Assembly (NCBI GenBank): GCA_052327205.1
Contig: CM126231.1
Coordinates: 17,236,001-17,300,000 of the forward strand
Length of the DNA: 64,000 nt
Origin: Somniosus microcephalus
Taxonomy: Eukaryota
Reading direction: 5' to 3'
Shown here piece by piece: positions 1 to 64,000 of this stretch (position 1 is the stretch's first letter; each line of letters begins with the position of its first letter). A program made the position numbers and the translations under genes. Below the pieces are notes generated by a model. The model was given only the letters and a program-made list of their open reading frames with translations. It ran no database searches and had not been told where the DNA came from.

Positions 1-620
1 CGAGGCGGCTGCTGCTTGAACCCGGAAGAATTCAGGCCCAGGATGTGGAGGCCTCCCCAGTTCACTATTGTTCTAACTTTGAGATGAGTTCCTTCGCACT
101 GGAGGCAGTCCCAAAGATTTCTTGTAAATCACCAAGTGATGATGTTCGGTTTAGTTCTGAGGAAGGCGGGGGGGGGCACTCATTATTTTTCTTCCTTCTT
201 TCTGAAAGCGACGCTCCCAGTTAAACAGCACAGCGAGTGACTTCCTCCAAAGGCCTGCACTTTCCTGCTGTTGAACCAGCGGCTTTGTGTGGCCCCCTCC
301 CCCGAGGGGAGGCTCGGAGTCTCGAAGTGACCGGCCCCTCCCCCAAGGGGGGAGGCTCGGAGTGACCGGCCCCTCCCCCGAGGGGCAAACTCGGAGTGAC
401 TTGCCCCTCCCCCATTAGTTGCCCAGTGTGAATGCCCCTCCTTTCCCCCCCCCCAAAGTACACATGACTTTGCAACCACACCCCCTCCCCGAGGGCGATG
501 GTGTGACTTTTCCCTAGACATTGGCTGTACGAGTTCTCCGCCCTCCCCAGAGGCTGCGTGTGTGTCTCACCCCACTCCACCCCGAGTTGCCCAGCGTGAA
601 TGTTCCCCCTGGAGTGCAGT

Positions 621-839
621 GTGACTCCCACACACACGGGCTGTATGGGCCCCCACCCTGAGGAGTGCGAGGTGACTCCCACACACACACAGGCTGTATG
701 GGCCCCCACCCTGAGGAGTGCGAGGTGACTCCCACACACACACGGGCTGTATGGGCCCCCACCCTGAGGAGTGCGAGGTGACTCCCACACACACAGGCTG
801 TATGGGCCCCCACCCTGAGGAGTGCGAGGTGACTCCCAC
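621..839. repeat. Tandem repeat, ~51-55 bp unit, about 4 copies, with a variable internal (CA)n
   Basis: gtgactcc(ca)n-ggctgtatgggcccccaccctgaggagtgcgag recurs directly. Confidence 0.9.
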
Positions 840-1553
840 TGAGTTACCTTTGTCCTGTGAGTAAGTATTGGGCTTTCGCTCAGCAGCTGCCTGCCGGCCT
901 GGGAACAAACCCGTACTCAAACTATTGTGAACAGTGCTCAACCTGGCACCGACGCTGGGGAAATTCAACTATTTTGTTCCATCGATTATTTAGCTGGATT
1001 TAATTACATTAATCTGTTCAACAACAAAAAAAATCATGCTTTATTTTAATTGATAGTTGAATATTTAACTGTCTCCCGCGCCCCATCCTTCTGTCCTGAA
1101 AGTATTGACGCTTCGCCGGGACCCAGTTCCCAGGCACTGGTCGCACGCCATTATCCTGCCTGTGTGGCTGTGGCTGGTGCTGGCAAGTCCTCCGACTGTT
1201 GGGGGGCACCAGAGTCAAGCCCTCCCTGCTCCTCACCTGGCTGGCTCGCTGTCTACGGAGCCAAGCGATAAGGGATGAGAATCCTGAATAGATTTTTGCC
1301 TCTTCGGAGTCCAGGGCACTGAGGCCAACCGCAGTGCGTCCAGTGCCACCCCAGCCGAGATCGGCTGCCTCCGCACAGAGCAGCGATCGACCCGGGAACA
1401 GTTCTGGTCTGTGGAGACTTGTTTGCCTCAGCCTTCAGGATGATGCATGAAGATTTTTGTAGGTGCTCATTTACCCGTTTTCTCCCTTGCTCCCCCCCCC
1501 CCCTCCCCGCCAAGACAGCCACCAACAGACCACCTCTTAACCTAAAGTCATTC

Positions 1554-1835
1554 TGAACATTGAACATAGGAACAGGAGGCCATTCAGCCCCGCAAGCCTG
1601 TTCCGCCATTCAATGTGATCATGGCTGCTCTGTGAGCTAACTCCACATATCCCAAAATACCTTTGGCTGACAAAAATCTCTCAATCTCAGATTTAAAGTT
1701 AACAATTGACCCTAGCATCAGTTGCCGTTTGCGGAAGAGAGTTCCAAACCTCTACCACCCTTTGTGTGTCGAGGTGTTTCCCAGTGTTTAGGCTCTGTCC
1801 CCTAGTCCTAGGCTCCCCCAACCAGCGGAAATAGT
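1554..1835 (-). mobile_element. CR1 LINE 3' fragment
   Basis: Reverse complement of the CR1 3' terminus (gaacataggaacaggaggccattcagcccc...). Near-identical blocks occur at 13813. Confidence 0.75.
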
Positions 1836-2016
1836 TACCAGGCCATTTTTAGAGATTTAATGGTGCAGCCTACATGTGACTTGAATTCCAAGCAGGAAGG
1901 TGCCTGGTCCCCACTCGGGCCCCTCTCCACGGCAGACCGACGGCGCGCTCTTTCCTTTTTAATAAAATGAGGCTCTAAAGCACCGATTGATGAAAGAGAC
2001 TGCTCCTGTTTTATGA

Positions 2017-2178
<162 letters not shown>

Positions 2179-2918
2179 TGATGCTGCTCCTTTACCTGTA
2201 CCTTTTTCAGCCGCTTGGCGTTTGTATTTGACCCAATGTCTTGCTGTAATCTTGCCAAGTGTCTCTCGAGTTCATTACCAGACGTAGACAAAACTCCTGG
2301 TGGCTAAAGCAGAGTTTTCTGTCCTCGCCATGCTCCCACATATGGAGCTATGTAGTAATGAGAGTTAAAATGGAAGCTCTGTATTCTTACTGAAGCTAAA
2401 AATGGAGGGAGGAGTCAGGCTGCTTACAGGAAAACAGGCCAGATTGGCTTCTTTTCCCTTAGAGTTGTTTGAAAACGTACCTTATCCAAAGTGTTAACAA
2501 GTCCTGGGTAAACAACCAACAAGATCCCCGTGGAACTCCACCAGTTACTGCCTAAGTATTTTCCATTTGTCACCTCCCTCTGTCATCTGCAGTGAAGTCA
2601 GCTCTCATTCCATCTATCCAACGTGTCAACCCTTCTGTTAGCCTGAGCTTTCCTCGCCAGTCCTATACGAGGCAAACTCTCTGGTCTCCCTCGAATAGTG
2701 CCACAGGATCTTCTGCCAATGCCCGTAAATCTCCAATTCTATCACCTTGTATCTCCCAAATGTCAACCCGGGCTGGCTGCTCCGACAGCAGCCACGATAC
2801 CTCCACACCTCCTCTTGGATCCCAGATCATGCCTATTGGCTCCCAATGTTGCAAGCGAACCTCCTGACTACACTGCTCCATTCCCCTGTCTCGTGGTCCA
2901 CGATTCTGTCGGATGACG

Positions 2919-3080
2919 TGTCGGCCTTGGCTCAGTGGTAGTACTTTCGCGTCTTGAGTCAGTAGGTCGTGGGTTCAAGCCCCACTCCAGAACAGCGACT
3001 CAACTTTAGAAGTATTTTGTTGATTCTGAAGCGCTTTGGGACATCCTAAGGATGTGAAAGGTGCAATATAAGTGCAAGTG
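2919..3080 (+). mobile_element. tRNA-derived SINE (DeuSINE/SacSINE1-like), internally deleted
   Basis: A-box tggctcagtgg and B-box-like ggttcaagccc. The tail matches the copies at 5693 and 29276. Confidence 0.7.
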
Positions 3081-3099
3081 CTTTTTACTGGAAGTAAAA

Positions 3100-3780
3100 C
3101 CTTGTGCCTCCAACACCTATATCTAGATCATTAATAATAGTAAACAGCGACGGTCCTAACACGATCCCTGCGGGACAGCACTGGTGACCGGACTCCAAGC
3201 AGATCCAAATCCACCTACAACCACATTTGCCTAGGGGCTTTCAGCCAGTTCTCAATCCAGTGCAGTAGATTGCCACTAATGCATGAGACTTTTGTCTTGT
3301 AGAGAAGCCTCCTGTGTGTCAAAAGCTTTTTGGAAGTTTAGGTAGACAATATCTACCAGGTTTCCCTCATCCATTATCTTGGCGACTTCTTCAAAAAATA
3401 CAATCAAATTAGTCAGACAGGACCTCATTTTGAAGTCATGTTGGGTTTCCTTCTCTGATTAAGTAGTCATTGCATCCCTAATGATTCCCTCCAGCATCTT
3501 CTCCATTACTGACATCAAATTAATGGGCCTATAGTTACCCGGATCCGTCCTATCTTTTTTTAAAGATTGGGACTACATTAGCCTACTTCCAGTCTAAGGG
3601 AACAGTCCCAGAGTCCAGCGAGCTATTAAAGACACGAGCAAGGGGCTCATGCAGCACCTGTCCCATCTCCCCCAGAACCCTCGGGTGGATATCATCAGGA
3701 GAGGCTGCCACATCCATTTTAAGGTTTCTAATTCTATCTAAAACAATATGTTCATCTAGGTTAATAAATGTTATTGTTAA
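3100..3780 (-). mobile_element. Degenerate CR1 reverse-transcriptase fragment
   Basis: Minus-strand ORF 3583-3855 reads SPDDIHPRVL...SLDSGTVPLDWK, homologous to the ORF2 at 46942. Confidence 0.8.
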
Positions 3781-4002
3781 TAACATCATTGAATTCTGAC
3801 AATGGAGCATTATCTTCAATGAGGATGATCCAGTCACTACCTGACCTGGAGTCATGGTGCAGGGATGTAGGACCTCACTGCATTCGTTAACTGAGACTCA
3901 TGCTATAAATACAAGAAATTATTTATTTGATGATAGTCTCCGCAACAATGAGGATACATGACAAGTCCAGTAAAATCAAAATGACAGCCCCTTAACAAGA
4001 TG

Positions 4003-4410
4003 GACTCGCCGACCTACACTGGCTCCCGGTCTAACAACTACTCAATTTTAAAATCCTTATCCTTGTTTTCAAATCTCCCCATGGCCTCGCCCCTTCCTAT
4101 CTCTGTAACCTCCTCCAGCCCTGCAACCCTCCCAGATCTCTGCGCTCCTCCAACTCTGGCCTCTTGTGCATCCCCGATTTTAATTGCTCCAACGTTGGTG
4201 GCCGTGCCTTCAGCTCTGGAATTCCCTCTCGGAACCTCTCCGCCTCTCTTTCCTCCTTTTAAGATACCTACCTCTTCGACCAAGCTTTTGGTCATTGTTC
4301 TGCGATCTCGTTCTGTGCAAAAATGTTTCTATTGATATCGCCCTTGTTAAGTGCCTTGGGGCATTTTGCTATGTTAAATGCGCTATATAATAGATGTAAG
4401 TTGTTGTTGA
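4003..4410 (+). mobile_element. L2-clade LINE 3' fragment
   Basis: Encodes LADLHWLPV-like sequence, typical of the L2 ORF2 C-terminus, and has a gttgttg tail. It is the reverse-complement match of 56795-57230 and 44040-44585. Confidence 0.7.
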
Positions 4411-5692
4411 AGTCTGACATCTGAATGTTCACGTCCCATTTGTTTCACTCAGTCTCTGGGTGCAGAAGTTTGATGCAGTTGTTGAAGTGGGTTTTCAGCC
4501 TTTCTGTCTGGAATGGGCAGCACGTTGGCGCAGGTCCAAGTGGCTACGTGCCGGCCCGAGTCCGCAGTGTGTCCGCACGGCGAGCGCTTAGTCTTGAGTG
4601 CACCAAATGGGAGTGATGATGGGTTTTCCCTTGGAGGACAGAAGTGAATGAGCCAGGCCCCACGCTGCTCCCGCACAACTCCCGACACCAGGGGACCCGG
4701 GAGCAAGCCGGCTGCTAAACAGGGAATGGCGTGAAGCAAGGAAGGGAAATCTCTGTTCCAAAATTTCACATTAAAAAAAAAGCAGACACGTTTATCCAGT
4801 TTCATTACGATGTTTTTGACCACTTTATCTCTCTGGCTTTCCTCAAAACATAAGTGGTCAGAGTTTGGGCACTTTGCCAATTCAATACAGGATGTCAATT
4901 AAACCATTTCCACATCCATCAAAGTTATTATTAAATGCTTGCTTTGGTGGATACTAAACATTGTGTGACGCTCGTCTGAGACAGCAGAGCAATGGGTCAA
5001 TAGAACACTAATATCACTGCCAAACCTATTCCTTGACTTGAATGATATACGATGGAGCCCTAGTGTTCGTATAGTGCCTGCGTACCATCAGGTTTATCCA
5101 GTGAGGTTGCTGCTTCTCGGCTGCATGAAAGCAAAACAATGAACAATATTTTTTTTTAAGAAGGACCCTTCCATAAAATCACTGAGGGTGATTACACTGG
5201 GTGTAGAAAGCAGCCCTTCTTGACCGCTCTCTGGTGTACAGGACAGACTACCAGTCCATCCGTCCATCTCTCACGGTCCACCGCTGTAGTACTGCCCCAG
5301 ATTGGTTCCACGTCTGCCTACCCCAATGAAGCCAGCACATTTCCTGCGATGACTTCTCCTTGGTCCCTGCATGGTGTCCCTTCCTTTTTCTCATCTGCCT
5401 GCTACCCCTCAGCACTGTTGTTCTTCAGTGTGGGGGGGTTCAGATTTCACACGTATGCTGACTGCACCCAGCTCTTGCTCTCTGCCACCACCCTTGACTC
5501 CTCAAACACCACTCTCCAATGCCTAGATTTCAAAATCCTTGTCCTCCTTCAGGTCCTTCAGCCTTCTCCCTCCCTATTTCTGCCGGCTCCTTCAGCCCAT
5601 CTTCCTGCACGTGTCCTCCGCTCTTCCACCCCTACAACTCTCCTACCTTCAATAGAAGAGCACTCGGCCCCATTCACAGGATTGCTTCATCT

Positions 5693-6150
5693 AAAAAGAA
5701 AGACTTGCATTTATATAGTGCCTTTCACGCCCTCGGGACGTCCCAAAGCGTTTACAGCCAATGAAGTACTTTTTGAAGTGTAGTCACTGTTGTAATGTAG
5801 GGAACGTGGCAGCCAATTTGCGCACAGCAAGCTCCCACAAACAGCAATGTGATAATGACCAGATAAACTGTTATAGTGGTGTTGAATTGAGGGTTAAATA
5901 TTGGCCCAGGACACCGGGGATAACTCCCCTGCTCTTCTTCGAAATAGTGCCATGGGATCTTCTACGACCACCGGAGAGGACAGACGGGACCTCTGTTTAA
6001 CGTTTCATCCAAAAGATGGTGCAGCACTCCCTCAGCACTACACCGGGAGTGTCAGCCTAGCTTTATGTGCTCAAGTCTCTGGAGTGGGACTTGAATCCAC
6101 GACCTTCTGACTCAGAGGGGAGAGTGCCACCCACTGAGCCACAGCTGACA
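5693..6150 (-). mobile_element. Full-length tRNA-derived SINE (DeuSINE/SacSINE1-like)
   Basis: tRNA-like head at the right end (reverse A and B boxes). About 455 bp, collinear with 29276-29734. Confidence 0.8.
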
Positions 6151-7094
6151 CACAAACCCCTCCACTCTGCTGTCGCACTCCTTTCCTTCAAAAGCCTCCT
6201 CACAACCTAGCCCCTTGATCTTGCTTTCAATTGCTGCGTCTAATTCGTCACCCAGTGTTGTTTTCACTCCTGTGAAATGCTTTGGGAGATTTTGTGATAT
6301 TAAAGGCACTGTACAAGTGGCCTCGGTTTAACGTCTTGTCTGAAAGACAGCACCTCCGACAGTACTGCTCTGGTGTGTCCGCCTGGAGTTTATGCTCCAT
6401 TCCCTGGAGTGTCAAGGGAACAGCCTCTAGCTCGGGCGAAGGTGCTACTACTGAGCCATGGCCGACACCTTGCAGTCAACGATCTGATCGCGTCAGTTTA
6501 CCACCGGGCGGGTTTGGTTACAATTACCCCCAATATATCAATGAATCCATCAAACGAACTTGGTTTTGTCCAATGGTTCGACAGATAAATTGAGAGAGGT
6601 CTGATGACTTATGATGGTTCGAAATAGAGGCTCACTGTACCGATCCCTACCGTAACCCATTCCTTTCCAGCATCTCGGAACTGGGAAACTGTTCCACTCT
6701 CTCAACCTTCCCTTCTTCCAACAAGCTCATGGCTTTTAAAAGCTCAAGCGTGGCATCACCTGATCGCTACTTGTTCATTCATTGGGTTTTCGCTCCTATT
6801 CTTTCCATCGTTGGTCAGTGCGGCTCCGCCGTTGGCCACTGTGGACCTCTGCTTTCTCAATTAGAAAAGAAAAAGGATCCACTTGGAAATGGTTTCAGAT
6901 TTGGTTTTGAGGAACTCAAAAGGGTCAAGCAGCCCGAACTCAAAGGCACTGCACAGGTCAACCTCAACTGCAAGGCAAGGCAGCATCAGACAAAGACGTA
7001 AGGATTAGATATAGACACCAGCCGTCCTCCCTGAGGCCATAGAGAATACGAACAGAGATACATAGACACCAATATCGCCATCCTTGATCATTGG

Positions 7095-7497
7095 GGAATG
7101 GTAGCAGAATGGTTAGCTACTGGACTAGTAATCCAGAGCCTGGACTAATGATCTGGAGATATGAGTTCAAATCCCACCACAGCAGCTGGGGAATTTAAAT
7201 TCAGTTTATTAAATCTGAATAAAAAGCTAGTATCAGTAATGGTGACCATGTAACTACCAGATTGTCATAAAAAAAACATTTGGTTCACTAATGTCCTTTA
7301 GGGAAGGAAATCTGCCATTCTTACCCGGTCTGGCCTATATGTGACTCCAGACCCACAGCAATGTGGTTGACTCTTAACTGCCCTCTGAAATGGCCTAGCA
7401 AGACACTCAGTTGTATAAGGTGGCTCACCAGCACCGTCTCCAGGCGGATGTACATTGTCAGCGACGCCCACATCCCACGATTGAATTAAAAAAAAAT
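7095..7497 (+). mobile_element. tRNA-derived SINE, second family, with LINE-derived tail
   Basis: gtagcagaatggttag...gagttcaaatccc head and A-rich end. Related copies at ~10177-10320 and ~62700-62975. Confidence 0.7.
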
Positions 7498-7745
7498 CAG
7501 ATGTAGCATGGACCCGGGAGATCAGTAACATCAGGCCTGGTATGTCTTGCCTGTACTTGCTGCCTGGCAAAGTGCTGCTCACCTAGGCACTGAAAATAGA
7601 AGGGAAGAGGATTCATTTTTTTTTACATAGAATGTACAACACAGAAACAGGCCATTGCAAACAAAGCTGCACTTGCATTGTAATTCCAGCGTCAAGCTAC
7701 TTACTTGAATTGTGATATTATTTCTACAATTCAACTTCTAAATAG

Positions 7746-8054
<309 letters not shown>

Positions 8055-9415
8055 TAACGAGACATGGACTGTGACATTGATTGAAACTGAAAGCTTGGCG
8101 CTCGGGATTATCCAGTTGGTTAAGAGTGAAGTGTCTTTGCAAGTTTATCACCAGCTAGCCAGTGGCGTGGAGTAACCATGGGCCGGTGGGAATTGGGCTG
8201 GTGAGGGTGGGACAAGCAGCAAGCTCCCCCATGACGTTGCCAGTGTGAGGCCCTGGCGATCCTTATTCCCGGGACTACTTTTAATATGATTGATGGGCTG
8301 CCCGCCCAATTGTGTCGGGGAACGGTATCTTTTGGAGTGGGGTTGCGGGTTCACGTTAGCGGCTGCGCACTTGGGCTGAGTTGAGTGCCTTATCTCAGCC
8401 AGGCTACTAATGGGAGAGGCATTGAGAACGGAAGCAAGGCGCTTTCCCTTAGAAGGGGAGGGAAATATCGGAGGGTGTTTTGAGTCCCATCTCGTGGTGC
8501 TGTTTGTAACTTGTGAGAAACGTGCCACAGATATTACTGGAAGGACACCTGCCAAAGGTAGAGTCCTCCTCGTGCTCGGAATGGAGCTCAGTGCCCATAT
8601 GCAAACCACGGGTGGAAATCACCTGTGACATTGTCGCTTAAAGTAAAGAGCTCCTATAGTGGCCACTTTTCTGCCGAGACACCTCCTCAAACTGAGCCAG
8701 TCTGTCAGTTCTGCGTCAAGATAGGCATAACAGCTGTTAGGGCCAAGAGTACTGAAAGGGGCAAGATGGGGATTTACCCACATCCAATCTTCTCCCCTCG
8801 ATAACAAACGCTGTCTTCTAGCCATCACAGGACCAGTCTGCACACCTCGGCTCCTCAACTACAGAAACTGGACCCAAATACTATCTCTTACCCCACATAA
8901 AGATCGATATGTTCCTCCTTCTTTCTACAGCTGGTTGTAAGGGTAAACTTTACAAACGCACACGACGGGCAGAACCTTACCTGCTGGAAGCACGGAGCGC
9001 GAAACCGCTCCTCCCAGTTTTCCGCCCGTGAATGATTCCACTTCAGTAAAGAGGTCCAATAAAGTTCCTCCAGGACAGAAAGATACGGTGATCTTAACAT
9101 AGAGAATACTGAGCACAACCAATTGTACTTTTACACAGAGTTTGTGCTCGGCTCCACCCAAGCGCACGTCAGATTCCCAAGGCCCATGTTCCCTCCAGTA
9201 AAGTGGCAACTAGATGAATAAAATAATAGGAAATTTACTCTGTCTGATTGCAATGGAAGGCGAGGAGGACTGCATCTAAATGGGTCACGATCATGTTTGG
9301 GTTTTAGAAATGAAAACGTACGCCTGTTGAAGCTGCGAATGACCATCTATACTCCGAGTTAAACATTCACCTTTTGGTTTTAACCTTGTATGAAAAGTTC
9401 AGAACTGCTCTTTGA

Positions 9416-9562
<147 letters not shown>

Positions 9563-11555
9563 TGAAGGCAACTTGCTTTGACCAGCCGATACCCAAAGGG
9601 AGCACCTTAGTAATTCCTTTCCATCAAACATTAACAGTCACGCCACTCAACTGTCCCCCTATAATGGGAAGGTCCCAACATTACACAACCCCTCCGAGCG
9701 CAGTGAACAGTGGGGTGACAGACTCCAAGCCAGCAACTTCAGCACCACTGCCCCAATCATGGACCCGAATTGCACCCTTTCCCTGCACTGCAGGCCGAGA
9801 GGCACGCAAAAGCATGGTGTGTTTTGCTTTCATTTTGTTTCAGTGAATGTGATTGACATTATCGAGGGGATTTGAATGGCAGGCTGACTGTGCAAAGGAG
9901 CTGGCTGCCCAGCAGAGAAGCACTGGCTCCACTTAAACTGTGTGCTTATCAATTCAATTCTCTCTCGGCCCCCAGCCCAGTAAATCCTGCATGCCAGGAT
10001 TCCCCTGAGAATATCGGCACTCCTGGATAGGACAGAAACAAGCTGATGATTTAACCGCAGTCCTGATCTTAAGGCTCTCTTCACGGAGATCAAAGAGCTA
10101 AAATGGGACTTGGAAAAAAACTGGTTTTGCTCCAGCTCAGAAGCCCATCACCTTGCTCAGAACCTCCATGGATACGGTAGCATGGTGGTTATGGGACTGG
10201 ACGAACAACCCAAATGCCGCCACAGCAAGTTGTGAACTAGAACTGCAAATCTGGTCATTGTGCTGTAAAAACCCAACTGGCCTACATGTGACTCCAGTCC
10301 AACCCGATGGCCAATAAATGCTGCCTTGCCAGAGAATCCTCTTTAAAAAGTGCACACTCTCCCCATAGGTACGCATCCCACTCACCTAAGGCCGGAGAAC
10401 ACAGCCGCGAATAGGCATGAGGCAAGGAGCTTGGATTCCCCCTGAGCGTGCAGAGGAGGACCGCTTGAACTCAACTGGTTCAACTGGCACATCTTGCCAC
10501 CATAGAGCTCTGATGAGCTTCCCATTGCTTTGCCAACTAGGTCCACCCTAGGGCACGGGCTTAAACGTTGTCTGGAGCTGCAGTGGGAAGAATCCCAGTT
10601 CCCAGCAGCTGCTGGACCTTTCCAGCACCCATCAATGTGCCCTGTTGAGTGCTCAGTCATCGGCAATGCCTTGGAATACTGTGGACCGCCTTGCTTGATC
10701 AAGTCTGCCACAGGAGGGCCAATTTGTTCCCATTGCCAGGCTGGCTGCTATTGGAGCCAACTCAACCCAAAAGGAGATGCTGCTGATCTGCCCCTTCTGC
10801 CCTAGTTGGGCATTGGATAACTGACAAAGTGTGGGTCTGAGTCTTGATTCAATAGGAACTTCGAAGTAGGAAAAATGAAGTTGTTGATGGATTGAGTGTA
10901 ATTTGGCCAGCAACAGCGCTTGATTTAATAGTTACTGGCAGCGACAGCTTTGGTTCCACTTTATCTGTGAATAGGGATGTCTGTGAGGCTGCAGTCAAAC
11001 CAGTTTTTGCAACTTACTACAGAGAAATAAACAACTTCAGCCCTCTTTAAAGTCACTGAGCAGCGATCCGAGAGTCATCATCAGTAACATCACTGGGCGC
11101 AGGGGATAGATTTTACCACAAGTAATGCACTTCTTTCCAAATAGTGAATTATAATAGATAGTAACAAAAGTAAAGCACATTTTATTTTTTTTCTGCGTTG
11201 CCTCGTTCTCTTGCTTTGGCAAGTGGCCAGTCAGTGCAATAGAAAAATATAAATCCTTAGACACTGAAGGGAATCGTGTTTTTTTTACCATTGGGTTTGA
11301 TGCTGTGATTGTTTTCGGGGTAGATTACTTTCCTGTGGCAGTGCACTGGTTAATGCAGTCCTTGAGAATACTTTTACAACCCCGTTTATTTTAAACTAGA
11401 AATTACACCATACTTGGTGCGGACCAAGGGAGGAATGTCCTCACTCCTCCACTTAAGTAAAGAAGGAAACAAATGTTGTTAACTTGTGTGTAAAATACAT
11501 GCCATTTCTTGTAATTCTCTGCCAACTTTACCTCTGTTTTTCTGTCCCCTCCTAG

Positions 11556-11678
11556 TTTCCTTCCCCCGAGTGGGACACAGTTACTCCGGAGGCAAAGAAC
11601 CTCATCAACCAGATGCTGACGATTAACCCTGTCAAACGTATTACTGCCACCGAGGCACTGAAACACCCCTGGGTCTGT
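11556..11678 (+). CDS. CAMK2B: CaMKII beta coding exon ([41 protein letters not shown])
   Basis: cctAG acceptor, GTAAGT donor, 123 nt. Encodes the end of the kinase domain. Confidence 0.96.
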
Positions 11679-12136
11679 GTAAGTGTTCAACTGCCTGCGT
11701 TCCTCAGGAGAAGCTTTTAACCACCTCTTTCTTCATCACCATTACCCGGAAACCAAGCGCTCATTTAAAACACGTTTTAGTTTCAAAACGATATCGCTTT
11801 TGCCAGTGCTAAAACTTAGAAGGCAGAAAATGATGTGTTTACACAGAAGATTGATTGGATACAAACACCTCACGATTGTTTTTGAGGCCAATGATAGATT
11901 TCTGCCTGTGCACATTTCTTCCATCTGCTACATTTAATGTGGGTTGTCTGCGTGTACCTCCTGTGTTCACACTGCAAGGAATCGTGGGATAGCCGGTCAA
12001 CGGAGAAACAGTACTTGGATATTTTTGTGTGTTTTTTAGTGGGGTGGGGAACGAATGGGGAAATGTGTTCACAGTAAACCAAAATTATATTGAAGCAAGG
12101 GACGAGCTTTCAAAAAAAAATCTCGGTGAAGTTTAA

Positions 12137-12511
<375 letters not shown>

Positions 12512-12829
12512 TGAGGAACTTGTCCAGTCCCTTTTTTTTGAACCCTGTCATAATTCCTTATTGCCCACCCTCACTGCTGGTCTGGTCTGCATATTTCTCA
12601 CCCTTTCACTAAAAAAAATTGCCTGAATTTCCTTTTTTTTTGTGCCTCCCTTAATGTTAAATAAGGAGTCCTGTTCTTGAAGTTCTTATACAGCAGAAAA
12701 ACTTCTCCGTATCCATGTTCTTCAAATCTTCAATGTTAAATAATTCCATCAATTCACCCTCGGACTTCTCGAGAGCAAAGCCCCAGAGTAGCTGACCGCT
12801 CCCCCAGAGTTTGGACCTCTTAGTTCTGG

Positions 12830-13148
12830 AATAGTGCAGTAACAGTGGAGTGCTGCACTGTCGGAGGTGCCGTCTTTCAGAGGAGACGTTAAACCGTCTG
12901 CCCTCTCAGGTGAACGTAATAGATTGCATGGCACAATTTGAAGAAGAGCAGGGGAGTTCTCCCTGGTGTCCGGACTAAGATTTATCCCTCAACCAACGTC
13001 TCTAAAACAGATGATCTGGTCATTTATCAAATTGCTGTCTGTGGGCAAATGGCCGCCGTGTTTCCTACACTTCGAAAGTCCTTCGTTAGCTGTGAAATGC
13101 TTTGGGATGTCCTGAGGTGGTGAAAAGTGCTATATAAATGCAAGTTTT
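12830..13148 (+). mobile_element. 5'-truncated DeuSINE-like copy
   Basis: Reverse complement of the body and tail of 5693-6150. Confidence 0.7.
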
Positions 13149-13272
13149 GAAGTCCTTTTTTTTCTTTTGCTCAACTTAAACTGTTTGAACATGATGGTGC
13201 TTCCCTTTCTGTGATGTTTACTGATATTTAAATTGCTTACCTTGGCTGACCTCTTCCTTCTTTCCCATCTAG

Positions 13273-13315
13273 GGTGCCATTCTTACCACTATGTTAGCAA
13301 CACGGAACTTCTCAG
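13273..13315 (+). CDS. CAMK2B: CaMKII beta calmodulin-binding exon (GAILTTMLATRNFS)
   Basis: ctAG acceptor, GTAGGT donor, 43 nt, ends in phase 1. Contains the TT inhibitory sites. Confidence 0.95.
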
Positions 13316-13812
13316 GTAGGTTTAATGTAAACCCTTTGTTTTCAAAGCAGCCGACTCCCTCACTACTGCCACGGTCAGACGCCCGTTGGAACTCTGGCAT
13401 ACAAACTAATTGCGGGCTGTCGGAGCTTTTGGCGTCCCACCAATTTCATTTTGTCAAATTTATACCTGATGTGGCTTTTGATGTGAAGCTTTGTTGCAAA
13501 ATAAGGAGTGGAAAGACGTGTGATCCAAGTTTGGTAGTTTGTAGTCTAGATAACCCAACTAGCAATTGGTTTCTACATGAAGCAAAAATAGCTGCCTCGG
13601 AATAACCCAACGAGACATATGTCACATGGCGTTAAAAACTGGCGCAATGCGCAAATGCCGAAAATGGAAACCAAACCTTGTAGCGGTCAAGGTTTTCAAA
13701 GAGAGGTCCTAAGGTGCTTCCCAGATAGGTCAATGGAAACTGGACGTTGAGCAGGAAAAGGAGAGCTGAGGAGTGGGAAACCAAAAGCTTGATCAAAAAG
13801 ATGGGTTTGGAG

Positions 13813-14277
13813 GAACATAGGAACAGGAGGAGGCCATTTAGCCCCTCGAGCCTGTTCCGCCATTCAGTGAGAGCATGGCTGATCTGTGATCTAACTCCAT
13901 ATACCCGCCTTTGCCCCATATCCCTTAATACCTTTGGCTAACAAAAATCTATCAATCTCAGATTTATAATTAACAATTGATCTAGCATCAATTGCTGTTT
14001 GCGGAAGAGAGTTCCAAACTTCTACCACCCTTTGCGTGTAGAAGTGTTTCCTAATTTCACTCCTGAGAGGCCTGGCTCTAGTTTTTTAGACTACGCCCCC
14101 TAGTCCTGGACTCCCCAACCAGCAGAAGTAGTTTCTATCTACCCTATCTGTTCCCCTTAATGTCTTGAAAACTTTGATCAAATCACCTCATAACCTTCTA
14201 AATTCCAGGGAATAAAACCCTACTTTGTGTAATCTCTCCTTGTAATTTAGGCCTTGGAGTCCAGGTATCATTCGAGT
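13813..14277 (-). mobile_element. CR1 LINE 3' fragment
   Basis: Minus-strand translation TRMIPGLQGLNYKERL..GFYSLEFRRL, followed by the CR1 3' UTR. Confidence 0.85.
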
Positions 14278-15275
14278 AATTTTATGAGGCGGGAGCAGTT
14301 TAGAGAGAGAATTCCAGAGAGTAGGGCTCAGACAGCTGAAGGTTCGGCCACAAATGATGGGGCAAAAGGAGGTATACAAGGGGCCAAAGTTAGAGAAATG
14401 GGGAGCTCGAGAAGGGATATTGGGCTGGGGGGTGGGTGTGGAGATAGGGTGGGTGAGGCACGGGGCGAGAGAATTGATTTTTAACCATTATTTACATACA
14501 AACACACAAACTGGTACTGTACACACACTCTCTCTACCTGCAGTGTGGTTTGTACACATTTCCCTCAGTATGTTAGCATTTTTAGTTTCGCTTTACACTC
14601 TTCATTAAAGATATAATCTTGCTTGAAAAAGATAGATTTTTTTAAACCGTCTCTAATCGCAGAGCGTTATAAATTATCCGCACATAATTCTTTTGTTTTC
14701 CACTCCTTTACGACAACTTTAAACGTTTCAACTAAATAACTTGAAGAGCTGAATTTTTTTTTTAACCTTCACAGGAAAGAAATCCATGAGATTTTTTCCT
14801 TTGCTGATCTCCCACCTGTTAACTCCTCGTCCTCTCACTGTGCGAGAGTTGGGACATCTGCGCACCAGGCTGCTGAAAAACAGTCGGGTTGTTGTGCGAA
14901 CTTAAAAAAAAAAAAAAAAAAAAGTGCAAGGATTTGAAGGCCGTGAGAACAAAGGTGTAAGCATTCCGCAAAATTCCTGAGTGCCGCTTGTTCACTTCCT
15001 TCCTTCTACGGTTCATAACGATACGCTTCGAGTAAGCACAGGTGATCAATCCGTACAGTACAAGGGTAGAATTCGATTCCTCTCGCTCCGACTGCCTGAC
15101 TCAGCCTTGACTCCTTCCCTATATTTATACACAGCTTGTTCACTACAAAAGCAACACACGCTACATGCCATAGACAGGCCTTCATAAGTCCAACGCCTTT
15201 TGCCTCCCCTATGATTAGTTACCTCCTGACTTATCAAGGGCACCACCTTTCTTCCAGAGCAGACTTTGTTCTTAC

Positions 15276-15522
15276 AAAAGCAAAACACTGCGGAGGCTGG
15301 AAATCTGAAATGAACACGGAAAATTGCTGGAAATACTCAGCAGGTCAGGCAGCATCTGTGGAGAGCGAAACAGAGTTAGTGTTTTGGGTCGATGACCTTT
15401 CGTCAGAACTGGAAAAAGTTTGGGATGTAACGGGTTTTAAGCAAGTGCAGAGGCGGGGAGGGGGTGGAAGGAACAAAAGGGAAGGTGTGTGATAGGATGG
15501 AAGGTGGGAGAGTTTAAATGAC
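15276..15522. mobile_element. Interspersed repeat fragment (possibly the terminus of a Penelope-like element)
   Basis: The reverse complement recurs at 41677-41748 as an insertion. The family assignment is from memory and uncertain. Confidence 0.45.
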
Positions 15523-17063
15523 GATGTATTCTTACTATACGCTAGCTAATTAGTAAAGACTAGATAGTTATACATTGATTAATCACACCTGGTTGATGTC
15601 CGTTCTAACCAGCGCGCCCTTCAACAAGAAACCATCTGGAGCGGAATTCAAGTTCCATCTTCTCCTCGTGTGTTTGCTGGTCCATTGATCACTTTCGGTT
15701 GCTACAGTTCATTATTGACTCTCAACTCTCCCAATGTGTCCAACACAGCTGGACTGCAGGGCTGTGTAGCCGAGAGTCCCTCTCCTCTCCCCCCCCCCCC
15801 CCCACTCTCCTCTCCCTCCCCCCCCCCCCCCTCTCCCCTCCCCTCCAGTGTGGAGGGGAAGCTCTCGGGGCAAACTGCTGTCCTCTGCTCTTAAATATCT
15901 CATGGTCGTTTGTAACGCTTGAATCAGCAGCAACCTTGGATCAGACTGTGTGCATTCTCACTCAGCGATCGTAGGGTTTAAAAGATGAGGGTAAATTGCA
16001 CCCCCAACCCCCCCCCCCCCCAAAGGAAAATCTTTCCGATCTTAATCACAGCACTTGCTGAACAAGCTATTTGGAATCTGCGTTTGTTCAGTTAACGGAG
16101 CGAGAGGTTTCTGTCTCCTGATGTACTGGTGGGTTTCTGTCTGTTCACCAGCATAGGTGTGTGTAAGTTGTGAGTGAGAATGGACTTTCCCATACTCCTG
16201 GTTGATGGGGATTATGTGGATGGTTTGGAACAAGGGAGGAAGGCAGAGACGGGAAATTTACAAACCTCAGTGATATACCATGTTAGTGGAAAGCAGCTAC
16301 AACAGCTTTCAGGCAGAACAGGATTGCAGACATTGGCTTGTAAGGTTGGTAAAATCCTTTCAAAGTGCGGAGTTAATAAGGTTTTTGCTGCAAGTAGACC
16401 AAGTCTACAAGTTCACCGTTTCTCTTCAATTCATAATGTTCTGCATCAAACTTACCGTATGAAAAATCTGCCAGATTGCCTGAACTTTTAGAAAGAATGT
16501 GCAATTCCTGGTTATCTGCTGCAACTTACTCCTTGATAAACTCGCCATAGGGTTGCGGTCCCCAAATCTGCTGTCGACTTCCGTCCAGTCAACACAGCAC
16601 GAGAGTTACACTGGCAGCCCGTGTCAGAACTGGACTCCAAAAAAAGGGAACGGAAACCCCCCAATCTAATATTATGAGGTTGCGAAGGGGCAAGCACTGG
16701 GGAGCTCTTTCGAGGCTGCATGTCCAGCTTGTGGGGTTTAGACGATTGGTGCAAAAACCGGCCCAGCCTCGTGCCATTACTAAGAGAAATGCTTAGAACC
16801 ACTGCAACTGAATCAGGGGCCTGAACCATTTGCAAGTGTGCATCGTTCTCGATGCAGCGGTCAAAGACGGCGGTGAATTGTGGTTTTTAATGCAAGAGGA
16901 GCGTTCAGCTGACCAGACAGATGTGCACCAGGATTCGAGCGGCGCTGCTACAGGCGTGTAGTGCAATTCTGCCGCCGCGAGTGAATTTAGTGTGTGGTTA
17001 AGCAGTGCTGAGTTGAGCGTGTTTTGCTGACGTTGCTTGCTTTCTTTTTATTCCCGTCGACAG

Positions 17064-17135
17064 TGGGCAGACAGACCACTGCGCCAGCTACAATGACAGC
17101 TGCCGCCAGCGCGACTGTTGGTCTCGTTGAACAAG
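17064..17135 (+). CDS. CAMK2B: CaMKII beta variable-linker exon I ([24 protein letters not shown]), homologue of the F-actin-association exon
   Basis: gacAG acceptor, GTAGAC donor, 72 nt, phase 1-1. Closely resembles mammalian beta [25 protein letters not shown] and identifies the paralogue. Confidence 0.93.
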
Positions 17136-19847
17136 GTAGACGTGTGCGGGCGGACACTGCAGGTGGAGGGCATGCTCAGAACTAACGCTCTGCTTTCATA
17201 CCTTGTGAATGTACCCTACCTCGTGTGTCTGTTGTCTGGATATTTCCAACCTATTTTAACCGGCTGGGCAGCAAGGAGAGGCTTTGGGTGATTTTGTTTT
17301 TAACACGAGGGCCGTCTCGGAAATCAGTTCAGGAACTTCCATTGAAGGCACTTCAGCCGAATGGGTACCGCTCTGAATTAAGATCACTTGTGAACGAGGT
17401 AGTCCCTGGGACCAATCCTTGAGCTGCTTGTGATGCCACACAACTTAACCTACTCTTTTTGGACAAAAACACACTTTAGTCTAAACATTAATGTACAACC
17501 AGTGCCATTCTTCTGCTCTGTAATGCACTGTTTCCACGAGTGGCTCAAGTTGATCCCAGTAAACTCCTGCTCTGACCAGAGGCACTGCCGTACAGTTAGA
17601 ACTCGGAAAGCCAGCAAGTTCTCGGTTGTTTCAACCGATGGTCTGTGCCAATTCCATTGAGTTCACGCCTTGATGGACAGTTCCAAAAGCGAGCCACTGA
17701 AATGGTTGCGCACTGTGTGGTACCGTCTAGACTGGAAAGTCCATTTGCTGCAGTCATTTTGGTTTACGCGTTTTTTAACCTCATCGGCTCTAAGTGTCTG
17801 TCTTGTTTGGTGCAGCCCAGTGTGCACGCCCTTGTCCTGCCCACCTGTGCAACGTTTTATGTACACTATTGTTAGCGCTATTACCGTAGCCTGATCGACA
17901 GGTGTGGGTTTTTTAGTCATTGCAAAATGAGTTAGATTTCCTCAATTTTAATTTGCAGTCGCAGCCAGGTTGAGCAAGAGTGTTTGGTGTTGGCGTGTCC
18001 TTGTACTTGGCCTCTGGGGAGCTCACCTCCAACTTAATTTCTCAGAGTAACGGTCCGTCGTTATGGGCAGGGAAGGACTTGACGTAGAATATCCGGACGT
18101 GGCTGGTGTTCAAACCTCATGAGGTTGGAATGCTGCCTGTCCCACTCATGTCTGGATACATACCGAGCACACAGTGGATGTCTGGCCAAAAGAACACTCT
18201 GAAACTCTTGCACTCCCCCTTGGTTCAGTGGATGAGAGCACCATTTGATGCGTTACTGAGTCATACGGACCAGAAAACCTCCCCAGCCCCCAGTCGAATC
18301 CCTTGTCTGCACTGAGTAACCTGACCTTAGCTGGGGCAGTGATGAAGGCATTAACATTGACTTTGTCATCCTGAGGTGAATGGCCAGCCTGGGCCCCTGA
18401 GCCTGACTGATGACCCAGCGATCCCAGCTGGGAAGTGTGGACATTGAATGAGGGTAGCGTTGGGCTTGGGCATGACGCCCCTCAAGGTGGCATGGCCTGC
18501 TGACACTCAGTCTTTCAGATATAGATGGTGCAAGTGTCTACTACATGAGTCATGCCTTCAGGAAGGGAAGGAAGGACATTTTTGGGGGGGGGAATGGTGG
18601 CGGAGGTTGAAGGTATTTGCACACCCTGTAGGTGATAATGTAGTGTCAGTATAGTGTGAGGATAATTTTCTCTTGCAAAAACTGCAGTCAAATATTTTTT
18701 CAGAATATCAAGAGTGATCAAGTTCTTCCTTAATAAGCCACAAAAACTTCTGCTAGCAATAAGAGATTCCTGCAGATAAACACACAGTGCGTGAGACATG
18801 CAGAGTAGATTTTAATAATATTTACCGTAAGTGCCAAGACTTTTGTTAACAAACCTCATTTAAGCAGCGCTCTTTGACATTATTAACACAACAGTGTTGG
18901 GTAGGCAGCAAGAGCAGCCTGATGTCTGAATTCCCAATTCTTACCAAGTCTTTGAAAGACCGTTGTCAAATCCAAACCGGTTTGGTTATCCTTAACCAGT
19001 TACGGTAACAATTACAGTTGGCCAGTCCGAGTTACCGCTCTTGGTTATAAAGCCACTGAGGCAGCTGTAATGGTGGAATATCCGGCCAGGGCTGTCTCGC
19101 CCTCTGCAGAATGAGATGGGGGTGGGGGAGGGAGTAGAACTTTGGGGAGAGGGAGGGGAAGGTATACTCGGAGGGAGTAGACGTGTTTACACCTCACCGA
19201 CTTTGTTTGTGATCTTGTTGCTTTGGAGTGTCGGTGGCTGTACTTGCACTTTTGAAAGGTGAATGCTGCATGCCAAAAAGAGCGAGCCGAGTGTGCATGC
19301 GAGAACGGGCCTGCTTGCTCTGGTTTGTTGTGTTACTAGGTTATTTCTCCCTGTCGCAGCGTTCTCATGGCATCGGGATGAGTCGCATGTGTGGTGGTAA
19401 GATCATACGAAAGCCCTCTTTACAAGGTCACTTGCGCTGGAGGGGGTTAAGCACGCGATCTCTGAAGTAGCTATTCTGCTCTTGAGTGGCTTAAATGGAG
19501 ACAGCATGCTGCTTCAGATTAAGATTGGTGCTTTGGTTGAGAGAGCTATGTTGCGCACAACACCATGAAACCAGTCTAAGATCACCGAGAAATCGCTCAC
19601 CATTTTCCACTCCAAGCAGCACGTGACCTCCGTCATCGCTCTGTCAATACAGACAGGTGGCTGGCTGCCAAGAAGCCAACAAAAGCAGTCTGCATTGACT
19701 GTGAAATGGATTTTGCAACCTTCCTCTGTTGGACAAGCTATTGGTCTCCATTCGCATATTCCCCCCGCCCCACCAAATGAGGTCGGCATCTCACAGATCC
19801 TCCCAAACAAACCACCTGAATTCAGCATCTTGTTCCTTCCTCTCAGT

Positions 19848-21281
19848 AATCCAACTGGGATATCCTCCTCCATCCCTCAACAATCCAACTGGGATACCCT
19901 CCTCCATCCCTCAACAATCCAACTGGGATACCCGCCTCCGTCCCTCAACAATCCAACTGGGATACCCGCCTCCATCCCTCAACAATCCAACTGGGGTACC
20001 CGCCTCCATCCCTCAACAATCCAACTGGGATACCCACCTCCATCCCTCAACAATCCAACTGGGATACCCTCCTCCGTCCCTCAACAATCCAACTGGGATA
20101 CCCGCCTCCGTCCCTCAACAATCCAACTGGGATACCCTCCTCCGTCCCTCAACAATCCAACTGGGATACCCTCCTCCACCCCTCAACAATCCAACTGGGA
20201 TACCCGCCTCCATCCCTCAACAATCCAACTGGGATACCCTCCTCCGTCCCTCAACAATCCAACTGGGATACCCTCCTCAGTCCCTCAACAATCCAACTGG
20301 GATACCCTCCTCCGTCCCTCAACAATCCAACTGGGGTACCCTCCTCCGTCCCTCAACAATCCAACTGGGATACCCGCCTCCGTCCCTCAACAATCCAACT
20401 GGGATACCCTCCTCCGTCCCTCAACAATCCAACTGGGATACCCTCCTCCACCCCTCAACAATCCAACTGGGATACCCGCCTCCATCCCTCAACAATCCAA
20501 CTGGGATACCCTCCTCCATCCCTCAACAATCCAACTGGGATACCCTCCTCAGTCCCTCAACAATCCAACTGGGATACCCTCCTCCGTCCCTCAACAATCC
20601 AACTGGGATACCCTCCTCCATCCCTCAACAATCCAACTGGGATACCCTCCTCCATCCCTCAACAATCCAACTGGGATACCCTCCTCCATCCCTCAACAAT
20701 CCAACTGGGATACCCTCCTCCATCCCTCAACAATCCAACTGGGATACCCTCCTCCGTCCCTCAACAATCCAACTGGGATACCCTCCTCCATCCCTCAACA
20801 ATCCAACTGGGATACCCGCCTCCGTCCCTCAACAATCCAACTGGGATACCCTCCTCCGTCCCTCAACAATCCAACTGGGATACCCGCCTCCGTCCCTCAA
20901 CAATCCAACTGGGATACCCTCCTCCGTCCCTCAACAATCCAACTGGGATACCCTCCTCCGTCCCTCAACAATCCAACTGGGATACCCTCCTCCGTCCCTC
21001 AACAATCCAACTGGGATACCCTCCTCCATCCCTCAACAATCCAACTGGGATACCCTCCTCCATCCCTCAACAATCCAACTGGGATACCCTCCTCCGTCCC
21101 TCAACAATCCAACTGGGATACCCTCCTCCGTCCCTCAACAATCCAGCTGGGATACCCTCCTCCATCCCTCAACAATCCAACTGGGATACCCGCCTCCGTC
21201 CCTCAACAATCCAACTGGGATACCCTCCTCCGTCCCTCAACAATCCAACTGGGATACCCTCCTCCGTCCCTCAACAATCCA
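19848..21281. repeat. Minisatellite, 34-bp unit (ccaactgggataccctcctccRtccctcaacaat), about 42 copies
   Basis: Direct tandem periodicity. Produces the 625-aa and 557-aa repetitive ORFs. Confidence 0.97.
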
Positions 21282-23067
21282 AACCTCTTCTCCCCTGCCC
21301 CTACTTCCAACAAAACTCCCCACTGTGATCCAACTCCGATCAAGATCTCTTCCCCTCCGCCCGCACCTCCCCGTCCCCCCACCTCCCCAAACAATCCAGT
21401 GAGATCAGCACCTGACCATAGGAGGAAATCACAACCACAAGCTTATTGTCACCAGGACGATGGAGGCCCCTCCTATCCCCAGTGTTCGTGTCGGAGTTAA
21501 AGACTTTTTCACTTCTTAATTCTTCACCATTTAGAGCTGCCCTTAAAAAATCTCATGGCATTAGTAAATTGATCTAACCCGGCATCATTGACTCTTCTCC
21601 CAAACAAAAGGAAGACTTTTTGACCCTTGTTTAAAGGGGCATGCGAATCCTCCTCTTTGTCCTCATGTTCTATCGTTTGCCCAATTGTGGTCTCAGACCC
21701 TGCTTTTCGGATCTCTTGCCCTGGAGACATCTCCAGTCAGGAGATGCCGACTCAGAGGAATCGTTCTCTCCGAGAGCTGCCAAGGGTTGTAAGTTTTACT
21801 TGTCTTGAGTGTGATGACCAAGGGGCAATTGTAAATGGGGCTGACGTAATGATCCAACTCCACTAAAATAATGCTACAGATGGATAGTCGTAACCATGGG
21901 AACATGGAGACCCATTGAACATTGATGAACTATCGAAAACTAGCCACTATCTGATTTAATTTCTTGTCTTTCTCTTTTGATTTTTCTGTCTCCTTGACTC
22001 AACCTCTAATTATTGCAAGGTAAGGAAGGCTCCCATCAGGGCTTCTTTACCATTCCAACAAGCTCCGTTCTTACTCTGCTAAGATTGATTTGTTTTTGCC
22101 CTAACCCCTCTCTCTCGTTTTCTCTTCCTTTTACTGTTATTATCACCTCGGTTTAGGCACATTCATGCCTTAACTGATGTGTACATTGGGAGCAACACAT
22201 TAATTAATTAAGATCTGTTGTTGGGTTTAGTTTGACGTTTTTAAGGTTTCTAAAAATGTGCTCTCCTTTCTTCGTGGGGAGGGAGGCCTACCTGTTGTAG
22301 ACATTGAAACTATCCTTCAGTTTGGTTTTGCAATGGTTTGAAGATGTAGAGCAACGTCCTTGACACTTGAAAACATTTAACTTTGAACCACAATGACTGA
22401 GTGCGTGCACATCCATGCACAGTGTTGTACTGGAGACTGGCACTGGGACTGGGGCTTGTAGCCTAGTTTCTTTTAACACCTAGCGAAATCAAGCCCAGCT
22501 CAAATCACACAGTAAAATAGCGCCACAGTTCTTGCCTGGTTCCAAAGGAAAGCTGAAAGTTTTGATGTGTTTAAACCACTTGGGATTCTGAATTTACTCA
22601 ACGCTCTCGTTTTTATCATCAATTCATTTCCCAGTTGGCGAGAACTGTACCGAACCAGGCGTTAGGTGCAGGGTCATAGCCTTCTCTTTAAACGCCTGTG
22701 TACAGTGTTGGGCTTAGCCATTGGCCCAAGCGTCCAATGGATGGTTGTCCTTACACAGTGGGGACAACTGGACACAATCTTGGCACAAGCGTAATCTCGA
22801 GTCTCTCAACGTTTTGGGAAGGGGTGTGATTTATGCTCCATTTCTGTGCTGTTGTAACATTGATCTCTGCGGCCAATTTCAGAGAAGGTGCTAGAGATTG
22901 CAGTTGACCTTAAGGTCACACCAGACAGCGTGTAGCAGCTGTGGAACACGAACCTGAAAAACATCCCAGCTGGGATTTGCTGACCGTTGTTTTGTGTGTA
23001 CTGTTTTACGAGGCAGTGAACAGCTCCACAAAATGTAAACGAGCAAAAATGACCTGCTCAACCATAA

Positions 23068-23310
23068 TTCATTCATGGGATGTCGGCGTCGCTGGCAAGG
23101 CCGGCATTTATTGCCTATCCCTGGTTGCCCGTGAGAAGGTGGTGGTGGTGAGTCGCCGCCTTGAACCGCTGCAGTCCATGTGGTGAAGGTGCTCCCACAG
23201 TGCTGGTAGATAAGGAGTGTTCCACGGTATATGACCAAGTCAATATGGCGTGTGACTTGGAGGTGATGGTGTTCCCATGCGCCTGCTGCCCTTATCCTTT
23301 GGAGGTCGTG
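23068..23310 (-). mobile_element. LINE 3'-end fragment
   Basis: Same sequence as 27838-28150 (cattcatgggatgt...gaaccgctgcagtcc...gttcccatgcgcctgctgccc). Confidence 0.7.
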
Positions 23311-25196
23311 GATTTGGGAATATCAGGTTTGAGTAGTGCACAATTCAGCCAGAGATAGCTAAGAGGAAAGAACTATTTGTTCCCTATTTGTAGCAAGATA
23401 CTGAATGCGCTTTTTATTCGCACGCTCACAGAATGTCAAAAGGGAACATCTTTCCCCCAGGTGTCAAGTGGAACCAACTGACCTTGCTAAAAATCTGAGC
23501 AAAGCAAACCGTGTCCATTATAGTCCCCCTCCAAGGTGATTATTATCGTACATATAGGAACATTTCCCCCCCCCCAGGTTTTTTTTTGTTGAAAAATAAC
23601 AATGTGTTTGTTGAACTGCAGTTTTTGTGTCTGTGGGAAGAGTTTTTTCATCTCGCATCCACTACAGGAAGACTCCTGGTTTGAAGTTGCTGTTTTTGAG
23701 AGCAGTTTGAATTTTGCTGTGATCCTACAAGGGTGTCCCCTCGCACCATTTGAGCTGCACACCAGCTGCAGTATAACGGTGTGCAGCCATTCTTTTAAGG
23801 TTCAACAGTGAAGTTGACCAGATCCCAGGCAATTCACTGCTAGCAGACAGGTCCAGTCCCAGAGTGTGTCACAGAGCGTTGATTCAAGGCTCGTCGCTCT
23901 CCCAGGATGTTGTTGTGAATTAGTCCTTTTCAGACCGGACAGTCCACAAACTGTCCTCTCAACAGGAAGACGAAACAGAGAAAAGAGCATCGACGCTGAG
24001 TTTAAAACAGCTGTCGCTCCGGTTGACACTAATCTTGGGGTAAGATTTCCAACACAAAGGTTAAGATTTGCTCCATAAGAAATCAGCTGTATTTTAAGTA
24101 AAACATAGCTGAATAAAATGTCCGTGGTAGGTTACTGAATGTACTGTGGCTAATAAATTCATCACTGCTCTATGAACTTGAAGAGGATGCAACAGTGAGC
24201 TCCTCCCAGTCACAGTCTTGTGAAAGTTTGAAGAAGAATACAACGATTTAGTTCAGAGATACCTGAGAAAAAGCCAACCTTGGTGTGTGGTGATTGAATG
24301 GGTAGTGTCTCCTGGAAGATTGATTGGCATACGGCCTTTGCACTTAGTGACAGATCAGTTACCCATTTGTACACTTCTTAAATTAACTGCCCGCCCATGA
24401 GAGGCTCCCATTGCACCACCAAAGACCATAGTTTTACAGGGATTTGTGCAAGGGTTTGAATCTCTTGGGTAGAACTAGAATGGTATTGCACGTAATTTCA
24501 GTAGTGCATTGATCTGATTGTACGAGTGTGATGTTTATACCTAATCCAACTTTTTGTTCCACAGTTTATTTACTCTTTAAGGGGATTCGCACCATCGATA
24601 TCCCAGTTGAAAAATCAAACTGTTACAGAACAGTTGGGATAACCTTGGACAACCTCTTGTTTAAATATGGTAGATTAATGTAAACGTGGGGGAGAAATGG
24701 TGGCGCCTGACCATGCGAGTGAACCAAACACGACGACCCCTTTAACCGTCTTCCCTTTTCGTGGTGAGCTCTCTTGCTGCATGGCTCGCGACTGCTTCCC
24801 CAGGCCAGTGCTTTGAGGTGGGGTGGAATTCTCTCGACTAGCAAAGGGGCTCCAGAAGCACTCTGGCAGCTCGGCCATTTGTAGAGGGACTCGCCTGGTG
24901 TTTTAAGGTGAAGTGCGTGCAGCCATGGGGCGCCACTGTTGGACCCGTGTGAGCCGCAGGAAAAACAGGTGAGTCAAAGACCCTGCCTGCCCTGCGAATG
25001 ACACCTAGCTTCTGGCGTTCCCCAGCTGGTTGACTTGTCTTTGATAGTGTGTTGAATTTCCAGTGGTTACAGCAATGTTGCCACGTACTAGTGCAAATGG
25101 TGACGGTTTTATTATACCCGGACAGGGCAGTCGTGTCTTTAATCTACAAACTGAGATGAAAGTAATTTTCTTTTTTTTTTCTTTTCCAAAATACAG

Positions 25197-25237
25197 CAGC
25201 CAAAAGTTTACTAAACAAGAAGGTCGATGGAGTAAAG
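25197..25237 (+). CDS. CAMK2B: CaMKII beta linker exon II ((A)AKSLLNKKVDGVK) with tandem CAGCAG acceptor (start 25197 or 25200)
   Basis: Long T tract, tacAGcAG acceptor, GTAGGT donor. Matches AKSLLNKKADGVK. Confidence 0.94.
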
Positions 25238-27837
25238 GTAGGTTTCCAGCTCCGCTTCTGTCTTTCCTCCTCTTCACAGTCGGTCGGCCCTGTTACGCTT
25301 TTATTTTTATCTTTAGTTTGCATTTTCTGGCTTCTGTTAGTGCCTGCTATCACAGTTGAACAATACAAAAGGGAGCTTTAAGAGCAAAAAAGACCCAAGG
25401 AATTGAGCATGATGTTCGGAAGTACTAGGCGACCTGCAAATTGGTAGAAAGTACAGCTACGAACCGGACAGCCGCAGTGATTAGACATGTATCGTGCCTT
25501 TGGGCAAGGCACTTAGCTACATCGAACCCAAGGGAAGCTGAATGGGGGAGCTTTGAACCAAAGGCTTTAACTTGACACAACCCTTGCATTTACTTGGCAG
25601 TGATTGATTGCTTTTCTTTTTCTTATTGCGTGCACCCCCTCCCCCCCCCCCCCCCCGCAACACACACACACACACACATCCTGTTTCCCCCTCCCCCTAA
25701 CCCCCCCAGCCACACAAACAATGCTATGCACTGAGACGCTGCATACAGTTTGATTAATATTCACGCATGTTTCAGCAGTGACCAGTGGTGCTATGTCGTG
25801 CATGAGTACAGTCACAATACAAACCAGTTGTGCCAAAATAGGTGGTGTGATCTCAAAACTGTTGGGATTCAGTTGAGGTCAGAATTGAAGTTTTTCTTTC
25901 CATGACCACCAGCTCGTTGAAGCCAGTAGTGTAGGGTCTTTGATTGGTTTCCTCTGAAGAATGATGCTGACCATATAACAGGAGCTAATTGTCTTCAGGT
26001 AGCGTCCAGGCAGTGGGTTGTGCTCCATTTTGTTTCTTCACTTCTTTTGTACTGCCCTGCTTCGTATACTCGTCCTTCAGCTGGGACAGTGGCCTAGGTG
26101 CAGACCACCCCTCAGTGGAAGTCGATGGGCATTTATAACGCAGGAGGGGGGGGGGTTAACACGGTGAGATAAGCCTTAGCTATCCCCTCTCCCGACACCC
26201 TGAAATGCCCAGCCGCCACCACCAAGTGGTGTGGGAAGAATATCCAAGAGTAAGCCGAGTCTTGATGACGGCAATCGCTGAGGTTGGAACCTGAGCCCTT
26301 GCTGTGAAGCCCAAGGCACTGTCTCTGCCGACACAAACTATCTCGGTCAAGCACACGCCACACGGTGCCACTAAGTAATCAAACCGTACAACTGGCAGAG
26401 ACTGGTTGTTTCATCTGTCTGTGTCATTACCAACTGGGCAACTTAAATGAAATTAATCATTTCATCTCCTGCTAACACGGCTGTGAAGGTTTTCAGTAGC
26501 GGTTGAAAGAAATATTACCTGCCGCAACCAGAGCAATGTTTCAGCTTTTCGTGGTGTGATATTTAAATGGCTGTCACAATAGAAGGGGACCTTTTGTCTC
26601 TCTTACCGTCACTCATTTCAGAATCGTCGCTGGCTCCTATCTGTTGGTACTTGTTTTATTAGCTCATCGTACCAGTCAGGCACATTCCGTGGCACCACGC
26701 ACTCATGGCTGGTATTGTCCAGAGCATTTCTTGGAATCAGTACGGATATTATGTTTGAGTGTTATGGTCGTCTGCCCTTAGTGTCTGTTAAACTCGAGCT
26801 GCCAACTGGATACTGTATTTACACGTGTTGTTACTGCAGCACCCCCTGTATTTGGAAAATCCAGGGCATCGGTAGTCAACCTGAGCAGCCGACTTTCAGA
26901 TGTGTTTGGTTTGCATTGAGGTTTTTCTTTCGACAAGGGAGGGTGAAACAGGGAGGAGAGAGTTGCTCACTAAAAGGATTAATGCTATGTTATTTTATAA
27001 ACAGTTGCATTAAAAGCAAGTTGCAATACTTTTTCATCTTCCACAACCAACTCCTTTGCATAAATGGAACTGGGACAGTAAAGTTAGTAAGTTCCAAAGA
27101 GATCTTTCACCAATTCTTTCGATTTGGCACCAATATACCGCACTCTGGAGCAGGGAAATGTAGCTTTAGTCTCGGGTGCTGCTGTAGGGAGGCACCCCAC
27201 ACCGGCCAGTGGTCTCGCTCCCCAAGATGGACAGGATATTGGACCAAGCATGGCTACTGGACCACTGTCAGCCTCCTCCTGTTGAGTGATACTGGCAGGA
27301 AGTTGGGAGTATTTGAGCCAGCCAGCTGATGCGTGGCCGGGCCAGACCTGTTCAGAAAGGAAAGTTAGCAACATTTTGTGCGGTCAAATATATACGTTGT
27401 TTAGGCATAAGCTGCAGTATTTGCTGGGATTTCAGTTGTATTTAAGAGTACAACCTCTGTCTGCTCTTTCTCCATTAATTGAGGGCAGCACTGGGGTAAG
27501 AGAAATTCAATCATTAATATCCACCAAGACCTCACTGTTGGCAGCTGAAAAGGTTTTGGCTCTGAGCCCATCACTACAATGCAAGTGAATAGACCAATCA
27601 CAGTAGGGGCCATTAACTTTGTTCAGTTCCAAGATCCCTAATTGTTTCATATTGACGGCGCGAGGGGAGACTGGACCTGCTTGGACGTCACAGTGGTTGT
27701 TGTTGCTTTGCAACAAATGTGATTTTACTGCACCAATTGCCCAGGGGTTGACCAGGTTAACTTTTTCAGTGCTATATTTGAGAGCCACTGACCTTCCATA
27801 CTATTGAGAGAGGCTTACAGGCTCCTCTTTGCTGTTT

Positions 27838-28150
27838 ATTCATTCATGGGATGTGGGTGTCGCTGGCAAGGCCAGCATTTGTTGCCCTTGAGAAGGTGGT
27901 GGTGAGCCGCCGCCTTGAACCGCTGCAGTCCGTGTGGTGAAGGTACTCCCACAGTGCTGTTGGGCGGGCGGGGAGTTCCAGGATTTTGACCCAGCGACGA
28001 TGAAGGAACGGCCAATATATGTCCAAGTCGGGATGGTGTGTGAATTGGAGGGGAACTTGGAGGTGATGGTGTTCCCATGCGCCTGCTGCCCTTGTCCTTT
28101 TAGGTGATGGAGGTGCTGCTGAAGAAGTCTTGACAAGTTGCTGCAGTGCA
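27838..28150 (-). mobile_element. LINE 3'-end fragment
   Basis: Second, longer copy of the 23068 element. Minus-strand translation shows SKSWNS, resembling a LINE ORF2 C-terminal motif. Confidence 0.7.
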
Positions 28151-29275
28151 GAAGAGCATTCTCTCCATCAAAAGTAGTTGAGCCTCATGTACCAATAATA
28201 TCATCCACTTGATGCAGGTTTTAAAAAAAATGTATAGTTTGATGCAATTTGTACAACGCTTCCTGTGAAGTTCCATGTACTTCTCAGTATTGGTAGGACA
28301 TTGAAGGGGTTGGCTTGACGATTATGATTGAGCAACACAAATGGTCTGGTTTCTTCTTCCTGTTGATGTCTACCAAGGGGCTTGAGAGCACTTTGCAGCA
28401 GCAAAGTATCATTCATCTTCTCAACCAGAAATCATCCCCAAAATAGGAATATTGTGGCAAAAATCTCCAAATCCATGAATAGCTTTTTTTACTCTGCTGT
28501 ACGGGACCTTATTTCGATATTAGAAAGCAAATAAGTGAGGAAGTACAGCTAAGGTTTAAAGGGAGTTGGAAAATGTTGGGGACGGATAAGTGGATGTTAG
28601 TACAAAAAAGATAGTCTTCCCAAAGTCTGGATTCCACCCATTCCCAATTTTTTTCCATTTAGAATGCAATCCTTTCCATGAACGGGGCACTTTACCCCAG
28701 TTAATGTCCCTGCTTGTAGAGAATTCCTGGCTTTTTCTGCCCACCTGACTGGGTCTAGCGTGAGGAGTATGTAATCCACAGTTTGTCAGGAAAGAGAATC
28801 CATTTCGCATAACTTGTGTGAAGCAGCAAGGTGTGCTAAGTGTTAAAAACCAAAACCCTGAGTTTAGTTTCTGCACCGATAATACACGTCCGGTCCGTCA
28901 GTATTTGTAAGAGAAGGTTTGCATGTCGGACCTTTGAACAGAACTCAACTCTGACCAAGAGGCTCTCCCAGAGGACTAACAACCTTTTTCTTTACAGATG
29001 CCATGTATTTCCATCAGTTTTTATTTCAGTTTCCAGTTTTCTTTTGATCCTAATCTATCGACACTTCTGTGAATAAATATTGGACAGTACTTGGTTGGAA
29101 GGGATTACAAGGCAATAATTTAAAACAGCAAGTTTGGTTTATCATTGGCAGATTGAATTATTACTTTGCTTTGACTGCCAGAATCACGCTGTTCACAATA
29201 CGTATTGTGCATCGTTATTTACTATTGGTTTCGAACTATTTTTGCTGATCTAGTTCAACGAGATTGAGCAGGCAG

Positions 29276-29734
29276 GAAAGAAAGACTTGCATTTATACAG
29301 CGCCTTTCACGACCTCAGGACGTCCCAAAGCGCTTTACAGCCAATGAAGTACTTTTTGAAGTGTAGTCACAGTTGTAATGTAGGAAACGCGGCAGCCAAT
29401 TTGTGCACAGCAAGCTCCCACAAACAGTAATGTGATAATCTGTTTTAGTGATGTTGGTTGAGGGATAAATATTGGCCCCAGGACACCAGGGATAACTCCC
29501 CTGCTCTTCTTCGAAATAGTGGCCATGGGATCTTTTATATCCACCTGAGAGAGCAGATGGGGCCTGGGTTTAACATCTCATCCCAAAGATGGCATCTCCG
29601 ACAGTGCAGCACTCCCTCAGCACTGCACTGCAGTGTCAGCCTAGATTATGCACTCAAGACTCTGGAGTGGGACTTGAACCCACAACCTCCTGACTCGGAG
29701 GCGGGGGTGCTGCCCACTTGAGCCACAGCTGACA
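29276..29734 (-). mobile_element. Full-length tRNA-derived SINE (DeuSINE/SacSINE1-like)
   Basis: Collinear with 5693-6150, with reverse A and B boxes at the right end. Confidence 0.8.
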
Positions 29735-30249
29735 GGGACATGGATACAAGGGTGATTTGTCGGTAAAAGTAGCACAGGACCTGAAGGTTTAATGCATTAC
29801 TGATGCTTATTATGAACATTTTTTTCTATCAATAAATAATAAAGAACTGAGCATAATACTATGTGTTGTTGTTGCTGCAGCCCTGCATTATGCTGCCCAA
29901 TAGGATTTTTGGTCATATAATTGGGCTGGCAGTTTAACAAAAGTTCAGTCACCTTCTGTCCCCTGCCCCACACACAACCTTCTGCCACCATCTTCAGCAA
30001 AATCCAGTTATAAAATGACCAGCATACACCCTCGGTGGTGGCACTGAGTCGAAAGAAGCACGTCACAGAGTGTGATGGCAGAGTGGAAGGACGGGTTGGT
30101 TTATTGAGAGGTGACTGTACATTTTGTAACTTAACTGGCAGGCACTACAGTGCCCACAACGTCTGCCCAAAGCCATTAGTCAGGGACGAGAAGAATTGGG
30201 AGCGGGAAGTGTTCTTGCGTGATATTTCTGATTTTGTTGGGTCCTATGG

Positions 30250-30493
30250 ATATAAGAATTAGGAGCAGGAGTATGTCATTCAACCCTTCGCGCCTGCTCC
30301 GCCATTCAAAGCCCTATCCCCATATCCCTTGATTCCCTTAATATCCAAAAATCTACCAATCTGAAAACTGAGCCTCCACAGCCCTCTGGGGTAGAGAATT
30401 CCAAAGATTCACCACCCTCTGAGTGAAGAAATTTCTCCTCATCTCAGTCCTAAATGGCCGACCTCTTATTCTGAGACTGACCCCTGGTTCTAA
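30250..30493 (-). mobile_element. CR1 LINE 3' fragment with internal deletions
   Basis: Matches 48712-49015. Confidence 0.75.
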
Positions 30494-33400
30494 GACGGAA
30501 AGTTACCGATGCTTCCAAAGTCTACGGAGCAAAAATTCCTCCCGTCAAAAATGTTGTTGAAAAACTGGTCACAATTACAATATTCTCAACTGGAGGAATT
30601 TTGCCCCTTCATATTTCAACCGTCTGTCGCTCAAACATGAGTAGTATTGTGCATGTCAGAAACACTCTGCATTTGTTGTGGCTGGGACTGAGTTGTGCAA
30701 TTCTGGGAAATCTTTATAGGGTACAAGACATAGTAATAAATCCCACTCGGCCCATACATCCAGCTAGTCAATCCAAGCTCGCGCTCAATCCAAAGAAGAA
30801 GTGTACATTCAAGGACCCATTTCACAAACATTCACTTCTCCATTTATGTTAAACATTAGTAATTAACACTTTTATACGCAAGAAAGATCCAAAGAAATTA
30901 AATATTCATGGCACTGATGCAAGCCATTCAAGGGGTTGCAAAATTTAAAAACGGAATTAATAAGCAGCCAATTTAGCTGAGTTACTAAAAACTACAATAT
31001 TCAAATCTCAGACAATTGAAGGTTTGGCACCATTCTTTACTAGATTTATTATAGATGTATTGAGCAATAGGGGAAAATTGGTTCTAATAACTTAACAGCA
31101 TTAAAGGGAGCCGAACGCCCAATTTGAGAAGCAAAGATGAACGGCTCTCACATTCTGAGCAATTGGAATCACCCTGTGCTCTACTAGTTGTTGTCCTAAT
31201 GACTGAGATCCTGAGAATGTCACCGGTCGAGCAAGTTGCCCATTGACACCTAAGCAACCAGCTCTCTCCTCCCCACCCCGGTGAGATTACGATGGCTGAC
31301 CACAGGTAGGCTAGCTTTTAACCTGGAGAGCGTTAATTTACCAGGTGCTGCCCTGCTCCAGAACTGTTATAATATACTGGAGTATTTCAGGAGTGGCAGT
31401 TTGGAGGAACCATTAGCACTTCTAGTAGATCATAAAACCAATCCATTTGTTTAAAATGTTGGATTAGGCCTCACTGGTCCCGGTGGAAGATGCAAGTTAA
31501 TTTGTGAAGGAGCTCACTGACATTGATGTATTCCATGTTGGCCCCGCATTTGTGGTAATGAGATTGGGCTCCAATGTTTTGGCTATTTACATAGAAAATG
31601 ACAGACAAGACCCTTAGTCTGCTGTAGAATCAACTCCCACATGGTCACACCAAGTAACCAAGCTCTTAGTTTCAATAGCCTCCCTCAACAAATTGTGACA
31701 CGGCCGATGATGACTATATTAGATGAGGGCCCACTGGCACTCATAGTAGATTCAAGACGTTTCTGTGGCTATTATGTCACGGTCATTTTTTAAAGTCTAT
31801 GTATTGCATGTTGTTGCAAGAGTCCTTCGTTATGCTGCCTAATAGGGTTTTGGTCGTATAATTTGGTTGGCAGTTTAACTGGTTCTGCCACATTTCCCTC
31901 CCTGCAGCACAGTTAATTTTTAACTAGTAGTTTGGTTTGGTGAGCTAGACCATGGTATTGAGAAACAGGAATTGATAATTGGGTGCAAGAAGTGAACGGT
32001 TATAACACTGATTGGAACTCCCACAAGTATTTGGATCCAAGGTGGAGAAGAAGAAAGCCACAAAGATGTGACGTCTCTTATTGGTGTAGCATGCACTCGT
32101 CTGTCTGCGTATAGTCATATAGGCCCAGAAAACTGTCAATGAGGAGCTACATCATCCCACGTGGAGGATAGGTTGGTGTGACAGCACAGATTCAACGTGC
32201 TGCCACTGTAACAAAGGGGCATGGTCAGTACTGGGAAAGCAGAAATGCAAATCCGCCGTGATGTTTCTTCCCAAAGCCCCAGTAAAGATTATTTGTGGGG
32301 TGGGGGGAAGGAGGAGATTGAAAAGTACAGTCATTCTGTTGCCCTCTCCTGAAAGAGTGATTCGGGAGGTACGGTTCCAAAGGCACCAGTGGCCCTTCAG
32401 TACCTCCTTTGCACACCTGCTTATTCTAAAGCCCTCACCTGTATCTTCCACCACCTTATTGCAATACTTCAACTAAATTACACTGTTGGCAAATGCAACT
32501 TGCCAGCTTGGAAGCCGAGGGAAGTCTGGATGATGTAGTACCTTTTAAAATGCACAATGTCTGTGCAAAGCACTTTTATGCATTTAAGTGTCCACAGTGT
32601 AAGGAGTTAAGACTATTATGACCCAGCGGTACCATTTTATTCGCAGGTTTTTGATGCAGCAAAGCACTGTATTCCTTCTAAACATTTTGCATGTTGCAGG
32701 TTTGCACTGTAAAGTATTCATTGTGCCGTGATTCCTAGGGAGGTGCAACCATTCCCCAATTGCCCTTTGTTTGCAAATGCTGAAACATCTCAAAGAGCCT
32801 CTGCAATTATTGGGCCTCAAACCATCCACTTCCATCCTGTGCCTTCTCCAAACCAAATCCAGTGCAGGGACTGTGTGCTCGCCGTGCCCCCTCAGATAAC
32901 GTTGAATTGGCATTGCTGTCTGTCACAATGTGCCACGCTCAACATTGAGTATTCAGCAGAAACATTGCACTCCCTAACTTACTCGTGAGCTGAGCACGGT
33001 GACTGTGATGTGAAGGGGCCTGTGCTCTGTTGTCTTATCTAGAAACGGTCTTTTAATTGATACTATCCTTTTCTTTCTCAAAAAGCAGGAATGGTTTAAA
33101 GCATTTGTATGTTTTATTGAGAGTATTTTCCATAATATCTGCTTCTGGGGATTAATCCACTCTTTTTTTTATTTCTTTACACTTTTATCCCTATGCCAGT
33201 TGAACATGATTTGGTTTTCCTTCTCTCGATTTGACTTCAGTTTCTTCTGCGCACCTTGGTTTCTGGAGGAGCTGTGCCAGAACAGCCTAGTCATTTCCTC
33301 CATCATTAATTGGCAAATGTCTTGAGGATTGAAAAGTTAATTGATTTGTTGCTCGCCTCTGTGTCAGCAATCGTTGCCTGACAGTGAAGGGGGTGCAGCG

Positions 33401-34679
33401 GATGTGAAGGGCATGAGCCAGGCACGGATCCGCACCCTCGAATTGCCCATTCTGTGAGGCGGAAAGTTTGGAGCGGAGGTGCACGATGCTTCCCCGCAGA
33501 GCGAGGGAAAGAAAGGAAGAGGGCGAGTCGAATCGAGGCGCTCTTGCGCAAGCTTGGCAGGGAAGGAGTTAAAAGGGGATAAATTACTTTATAAAAGAAA
33601 ATTGAAGGGAGGAGGGCAAGTGAGAGAGAAATGGAGACAGCTCTAAGTGTCTCGTTGCAACAACTGTGGATTAATCCCTGGTTTTAAAGGTGTGCAGAAT
33701 ACATTAATGACACTAATGCTCCGGTGACTGGTTTCAGAGAAGTGTAACGTTAACACACAACACAGCAACAATTCCATATGGAAGCACAGAGAGAGTCATA
33801 AAGGTACACACTGCAGCATTCAGGTCCATCCTTACATTCTGCATGACCTTCTATCCTTTACATAAAAACCCTTATTTGAACAAGTCCTTTGCTCATCCAT
33901 TTTGTTACGAGGATTATTGTTTGTTTTTAGCTTGGCGTTACAGGGAGGGGCAAAAAAGAAAGCTGTTTAGGGCACAGTATTGTTCACCTGTGTGGTAGGG
34001 GTTTTTTACATTCTACCTACAGTCTTGGTTTCTCTCTTGCTTCCTTTCGACAGCACTCTGCCCTGTACTGTCCCCTCCCCTTTTTTTTTTTTAAGTTTGC
34101 CGTTAGTGTAACCCAGCTGTGCTTCGCTATCCCATCGATTGGTCTGCTGGAGGGATGATGGCAAAACCAAGTGGACATGCATTCTGGGTCTAAAAACTGA
34201 ATCTGTCTAATTGTGCACTGAGAGGTCCGAGGCACCCGACGAGAACCTTCGGCTCCTACAGCGAAGTGCACCTTGCCATGATGATACTTTACCAGAGAAC
34301 TGGGTTTTATAAATAATCAGCTTGCACCGATAACGCCTGCCTCGGCACTTTTAATCTTGAGTTGGGGAATTGAGGTATATGTCTGATGAGTTTCACCTCG
34401 CTGCACAGTCGGGGAGAAGGTTAGACATGGCAACAGCAAAACAACGAAAACCGTAGCCTTTAGGTGTTTTTTTTTTACCCAGTGGCTTTCACCAAATGTG
34501 TAGGGAAAATTACAGAAGAGAAGGTTTTTAAAAATAGTCAAGGGCCCATTTGACAACTTCCTAGCAGGATTGTTGCTGGCACCACTCTGAGAAAGCAACG
34601 TGGATTTAAGTTATTTATCGGTTGAGTAGAGAATCCTCTTTTTTATGAAGTTATGTTTTCCCTCCACCCCCCTTCTACC

Positions 34680-35122
34680 TTCCCAGGCTACAGCCCGAGA
34701 GGCTGGTCTCTTCCCAGGCTACAGCCCGAGAGGCTGGTCTCTTCCCAGGCTACAGCCCGAGAGGCTGGTCTCTTCCCAGGCTACAGCCCGAGAGGCTGGT
34801 CTCTTCCCAGGCTACAGCCCGAGAGGCTGGTCTCTTCCCAGGCTACAGCCCGAGAGGCTGGTCTCTTCCCAGGCTACAGCCCGAGAGGCTGGTCTCTTCC
34901 CAGGCTACAGCCCGAGAGGCTGGTCTCTTCCCAGGCTACAGCCCGAGAGGCTGGTCTCTTCCCAGGCTACAGCCCGAGAGGCGGGTCTCTTCCCAGGCTA
35001 CAGCCCGAGAGGCGGGTCTCTTCCCAGGCTACAGCCCGAGAGGCGGGTCTCTTCCCAGGCTACAGCCCGAGAGGCGGGTCTCTTCCCAGGCTACAGCCCG
35101 AGAGGCTGGTCTCTTCCCAGGC
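34680..35122. repeat. Minisatellite, 31-bp unit (tcccaggctacagcccgagaggcKggtctct), about 14 copies
   Basis: Near-perfect tandem copies. The T>G variant is confined to four adjacent late units. Confidence 0.97.
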
Positions 35123-35154
35123 CATTGCTTTTCAGCCAAATGCCAATAAAGCAG

Positions 35155-35535
35155 AAAATGAGGGATAAGGGACTTCAGTTTTCTGGAGAGACTAGAGAAG
35201 CTGGGGTTGTTCTCTTTCGAGCAGAGAAGGTTAAGGGGAGATTTATTAGAAGTGTTCAAAATTATGAAGGGTTTTGATAGAGTAAATAAGGAACAACTGT
35301 TTCCACTGGCAGGAGGGTCGGTAACCAGAGGACACAGAATTAAGATAATTGGCATATGATCTGGAATGCTCTGCCTGAAAGGGTGGTGGAAGCAGATTCA
35401 ATAGTCTCTTTCAAAAGTAAAATAGATACAGACTTGAAAAGGAAAAATTTGCAGGGCTATGGAGAAAGAGCGGGGAGTGGGACTAATTGGAGAGCTCTTT
35501 CAAAGAGCCGGCACAGGCTGTGAGATTCTATGATG
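35155..35535 (+). mobile_element. CR1 LINE 3' fragment
   Basis: RLEKLGLFS-like coding remnant. The 3' UTR matches 43430-43632. Confidence 0.8.
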
Positions 35536-37440
35536 CTTCTTCCTCTGATTGTGGCTAAAGTACAGGCACAGTATCTTGTTAACCTAATGAACTGATGAGT
35601 CTCCTGTTTAGAAAATGTTTCAGAGTTGAGATGACCTGTCACAGATATCCTCACACGTGCCTTTATGACCAGTCACTTCATGAGGAGCACTGCTTCTGGG
35701 GAAGGTCATTCAGCTAGAGAATGGGACAAAGTGAGGGAAGAGACTTGATGGGAAGGGTGTGGAGTATTTTTCCCAAATGTTCTTAAAATAATTATAGCCC
35801 ACATTAACAAAAATCTTTCAGCGTACAATTGGAACCAATGGGGCATGACATAAAGGTACAAGAACTTGAAATTGCCTTAATCTAGATTTTGGAAGTTCAT
35901 ATCGTAAGCTATTAATAGGCTTGGAATCTTATTTGATAAAGTCTGCGTACAAGATCAGAACCACAACTAGAATGCTTGGAGGTAGTGGTTTTTCCTTTCT
36001 AAGTTAATGGACCCCAAACAGTCCTGTTCAGTCATGCTATATCTCGTGGAATTGCCACGACATTTCCACATTTTAATTTGACCAGTAGTGAACAGAACTT
36101 AAGTGAAACAACAAAGGACATATATTTGGATTTGGGGGGAAATGATGAGATGGTTTTGTTGCTCATGAGGCAATGAATCATTAAAATCTTGAACTCAAAT
36201 GTTTTTCGAACCACAATATATCAAGATTAATTTCCACTGTTCCAAAAAAAATCTCTCAAGCAGAATTGCTCCAAGTTATAGCACCTTTAAATGGAGTAGC
36301 AATGAATGAGTGAACAAGTGCAATGTGAGGTGCATGCAGCGGACAATATTCTCAGGAGAGTCGTCACTCCCTGCTAAAAGGCAGACTGCTGACCATGGTT
36401 TCCCATCATCCCCTCAAGCAGCGTCGTCTTTAAGGATATATTCAGCTTTTTTTTGTCGCATACAAGCACTAATAAGAATATTGGTTGTTCGTGGTAAATT
36501 CAGCATTCCTTGTCATGGGCCCTTGGTGATTGTATTTCAGAGCTGTTAGCAATCATTCCTAAAGAGAAACGTCATATTGTGGCAGGGTTATTCATTCAAG
36601 CCTCCTGCACTTGTGGGCATAACCCCTCTTCCCCAAAGTGCAGGTAAGGATGAGAAAGCCAATCTGAGATCTGCAATCTGGTTTAGTTTCCTTTAAGTCA
36701 TTGCAGACCCATTCAACTCCGTGCCAAAGCTGAGCCTTTTAAAACTTTCCCCAATAGTTTCACTATTCTGAATCGCAAGGCTCGTTTGGACCAGTACTTC
36801 ACTAAATTAAACTGCATTTTCAGATTTAAAAAGCCATGAGCATTAGTTGGGAACCTGTCGAAATAATTAGATTGCAATTGATTGGTATTGATTTAAAAAA
36901 TCGGGAGGCTGAGGCCTGTGTGTGTAACAACTACTGTAAACAGGAACAACAGATACCAGTGTTCAAGACGCAATCACAAGGAGACAGATTTCTAGCTCAC
37001 ATTTTTTGAAAAATATGCAGAAGGAAAATGATCCTTCTCCTAAAATACTTGCATTTATCCAGTCAAGCTGCTAACCCTGACAGTACATTGACTAACTGAA
37101 CCAAAGGTATGGCCCCTAGATACTACCAACTGTTCAGGGCACCTGATGCAGCTCGGTACGCTTACTTCTGATTTCTACCATATAGGCTCTTGAGCAGATG
37201 ATTCTGCAATCGTCCAATTCAAGGCTCTGGTTAGACTTCCTGGTTTAAGCCACTGGCACACACATGGCCTCCTATCCTAGTTGCCATTATGACGTTTTTT
37301 ATTCTTGTTCAAACAAGTTATTTTGCTCTTTACTCACACCTTTTTTTATTGATTTCCTCACTCCACACGCCATCCATGGCCAAAACAGTAGGAGAGTTCC
37401 TACCACATTTCTCACCATGTTGCCCTGCTGTCAGCTTCTG

Positions 37441-40400
37441 GAAGATGCAAAACTATATCCATCCTACACTACAAGAGGCAAAACTATATCCCACCCACAC
37501 TACAACACGAGGCAAAACTATATCCCACCCACACTACAACACTAGGCAAAACTGTATCCCACCCACACTACAACACGAGGGAAAAGTATATCCCACCCAC
37601 ACTACAACACGAGGCAAAACTGTATCCCACCCACACTACAAGAGGCAAAACTATATCCCACCCACACTACAACACGAGGCAAAACTATATCCCACCCACA
37701 CTACAACACGAGGCAAAACTGTATCCCACCCACACTACAAGAGGCAAAACTATATCCCACCCACACTACAACGCGAGGCAAAACTATATCCCACCCACAC
37801 TACAACACGAGGCAAAACTGTATCCCACCCACACTACAACACGAGGCAAAACTGTATCCCACCCACACTACAACACGAGGCAAAACTGTATCCCACCCAC
37901 ACTACAACACGAGGGAAAACTATATCCCACCCACACTACAACACGAGGGAAAACTATATCCCACCCACACTACAACACGAGGCAAAACTGTATCCCACCC
38001 ACACTACAACACGAGGGAAAACTATATCCCACCCACACTACAACACGAGGGAAAACTGTATCCCACCCACACTACAACACGAGGCAAAACTGTATCCCAC
38101 CCACACTACAACACGAGGCAAAACTATATCCCACCCACACTACAACACGAGGCAAAACTATATCCCACCCACACTACAACACGAGGGAAAACTATATCCC
38201 ACCCACACTACAACACGAGGCAAAACTATATCCATCCTACACTACAACACGAGGCAAAACTATATCCCACCCACACTACAACACTAGGCAAAACTGTATC
38301 CCACCCACACTACAACACGAGGGAAAAGTATATCCCACCCACACTACAACACGAGGCAAAACTGTATCCCACCCACACTACAAGAGGCAAAACTATATCC
38401 CACCCACACTACAACACGAGGCAAAACTATATCCCACCCACACCACAACACGAGGCAAAACTGTATCCCACCCACACTACAACACGAGGCAAAACTGTAT
38501 CCCACCCACACTACAAGAGGCAAAACTATATCCCACCCACACTACAACGCGAGGCAAAACTATATCCCACCCACACTACAACACGAGGCAAAACTGTATC
38601 CCACCCACACTACAACACGAGGCAAAACTGTATCCCACCCACACTACAACACGAGGCAAAACTGTATCCCACCCACACTACAACACGAGGGAAAACTATA
38701 TCCCACCCACACTACAACACGAGGGAAAACTATATCCCACCCACACTACAACACGAGGCAAAACTGTATCCCACCCACTACAACACGAGGGAAAACTATA
38801 TCCCACCCACACTACAACACGAGGGAAAACTGTATCCCACCCACACTACAACACGAGGCAAAACTATATCCCACCCACACTACAACACGAGGCAAAACTG
38901 TATCCCACCCACACTACAACACGAGGCAAAACTATATCCCACCCACACTACAACACGAGGCAAAACTATATCCCACCCACACTACAACACGAGGGAAAAC
39001 TGTATCCCACCCACACTACAACACGAGGGAAAACTATATCCCACCCACACAACACGAGGCAAAACTATATCCCACCCACACTACAACACGAGGCAAAACT
39101 ATATCCCACCCACACTACAACACGAGGCAAAACTGTATCCCACCCACACTACAACACGAGGCAAAACTATATCCCACCCACACTACAACACGAGGGAAAA
39201 CTATATCCCACCCACACTACAACACGAGGCAAAACTATATCCCACCCACACTACAACACGAGGCAAAACTGTATCCCACCCACACTACAACACGAGGCAA
39301 AACAGTATCCCACCCACACTACAACACGAGGCAAAACTGTATCCCACCCACACTACAACACGAGGGAAAACTGTATCCCACCCACACTACAACACGAGGC
39401 AAAACTGTATCCCACCCACACTACAACACGAGGCAAAACTGTATCCCACCCACACTACAACACGAGGCAAAACTGTATCCCACCCACACTACAACACGAG
39501 GCAAAACTGTATCCCACCCACACTACAACACGAGGGAAAACTGTATCCCACCCACACTACAACACGAGGGAAAACTATATCCCACCCACACTACAACACG
39601 AGGGAAAACTATATCCCACCCACACTACAACACGAGGGAAAACTATATCTCACCCACACTACAACACGAGGCAAAACTGTATCCCACCCACACTACAACA
39701 CGAGGCAAAACTGTGTCCCACCCACACTACAACACGAGGCAAAACTGTATCCCACCCACACAACACGAGGCAAAACTGTATCCCACCCACACTACAACAC
39801 GAGGCAAAACTGTATCCCACCCACGCTACAACACGAGGCAAAACTATAACCCACCCACACTACAACACGAGGGAAAACTGTATCCCACCCACACTACAAC
39901 ACGAGGCAAAACTGTATCCCACCCACACTACAACACGAGGCAAAACTATATCCCACCCACACTACAACACGAGGGAAAACTGTATCCCACCCACACTACA
40001 ACACGAGGCAAAACTGTATCCCACCCACACTACAACACGAGGCAAAACTATATCCCACCCACACTACAACACGAGGGAAAACTATATCCCACCCACACTA
40101 CAACACGAGGCAAAACTATATCCCACCCACACTACAACACGAGGCAAAACTGTATCCCACCCACACTACAACACGAGGCAAAACAGTATCCCACCCACAC
40201 TACAACACGAGGCAAAACTATATCCCACCCACACTACAACACGAGGGAAAACTGTATCCCACCCACACTACAACATGAGGCAAAACTGTATCCCACCCAC
40301 ACTACAACACGAGGCAAAACTGTATCCCACCCACACTACAACACGAGGCAAAACTGTATCCCACCCACACTACAACACGAGGGAAAACTGTATCCCACCC

Positions 40401-41042
40401 ACACTACAACACGAGGCAAAACTGTATCCCACCCACACTACAACACGAGGCAAAACTATATCCCACCCACACTACAACACGAGGCAAAACTATATCCCAC
40501 CCACACTACAACACGAGGGAAAACTGTATCCCACCCACACTACAACACGAGGCAAAACAGTATCCCACCCACACAACACGAGGCAAAACTATATCCCACC
40601 CACACTACAACACGAGGGAAAACTGTATCCCACCCACACTACAACACGAGGCAAAACTATATCCATCCTAAAATACAACATGATGCAAAAACCATTTCCA
40701 ACCTACATTACAACAAAACAATACCCAACCTACATTACAAGATGCAAAACTATATCCATCCTAAACTACAAAATGCAAACCCATAACCAACCTACATTGC
40801 AACAAGATGCAAAACCATATCCAACCTACACTACAAGATGAAAACCCATATCTAACCTACACTAAACAGATGCAACACTATGTCCAACAAACACACGATG
40901 TAAAACAATTTTCAACCTAATCTACAAGATGTAAAGCCATATTCAACCTACATTACAACAAGAGGCAAAACAATATCCCACCTACACTACAACAAGGTGT
41001 AAACCCATATCCAACATACACAACCAGATGTAAAATACCCAA
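37441..41042. repeat. Minisatellite, 34-bp unit (gcaaaactRtatcccacccacactacaacacgag), roughly 95 homogeneous copies, grading into degenerate ~31-bp units after ~40660
   Basis: Direct tandem periodicity. Produces the 332/357/188-aa repetitive ORFs. Confidence 0.97.
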
Positions 41043-43632
41043 CTGTAAGAGAGCTAATTGGAGAAGGGATGTAGCACAGGTGGACTGGAAACAAATATTG
41101 GCCAGGAAAACAGTAAATGAGCAATGGCAGGGCTTCAAGGCAGAGATACTTCGGGTACAACCCAAGCATTTTCCCATAAGGAAGAAAGATGGGGCATCCA
41201 AAGCTAAAGCTCCCTGGATGACAAAGGAAATAGAGGTTAAAATAAAACAGAAAAAGGAGGTTTATGACAAATGTCAGGTACAGAATACAGTAGAAAATCA
41301 GGCCGAATACAGAGAGTTCAGGTGGAAAATGAAGAAGGATATAAGAAAGGCAAAGAGAGAGCATGAGATAAGATTAGCGGGTAGCATAAAAGGCAACCCA
41401 AAAATATTTTATCAACATATAAGAAGTAAAAGGATAGTTAAAGGAATGGTGGGGCAGATTAGAGGCAAAAAGCAAATCTGCTTGTGGAGGCAGAAGACAT
41501 GATTGAGGTACTGAATGAGTGCTATGCCTCTGTCTTCACAAGAGAAGAGGGTCAAGTTAATGTTGCAGTAGAGGAGGGGAGAGCAGTAGAGATAATTGGA
41601 TAGGATAAAAAGAGATAGAAAGGAGGTGCTAAATAGGTTAGCATCACTTAAAGGTAACCAGTCACCTGGTCAAGATGGCTGACCTGCTGAGTTTTTCCAG
41701 CATTTTCTGTTGTTATTTCGGATTTCCAACATCCGCAGTATTTTGCTATCGGGTTACATCCTTGGTTGCTGAGGGAAGCTAGGGTGGAGATAGAAGTAGT
41801 TTTGACCACATATTCAATCCTCCTTGGATATGGGAGTGGTGCCAGAGGACTGAAGGATTGCAAATGTTACACCCCTGTTCAAAAAAGGGGAGAGGGATAA
41901 ACCTGGTAAATACAGGCCAATCAGTCTAGCGTCAGTGATGGGAAAACTACTAGAGACCATCGTCAAGGACACAATTATTTCTCACTTGGAGAAGCATGAG
42001 TTAATATGGGACAACCAGCATGGATTTGTTAAAGGCAAATCGTGTCTTACTAACCCTGATTGAGTTCTTTGATGAAGTAACAAAGAGGGTTGATGAGGGT
42101 AGTGCAGTAGATGTATATATGAACTTTCAAAGGGTATTTGATAAAGTACCACATAACCGATTTATTTGGAAAATAGATGCACATGGTATTAAAGGGACGG
42201 TGGTAACTTAGGTATGTAATTGGCTAAGGGGCAGGAGGCAGAGGGCAGTGGTGAATGGATGTTTTCTGACGGCGGGGCGGGGGTGTCTCGGTATTGGGAC
42301 CATAGCTTTCCTTGTTATATGTAAATGACCTGGGCTTGGGTATAGGGAGCATAATTTCGGAGTTTGTGGTTGATGCAAAACTTGGCAACATAGTAAATAG
42401 TGAAGTGGCAAGTAGCAGACTTCAGGAAGACATAGACAGACTGGGGAAATGGGCAGACACATGGCAGATGCAATTTAATGCGGTTAAGTGTGAAGTGATG
42501 CACTGTGGGAGGAACAACATGGAGAGGCAGGAGAATGTAAATGGTACTATTTTGAGCGGGGGGTGGTGCAAGAGCAGAGGGAACCAGAGGTGCACATTCA
42601 CAAATCCTTGACGGTGACCAGACAAGTTGATGCAGTTAAGAAAGCGTATGGGATACTTGGCTTTGTAAATAGGGGCATTAAATACAAAAACAAGGAATTC
42701 ATGCTAAACCTTTACAAATCACTGGTTAGGCCTCAGCTGGGGTACTGTGTACTATTCTGGGCGCCACAATTCAGGAAGGATGTCAAGGCCCTGGATAGGG
42801 TACAGAGGATGTTTACCAGGATGATACCAGGGATGAGGGAGTTCAGTTATATGGAGAGATTGGAGAAGCTGGGATTGTTCTACTTGGAGCAGAGACGGTT
42901 AAGGGGAGACCTAATAGAGGTTTTCTAAATTATATGGGGATTTGATAGAGCAAGTAGGGAGAAACTGTTTCCTCTGGTAAGTGGGTCGGTAACCAGAGTT
43001 CATAGATTTAATATAATTGGCTAAAGAACTAGAGGGAAAACGAGGAGAAATTTCTTCACACAGAGAGGGCAGCACGGTGGCATAGTGGTTAGCACTGTTG
43101 CCTCACAGCGCCAGGGACCCAGGTTCGAATCCGGCCTCAGGCAACTGTCTGTGTGGAGTTTGCACATTCTCCCCGTGTTTGCGTGGGGGTGCTCCGGTTT
43201 CCTCCCACAGTCCAAAGATGTGCGGGTTAGGTTGATTGGCTATGATAAAATTGACCCTTCGTGTTAGGGGGATTAAATACGTGGGGTTACGGGGATAGGG
43301 TGGGATATGTGTTGGTGTAGGGGTTACGGGGATCGGGTGGGATATGTGTCGGTGCAGGCTCGATGGGCCGAAATGGCCTCTATCTGCACTGTGGGGTTTC
43401 TGTGATTTCTGTGAGAGAGTTGTTAAGATCTGGAACACACAACCTGAAAGGGTGGTGGAATCAGATTCCATGGGATCTTTCAAAAGGCAACTGGACATTT
43501 AATTGAAGAGGACTAATTTGCAGGGTTCTGGGGAAAAAGCTGAGCTGTGGGACTAAATTGGACTCAAAGAGCCGGCACAGGCGTGACTGTCCAAATGGCG
43601 GCCTCATGTGCTGTAAAATTCGATGATTCTAT
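41043..43632 (+). mobile_element. 5'-truncated, decayed CR1 LINE (ORF2 remnants) with two nested insertions
   Basis: ORF pieces show LIEFFDEVTKRVDEG, FDKVPH, LYVNDL and LVRPQLGYC. Multiple frameshifts; 3' tail gattctatg. Confidence 0.9.
43067..43410 (+). mobile_element. HE1-type V-SINE nested in CR1
   Basis: gggcagcacggtggcatagtggttagcactg head, ggttcgaatcc B box, V-domain gtgtggagtttgcacattctcccc, CR1-like tail. Confidence 0.85.
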
Positions 43633-44040
43633 GTAAACCCATATCCAAACTACAGTACAAGATGCAAAACCCATAGCCAACCTAAACTACAAGATGCAAC
43701 CCCCTATCCAACCTATAGCACAGGATAATGCAAAAGCATATCCAACCTACATTAAAGGATGCAGCCCCATTACAACCTATACTACAAGATTCAAAATTAT
43801 ATCCATCCAAAACAACAAGATACAAAACAATTTTGAACCTAAACTACAAGAAGAAAACTATATCCAACCTAAAGTACGAGGTGCAAAATCATATCCAACC
43901 TACATTTACAAGAGACTAAACCAGATCCAACCTACATCACATAAGATGCAAACCCATAACCAACCTAAACTATTAGATGCAAACCCCTTTCCAACATAAA
44001 GTACAAGATGTAAACACATATGCAACTTAGATTAGAAGAT
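43633..44040. repeat. Degenerate ~31-bp tandem repeat, continuation of the array left of the CR1
   Basis: atatccaacctacactacaagatgcaaaacc-like units, same as 40660-41042. Confidence 0.8.
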
Positions 44041-44586
44041 CTCAGAGGGTTGTAGGACTGTAGGAAGTTAGAGATATGGAGGGAGTGAGGCCATGGAAGA
44101 ACTTGAGAAAACAAGGATGAGAATTTTGAAATCGAGGCGTTGCTGTACCGGGAGCCAATGTAGGTCAGCGAGTACAGGGTGATGGGTGAACGGGTCTTGG
44201 TGCAAGTTAGGATACGGGCAGTAGAGTTTTAGACGAGCTCAAGTTTACAGAGGGTCGAAGATGGGCGGCCGGCCGGCCAGGAGAACTTTAGAGTAGAGGA
44301 GTCTGGCGTTAACAAAAACATGGATGAGTGTTTCAGCAGCAGATGAGCTGAGGTGGGGCGAAGACGGGTGATATTACAGAGGTGGAAGAAGGCGGTCTTG
44401 GAGATGGACATGATATGGGATCAGAAGATCAGCTCAAGGTCAAATAGGACGCCAAGGTTGAGAACGGTCTGGTTCAGCCTCAGACAGTGCCCAGGGAGAG
44501 GGATGAAGTCGGTGGTTAGGAACGGCTTTTGTGGCGAGGACTGAAGACAATGGCTTCGGTCTTCCCAATATTTAATTGGAGGAAAT
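44041..44586 (-). mobile_element. L2-clade LINE fragment (continues at 48700-48711 and ~49958-50023)
   Basis: Minus-strand translation ISKTAFFHLCNITRLRP, typical of L2 ORF2. Matches 56795-57230. Confidence 0.8.
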
Positions 44587-45480
44587 CACGGTGATCACAT
44601 TTGCAGTAAGTGTTGGCTGCTCGAGGAATTCCGGCTCCGTGTTGAAGAGCTGGAGTCCGAGCTTCAAATACTGAGACACATCAGGGAGGGGGAGAGTTAC
44701 CTGGACTCTGTGTATCAGGAGGTAGTCACACCAATTAGATTAATTAATTCAGATGTAGTCCGTGGCCAGGGTCAGGATGGTGTGACTAGAAGTGAGGCAG
44801 GTACGGGGATCCAGGAGGTAGTGTTGGAGGAGCCGCAGCCCTTGCACTTGTCCAACAGGTTCGAGGCTCTTACTCCCTGTGAGGATGGGAACAGGGACTG
44901 CGGGGAGGATGAGCAACCTGGCCACAGCACCGTGGAGCGGGGGGCCATTCAAGTGGGGGGAGTTAAAAGAAATGTTGTAGTGGTAGGGGATAGTATCGTT
45001 AGGGGGATAGATAGAGTTCTCTGCAGCCGAGAGCGAGAGTCCCGAAGGCTGTGTTGCCTGCCCGGTGCCAGGGTTAAGGACATCTCCTCTGGACTGGAGA
45101 GAAACTTGGAGTGGGAGGGGGAGGATCCAGTTGTCGTGGTCCATGTTGGTACCAACGACATAGATAGGACAGGGAAGGAGGTTCTGCTGAGGGAGTTTGA
45201 GCAGCTAGGGGCCAAATTAAAAAGCAGAACCACAAGGGTAACAATCTCTGGATTATTACCTGAGCCACGAGCGAATTTGGCTAGGACAAATAAAATTAGA
45301 GATTTAAATGCGTGGCTCAAAGACTGGTGTGGGAGAAATGGGTTTTGCTTCCTGGGACACTGGCACCAGTACTGGGGCAGGAGGGAGCTGTTCCGTTGGG
45401 ACGGGCTTCACTTGGCCAGTGCTGGGACTAGAGTCCTGGCGGATCATATAACTAGGGCTGTAGAGAGGGCTTTAAACTAA
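44587..45480 (+). CDS. CR1 ORF1p (partial zinc finger/leucine zipper plus SGNH esterase domain), lacking its start
   Basis: HICSKC..LRVEELESEL coiled coil. GDSIVRG, VHVGTND and DGLH are SGNH-hydrolase blocks. Confidence 0.88.
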   Translation, partial: HGDHICSKCWLLEEFRLRVEELESELQILRHIREGESYLDSVYQEVVTPIRLINSDVVRGQGQDGVTRSEAGTGIQEVVLEEPQPLHLSNRFEALTPCEDGNRDCGEDEQPGHSTVERGAIQVGGVKRNVVVVGDSIVRGIDRVLCSRERESRRLCCLPGARVKDISSGLERNLEWEGEDPVVVVHVGTNDIDRTGKEVLLREFEQLGAKLKSRTTRVTISGLLPEPRANLARTNKIRDLNAWLKDWCGRNGFCFLGHWHQYWGRRELFRWDGLHLASAGTRVLADHITRAVERALN

Positions 45481-45483
45481 CTA

Positions 45484-48468
45484 TTGTGGGGGGAGGTTCC
45501 TAGAGAGCAAATAATACAAATGACAACAGAGAAGGTCATAGACTTAGGTAGCAGTGGGGAAATTAAAAACCAGAGCATGTCAGGAAGTGGCAGAAGGTAT
45601 GGAGTAAAAGGTAAAGTAATAAAAAGGGCAAAAGCAGGAACTAAGTTTCACAAAACATCTTTGAAAGTTCTCTATCTGAATGCACGTAGCATTCGTAACA
45701 AAATAGACGAGTTAATGGCACAAATAACTACATATGGGTATGATCTTGTGGCCATTACAGAAACATGGCTGCAGGGTGACAATGCCTGGGAATTAAACAT
45801 ACCAGGTTATTTAACGATCAGGAAGGACAGGCAGGAAGGAAGGGGAGGTGGGGTGGCTATGTTAATAAAGGAAGGAATCACTGTAATACAGAGAAATGAT
45901 ATTGGGTCAAAAGATCAGGACAATGAAACAGTTTGGGTGGAGGTAAGGAATAATAAGGGGAAAAAAACACTAGTGGGCATAGTCTATAGGCCTCCGAACT
46001 GTGGCAACTCTGTTGGACGGAGTATCAATCAGGAAATAGTTGAGGCTTGTAATAAGGGAACATCTATAATTATGGGGGATTTTAACTATCATATTAATTG
46101 GACAAATCAAATTGGGCAGGGCTGCCTTGAGGATGAGTTCATGGAGTGTATTAGGGATGGGTTTCTTGAGCAGTATGTAACTGAACCGACCAGGGGGCAG
46201 GCAACCTTAGATCTGGTCCTGTGTAACGAGACAGGATTAATTAAAAATGTCCTAGTAAAGGATCCCCTTGGAATGAGTGACCATAACATGGTTGAATTCC
46301 ATATTCAATTAGAGGGTGAGAAGGTTGGATCTCAAACAAGCGTGCTAAGCTTGAATAAAGGAGACTATGAAGGTATGAGAGCGGAATTGAGTAGAGTGGA
46401 CTGGGAAAAAAGATTAAAGAGTAAGATGATACATGATCAGTGGTGTACATTTAAGGAGTTATTTTACAACTTCCAAAAAGTATATATTCCACTGAGAAGA
46501 AAAGGGTGTAAAAGAAAAGACAGCCATCCGTGGCTAAGTAAAGAAATTAAGGATAGTATTCGACTAAAAACAAGGGCATATAATGTAGCCAAATCTAGTG
46601 GGAGGATAGAGGATTGGGAAAACTTTAAAAGACAGCAAAAAATAACAAAAAGATTGATTAAGAAAGGGAAGATAGATTATGAAAGTAAATTAGCAAAAAA
46701 TATAAAAACAGATAGTAAGAGTTTTTATAGTTGTATAAAAAGAAAAAGGGTGGCTAAAGTAAATGTTGGTCCCTTAGAGGATGAGACCGGGAAATTAATG
46801 GTGGGAAATATGGAGATAGCAAAAACACTGAATATTTTAAATCAGTCTTTACAGTAGAAGACACTAAGAATATCCCAACACTGGACAAACAGGGGGCTAA
46901 AGGGGGGGGAGGAGCTAAACACGATCAAAATCACTAAGGAAGTGGTACTCGGTAAAATAATGGGACTCAAGGCGGATAAATCACCTGGACCCGATGGCTT
47001 ACATCCTAGGGTCTTGAGGGAAGTGGCGGTAGGGATTGTGGATGCATTGGTAATAATTTTCCAAAACTCCCTGGACTCGGCAAAGGTCCCGGCAGACTGG
47101 AAAACTGCTAATGTAACACCCTTATTTAAAAAGGGCAGTAGACAGAAGGCTGGAAACTATAGACCGGTTAGCCTAACATCTGTGGTAGGTAAAATTTTGG
47201 AGTCCATTATTAAGGAGACAGTAACAGGACATTTGGATAATCATAATTTAATAGGACAAAGTCAGCATGGTTTTATGAAGGGGAAGTCATGTTTGACAAA
47301 TTTGCTGGAGTTCTTTGAGGAAGTAACATATAGGGTGGATAAAGGGGAACCAGTGGACGTAGTGTATTTAGACTTCCAAAAGGCATTTGACAAGGTGCCA
47401 CACAAAAGATTATTGCTTAAGATAAAAAATCACGGGATTGGGGGTAATATTCTGGCATGGATAGAGGATTGGCTATCTAACAGAAGGCAGAGAGTTGGGA
47501 TAAATGGTTCATTCTCAGACTGGCAATCAGTAACTAGTGGTGTTCCGCAGGGGTCAGTGCTGGGTCCCCAACTTTTTACAATCTATATTAACGATTTGGA
47601 GGAGGGGACCGAGTGTAACATATCAAAGTTTGCAGATGATACTAAGATGGGGGGGAAAGTAGTGAGTGAGGAGGACATAAAAAACCTTCAAGGGGACATA
47701 GACAGGCTAAGTAAGTGGGCAGAGATTTGGCAGATGGAATACAATACTGGAAAGTGTGAGGTTATGCACTTTGGCAGGAAAAATCGTAGAGCAAGTTATT
47801 ATCTTAATGGCAAGAAACTGGAAAGTACTGTAGTACAAAGGGATCTGGGGGTCCTGGTGCACGAAACTCAAAAGGTTAGTATGCAGGTGCAGCAAGTGAT
47901 TAAGAAGGCCAATGGAATGTTGGCTTTCATTGCTAGGGGGATAGAATATAAAAATAGGGAGGTATTGCTTCAGTTGTACAAGGTATTGGTGAGACCGCAC
48001 CTGGAATACTGCGTACAGTTTTGGTGTCCATACTTAAGAAAGGACATACTTGCTCTCGAGTCAGTACAAAGAAGGTTCACTCGGTTAATCCCAGGGATGA
48101 GGGGATGGACATATGAGGAGAGGTTGAGTAGATTGGGACTCTACTCATTGGAGTTCAGAAGAATGAGAGGCGATCTTATTGAAACATATAAGATTGTGAA
48201 GGGGTTGGATCGGGTGGATGCAGGGAAGATGTTCCCGATGATGGGTGAAACTAGAACTAGGGGGCATAGTCTTAGAATAAGGGGCTGCTCTTTCAAAACT
48301 GAGATGAGGAGGAACTACTTCACTCAGAGGGTGATAGGTCCATGGAATATGCTGCCCCAAAAAACTGTAGAAGCTACATCATTACATAAATTTAAAACCG
48401 AAATAGACAGTTTCCTAGAAGTAAAGGGAATTAAGGGTTACGGGGAGCGGGCAGGAATTTGGCCATGA
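45484..48468 (+). pseudogene. CR1 ORF2 (APE endonuclease plus reverse transcriptase), interrupted only at ~46830-46910
   Basis: Endonuclease motifs YLNARS, ITETWL, MGDFN and SDH; RT motifs GVPQGSVLGP and FADD. The two ORF halves are in the same frame. Confidence 0.92.
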
Positions 48469-48711
48469 GTCTAGGTTCGGATCGGTCATGGCCCTGTGGG
48501 TAGCAGAGCGGGCCCAGGGGCCGTGTAGCCTGATCCTGCTCCTATTTCGTGTGTCTAATTCTGTTAGATGCAGGAGATGGTTCTGTGATAGTGGATTGGC
48601 AGTTAGGACCAGATCAGCCATGATCTTATTGAATGACGGAGCAGGCTCGAGGGGCCGATTGGCCTACTCCTGCTCCTATTTCTTATGTTCTTATGAAATA
48701 TCTGCGCATCC

Positions 48712-49957
48712 CATAAGAACATAAGAAATAGGAGCAGGAGTAGGCTATTCGGCCCCTTGAGCCTGCTCCGTCATTCAATAACATCATGGCTGATCTTCGA
48801 CCTCAACTCCACTTTCCTGCACTATCCCCATATCCCTTGATTCGCTTAATATCCAAAAATCTATCGATTGAATATACTCAACAACTGAGCCTCCACAGCC
48901 CTCTGGGGTACAGAATTCCAAAGATTCACCACCCTCTGAGTGAAGACATTTCTCCTCATCTCAGTCCTAAATGGCCAACCCCTCATTCTGAGACTGCGAT
49001 CCCTGGTTCTAGACTCCCCAGCCAGACGAAACATTCTCCCTGCATCTACCCTGTAAGAATTTTGTATGTTTCAATGAGATCACCTCTCATTCTTCTAAAC
49101 TCTAGAGAATATAGGCCTAGTCTACTCAATCTCTCCTCATAGGACAATCCCCCCATCCCAGGAATCAGACTTGTGAACCTTTGTTGCACTCCCTCTGTGA
49201 CAAGTATATCCTTCCTTAGGTAAGGAGACCAAAAATGTACACAATACTCCAGGTGTGGTCTCACCAGGGCCCTATATAATTGCATATGACGTCTTTACTC
49301 TTATACTCAAATCCTCTTACAACAAAGGCCAACATACCATTTGCTTTCCTAATTGCTTGCTGTACCTGCATGTTAACTTCCAGTGATTCGTGTACAAGGA
49401 CACCCAGGTCCCTCTGAACACCAACATTTCCCAATCTCTCTCCATTTAAAAAAAACTCTGCTTTTCTATTTTTCCTACCAAAATGGATAACTTCACATTT
49501 CTCCACATTATATTCCATTTGCCATGTTCTTGTCCACTCACTTAGCCTGTCTATATCCCCTTGAAGCCTCTTTACATCCTCCTCACAACTTACATTCCCA
49601 CCCAGCTTTGTATCATCAGCAAACTTGGATATATTACATTTGGTCCCCTCATCCAAATCACCAAATCATTGATACAGATTGTGAATAGCTGAGGCCCAAG
49701 CATTGATCCTTGCGGTACCCCACTCGTTACAGCCTGCCAACACGTAAATGACCCGTTTATTCCTACTCTCTGTTTTCTGTCCGTTAATTAATCCTCAATC
49801 CATTGCTAGTATATTACCTCTAATTCCATGAGCCCTAATTTTGTTTAATAACCTCTTGTGTGGCACCTTATCGAATACCTTCTCAAAATACAAATACACC
49901 ACATCCACTGGTTCCCCCTCATCGATTCTGCTAGTTACAACCTCAAAAAAAACTCTA
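48712..49957 (-). mobile_element. 5'-truncated CR1 LINE, tail-to-tail with the preceding element
   Basis: Minus-strand ORFs with [10 protein letters not shown] and LVRPHLEYC. Begins cataagaacataagaa, the reverse of the CR1 tail. Confidence 0.92.
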
Positions 49958-52900
49958 TACTGGATGTTGGACAAGCAGAGTGAGAGTTCATAGGCCGTGG
50001 AGGGGTCAAGCGAGGTAGTGGTGCCAGGGAGAGCAAGACCTGCCCCAAAGGCTGCTACAGTGTGTCATTTCACTCTAACAGGTTCCCTGGCATACGAGTG
50101 CAGCTCAGAGCGATGTGACCTCTGGTTTCCCTTCTTCGCCAGGGTGGGACATTAGGACTCTGCTCCACATGTCCTTCTGAAAGCACAGCGCAAAACTGGG
50201 AACTGAGTTTTGGAGAACTGGCATTCTATAACTCCAGGGCAAGTTTATTTCAAAAATAGACCCTTTTTCTTGTGAAGACTCACACTTTCAAATTCTTTTT
50301 TTCTCTCTTTAGTTTGAGGATTCCTTCACTGCACACCATCTGCAGCTGAGAGTCAGTTGGGTGGGTGAACCAATCCCAAGCATCTGACAGTGAAATGTGC
50401 AAGAGTGTCCCAGTTACAATCACTCCCCTTTCGGGGAAACACCTGCCCTTTGCTCAATGCTTCTCAGATTGGGAATTTGCTGTGGAAGATTGAACCTGCT
50501 AACTGAAGTCCTACCTCTCTGAGACACTGGCTGTTGGCACCTCGGAATCAGACCTTGAAGCAGAAGGCTGGGATGGGAAGAGAACAGGGATATGGCCCAT
50601 GCACCTCATTACGACCCGGCTCCTTGCTTAGGGTGAGGACAAAGACTGGTGTCAATCTTTAAAAACCATCCATTAGAAACTATCACTTGTAGGCGAATTA
50701 ATTGCTCGGATGCCAGTGCAACGTGCAAACCCAGCCCTTGTGTTAGGAAACATTGAAGGAGTTAGTTGGGTCGAGGTGTTAACAGCTTTGAAATACTGAA
50801 GTTTGGTCCATTTAAAAGAAGCTGTGAAAATTTCAACTGAGGCTTTTAGGCTCCACCTTTTTTTGTTCTTTTATTTCAACTGCAAATGGGTAGAATGTTC
50901 AAAGACCACGATAATGTAGCTCTGAAGTACTGTCACTGGATGCAAAAGAGAAAATGAACGGTTCTATTCTTCAACGCTGCCACACCTCTTGTTGGTGAGC
51001 ACAGAGGCAAACTAAATTGATTGAGAAACGTACTTAATAAGCTTCAGAAATAAGATGCAAAATATGTTGTATAATCATTTTTTTTTAAATTGCGCTTTAG
51101 GAAAGAAGAATTGTAGTGTGGCCCAGCCTGGCTCTCACCCAGGAAGCCTGGGCCCCCGAGACCCGAACCCTGTGCGACACTTCAAACTGCCCACCTCAGT
51201 TGGGAGTTCTGCCACCGAGCGCTAGGGGTACCGTGTCGAGTGTGCCACAGGGTGGTGGGGGGAGGGAAGGGTGGCCGAGGCAGGATGGGAGGGCAAATGA
51301 GCTGGCCTCACTGCGGTCTTCTGCTCCTTCTGGAGAAGGATCTGCCACGACTGTCGGATGGGTCTGTGAGGCACCAACCCACGCCAGCCTCCCTCCCGGG
51401 CGACCGGGGTAAGATTGAGGGGAAAATGGCAAACGTCGAAAAGGAAATAGGAGAGGAAAAAAGAAAATGGTCAAATAAAAATAAAATCCCTGAATTAAGT
51501 TAAGAATTGTCCCATTTAGGAACATGTTTTGAGTTTGGTGGGAGGGGGAGTGGTGAAGAGAGGTTTAAAAATAACCATTGGTTATGTCTCACGTAAAAAT
51601 GCATGATTGAAAATAGCTCAACCAATGTCATAGTTTATACCAAAGTGTATGCATGTTCACAACTCTTCCTTTGAGCATTCTACCTGAGTATGGAATGAGC
51701 CCTTTCACCAGTACAGACGCCCTCTTAATGGCTCTCGAGTGGAGTCGCCTCAGAATTTAAATTCACAACGCAAGATTTCTCTTCCTGTGACACAATTAGA
51801 TTTGGTATTCTGCCTGTGACGTATTTGCATAGGGGATTTGTTTAAATTGAAATGTTATCAAAAAAGAGCACTTAACTAAACCTTTCAACAAGTTATCTTC
51901 CATAAGAGATTGATTTTAAAATCCACTGGGCTGATGAAAGGGTGGAAAAAGCTAAAATTTTTTTGGATCTATTCTTTGATTAATTGTAATTTATGCTACA
52001 AAGCTGCAGCATCCCTTTTATTGTTAACCCTGAATCATCCAGAGGGTGATGTTCCAGACTCGCCACTTGCCCTCTCTGCAACAACGTGATTCCCGGCCAC
52101 ATTGTCGTACACCAAAGCGAAAGTTTGATCCGGTAATGGCCTTAGCTCCTCACAAAGATCACCAGGATCAGTACGGATAAGGGCTGCGTTCAGTCTTACC
52201 TAGTTCATCCTTCCATGGAAGCTCACACGTCCCCCATCGTAGTACCCAACTGCTTCTGGGAAGACTTGAGCTTTTCCCTAGGCTACCCGAAGCAGAAGGC
52301 CATTCTCAAACATGTAGGCAACAAATAATTTTGTCATCCATTGAACAGAGCGAGCCATTGATAGAGATTAGCAAACAAATAGACATGGCCATGCAATTTG
52401 GTTGACAAACTGGTCTCAGTCCACCTTTTTGTTTCTTTGGCCACATTTACTCTTTCCTTTCCCCTTTTCTCATCCCTGTTGTTGCTTACGTTATCTTTGT
52501 ACCAGGACCCCCACTTCAAGCCTGGCTTGTGTCTTCAGTATTCAGTCTCCGCTCTCACCTGTCAGAAAGGAACAGCGGTGGAGCTTGAACTGTAACTTCC
52601 TCACAAGCTGGCCAACAAGCCAAGGGCACTTTGTAGAGTGGAGTAGTTCTGCCTCCCTGCCACTTGTTTCTCTCCCCCCCGCGCCCCCCCCCCACCCTCC
52701 CTTACGAGCTAAATTACTCCCCTGTCTCCCACCCTTCGACCAGTAGATTCTTACACTTCACATCTTAAAAAAAGAATAATCAAAATGGCCTGAAACAAGC
52801 ACAGAGAGGGGAAGTCTGAGATGAGAGACTATCAAAAACCAAACTGTAGGCCACCTTGGTGCATGTGCAACATCCTTTCTCCAGCGACTAAGCAGATTGG

Positions 52901-53294
52901 AGGTGCAAGATCGATAAATAACAAGGTGCTGGATCTCCATCCATGTTCCAACATAGGGACAAAAAGTGTCCCAGAGTAAGCAGACATTGGGAAAACCTCC
53001 TGACTCAGCCAGCATCCAGAGCGTTCACTGGATAGATGTTAGTTTTTTGAGCCTCTGAGAAAGGGATACTGCAGCTTGATTACCTGTGTTTGAAGTCATA
53101 TGATTTGCACTTTTTTCAGGATTTCGAGGCATTTTATTTTCTCGACAGTGTCCTTTTAAAAACACTGACCCTGAGAATTAGTCTTTAGGATTGTGTACCT
53201 GATCTGGACCTGGTGTTAGGAAATCTGCCACATGTGCAACAAGTCACCATTTCTTGTTCTTTTTTTTCTTTTTCTCGTATCGGTCTCTATTCAG

Positions 53295-53327
53295 AAAAGG
53301 AAGTCAAGTTCCAGTGTTCAATTAATG
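53295..53327 (+). CDS. CAMK2B: CaMKII linker exon III, NLS insert (KRKSSSSVQLM)
   Basis: Strong pyrimidine tract plus tcAG acceptor, GTGAGG donor, 33 nt, phase 0-0. The peptide matches the alphaB/deltaB-type NLS insert and lies in the expected order between exon II and the PQTN exon. Confidence 0.9.
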
Positions 53328-53989
53328 GTGAGGACCCTTTTGAAATTTCAAATTCACTTCACGTTAATCTTACTTATTCTCTTCCCCCTTCTCATCTCTG
53401 CCAGGAGGTGACAGAGTCATCTGTGTATGTTTACAGCTTTTCATTACTTTAAATCCCCATCAGAATAGCAAGTACTAAAGTCTGTGCATGTTGACAACGG
53501 TTAGAGATCCATCTTGGTAAATGGCATTGAACTGTGGTCTAACGCCTCCTTCCTTTTTCTCTCTCTCTCTCTTGCTTCCTTCTCCTTCGCTTCTACCTGC
53601 AAGGTTCAAATGTACTTTCTGGATCACCATAGCACTCGGTAGCAGAATGAAAACCTTACTAGTTAGATAATTCAACCGGTTGCAAGTAACAAAAGCAGCG
53701 ACCGAGTGATTAGATTGGATTCTCTGCATCCTTTTTACACTGTGTTTATGTATTAACATTTGATTTTACCTTTGGATCTTTGTTGCTGTGAATGAACTGT
53801 AAAGCGGGAGAGAATTATCCAAAGCATACTTAACAAATGTGCATATGAGGATTGTCACATAAAATTATTCTCCGCTTTGGACAGCAATTGAAGAGCCGTA
53901 ACCCAGCCTCTGCAATATCTTAAAAATGCAGTTCTAAATTTGCTAAACATTCACAGAGTTCCCCAAAAATGGTCCTCCCCATTAAATCA

Positions 53990-54305
53990 TAAAAAGACTT
54001 GCATTTATATAGCGTCCTTCACGACCTCGGGGCGCCCAAAGAGCTTCACAGCCAATGAAGTACTTTTGACGTGCACTGTTGTAATGTAGGAAACATGGCA
54101 GCCAATTTGCGCACAGCAAGCTCCCACAATCAGCAATGTGATAATGACCAGATAATCTGTTTATAGTGATGTCGATTGAGGGATCAATATTGGCCAGGAC
54201 ATCGGGGAATACGCCGCTGCTCCTCTTCAAAATAGTGCCATGGGATCTTCTCCGTACACCTGAGAGGACAGACGGGGCCTCGGTTTAACTTCTCATCCGA
54301 AACGC
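53990..54305 (-). mobile_element. DeuSINE-like 3' portion
   Basis: Matches 5693-6015. Confidence 0.75.
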
Positions 54306-54695
54306 TGAAATCATGAGCACTCCCCCATCTCAGTCAGGGCTTTGAGGTTCCGACATGACGCAGAGGCCATATAGTGAAATTCCACCTGTTCGTAGTCACT
54401 GGGCAGAGTTCTGGCCCTCTCATTTCCAGTAACCTCGCTGGGATTGCTCTCCTAGAATAACTTGCGTAAGAAAACCCGACAGCCAACCTCTCACATTACA
54501 GTAGTCAGTTAAATTCTTGCCTAGCTGAAGATTCAACCCGAGCCTTTATCCTATGAAATCGAACAAATGTGGGCAAAAGATCATTGAGTGTAATGACATG
54601 TAGCAAGGGGTGGGCAGAAAGAGCCCACTGCTGGCAGGAGCACGACTTGCTGCTGTCAAGGTTGTTGGACTACATCCCTACTGAGATCCTACAGT

Positions 54696-55105
54696 AAGAA
54701 AAACTTGAATTTATAAAGCACCTCATCAGGTCTTGCAGGAACGTTCCAAAGCACTCCACACAGCGAATTGCTTTGAAGTGCAGACACCTATGTAAGTGAA
54801 TGTGGCAGCCATTTTGTGCACAGTGAGACCCACCAACAGCCAGGAGATGACGGATCTAGTTTTGGCGGTGTTAGTTGAGGGAGGATTGTTGGCCAGGACA
54901 CCAATGGATGTGGTGAAATGAGATACAGCAGAACTCCCTGCTCTCCTGAATAGTGCCATGGGACCTTTAATATCCACCTGAGCAGGCAGTCAAGACCGAC
55001 CTCTTTGACGGCTCATCCAATAATGCAGCACTCCTTCCTAGATTATGTGCTCAAGACATGGAGTGGGGCTCGAACCCACCGCCTTCTGAGCCGGAGGCAA
55101 TTGAG
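54696..55105 (-). mobile_element. Diverged DeuSINE-like copy
   Basis: Collinear with 29276-29734, with indels. Confidence 0.65.
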
Positions 55106-56794
55106 CTAATCTGAAGTAATGTGAATCACTGGTGACCATTTGAAAGTGCAGGCATTCCTATAAGGAGACACAGCCCTGGCTCCAACCTCTGACTCAACAG
55201 TTAACTAATGTGTTTCATCTTACCACAAAGCACTAATTTTTTTTTTATTAAGACATACCGCTGCCAAAAAGCAGCAGCTCTCATGTCAATAATGAAGTGA
55301 CTGTGTGCATATTAAGCACATCAGAAACTAAAATGAACATTGTGTTGCTCATTATTGCTTTAATGGGTTGGAGTGATGGATGTGATGAGATACAGTGCAG
55401 CTATTCATTGCAGAGAGATGTTCTTTAGCACTGTTCCACCAAGGGACCAGAGATAGAACCATACACAACAAGCGAACAGTGATTTATCACTTAATGACTG
55501 AGTGTTACAATGAAATGTTCCTGGTTACCAAAACCCACATGGATTTCTGTAGCTCATCTCCAGTATCTTCGAGCAATAACTCTGGCACCATGAGGTACAG
55601 GAAACTTTGGTTTATCCGGAGGTTAACTGTCCGGAATGCTCGAGCCACCGGCAAAAATCAGGAGCCGTTTCGTTAGGTTTTTTTTTCTTTTCGTTGCTTT
55701 TTTTTCACCAGTCAGGCTCTGCAAGGTCTCGCTGAAGCTGTTGCTAAGCTACAGAGACGCTTGCAAGGTACGGCCGACTGTTTAGAAGCTGTAAGCAACA
55801 GGGTTTGTTGCCAGATACGGAGCTCAAAATCTCCGTATGTTTCAACATTAGCGCTGGTTTGTCCGGCAGTTTTGATGGGACGGCAACAGCTCGGTCCCAT
55901 CGGTGCCGGATATCACAAAGTTTCCTGTAATGTGCAATCATTCAGGTTGGCCGGTGAGAATTTTAGTCAAGTCTCTGACACTAAAGATGTGGAATATTTC
56001 TGCTATAACTATTTGTAGAGTGACATCAATCAACTTAAAAGCTATTCTCTACAATGCAATACAATTTAGTGCTTTTTTGAACTTTTACTCCCTGTCCCAC
56101 CCCAGTAGTACAGCTGCACAAATAGAAGTCCAGTAAAGTTCAGGCTGACTCATTCCATTCCTTTTTGAACTCTGAAATAAAGGAGATTTTAATTTTTCAG
56201 TCCCTTTTTAATAAGAATATTATGATTGTGGGACCAAGGACGGCAGACGGAGTTAAGATACAGATCAGCCATGATCTAACTGAATGGCGGAAGAGGCTCG
56301 AGGGGCTGAATGGCCGCCTCCTGTTCCTACCTCTGTTCTTTTGTGGATTGACACGTGGATTCTCCGGTACCCTCTTCCCTTCCCCACCCCCATTCACTGG
56401 ACAAATTTTATAGGTTTTGCAGCAATCCTGTTTGCTCCAAACAGATACCATGCAGCACTGATCGGGCTACGAACAGCCTGCTAGATAATTAGAAACAAGT
56501 ACAATTAGCCAAAATCATACTGAAATTTGTGTGATTAAGGTGGGGAAATTTTTAATTGAAACATTGGTTTGTACCAATGAGCAGCAATTATTAAAAGATG
56601 TATTTTAGATGGTGTTGGTTGAAATTGAAAAGGTGCTTGTTAATGGAAAGCTCCCAGGCCCCTCTCAGTGCTGCTCCGAGCTGTACTGGAATAACCAGGG
56701 CCACTCAGCCCCCGAGTTCCCTTCCTCCCTGCCCGCACCAATCCAGCCTTTGCTCAGTGTCTGCCACTAGAGTTTCATCAGGAAAGGAAAACTC

Positions 56795-57228
56795 AACAAC
56801 AACAACTTGCATTTATATAGCGCATTTAACATAGTAAAACCTCCCAAGGTGTTTCACAGGCGCGTAATCAAACAAAATTTGACACTGAGCCATGAGATTG
56901 GTCAAAGAGGAAGGTTTTAAGGAGGGCCTTAAAGGAAGAAAGAGAGGCGGAGAGGTTTAGGGAGGGAATTCCAGAGCTTGGGGCCTAGGCAACTGAAAGC
57001 AATGGTGCAGCGACTAAAATCAGGGATGCTCAAGAGGCCAGAATTGGAGGACGCAAAGATCTTGGAGGGCTGGAGGAGGCTATGGAGATGGGGAGGGGGC
57101 GAGGCCATGGAGGGATCTGCAAACAAGGATGAGAATTTTTTAAATGGACGCGTTGCTTAACCAGGAGCCAATGTAGATCAGCGAGCACAGGGATGCTGGG
57201 TGAACGGGACTTGGGATACGGGCAGCAA
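56795..57228 (-). mobile_element. L2-clade LINE 3' fragment
   Basis: (caa)n reverse tail. Minus-strand translation PVLADLHWL and AFSCLGPKLWNSLP. Confidence 0.78.
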
Positions 57229-57944
57229 ATGAGCAATGCTTTCTCCTCTCTGTGCCAAGTCCTACGGAATGCGTCAGTGCTGTGTCACCCGAGGACTGAA
57301 CCTTCAGGGACCTGGAAACTTAAATTGGATATTGCACAAGTGTGGTGAAAATGGCAGCTTCTCCTTGTAGCTGCTGCAGTGAAATCGTTTTTGAAGCCGG
57401 CGATAACTTCTTGTGAACTTGATTGGTTGATTGTTTCGCTAGAACGCTTAAATGATTCTAAATTTAATATTCGATGTTTGTGAAAATATTTCTGAATGGC
57501 TGAAGGTTTTTTTTAAACCAATAATCTTGGAGAGGAAACAGCAGCAGCTCAGTCAACAGCTGTAGGGGAAACAAGTGGAAAGGGTCTGGGTTGGGCTCTT
57601 GACAGGGTCTCAACTGAAACACAAATCATTCTTCTTCCTTCCCTCGCCAGCTGACCCTGCCGTCTCTCTCTCTCCAGCATTTTCGGTTACTTGCAGCATG
57701 CACAATTCTTATTTAAGCAGGAGGGGGGAAAGCTTTTTGTGGATAGACCCACACACACACTGATTAAAAATACGGATTTCGACAGGCTGAAAATCTTTGT
57801 GTGCTTGCGTAACATCATTAGAACACGAGCCGCAGCTTGTGCAAAGTTGTACTTCTAAGGCAGGCAAGTTTTTGGTAATTCTGTGGACAGGAGGCGATTT
57901 AAGAAGCAAAATTTGAAGTGATGTTTAATTACTATGGTGTGGTC

Positions 57945-59419
57945 AGGGAAATCCCACGGATTGGAAGGTAGCAAATGTAACCCCACTATTTAAGAAAGGA
58001 GGGAGAGAGAAAACGGGGAACTACAGAACAGTTAGCCTGACATCAGTCGTAGGCAAAATTCCAGAATCTATTATTAGGGACGTGGTAACCGGACACTTAG
58101 AAAATAATACAGTAATAGGATTGGGCAGAGTCAACACGGATTTATGAAAGGGAAATGGTGATTGACGAATCTGTTAGAGGTTTTTGAGGTTGTAACTAGC
58201 AGAATAGATAAGGGGAACCAGTGGATGTGGTGTATTTGGATTTTCCGAAGGCATTCGATAAGGTGCCACACAAGGTTATTAAACAAAATTAGGGCGCATG
58301 GGATTGGGAGCAATATACTGGTATGGATTGAGGATTGGTGAACAGACATAAAACAGAGAGTAGGAATAAATGGGTCATTTTCGGGTTGGCAGGCTGTAAC
58401 TAGTGGGGTACCACAAGGATCAGTGCTTGGGCCTCAGCTAGTCAGAATCTATATCAATGATTTGGATGAGGGGACCAAATGTAATATATCCAAGTTTGCT
58501 AATGATACAAAGCTGGGTGGGAATGTAAGTTGTGAGGAGGATGCAAAGATGTTTCAAGGGGATATAGACAGGCTAAGTGAGTGGGCAAAAACATGGCAAA
58601 TGGTTATAACGTGGAGAAATGTGAAGTTAATCCACTTTGGTAGGAAAAATAGAAAAGCAGAGATTTTTAAATGGTGAGAGATTGGCAAATGCTGGTGTTC
58701 AGAGGGACCTGGGTGTCCTTGTACACGAATCACTGAAAGTTAACATGCAGGTACAGCAAGCAATTAGGAAAGCAAATGGTATGTTGGCCTTTATTACAAG
58801 AGGATTTGAGTATAAGAGTAAAGACATCTTACTGCAATTGTATAGGGCCTTGGTGAGACCACACCTGGAGTATTGTGTACAGTTTTGGTCTCCTTACCTA
58901 AGGAAGGATATACTTGCCATAGAGGGAGTGCAACGAAGGTTCACCAGACTGGTTCCTGGGATGGGGGGGATTGTCCTAGGAGGAGAGATTGAGGAGACTA
59001 GGCCTATATTCTCGAGAGTTTAGAAGAATGAGAGGCGATCTCATTGAAACATACAAAATCCTTACAGGGCTTGACAGAGTAGATGCAAGGAGGATGTTTC
59101 CCCTGGCTGGGGAATCTAGAACCAGGGGTCACAGTCTCAACAAGGGGTCAGCCATTTAGGACTGAGATGAGGAGAAATTTCTTCACTCAGAGGGTGATGA
59201 ATCTTTGGAATTCTCTACCCCAGAGGGCTGTGGAGGCTCAGTTGTTGAGTATATTCAAGACACAGATCGATAGATTTTGGATATTAAGTGAATCAAGGGA
59301 TATGGGGATAGTGCAGGAAAGTGGAGTTGAGGTCGAAGATAAGCCATGATCTTATTGAATGGCGGAGCAGGCTCAAGGGGCCGAATGGCCGACTCCTGTT
59401 CCTATTTCTTACGTTCTTA
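57945..59419 (+). mobile_element. 5'-truncated CR1 LINE (RT and 3' UTR), same subfamily as 48712-49957
   Basis: ORFs with [15 protein letters not shown] and [15 protein letters not shown]; tail ttcttacgttctta. Confidence 0.92.
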
Positions 59420-60289
59420 AATCAAGTTGATTACTTAGGGACACAAACTAGGCTCATTCTAGGGACCTCACTATGGTTATAGATAGAATATCTTTGGTTG
59501 ACAGCATTAGATGTGGTAGAATTAGGTTGTACAGGCCCATTTTTGAGCATATGGTTTTGTTTAGTGTAGGGTACAGGCAACCCAAGGCAGACTCAGAACT
59601 TCCTTTTCTCCAGTCATAAGTTCAGTGATTTACAAAGCTCTGAGCTGTGCTCGAAACAAAAACCGAAAGCTGTGCCTGACCTGACTGGCCAGTTCCAATC
59701 TGGATTGAATTTGGAAACATCTGCATCTGTCTGATGGCTGCTTCTGATCCGGATGGAAATTCTTGGTGTGCGTTCCTGCCGTGTCTGCCCTCTGCCCAAA
59801 TTCCAAAGTCTCCTTTCAGCCCAACTTGTGGCAGTGATGGCAGCTGCCAAGAGGCTTGACTGTAGCGCAGCCCTGAGTAACGACGGACCTGCAGAGGCAA
59901 GGCCGTATAAATCAAATATTGAATATTTAGTCGAGAGTCCAGAAATTGATGCAGCTTCCCCTTTTGGAAAGAAAAGGTCAGTGGCTTGTTGCCGATTGGG
60001 GTTTTTAATAATCTGGAGCCCATCATCAATATGACATGGACTCGGCCCAGCTCATACAGCAGCAAGATCTACAGTCGGAATGTTTCCGGTTGAATCCGGA
60101 GGGACTTATTAATGAAGCTTTTTGACTATGGAAGTATTTACCCCCAAATGGGCTGCGTTGAGTAAAATGGAAATTGGCTGCAGGACATTTGACTGGGGGT
60201 TCTTGTCTATGTTTTGGGGGAAAACTGATCAAAGCAACAAGATTTTATCTGGGGAAAAAAAATCTATTATTTGTTCATTTAAGATCTTT

Positions 60290-60631
60290 TGGGTCGTTGT
60301 CGTACATGTCTTCACACTGTTCCCTTTGGGGAACTGTATGAAGTGGTGGAAGGATTTCTGGGTGCGATTAACGCTCCTTCCGTGACCGTAACCATCTTCG
60401 TACCAGCCATTAGGGTGGCTAGTCCTATGGCGGGAGGGTTTTACGGGCTCCCACAACCCATACGAGGGGGGGGGGCCACCCACACCCACGGACGCAAGTA
60501 TCCCGCTGGATGTCAACCCAGAATTTAGAGCCGGAGCTCCGACTCCACTTGCCGGGACTGTCTGGAGCGGGTTTCGAAACCCTACGCCTTCTGGCCCAGT
60601 GGCGGGGATGCTACCGCTACGCCAAAGGCCC
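60290..60631 (-). mobile_element. Probable tRNA-derived SINE of a further family
   Basis: Minus strand starts gggcctttggcgtagcggtagc (A box) ... ggtttcgaaaccc (B-box-like), with a CpG-rich body. Confidence 0.55.
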
Positions 60632-61436
60632 ACTCCATCTTTTGAGTGACGGCATATTTCTTGTTTTTGATAGTAGTCCCAATTGCCACCGAGTTTTTTT
60701 TTATAAGCACCTCCTCTGTGGGTTCAGCTAACAAAAGAACATCCTAATCGTCCATGTTATATCATCCAAGGGATTGCGCTTGTGTGTCTTGGTTAAATCA
60801 CTACCGTTCATTTGGATGCAATCTGTAGGCGTTGGCAATAGTGACTGGTCCAACTCGACTAATGAGGGATTGAGAAACGGTACTGGAAATGGTGTGTCGC
60901 TGACTTTGATGTTCGTAATTCTTTCTTTTGCTTTTCTAGTGAAATTGAGCTGTCTGACGTGCCATGCTTTCACTGCGCTGATGGAGCTCTGTGTAGCTCC
61001 CACAACACGTGGCAAAAACAGGTCCCATATTAACATCACATGTTCTCATTTGTAAATCGCCACGCCCAAAAATAAATCTACTTTTGAGAACGAGTGTGAA
61101 ACTGCACAAAGATAAAGCAATTAAATTGGGCTGTTTAAGAAAATCGTCTTAGCCTTTTCAAAGTGGTGCCCACTCTCGATAGAAATTGGCCCCCCTGCTC
61201 TTTGAGGCTCGCACTCATGTGTCACCTCACAGCAGCGGAGCGAGCCCGATCCAAAGAACTATCGCTGGCACCGGGTCAGGTCACCGTTTGCAGCTTACCA
61301 TCTGCATCTGAACAGGCTGCGCACCCCAGACAGTTCAGTATCTGCCGGCTCAGCTTGATCTACCGTCCCAGGCGGGACTAGGAGGTGAGGAGTGGACATG
61401 AAATAAACCTAAAACCCTCTGTTGTTTTCTGCACAG

Positions 61437-61505
61437 CCCCAGACAAACAGCACCAAAAACAACGTAGTAACCAGTCCCAAAGGAAACATTCCCTGCCCTG
61501 CACTG
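61437..61505 (+). CDS. CAMK2B: CaMKII beta linker exon IV/V ([23 protein letters not shown])
   Basis: cacAG acceptor, GTATTG donor, 69 nt, phase 0-0. Resembles mammalian beta [24 protein letters not shown]. Confidence 0.92.
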
Positions 61506-62699
61506 GTATTGCCTCTTCTTATACTACTTTCAGAGGCACTGGTGAAGCATGGCTGGATCTTCAATTAACTTGGTTTTGCCACCGAACCAAAAAAATTGTT
61601 TTGAGGGCTTTGTTAATGACCTTCTGCAACTTGATTCCATCGCGTCTCCTTCAAACTAATACTGTTCCATGAATTGCCAGAGGAGAAAACCTTTCTCCAG
61701 CTTGGCAAAATGCAGGACTCCAAGACACCATTTCCATTTAATAAATGGCTTGACTTACAGAAACTTGGACTGTTCTGTGCAGTGAGCTCCAAATAAGTTT
61801 GGTGGTCGTCTTTCTCCCCCAATAGATAACTTAAACTGAGTACCTCAATAGTGAACATTTTAAGTGGTGCGCATTTAAATTGAGCAAGTTGATGAGTATT
61901 AATATAATTCAGCGCCCACTTTGTAGGGAGCAGGTGAAAGCCATGTTTCACGAGTACCTCCTGTTTTAGTTTGTCTTGTTATATCTTGCACTGGCTTTTC
62001 TCTTCGCTAATGACTGTGATATGATTCAGCAGCTTGTACCGGGAGTGTCAGTGGGAAGGGGCGCTCAGTGAGAAAAAATTATTTTGGTCACACCCCCTGA
62101 TTAATTTATCTTTTTGGAGGGGGAGAGAAGATGAATAAAATTTCCAGGTAAGTCAGAGGAGGGTTTTCTTTGCGTATCTCTTTGTGGTTGGTTGTGGTGC
62201 AAGGGGCCAGAGTAACTTTCTTTCGACCCCCCGCTCCTTGGTGCGTGGATGGAGTGGGGCGTGCCGAAAGAGCCACAGCCACCGCAAAACAGAGAAAGCT
62301 GACATGACCCCACACGAACATACAATGTCAATGTGCAAAACTGGAGTGTAGATGAAATCTCTTGCCTTCAGATGTTCAAAGCCTGCTGACACTCTACAGA
62401 TTACACTTGGCAGGGTGTTACTAGACTAAGGTCTAACACATACTGACGTTTTGGTCCTCCAAAGGGTTTTGTTCCAGCTTTTGGCACAGCAGCAAGTTTT
62501 GAACTGTTCACTAACTTTGTTCAGAAACTATTATTAAGCCTTGGCCCAAGCGTTAGTACCTCGGGCGGGGGGGGGTGGTTGAGCCATTTAACAGCAGCAC
62601 ACTCTCAGTAATCAGAAATCTTGCTTTATTAATAAATATACTTTGGGACTGGACAACACAAGAACCTCATTCGCTACATAAATGGTTACTGTAGATTGA

Positions 62700-62975
62700 G
62701 GGTACGGTACTGCAGTGGTTAATTATGTTAATAGACTAATAATCCAGAGAACGGGAGTTCAGGTGGCAGTTTGAGAATTTGAATTCAGTTGAAAAAGAAA
62801 ATCTGGAAATAAAAAGTGAGCATAAAGCTGTCGGATTGTTCGCTCGTCCTTTAGGGAAGGAAACTTGCCGCCCTTACCCCTTCTGGGCCTATATGTGACT
62901 CCAGTCCCACACCAATGTGGGTGACTCTTAACTTCCCTCTGAAGTGGCCTGGCAAGTCACTCAGTCGTATCAAAC
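62700..62975 (+). mobile_element. Diverged copy of the 7095 SINE family
   Basis: Shares gtcctttagggaaggaaa...ggcctatatgtgactccag...gactcttaact. Confidence 0.65.
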
Positions 62976-64000
62976 TGTGAGAGCCTCCTGAAGCTCTGGG
63001 GATAATGCAGATATTTATGTTATTAGATGAACTGGTAGGTTCCACAGTTTTAATGTAATTTTGTCATTACTCCCCTCCCCAGTGAAATCTTGGTGGGTTG
63101 CTTTGGGTCATGCAGTCAGGATGGGGGGCTGGCGATCTCTCAGGCCTCCGTCAGCGGTCAATGGCACAGTTCTGCTGCTGATTTTCACCTGAGTACACCA
63201 TCGTCCAGTTTTTCTTCTCTCTCTCTCATCTCCTCCCACCCTATTTTCCCCACGTTTAACCCACGATAAACTACACATTAACTGAGCTTTAAACAGTTAA
63301 ATAAATTCCCTTACATTTTGCCGTTAAAAATTTTTCTTGAAAAGTCGATAGTTATCCAACTTTTGTCTGCCTTACTAAAGGACAAGATACTGACGGCAGC
63401 ATTTAGGTGTCTAATAGGCAAGAAATCCAGAAGCTAAGATATTAAGAAGCCAGTATGGAAGCTCGCTGAGGATTTGAACTTCGAGTGTGGCATTTTCTCA
63501 GATTTTTCTGTGTGTTAATCTGGGGTAAACTTAAATATACAGCCACAGCAAAAGAGAATTCCCTAATAAAACTACTAATTCTATCTCACTAGTTCCATCA
63601 ATGTTAACTGGGTATAAAGTGAGGCTGCAATATATGGACCTTAGCAGGCTAGTCTCATTAGTATGAACATTCATTGTTATCTCTTGCAATGCACAGTCAT
63701 TGTTTACGAGTGGGGGGGAAAAAAAACTATCCTGTATAATTATAAGAAGTGTAATTCATAAAGATGCCACTTGCATGCTGTTTGAAACAATTGCAGACGC
63801 CAAATTCTAACCTTAACTTGCAAGAACATTTGGTATTTAGAAGTACAGCTCCGAGCATTAAGTGACAGGAAGTAAGTGTAGGCTTTATTTGTTTAACCAA
63901 TGTTACCCGTTATCTTTTCAATTGAGTACCGAGGGGTCAGTTTCCATCCCCCCCCCCCCCCCCCTTCTCCTGAGTGAAACTAACGTGTGTCGTTTAAAAA

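Follow-up and report, generated by a model that had tools for sequence, protein, structure and literature searches.

The CaMKII gene in the window analysed here, i.e. the whole stretch of 64,000 nucleotides at G000:C30:17236001-17300000 of the 6.4 Gb genome of the shark Somniosus microcephalus, raises the question of whether a beta-type kinase gene can encode a nuclear localisation signal (NLS) of its own. Standard mammalian beta isoforms lack the NLS exon, as the initial annotation had stated and as Cook et al. 2018 (PMC5882894) report for mouse, rat and human beta in the same text that describes the exon, v3N, in shark and bony-fish beta. We consider it probable that positions 53295-53327 represent an ancient v3N cassette exon of shark CAMK2B, inclusion of which completes a basic signal that importins would likely use to take the kinase ring to the nucleus as long as the adjacent serine is unphosphorylated. 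The features on which this reading is built are as follows (positions are those of the window unless a contig is named).

2065-13314, plus strand: six exons of the kinase and regulatory regions, belonging to the same gene, limits at codon level (about 2065-2175, 7965-8051, 9458-9553, 11556-11678, 12155-12238 and 13273-13314, plus strand)
17064-17135, plus strand: v1 linker exon, homologue of the mammalian beta F-actin-binding exon 13
25197-25237, plus strand: v2 linker exon (exon II), its last codon being the first NLS lysine; tandem acceptor
33738-33803, plus strand: v2x, candidate cassette exon of 66 nt, bounded by AG and GT, phase 0-0, ending in lysine
53250-53294, plus strand: v3N acceptor and pyrimidine tract, alignable in part with the gamma and delta acceptors
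53295-53327, plus strand: v3N linker exon (exon III; human exon 15), 33 nt, phase 0-0, three NLS basic residues followed by four serines
53485-53490, plus strand: TGCATG, candidate RBFOX site, 158 nt 3' of the v3N donor
61437-61505, plus strand: v4 linker exon (exon IV/V), 69 nt, beta type

In the window sequence v3N is flanked on its 5' side by a pyrimidine tract and AG and on its 3' side by GTGAGG, and it translates without a stop into the 11 residues KRKSSSSVQLM, in agreement with the intact 33-nt, phase 0-0 exon with acceptor and donor first described here. The final codon of v2, which closes at 25237 in phase 0, encodes lysine, as required by the proposal that a junction lysine completes the basic NLS, and v4 starts at 61437, also in phase 0. 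The length of 33 nt, the 0-0 phase, the placement between v2 and v4, the preceding lysine and the serine after the basic motif are thus all those of v3N. The match is not a chance one, since the second-best ungapped match of the peptide in the whole window reaches a score of just 21 of 49, and a genome-wide DNA search with v3N gave three copies only, each within a CaMKII gene. The lysine directly precedes v3N in 120 of 126 collected v3N-bearing proteins. Among sharks, rays and chimaera the 11-residue peptide does not vary, and it matches that of mammalian alphaB, being identical to the translation of human alpha exon 15 when compared by eye.

With respect to the other linker exons, the v2 tandem acceptor (25194-25199; exon starts at 25197 or 25200) gives forms differing by one alanine, and v1 has a second donor after 17162 that adds nine residues, both forms being known from isoforms annotated in sharks and rays. 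Five further linker exons, at G000:C30:17316277-17339878, separate v6 from the hub (two repeats resembling those of muscle beta, two flanking exons and a 36-nt exon at 17339843).

To which paralogue does the gene belong? The hub family PF08332 has four loci in the genome, on C30 (the window gene), C29, C2 and C8. Compared with human structures, the last hub exon is of alpha type for C8 and of delta type for C2, and human beta is the best match for both C30 (163.6 vs 157 bits) and C29 (160 vs 155.5 bits), so the hub exon alone cannot separate beta from gamma. Scores of whole proteins do decide: bit scores of P0003 (window-gene type) were 641.3 with the human beta kinase and 685.3 with gamma, and those of P0119 (Callorhinchus gamma) 627.8 and 693.5, respectively. 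In a phylogenetic tree (18 rows, nine exons, 303 columns; database labels; rows other than human or named delta), C30 groups with seven named beta proteins from Callorhinchus, ray, shark and flounder with a support of 92/91 and C29 with Callorhinchus gamma with 86/86, both the beta and the gamma fork being unstarred and the bootstrap not settled. Among named proteins, those nearest to the window gene are CaMKII isoforms of sawshark, which map onto the window exons and are identical at 302 of 303 compared residues; these models may stem from the genome analysed here or from one very near to it, and they do not count as independent evidence.

The neighbourhood was compared with the cattle gene order NPC1L1, NUDCD3, CAMK2B, YKT6, GCK, MYL7, POLD2 as given in PMC7655849. 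A Nudc_N exon, the second atlas match of which is a NUDCD3 cluster (0.94), is located at C30:16945214 in the same orientation as CAMK2B, 105 kb 5' of the first kinase exon mapped. POLD2 and a hexokinase gene are present on C30 at 16.04 and 15.94 Mb, about 1 Mb from CAMK2B, and an NPC1-family gene at 27.0 Mb, where the hexokinase and NPC1-family matches are assigned at the family and not the gene level. YKT6, sought by a Longin search, gave five genome matches, none on C30; hence four of the five neighbour families NUDCD3, YKT6, GCK, POLD2 and NPC1L1 have C30 matches. Furthermore, the CaMKII genes on C29, C8 and C2 have an NDST gene at a distance of 0.2, 1.4 and 5.4 Mb, respectively, and C30 has none of the 15 genome matches to NDST. 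In human, the alpha, gamma and delta CaMKII genes are linked to NDST genes.

The linker exons are likewise of beta type. Using human CaMKII exon sequences from the supplement text of bioRxiv 10.1101/721589, repeat exons 3' of the window that resemble human beta exons 19-21 score 170-171, compared with 37-50 for the other three genes, which lack them, and v1 (actin), v4, v6 and proline-rich repeat exons are all present as judged by eye against human. Based on the tree, the neighbours and these exons, the gene on C30 is CAMK2B, and the beta orthology put forward initially is upheld by the 92/91 support, by the NUDCD3-like, POLD2, hexokinase and NPC1-family neighbours and by the beta-type exons. 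That it is instead CAMK2G or CAMK2D, where v3N would be expected, might be read from the delta or gamma names that some records of the locus carry from their source and from the failure of the hub exon to separate beta from gamma, but this reading is largely refuted and retains next to no probability, given distinct gamma-like (C29) and delta-like (C2) genes with a v3N of their own as well as the synteny and the beta-type v1, v4, v6 and repeat exons in the C30 gene. Isoforms of this one beta locus are named beta, delta or gamma by their sources, and names alone are no guide to orthology.

Is the exon spliced? Words of the window are shared by 24 sequencing runs, none of which is recorded as RNA; the RNA status given below is a program's guess. 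Runs X1, X6, X9 and X22 were aligned on the repeat-free region 52850-53735 and X4 on the longer region 52800-62200. X6 and X9 are from two other organisms and two studies (shared words 0.21 and 0.14, respectively). In both X6 (three contigs) and X9 (one contig) cover is confined to 53293-53328; the upstream loose ends are the end of v2 (window 25208-25235, with one change in X9) and the downstream loose ends the start of v4 (61437-61466). An additional loose end in X6 is the start of v6 at G000:C30:17302469, i.e. v3N joined to v6 without v4 and v5. The junctions 25237>53295 and 53327>61437, named in the initial annotation as a check, are accordingly both present in contigs of relatives. Taken together, v3N joins were detected in two of three probable RNA runs of relatives, with one upstream exon and two different downstream exons. 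In X22, which is DNA-like, a contig runs continuously across both v3N splice sites, as DNA should, and two more contigs have flanks resembling the gamma and delta copies.

For X1, no v3N match was obtained on 52850-53735, and a depth of 3.49 in the exon bin on 52800-62200 was left uncounted; X4 had zero depth at v3N on the 52800-62200 alignment, which is repeat-swamped and gave no informative joint. The v3N-v4 intron is packed with high-copy transcribed repeats at 53742-60650. An acceptor-like AG after a long CT tract (53545-53604) was considered as an exon start and rejected, X6 and X9 giving no cover there and X22 showing ordinary divergence.

Conservation of the flanks was assessed in X22, where 53222-53543 has 6 changes in 323 nt compared with 25 in 456 nt of the outer intron (p 0.014 in a Fisher test on three contigs of depth 2-4, the comparison being post hoc). 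These data bear on the view that v3N is a silent relic in Somniosus microcephalus. The junction evidence does come from runs of relatives, none recorded as RNA, but the splice signals are intact, the exon is part of 12 of 30 sawshark isoform models (possibly built on the same genome) and its flanks are better conserved than the outer intron, and we therefore regard a relic as very improbable.

A candidate element for control of v3N inclusion is the TGCATG at 53485-53490, which is present as initially noted, lies at +158 from the donor and is unchanged in the one DNA contig of a relative (X22) that covers it. The plus strand of the window has 23 copies of this motif, from which the probability of a copy in a stretch of 250 nt is 0.086. 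Among 13 exon ends tested it follows two, v2x (+37, at 33840-33845) and v3N (+158); after the gamma v3N it is found at +324, and after the delta v3N there is none within 400 nt. Binding of Rbfox1 to mouse Camk2g intron 14 is among the results reported in PMC8222303. Enhancement of v3N inclusion by RBFOX through this candidate site is plausible, and the motif could also be due to chance.

Of 120 proteins returned for the beta locus, 107 were grouped by species and 13 (fragments, unnamed or gamma-type records) were excluded. Among these gene models, v3N is present in 43 of 107, in 8/8 species, directly after v2 or v2x: sawshark 12/30, Heptranchias 4/13, Callorhinchus 1/1, Rhinoraja 8/18, the two Mobula species 3/7 and 9/21, Narcine 2/7 and flounder beta1 4/10. 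It is absent from the remaining 64 of 107, and the annotated isoforms suggest that v3N is also skipped; the RNA-like contigs of relatives contained no junction in which it is left out.

The initial annotation placed v3N in isolation, 28 kb after exon II. This did not hold, as a further candidate coding exon, v2x, lies in between at 33738-33803. It matches an insert in skate isoforms at 18 of 22 residues. Out of 90 candidates, a search with the v2x region retrieved 46 proteins, which belong to seven species, each of them a shark or a ray, and in 46/46 of these annotated proteins v2x ends in lysine and immediately precedes v3N. The query contained v3N, which introduces a bias, and an isoform lacking v3N should presumably still pass the threshold. 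The sawshark gene models have no v2x (0/38), and no homologues above background were detected in the gamma, delta and alpha regions. v2x illustrates how a linker may lengthen while a signal assembled across a splice junction stays intact.

The age of v3N can be estimated from the other paralogues. In this genome the gamma gene (C29:35057758) and the delta gene (C2:129483752) carry it as well, phase and donor context being unchanged, and the DNA identity to the beta copy is 92% (59 nt aligned) and 89% (44 nt aligned), fading about 15-25 nt beyond the exon. For alpha, five of 120 proteins carry v3N (sturgeon, Paramormyrops, Hucho, Albula and Coilia), as does one of six coelacanth records; in a cluster from birds and eels it is present in 5 of 14 members, and it is found in 0/14 members of one cluster of spiny-rayed-fish alpha, perhaps a further loss. 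Since the exon has an identical place and phase in the gamma and delta genes of this shark and in coelacanth, ray-finned fish and bird alpha, v3N most likely predates the split of the four paralogues, as had been proposed for this locus, and was then lost more than once, judging from these sequences. Loss from mammalian beta would accordingly be a later event. The protein searches used to date the loss in tetrapods returned no tetrapod beta, and PMC9772828 describes splicing of frog brain beta as similar to that in mouse, which is not a statement on the frog genome.

Compared by eye, the delta exon at G000:C2:129483752-129483720 has 33/33 bases in common with human CAMK2D exon 15 as displayed in bioRxiv 10.1101/721589, which hints at constraint on the RNA itself. 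Could the beta exon have been gained late by copying from another paralogue? The high identity of the beta, gamma and delta copies would fit such an event, but slow change explains this likeness, the shark delta exon being identical to the human one; the three genes are also on different contigs, the identity fades within about 15-25 nt, and chimaera, ray and teleost beta all have v3N. We give late copying scarcely any credence and favour v3N as an ancestral exon of beta.

Alpha of the shark differs in this respect. In the alpha gene (C8), the 50 kb that separate the last kinase exon from the hub gave a best v3N peptide score of 21 of 49, the v2-v6 intron (G000:C8:265442893-265448258; 5366 nt, no N) has no v3N match above background, and the three copies found by the genome-wide DNA search are those of beta, gamma and delta. 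A candidate decayed v3N at G000:C8:265446924, after a C-rich tract, was rejected, with 18, 27 and 57 of 144 controls equalling it for the beta, gamma and delta exon, respectively. Cartilaginous-fish alpha-named records gave 0/10 with v3N, a weak count as most of these models have no linker altogether. From this one assembly we infer that v3N has been lost from the alpha gene of the shark.

The alpha gene without v3N and the beta gene with it mirror the situation in mammals, gamma and delta keeping the exon, and if shark alpha lacks v3N group-wide, the two paralogues would be a clear example of an exon lost reciprocally following genome duplication. A broader reading would be that alpha and beta are reciprocal (mammals with v3N in alpha and not in beta, cartilaginous fish the opposite, some ray-finned fish with both), that shark and ray beta gained the lysine-ending exon 33738-33803, spliced only before v3N such that the signal survives a linker longer by 22 residues, and that in shark brain it is beta that takes alpha/beta holoenzymes into the nucleus. 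We advance this tentatively, with a probability somewhat short of even.

Concerning function, inclusion of v3N would bring together the last lysine of v2 or v2x and the three opening basic residues of the exon into a four-residue basic signal, and by analogy with the mammalian isoforms importins would carry the v3N-bearing kinase ring into the nucleus. On the same analogy, phosphorylation would gate import at the adjacent serine (position 333 of P0005, an isoform lacking v1), the equivalents of which are Ser332 of deltaB and Ser334 of gamma, and import would depend on the subunit mix in the holoenzyme. For mammalian alphaB, gammaA and deltaB, the relevant parts of PMC5882894 and PMC12642011 describe import through the NLS, a block by phosphorylation of the next serine and an influence of the subunit mix; nuclear targeting of shark beta is inferred from these three isoforms.

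v1 and v3N are separate cassettes and occur together in many models (10 of 30 sawshark proteins, being gene models and not long reads), so one gene could give rise to forms that bind actin, forms that enter the nucleus and forms that do both. Where v1 stands alongside v3N, it could hold such isoforms on actin. Along this line, v3N might be spliced and mainly alter the length or charge of the linker or add phosphorylation sites, with actin binding through v1 or its neighbours barring the kinase from the nucleus. The co-occurrence of v1 and v3N in many gene models fits this, as does the finding in PMC12474881 that calcium sensitivity is modulated by where charged residues stand in the linker. 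On the other hand, the 11 residues are invariant over sharks, rays and chimaera and equal to mammalian alphaB, the lysine before v3N is kept, also at the end of v2x, and the v3N>v6 join in X6 omits v4 and v5 as in zebrafish beta1-K, which is called nuclear by its authors. We regard a role restricted to the linker as unlikely and retain nuclear targeting as the preferred reading.

The presence of v3N in fish and shark beta has been in print since 2018. PMC5882894 gives the entries XP_020367006 (whale shark) and XP_021331923 (zebrafish), and PMC10766190 a cloned zebrafish beta1-K (camk2b1-K) cDNA with v3N; these agree with the initial annotation, which mentioned NLS-bearing beta variants reported in zebrafish and held that the exon may not be wholly new. 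What is added here is a tested beta orthology, junction evidence and two leads, i.e. the absence of v3N from alpha and the v2x exon. Searches of openly accessible papers listed no publication on the loss from shark alpha or on the extra exon at 33738-33803.

The system of PMC5882894 is the closest to ours, with the same exon, paralogue and animal group, considered ancestral and later lost from mammalian beta; in the sections of that article dealing with the exon it differs in being based on GenBank entries, without an orthology test, junction data, shark alpha or the extra exon. The idea expressed there, that mammalian beta lost the NLS on specialising for actin binding, has a natural test in shark beta with its actin and NLS exons. 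The zebrafish camk2b1-K described in PMC10766190 has v2, v3N and v6 joined, with the same v3N>v6 join as in X6, and is called nuclear, but 3 of its 11 residues differ from the shark exon and it is a teleost duplicate gene. Mammalian alphaB, gammaA and deltaB, as presented in PMC5882894, PMC12642011 and bioRxiv 10.1101/721589, share with shark beta the 33-nt exon after v2, the upstream lysine that completes the signal and the adjacent serine. The combination of actin-binding and NLS exons in one gene is not special to shark beta, as human gamma has both. The difference lies in the host paralogue: human beta is without v3N and here it is alpha that is without it. Compared with a mammalian-type CAMK2B, which lacks v3N according to the entries covered in PMC5882894, the shark CAMK2B has the exon, as expected for fish and sharks.
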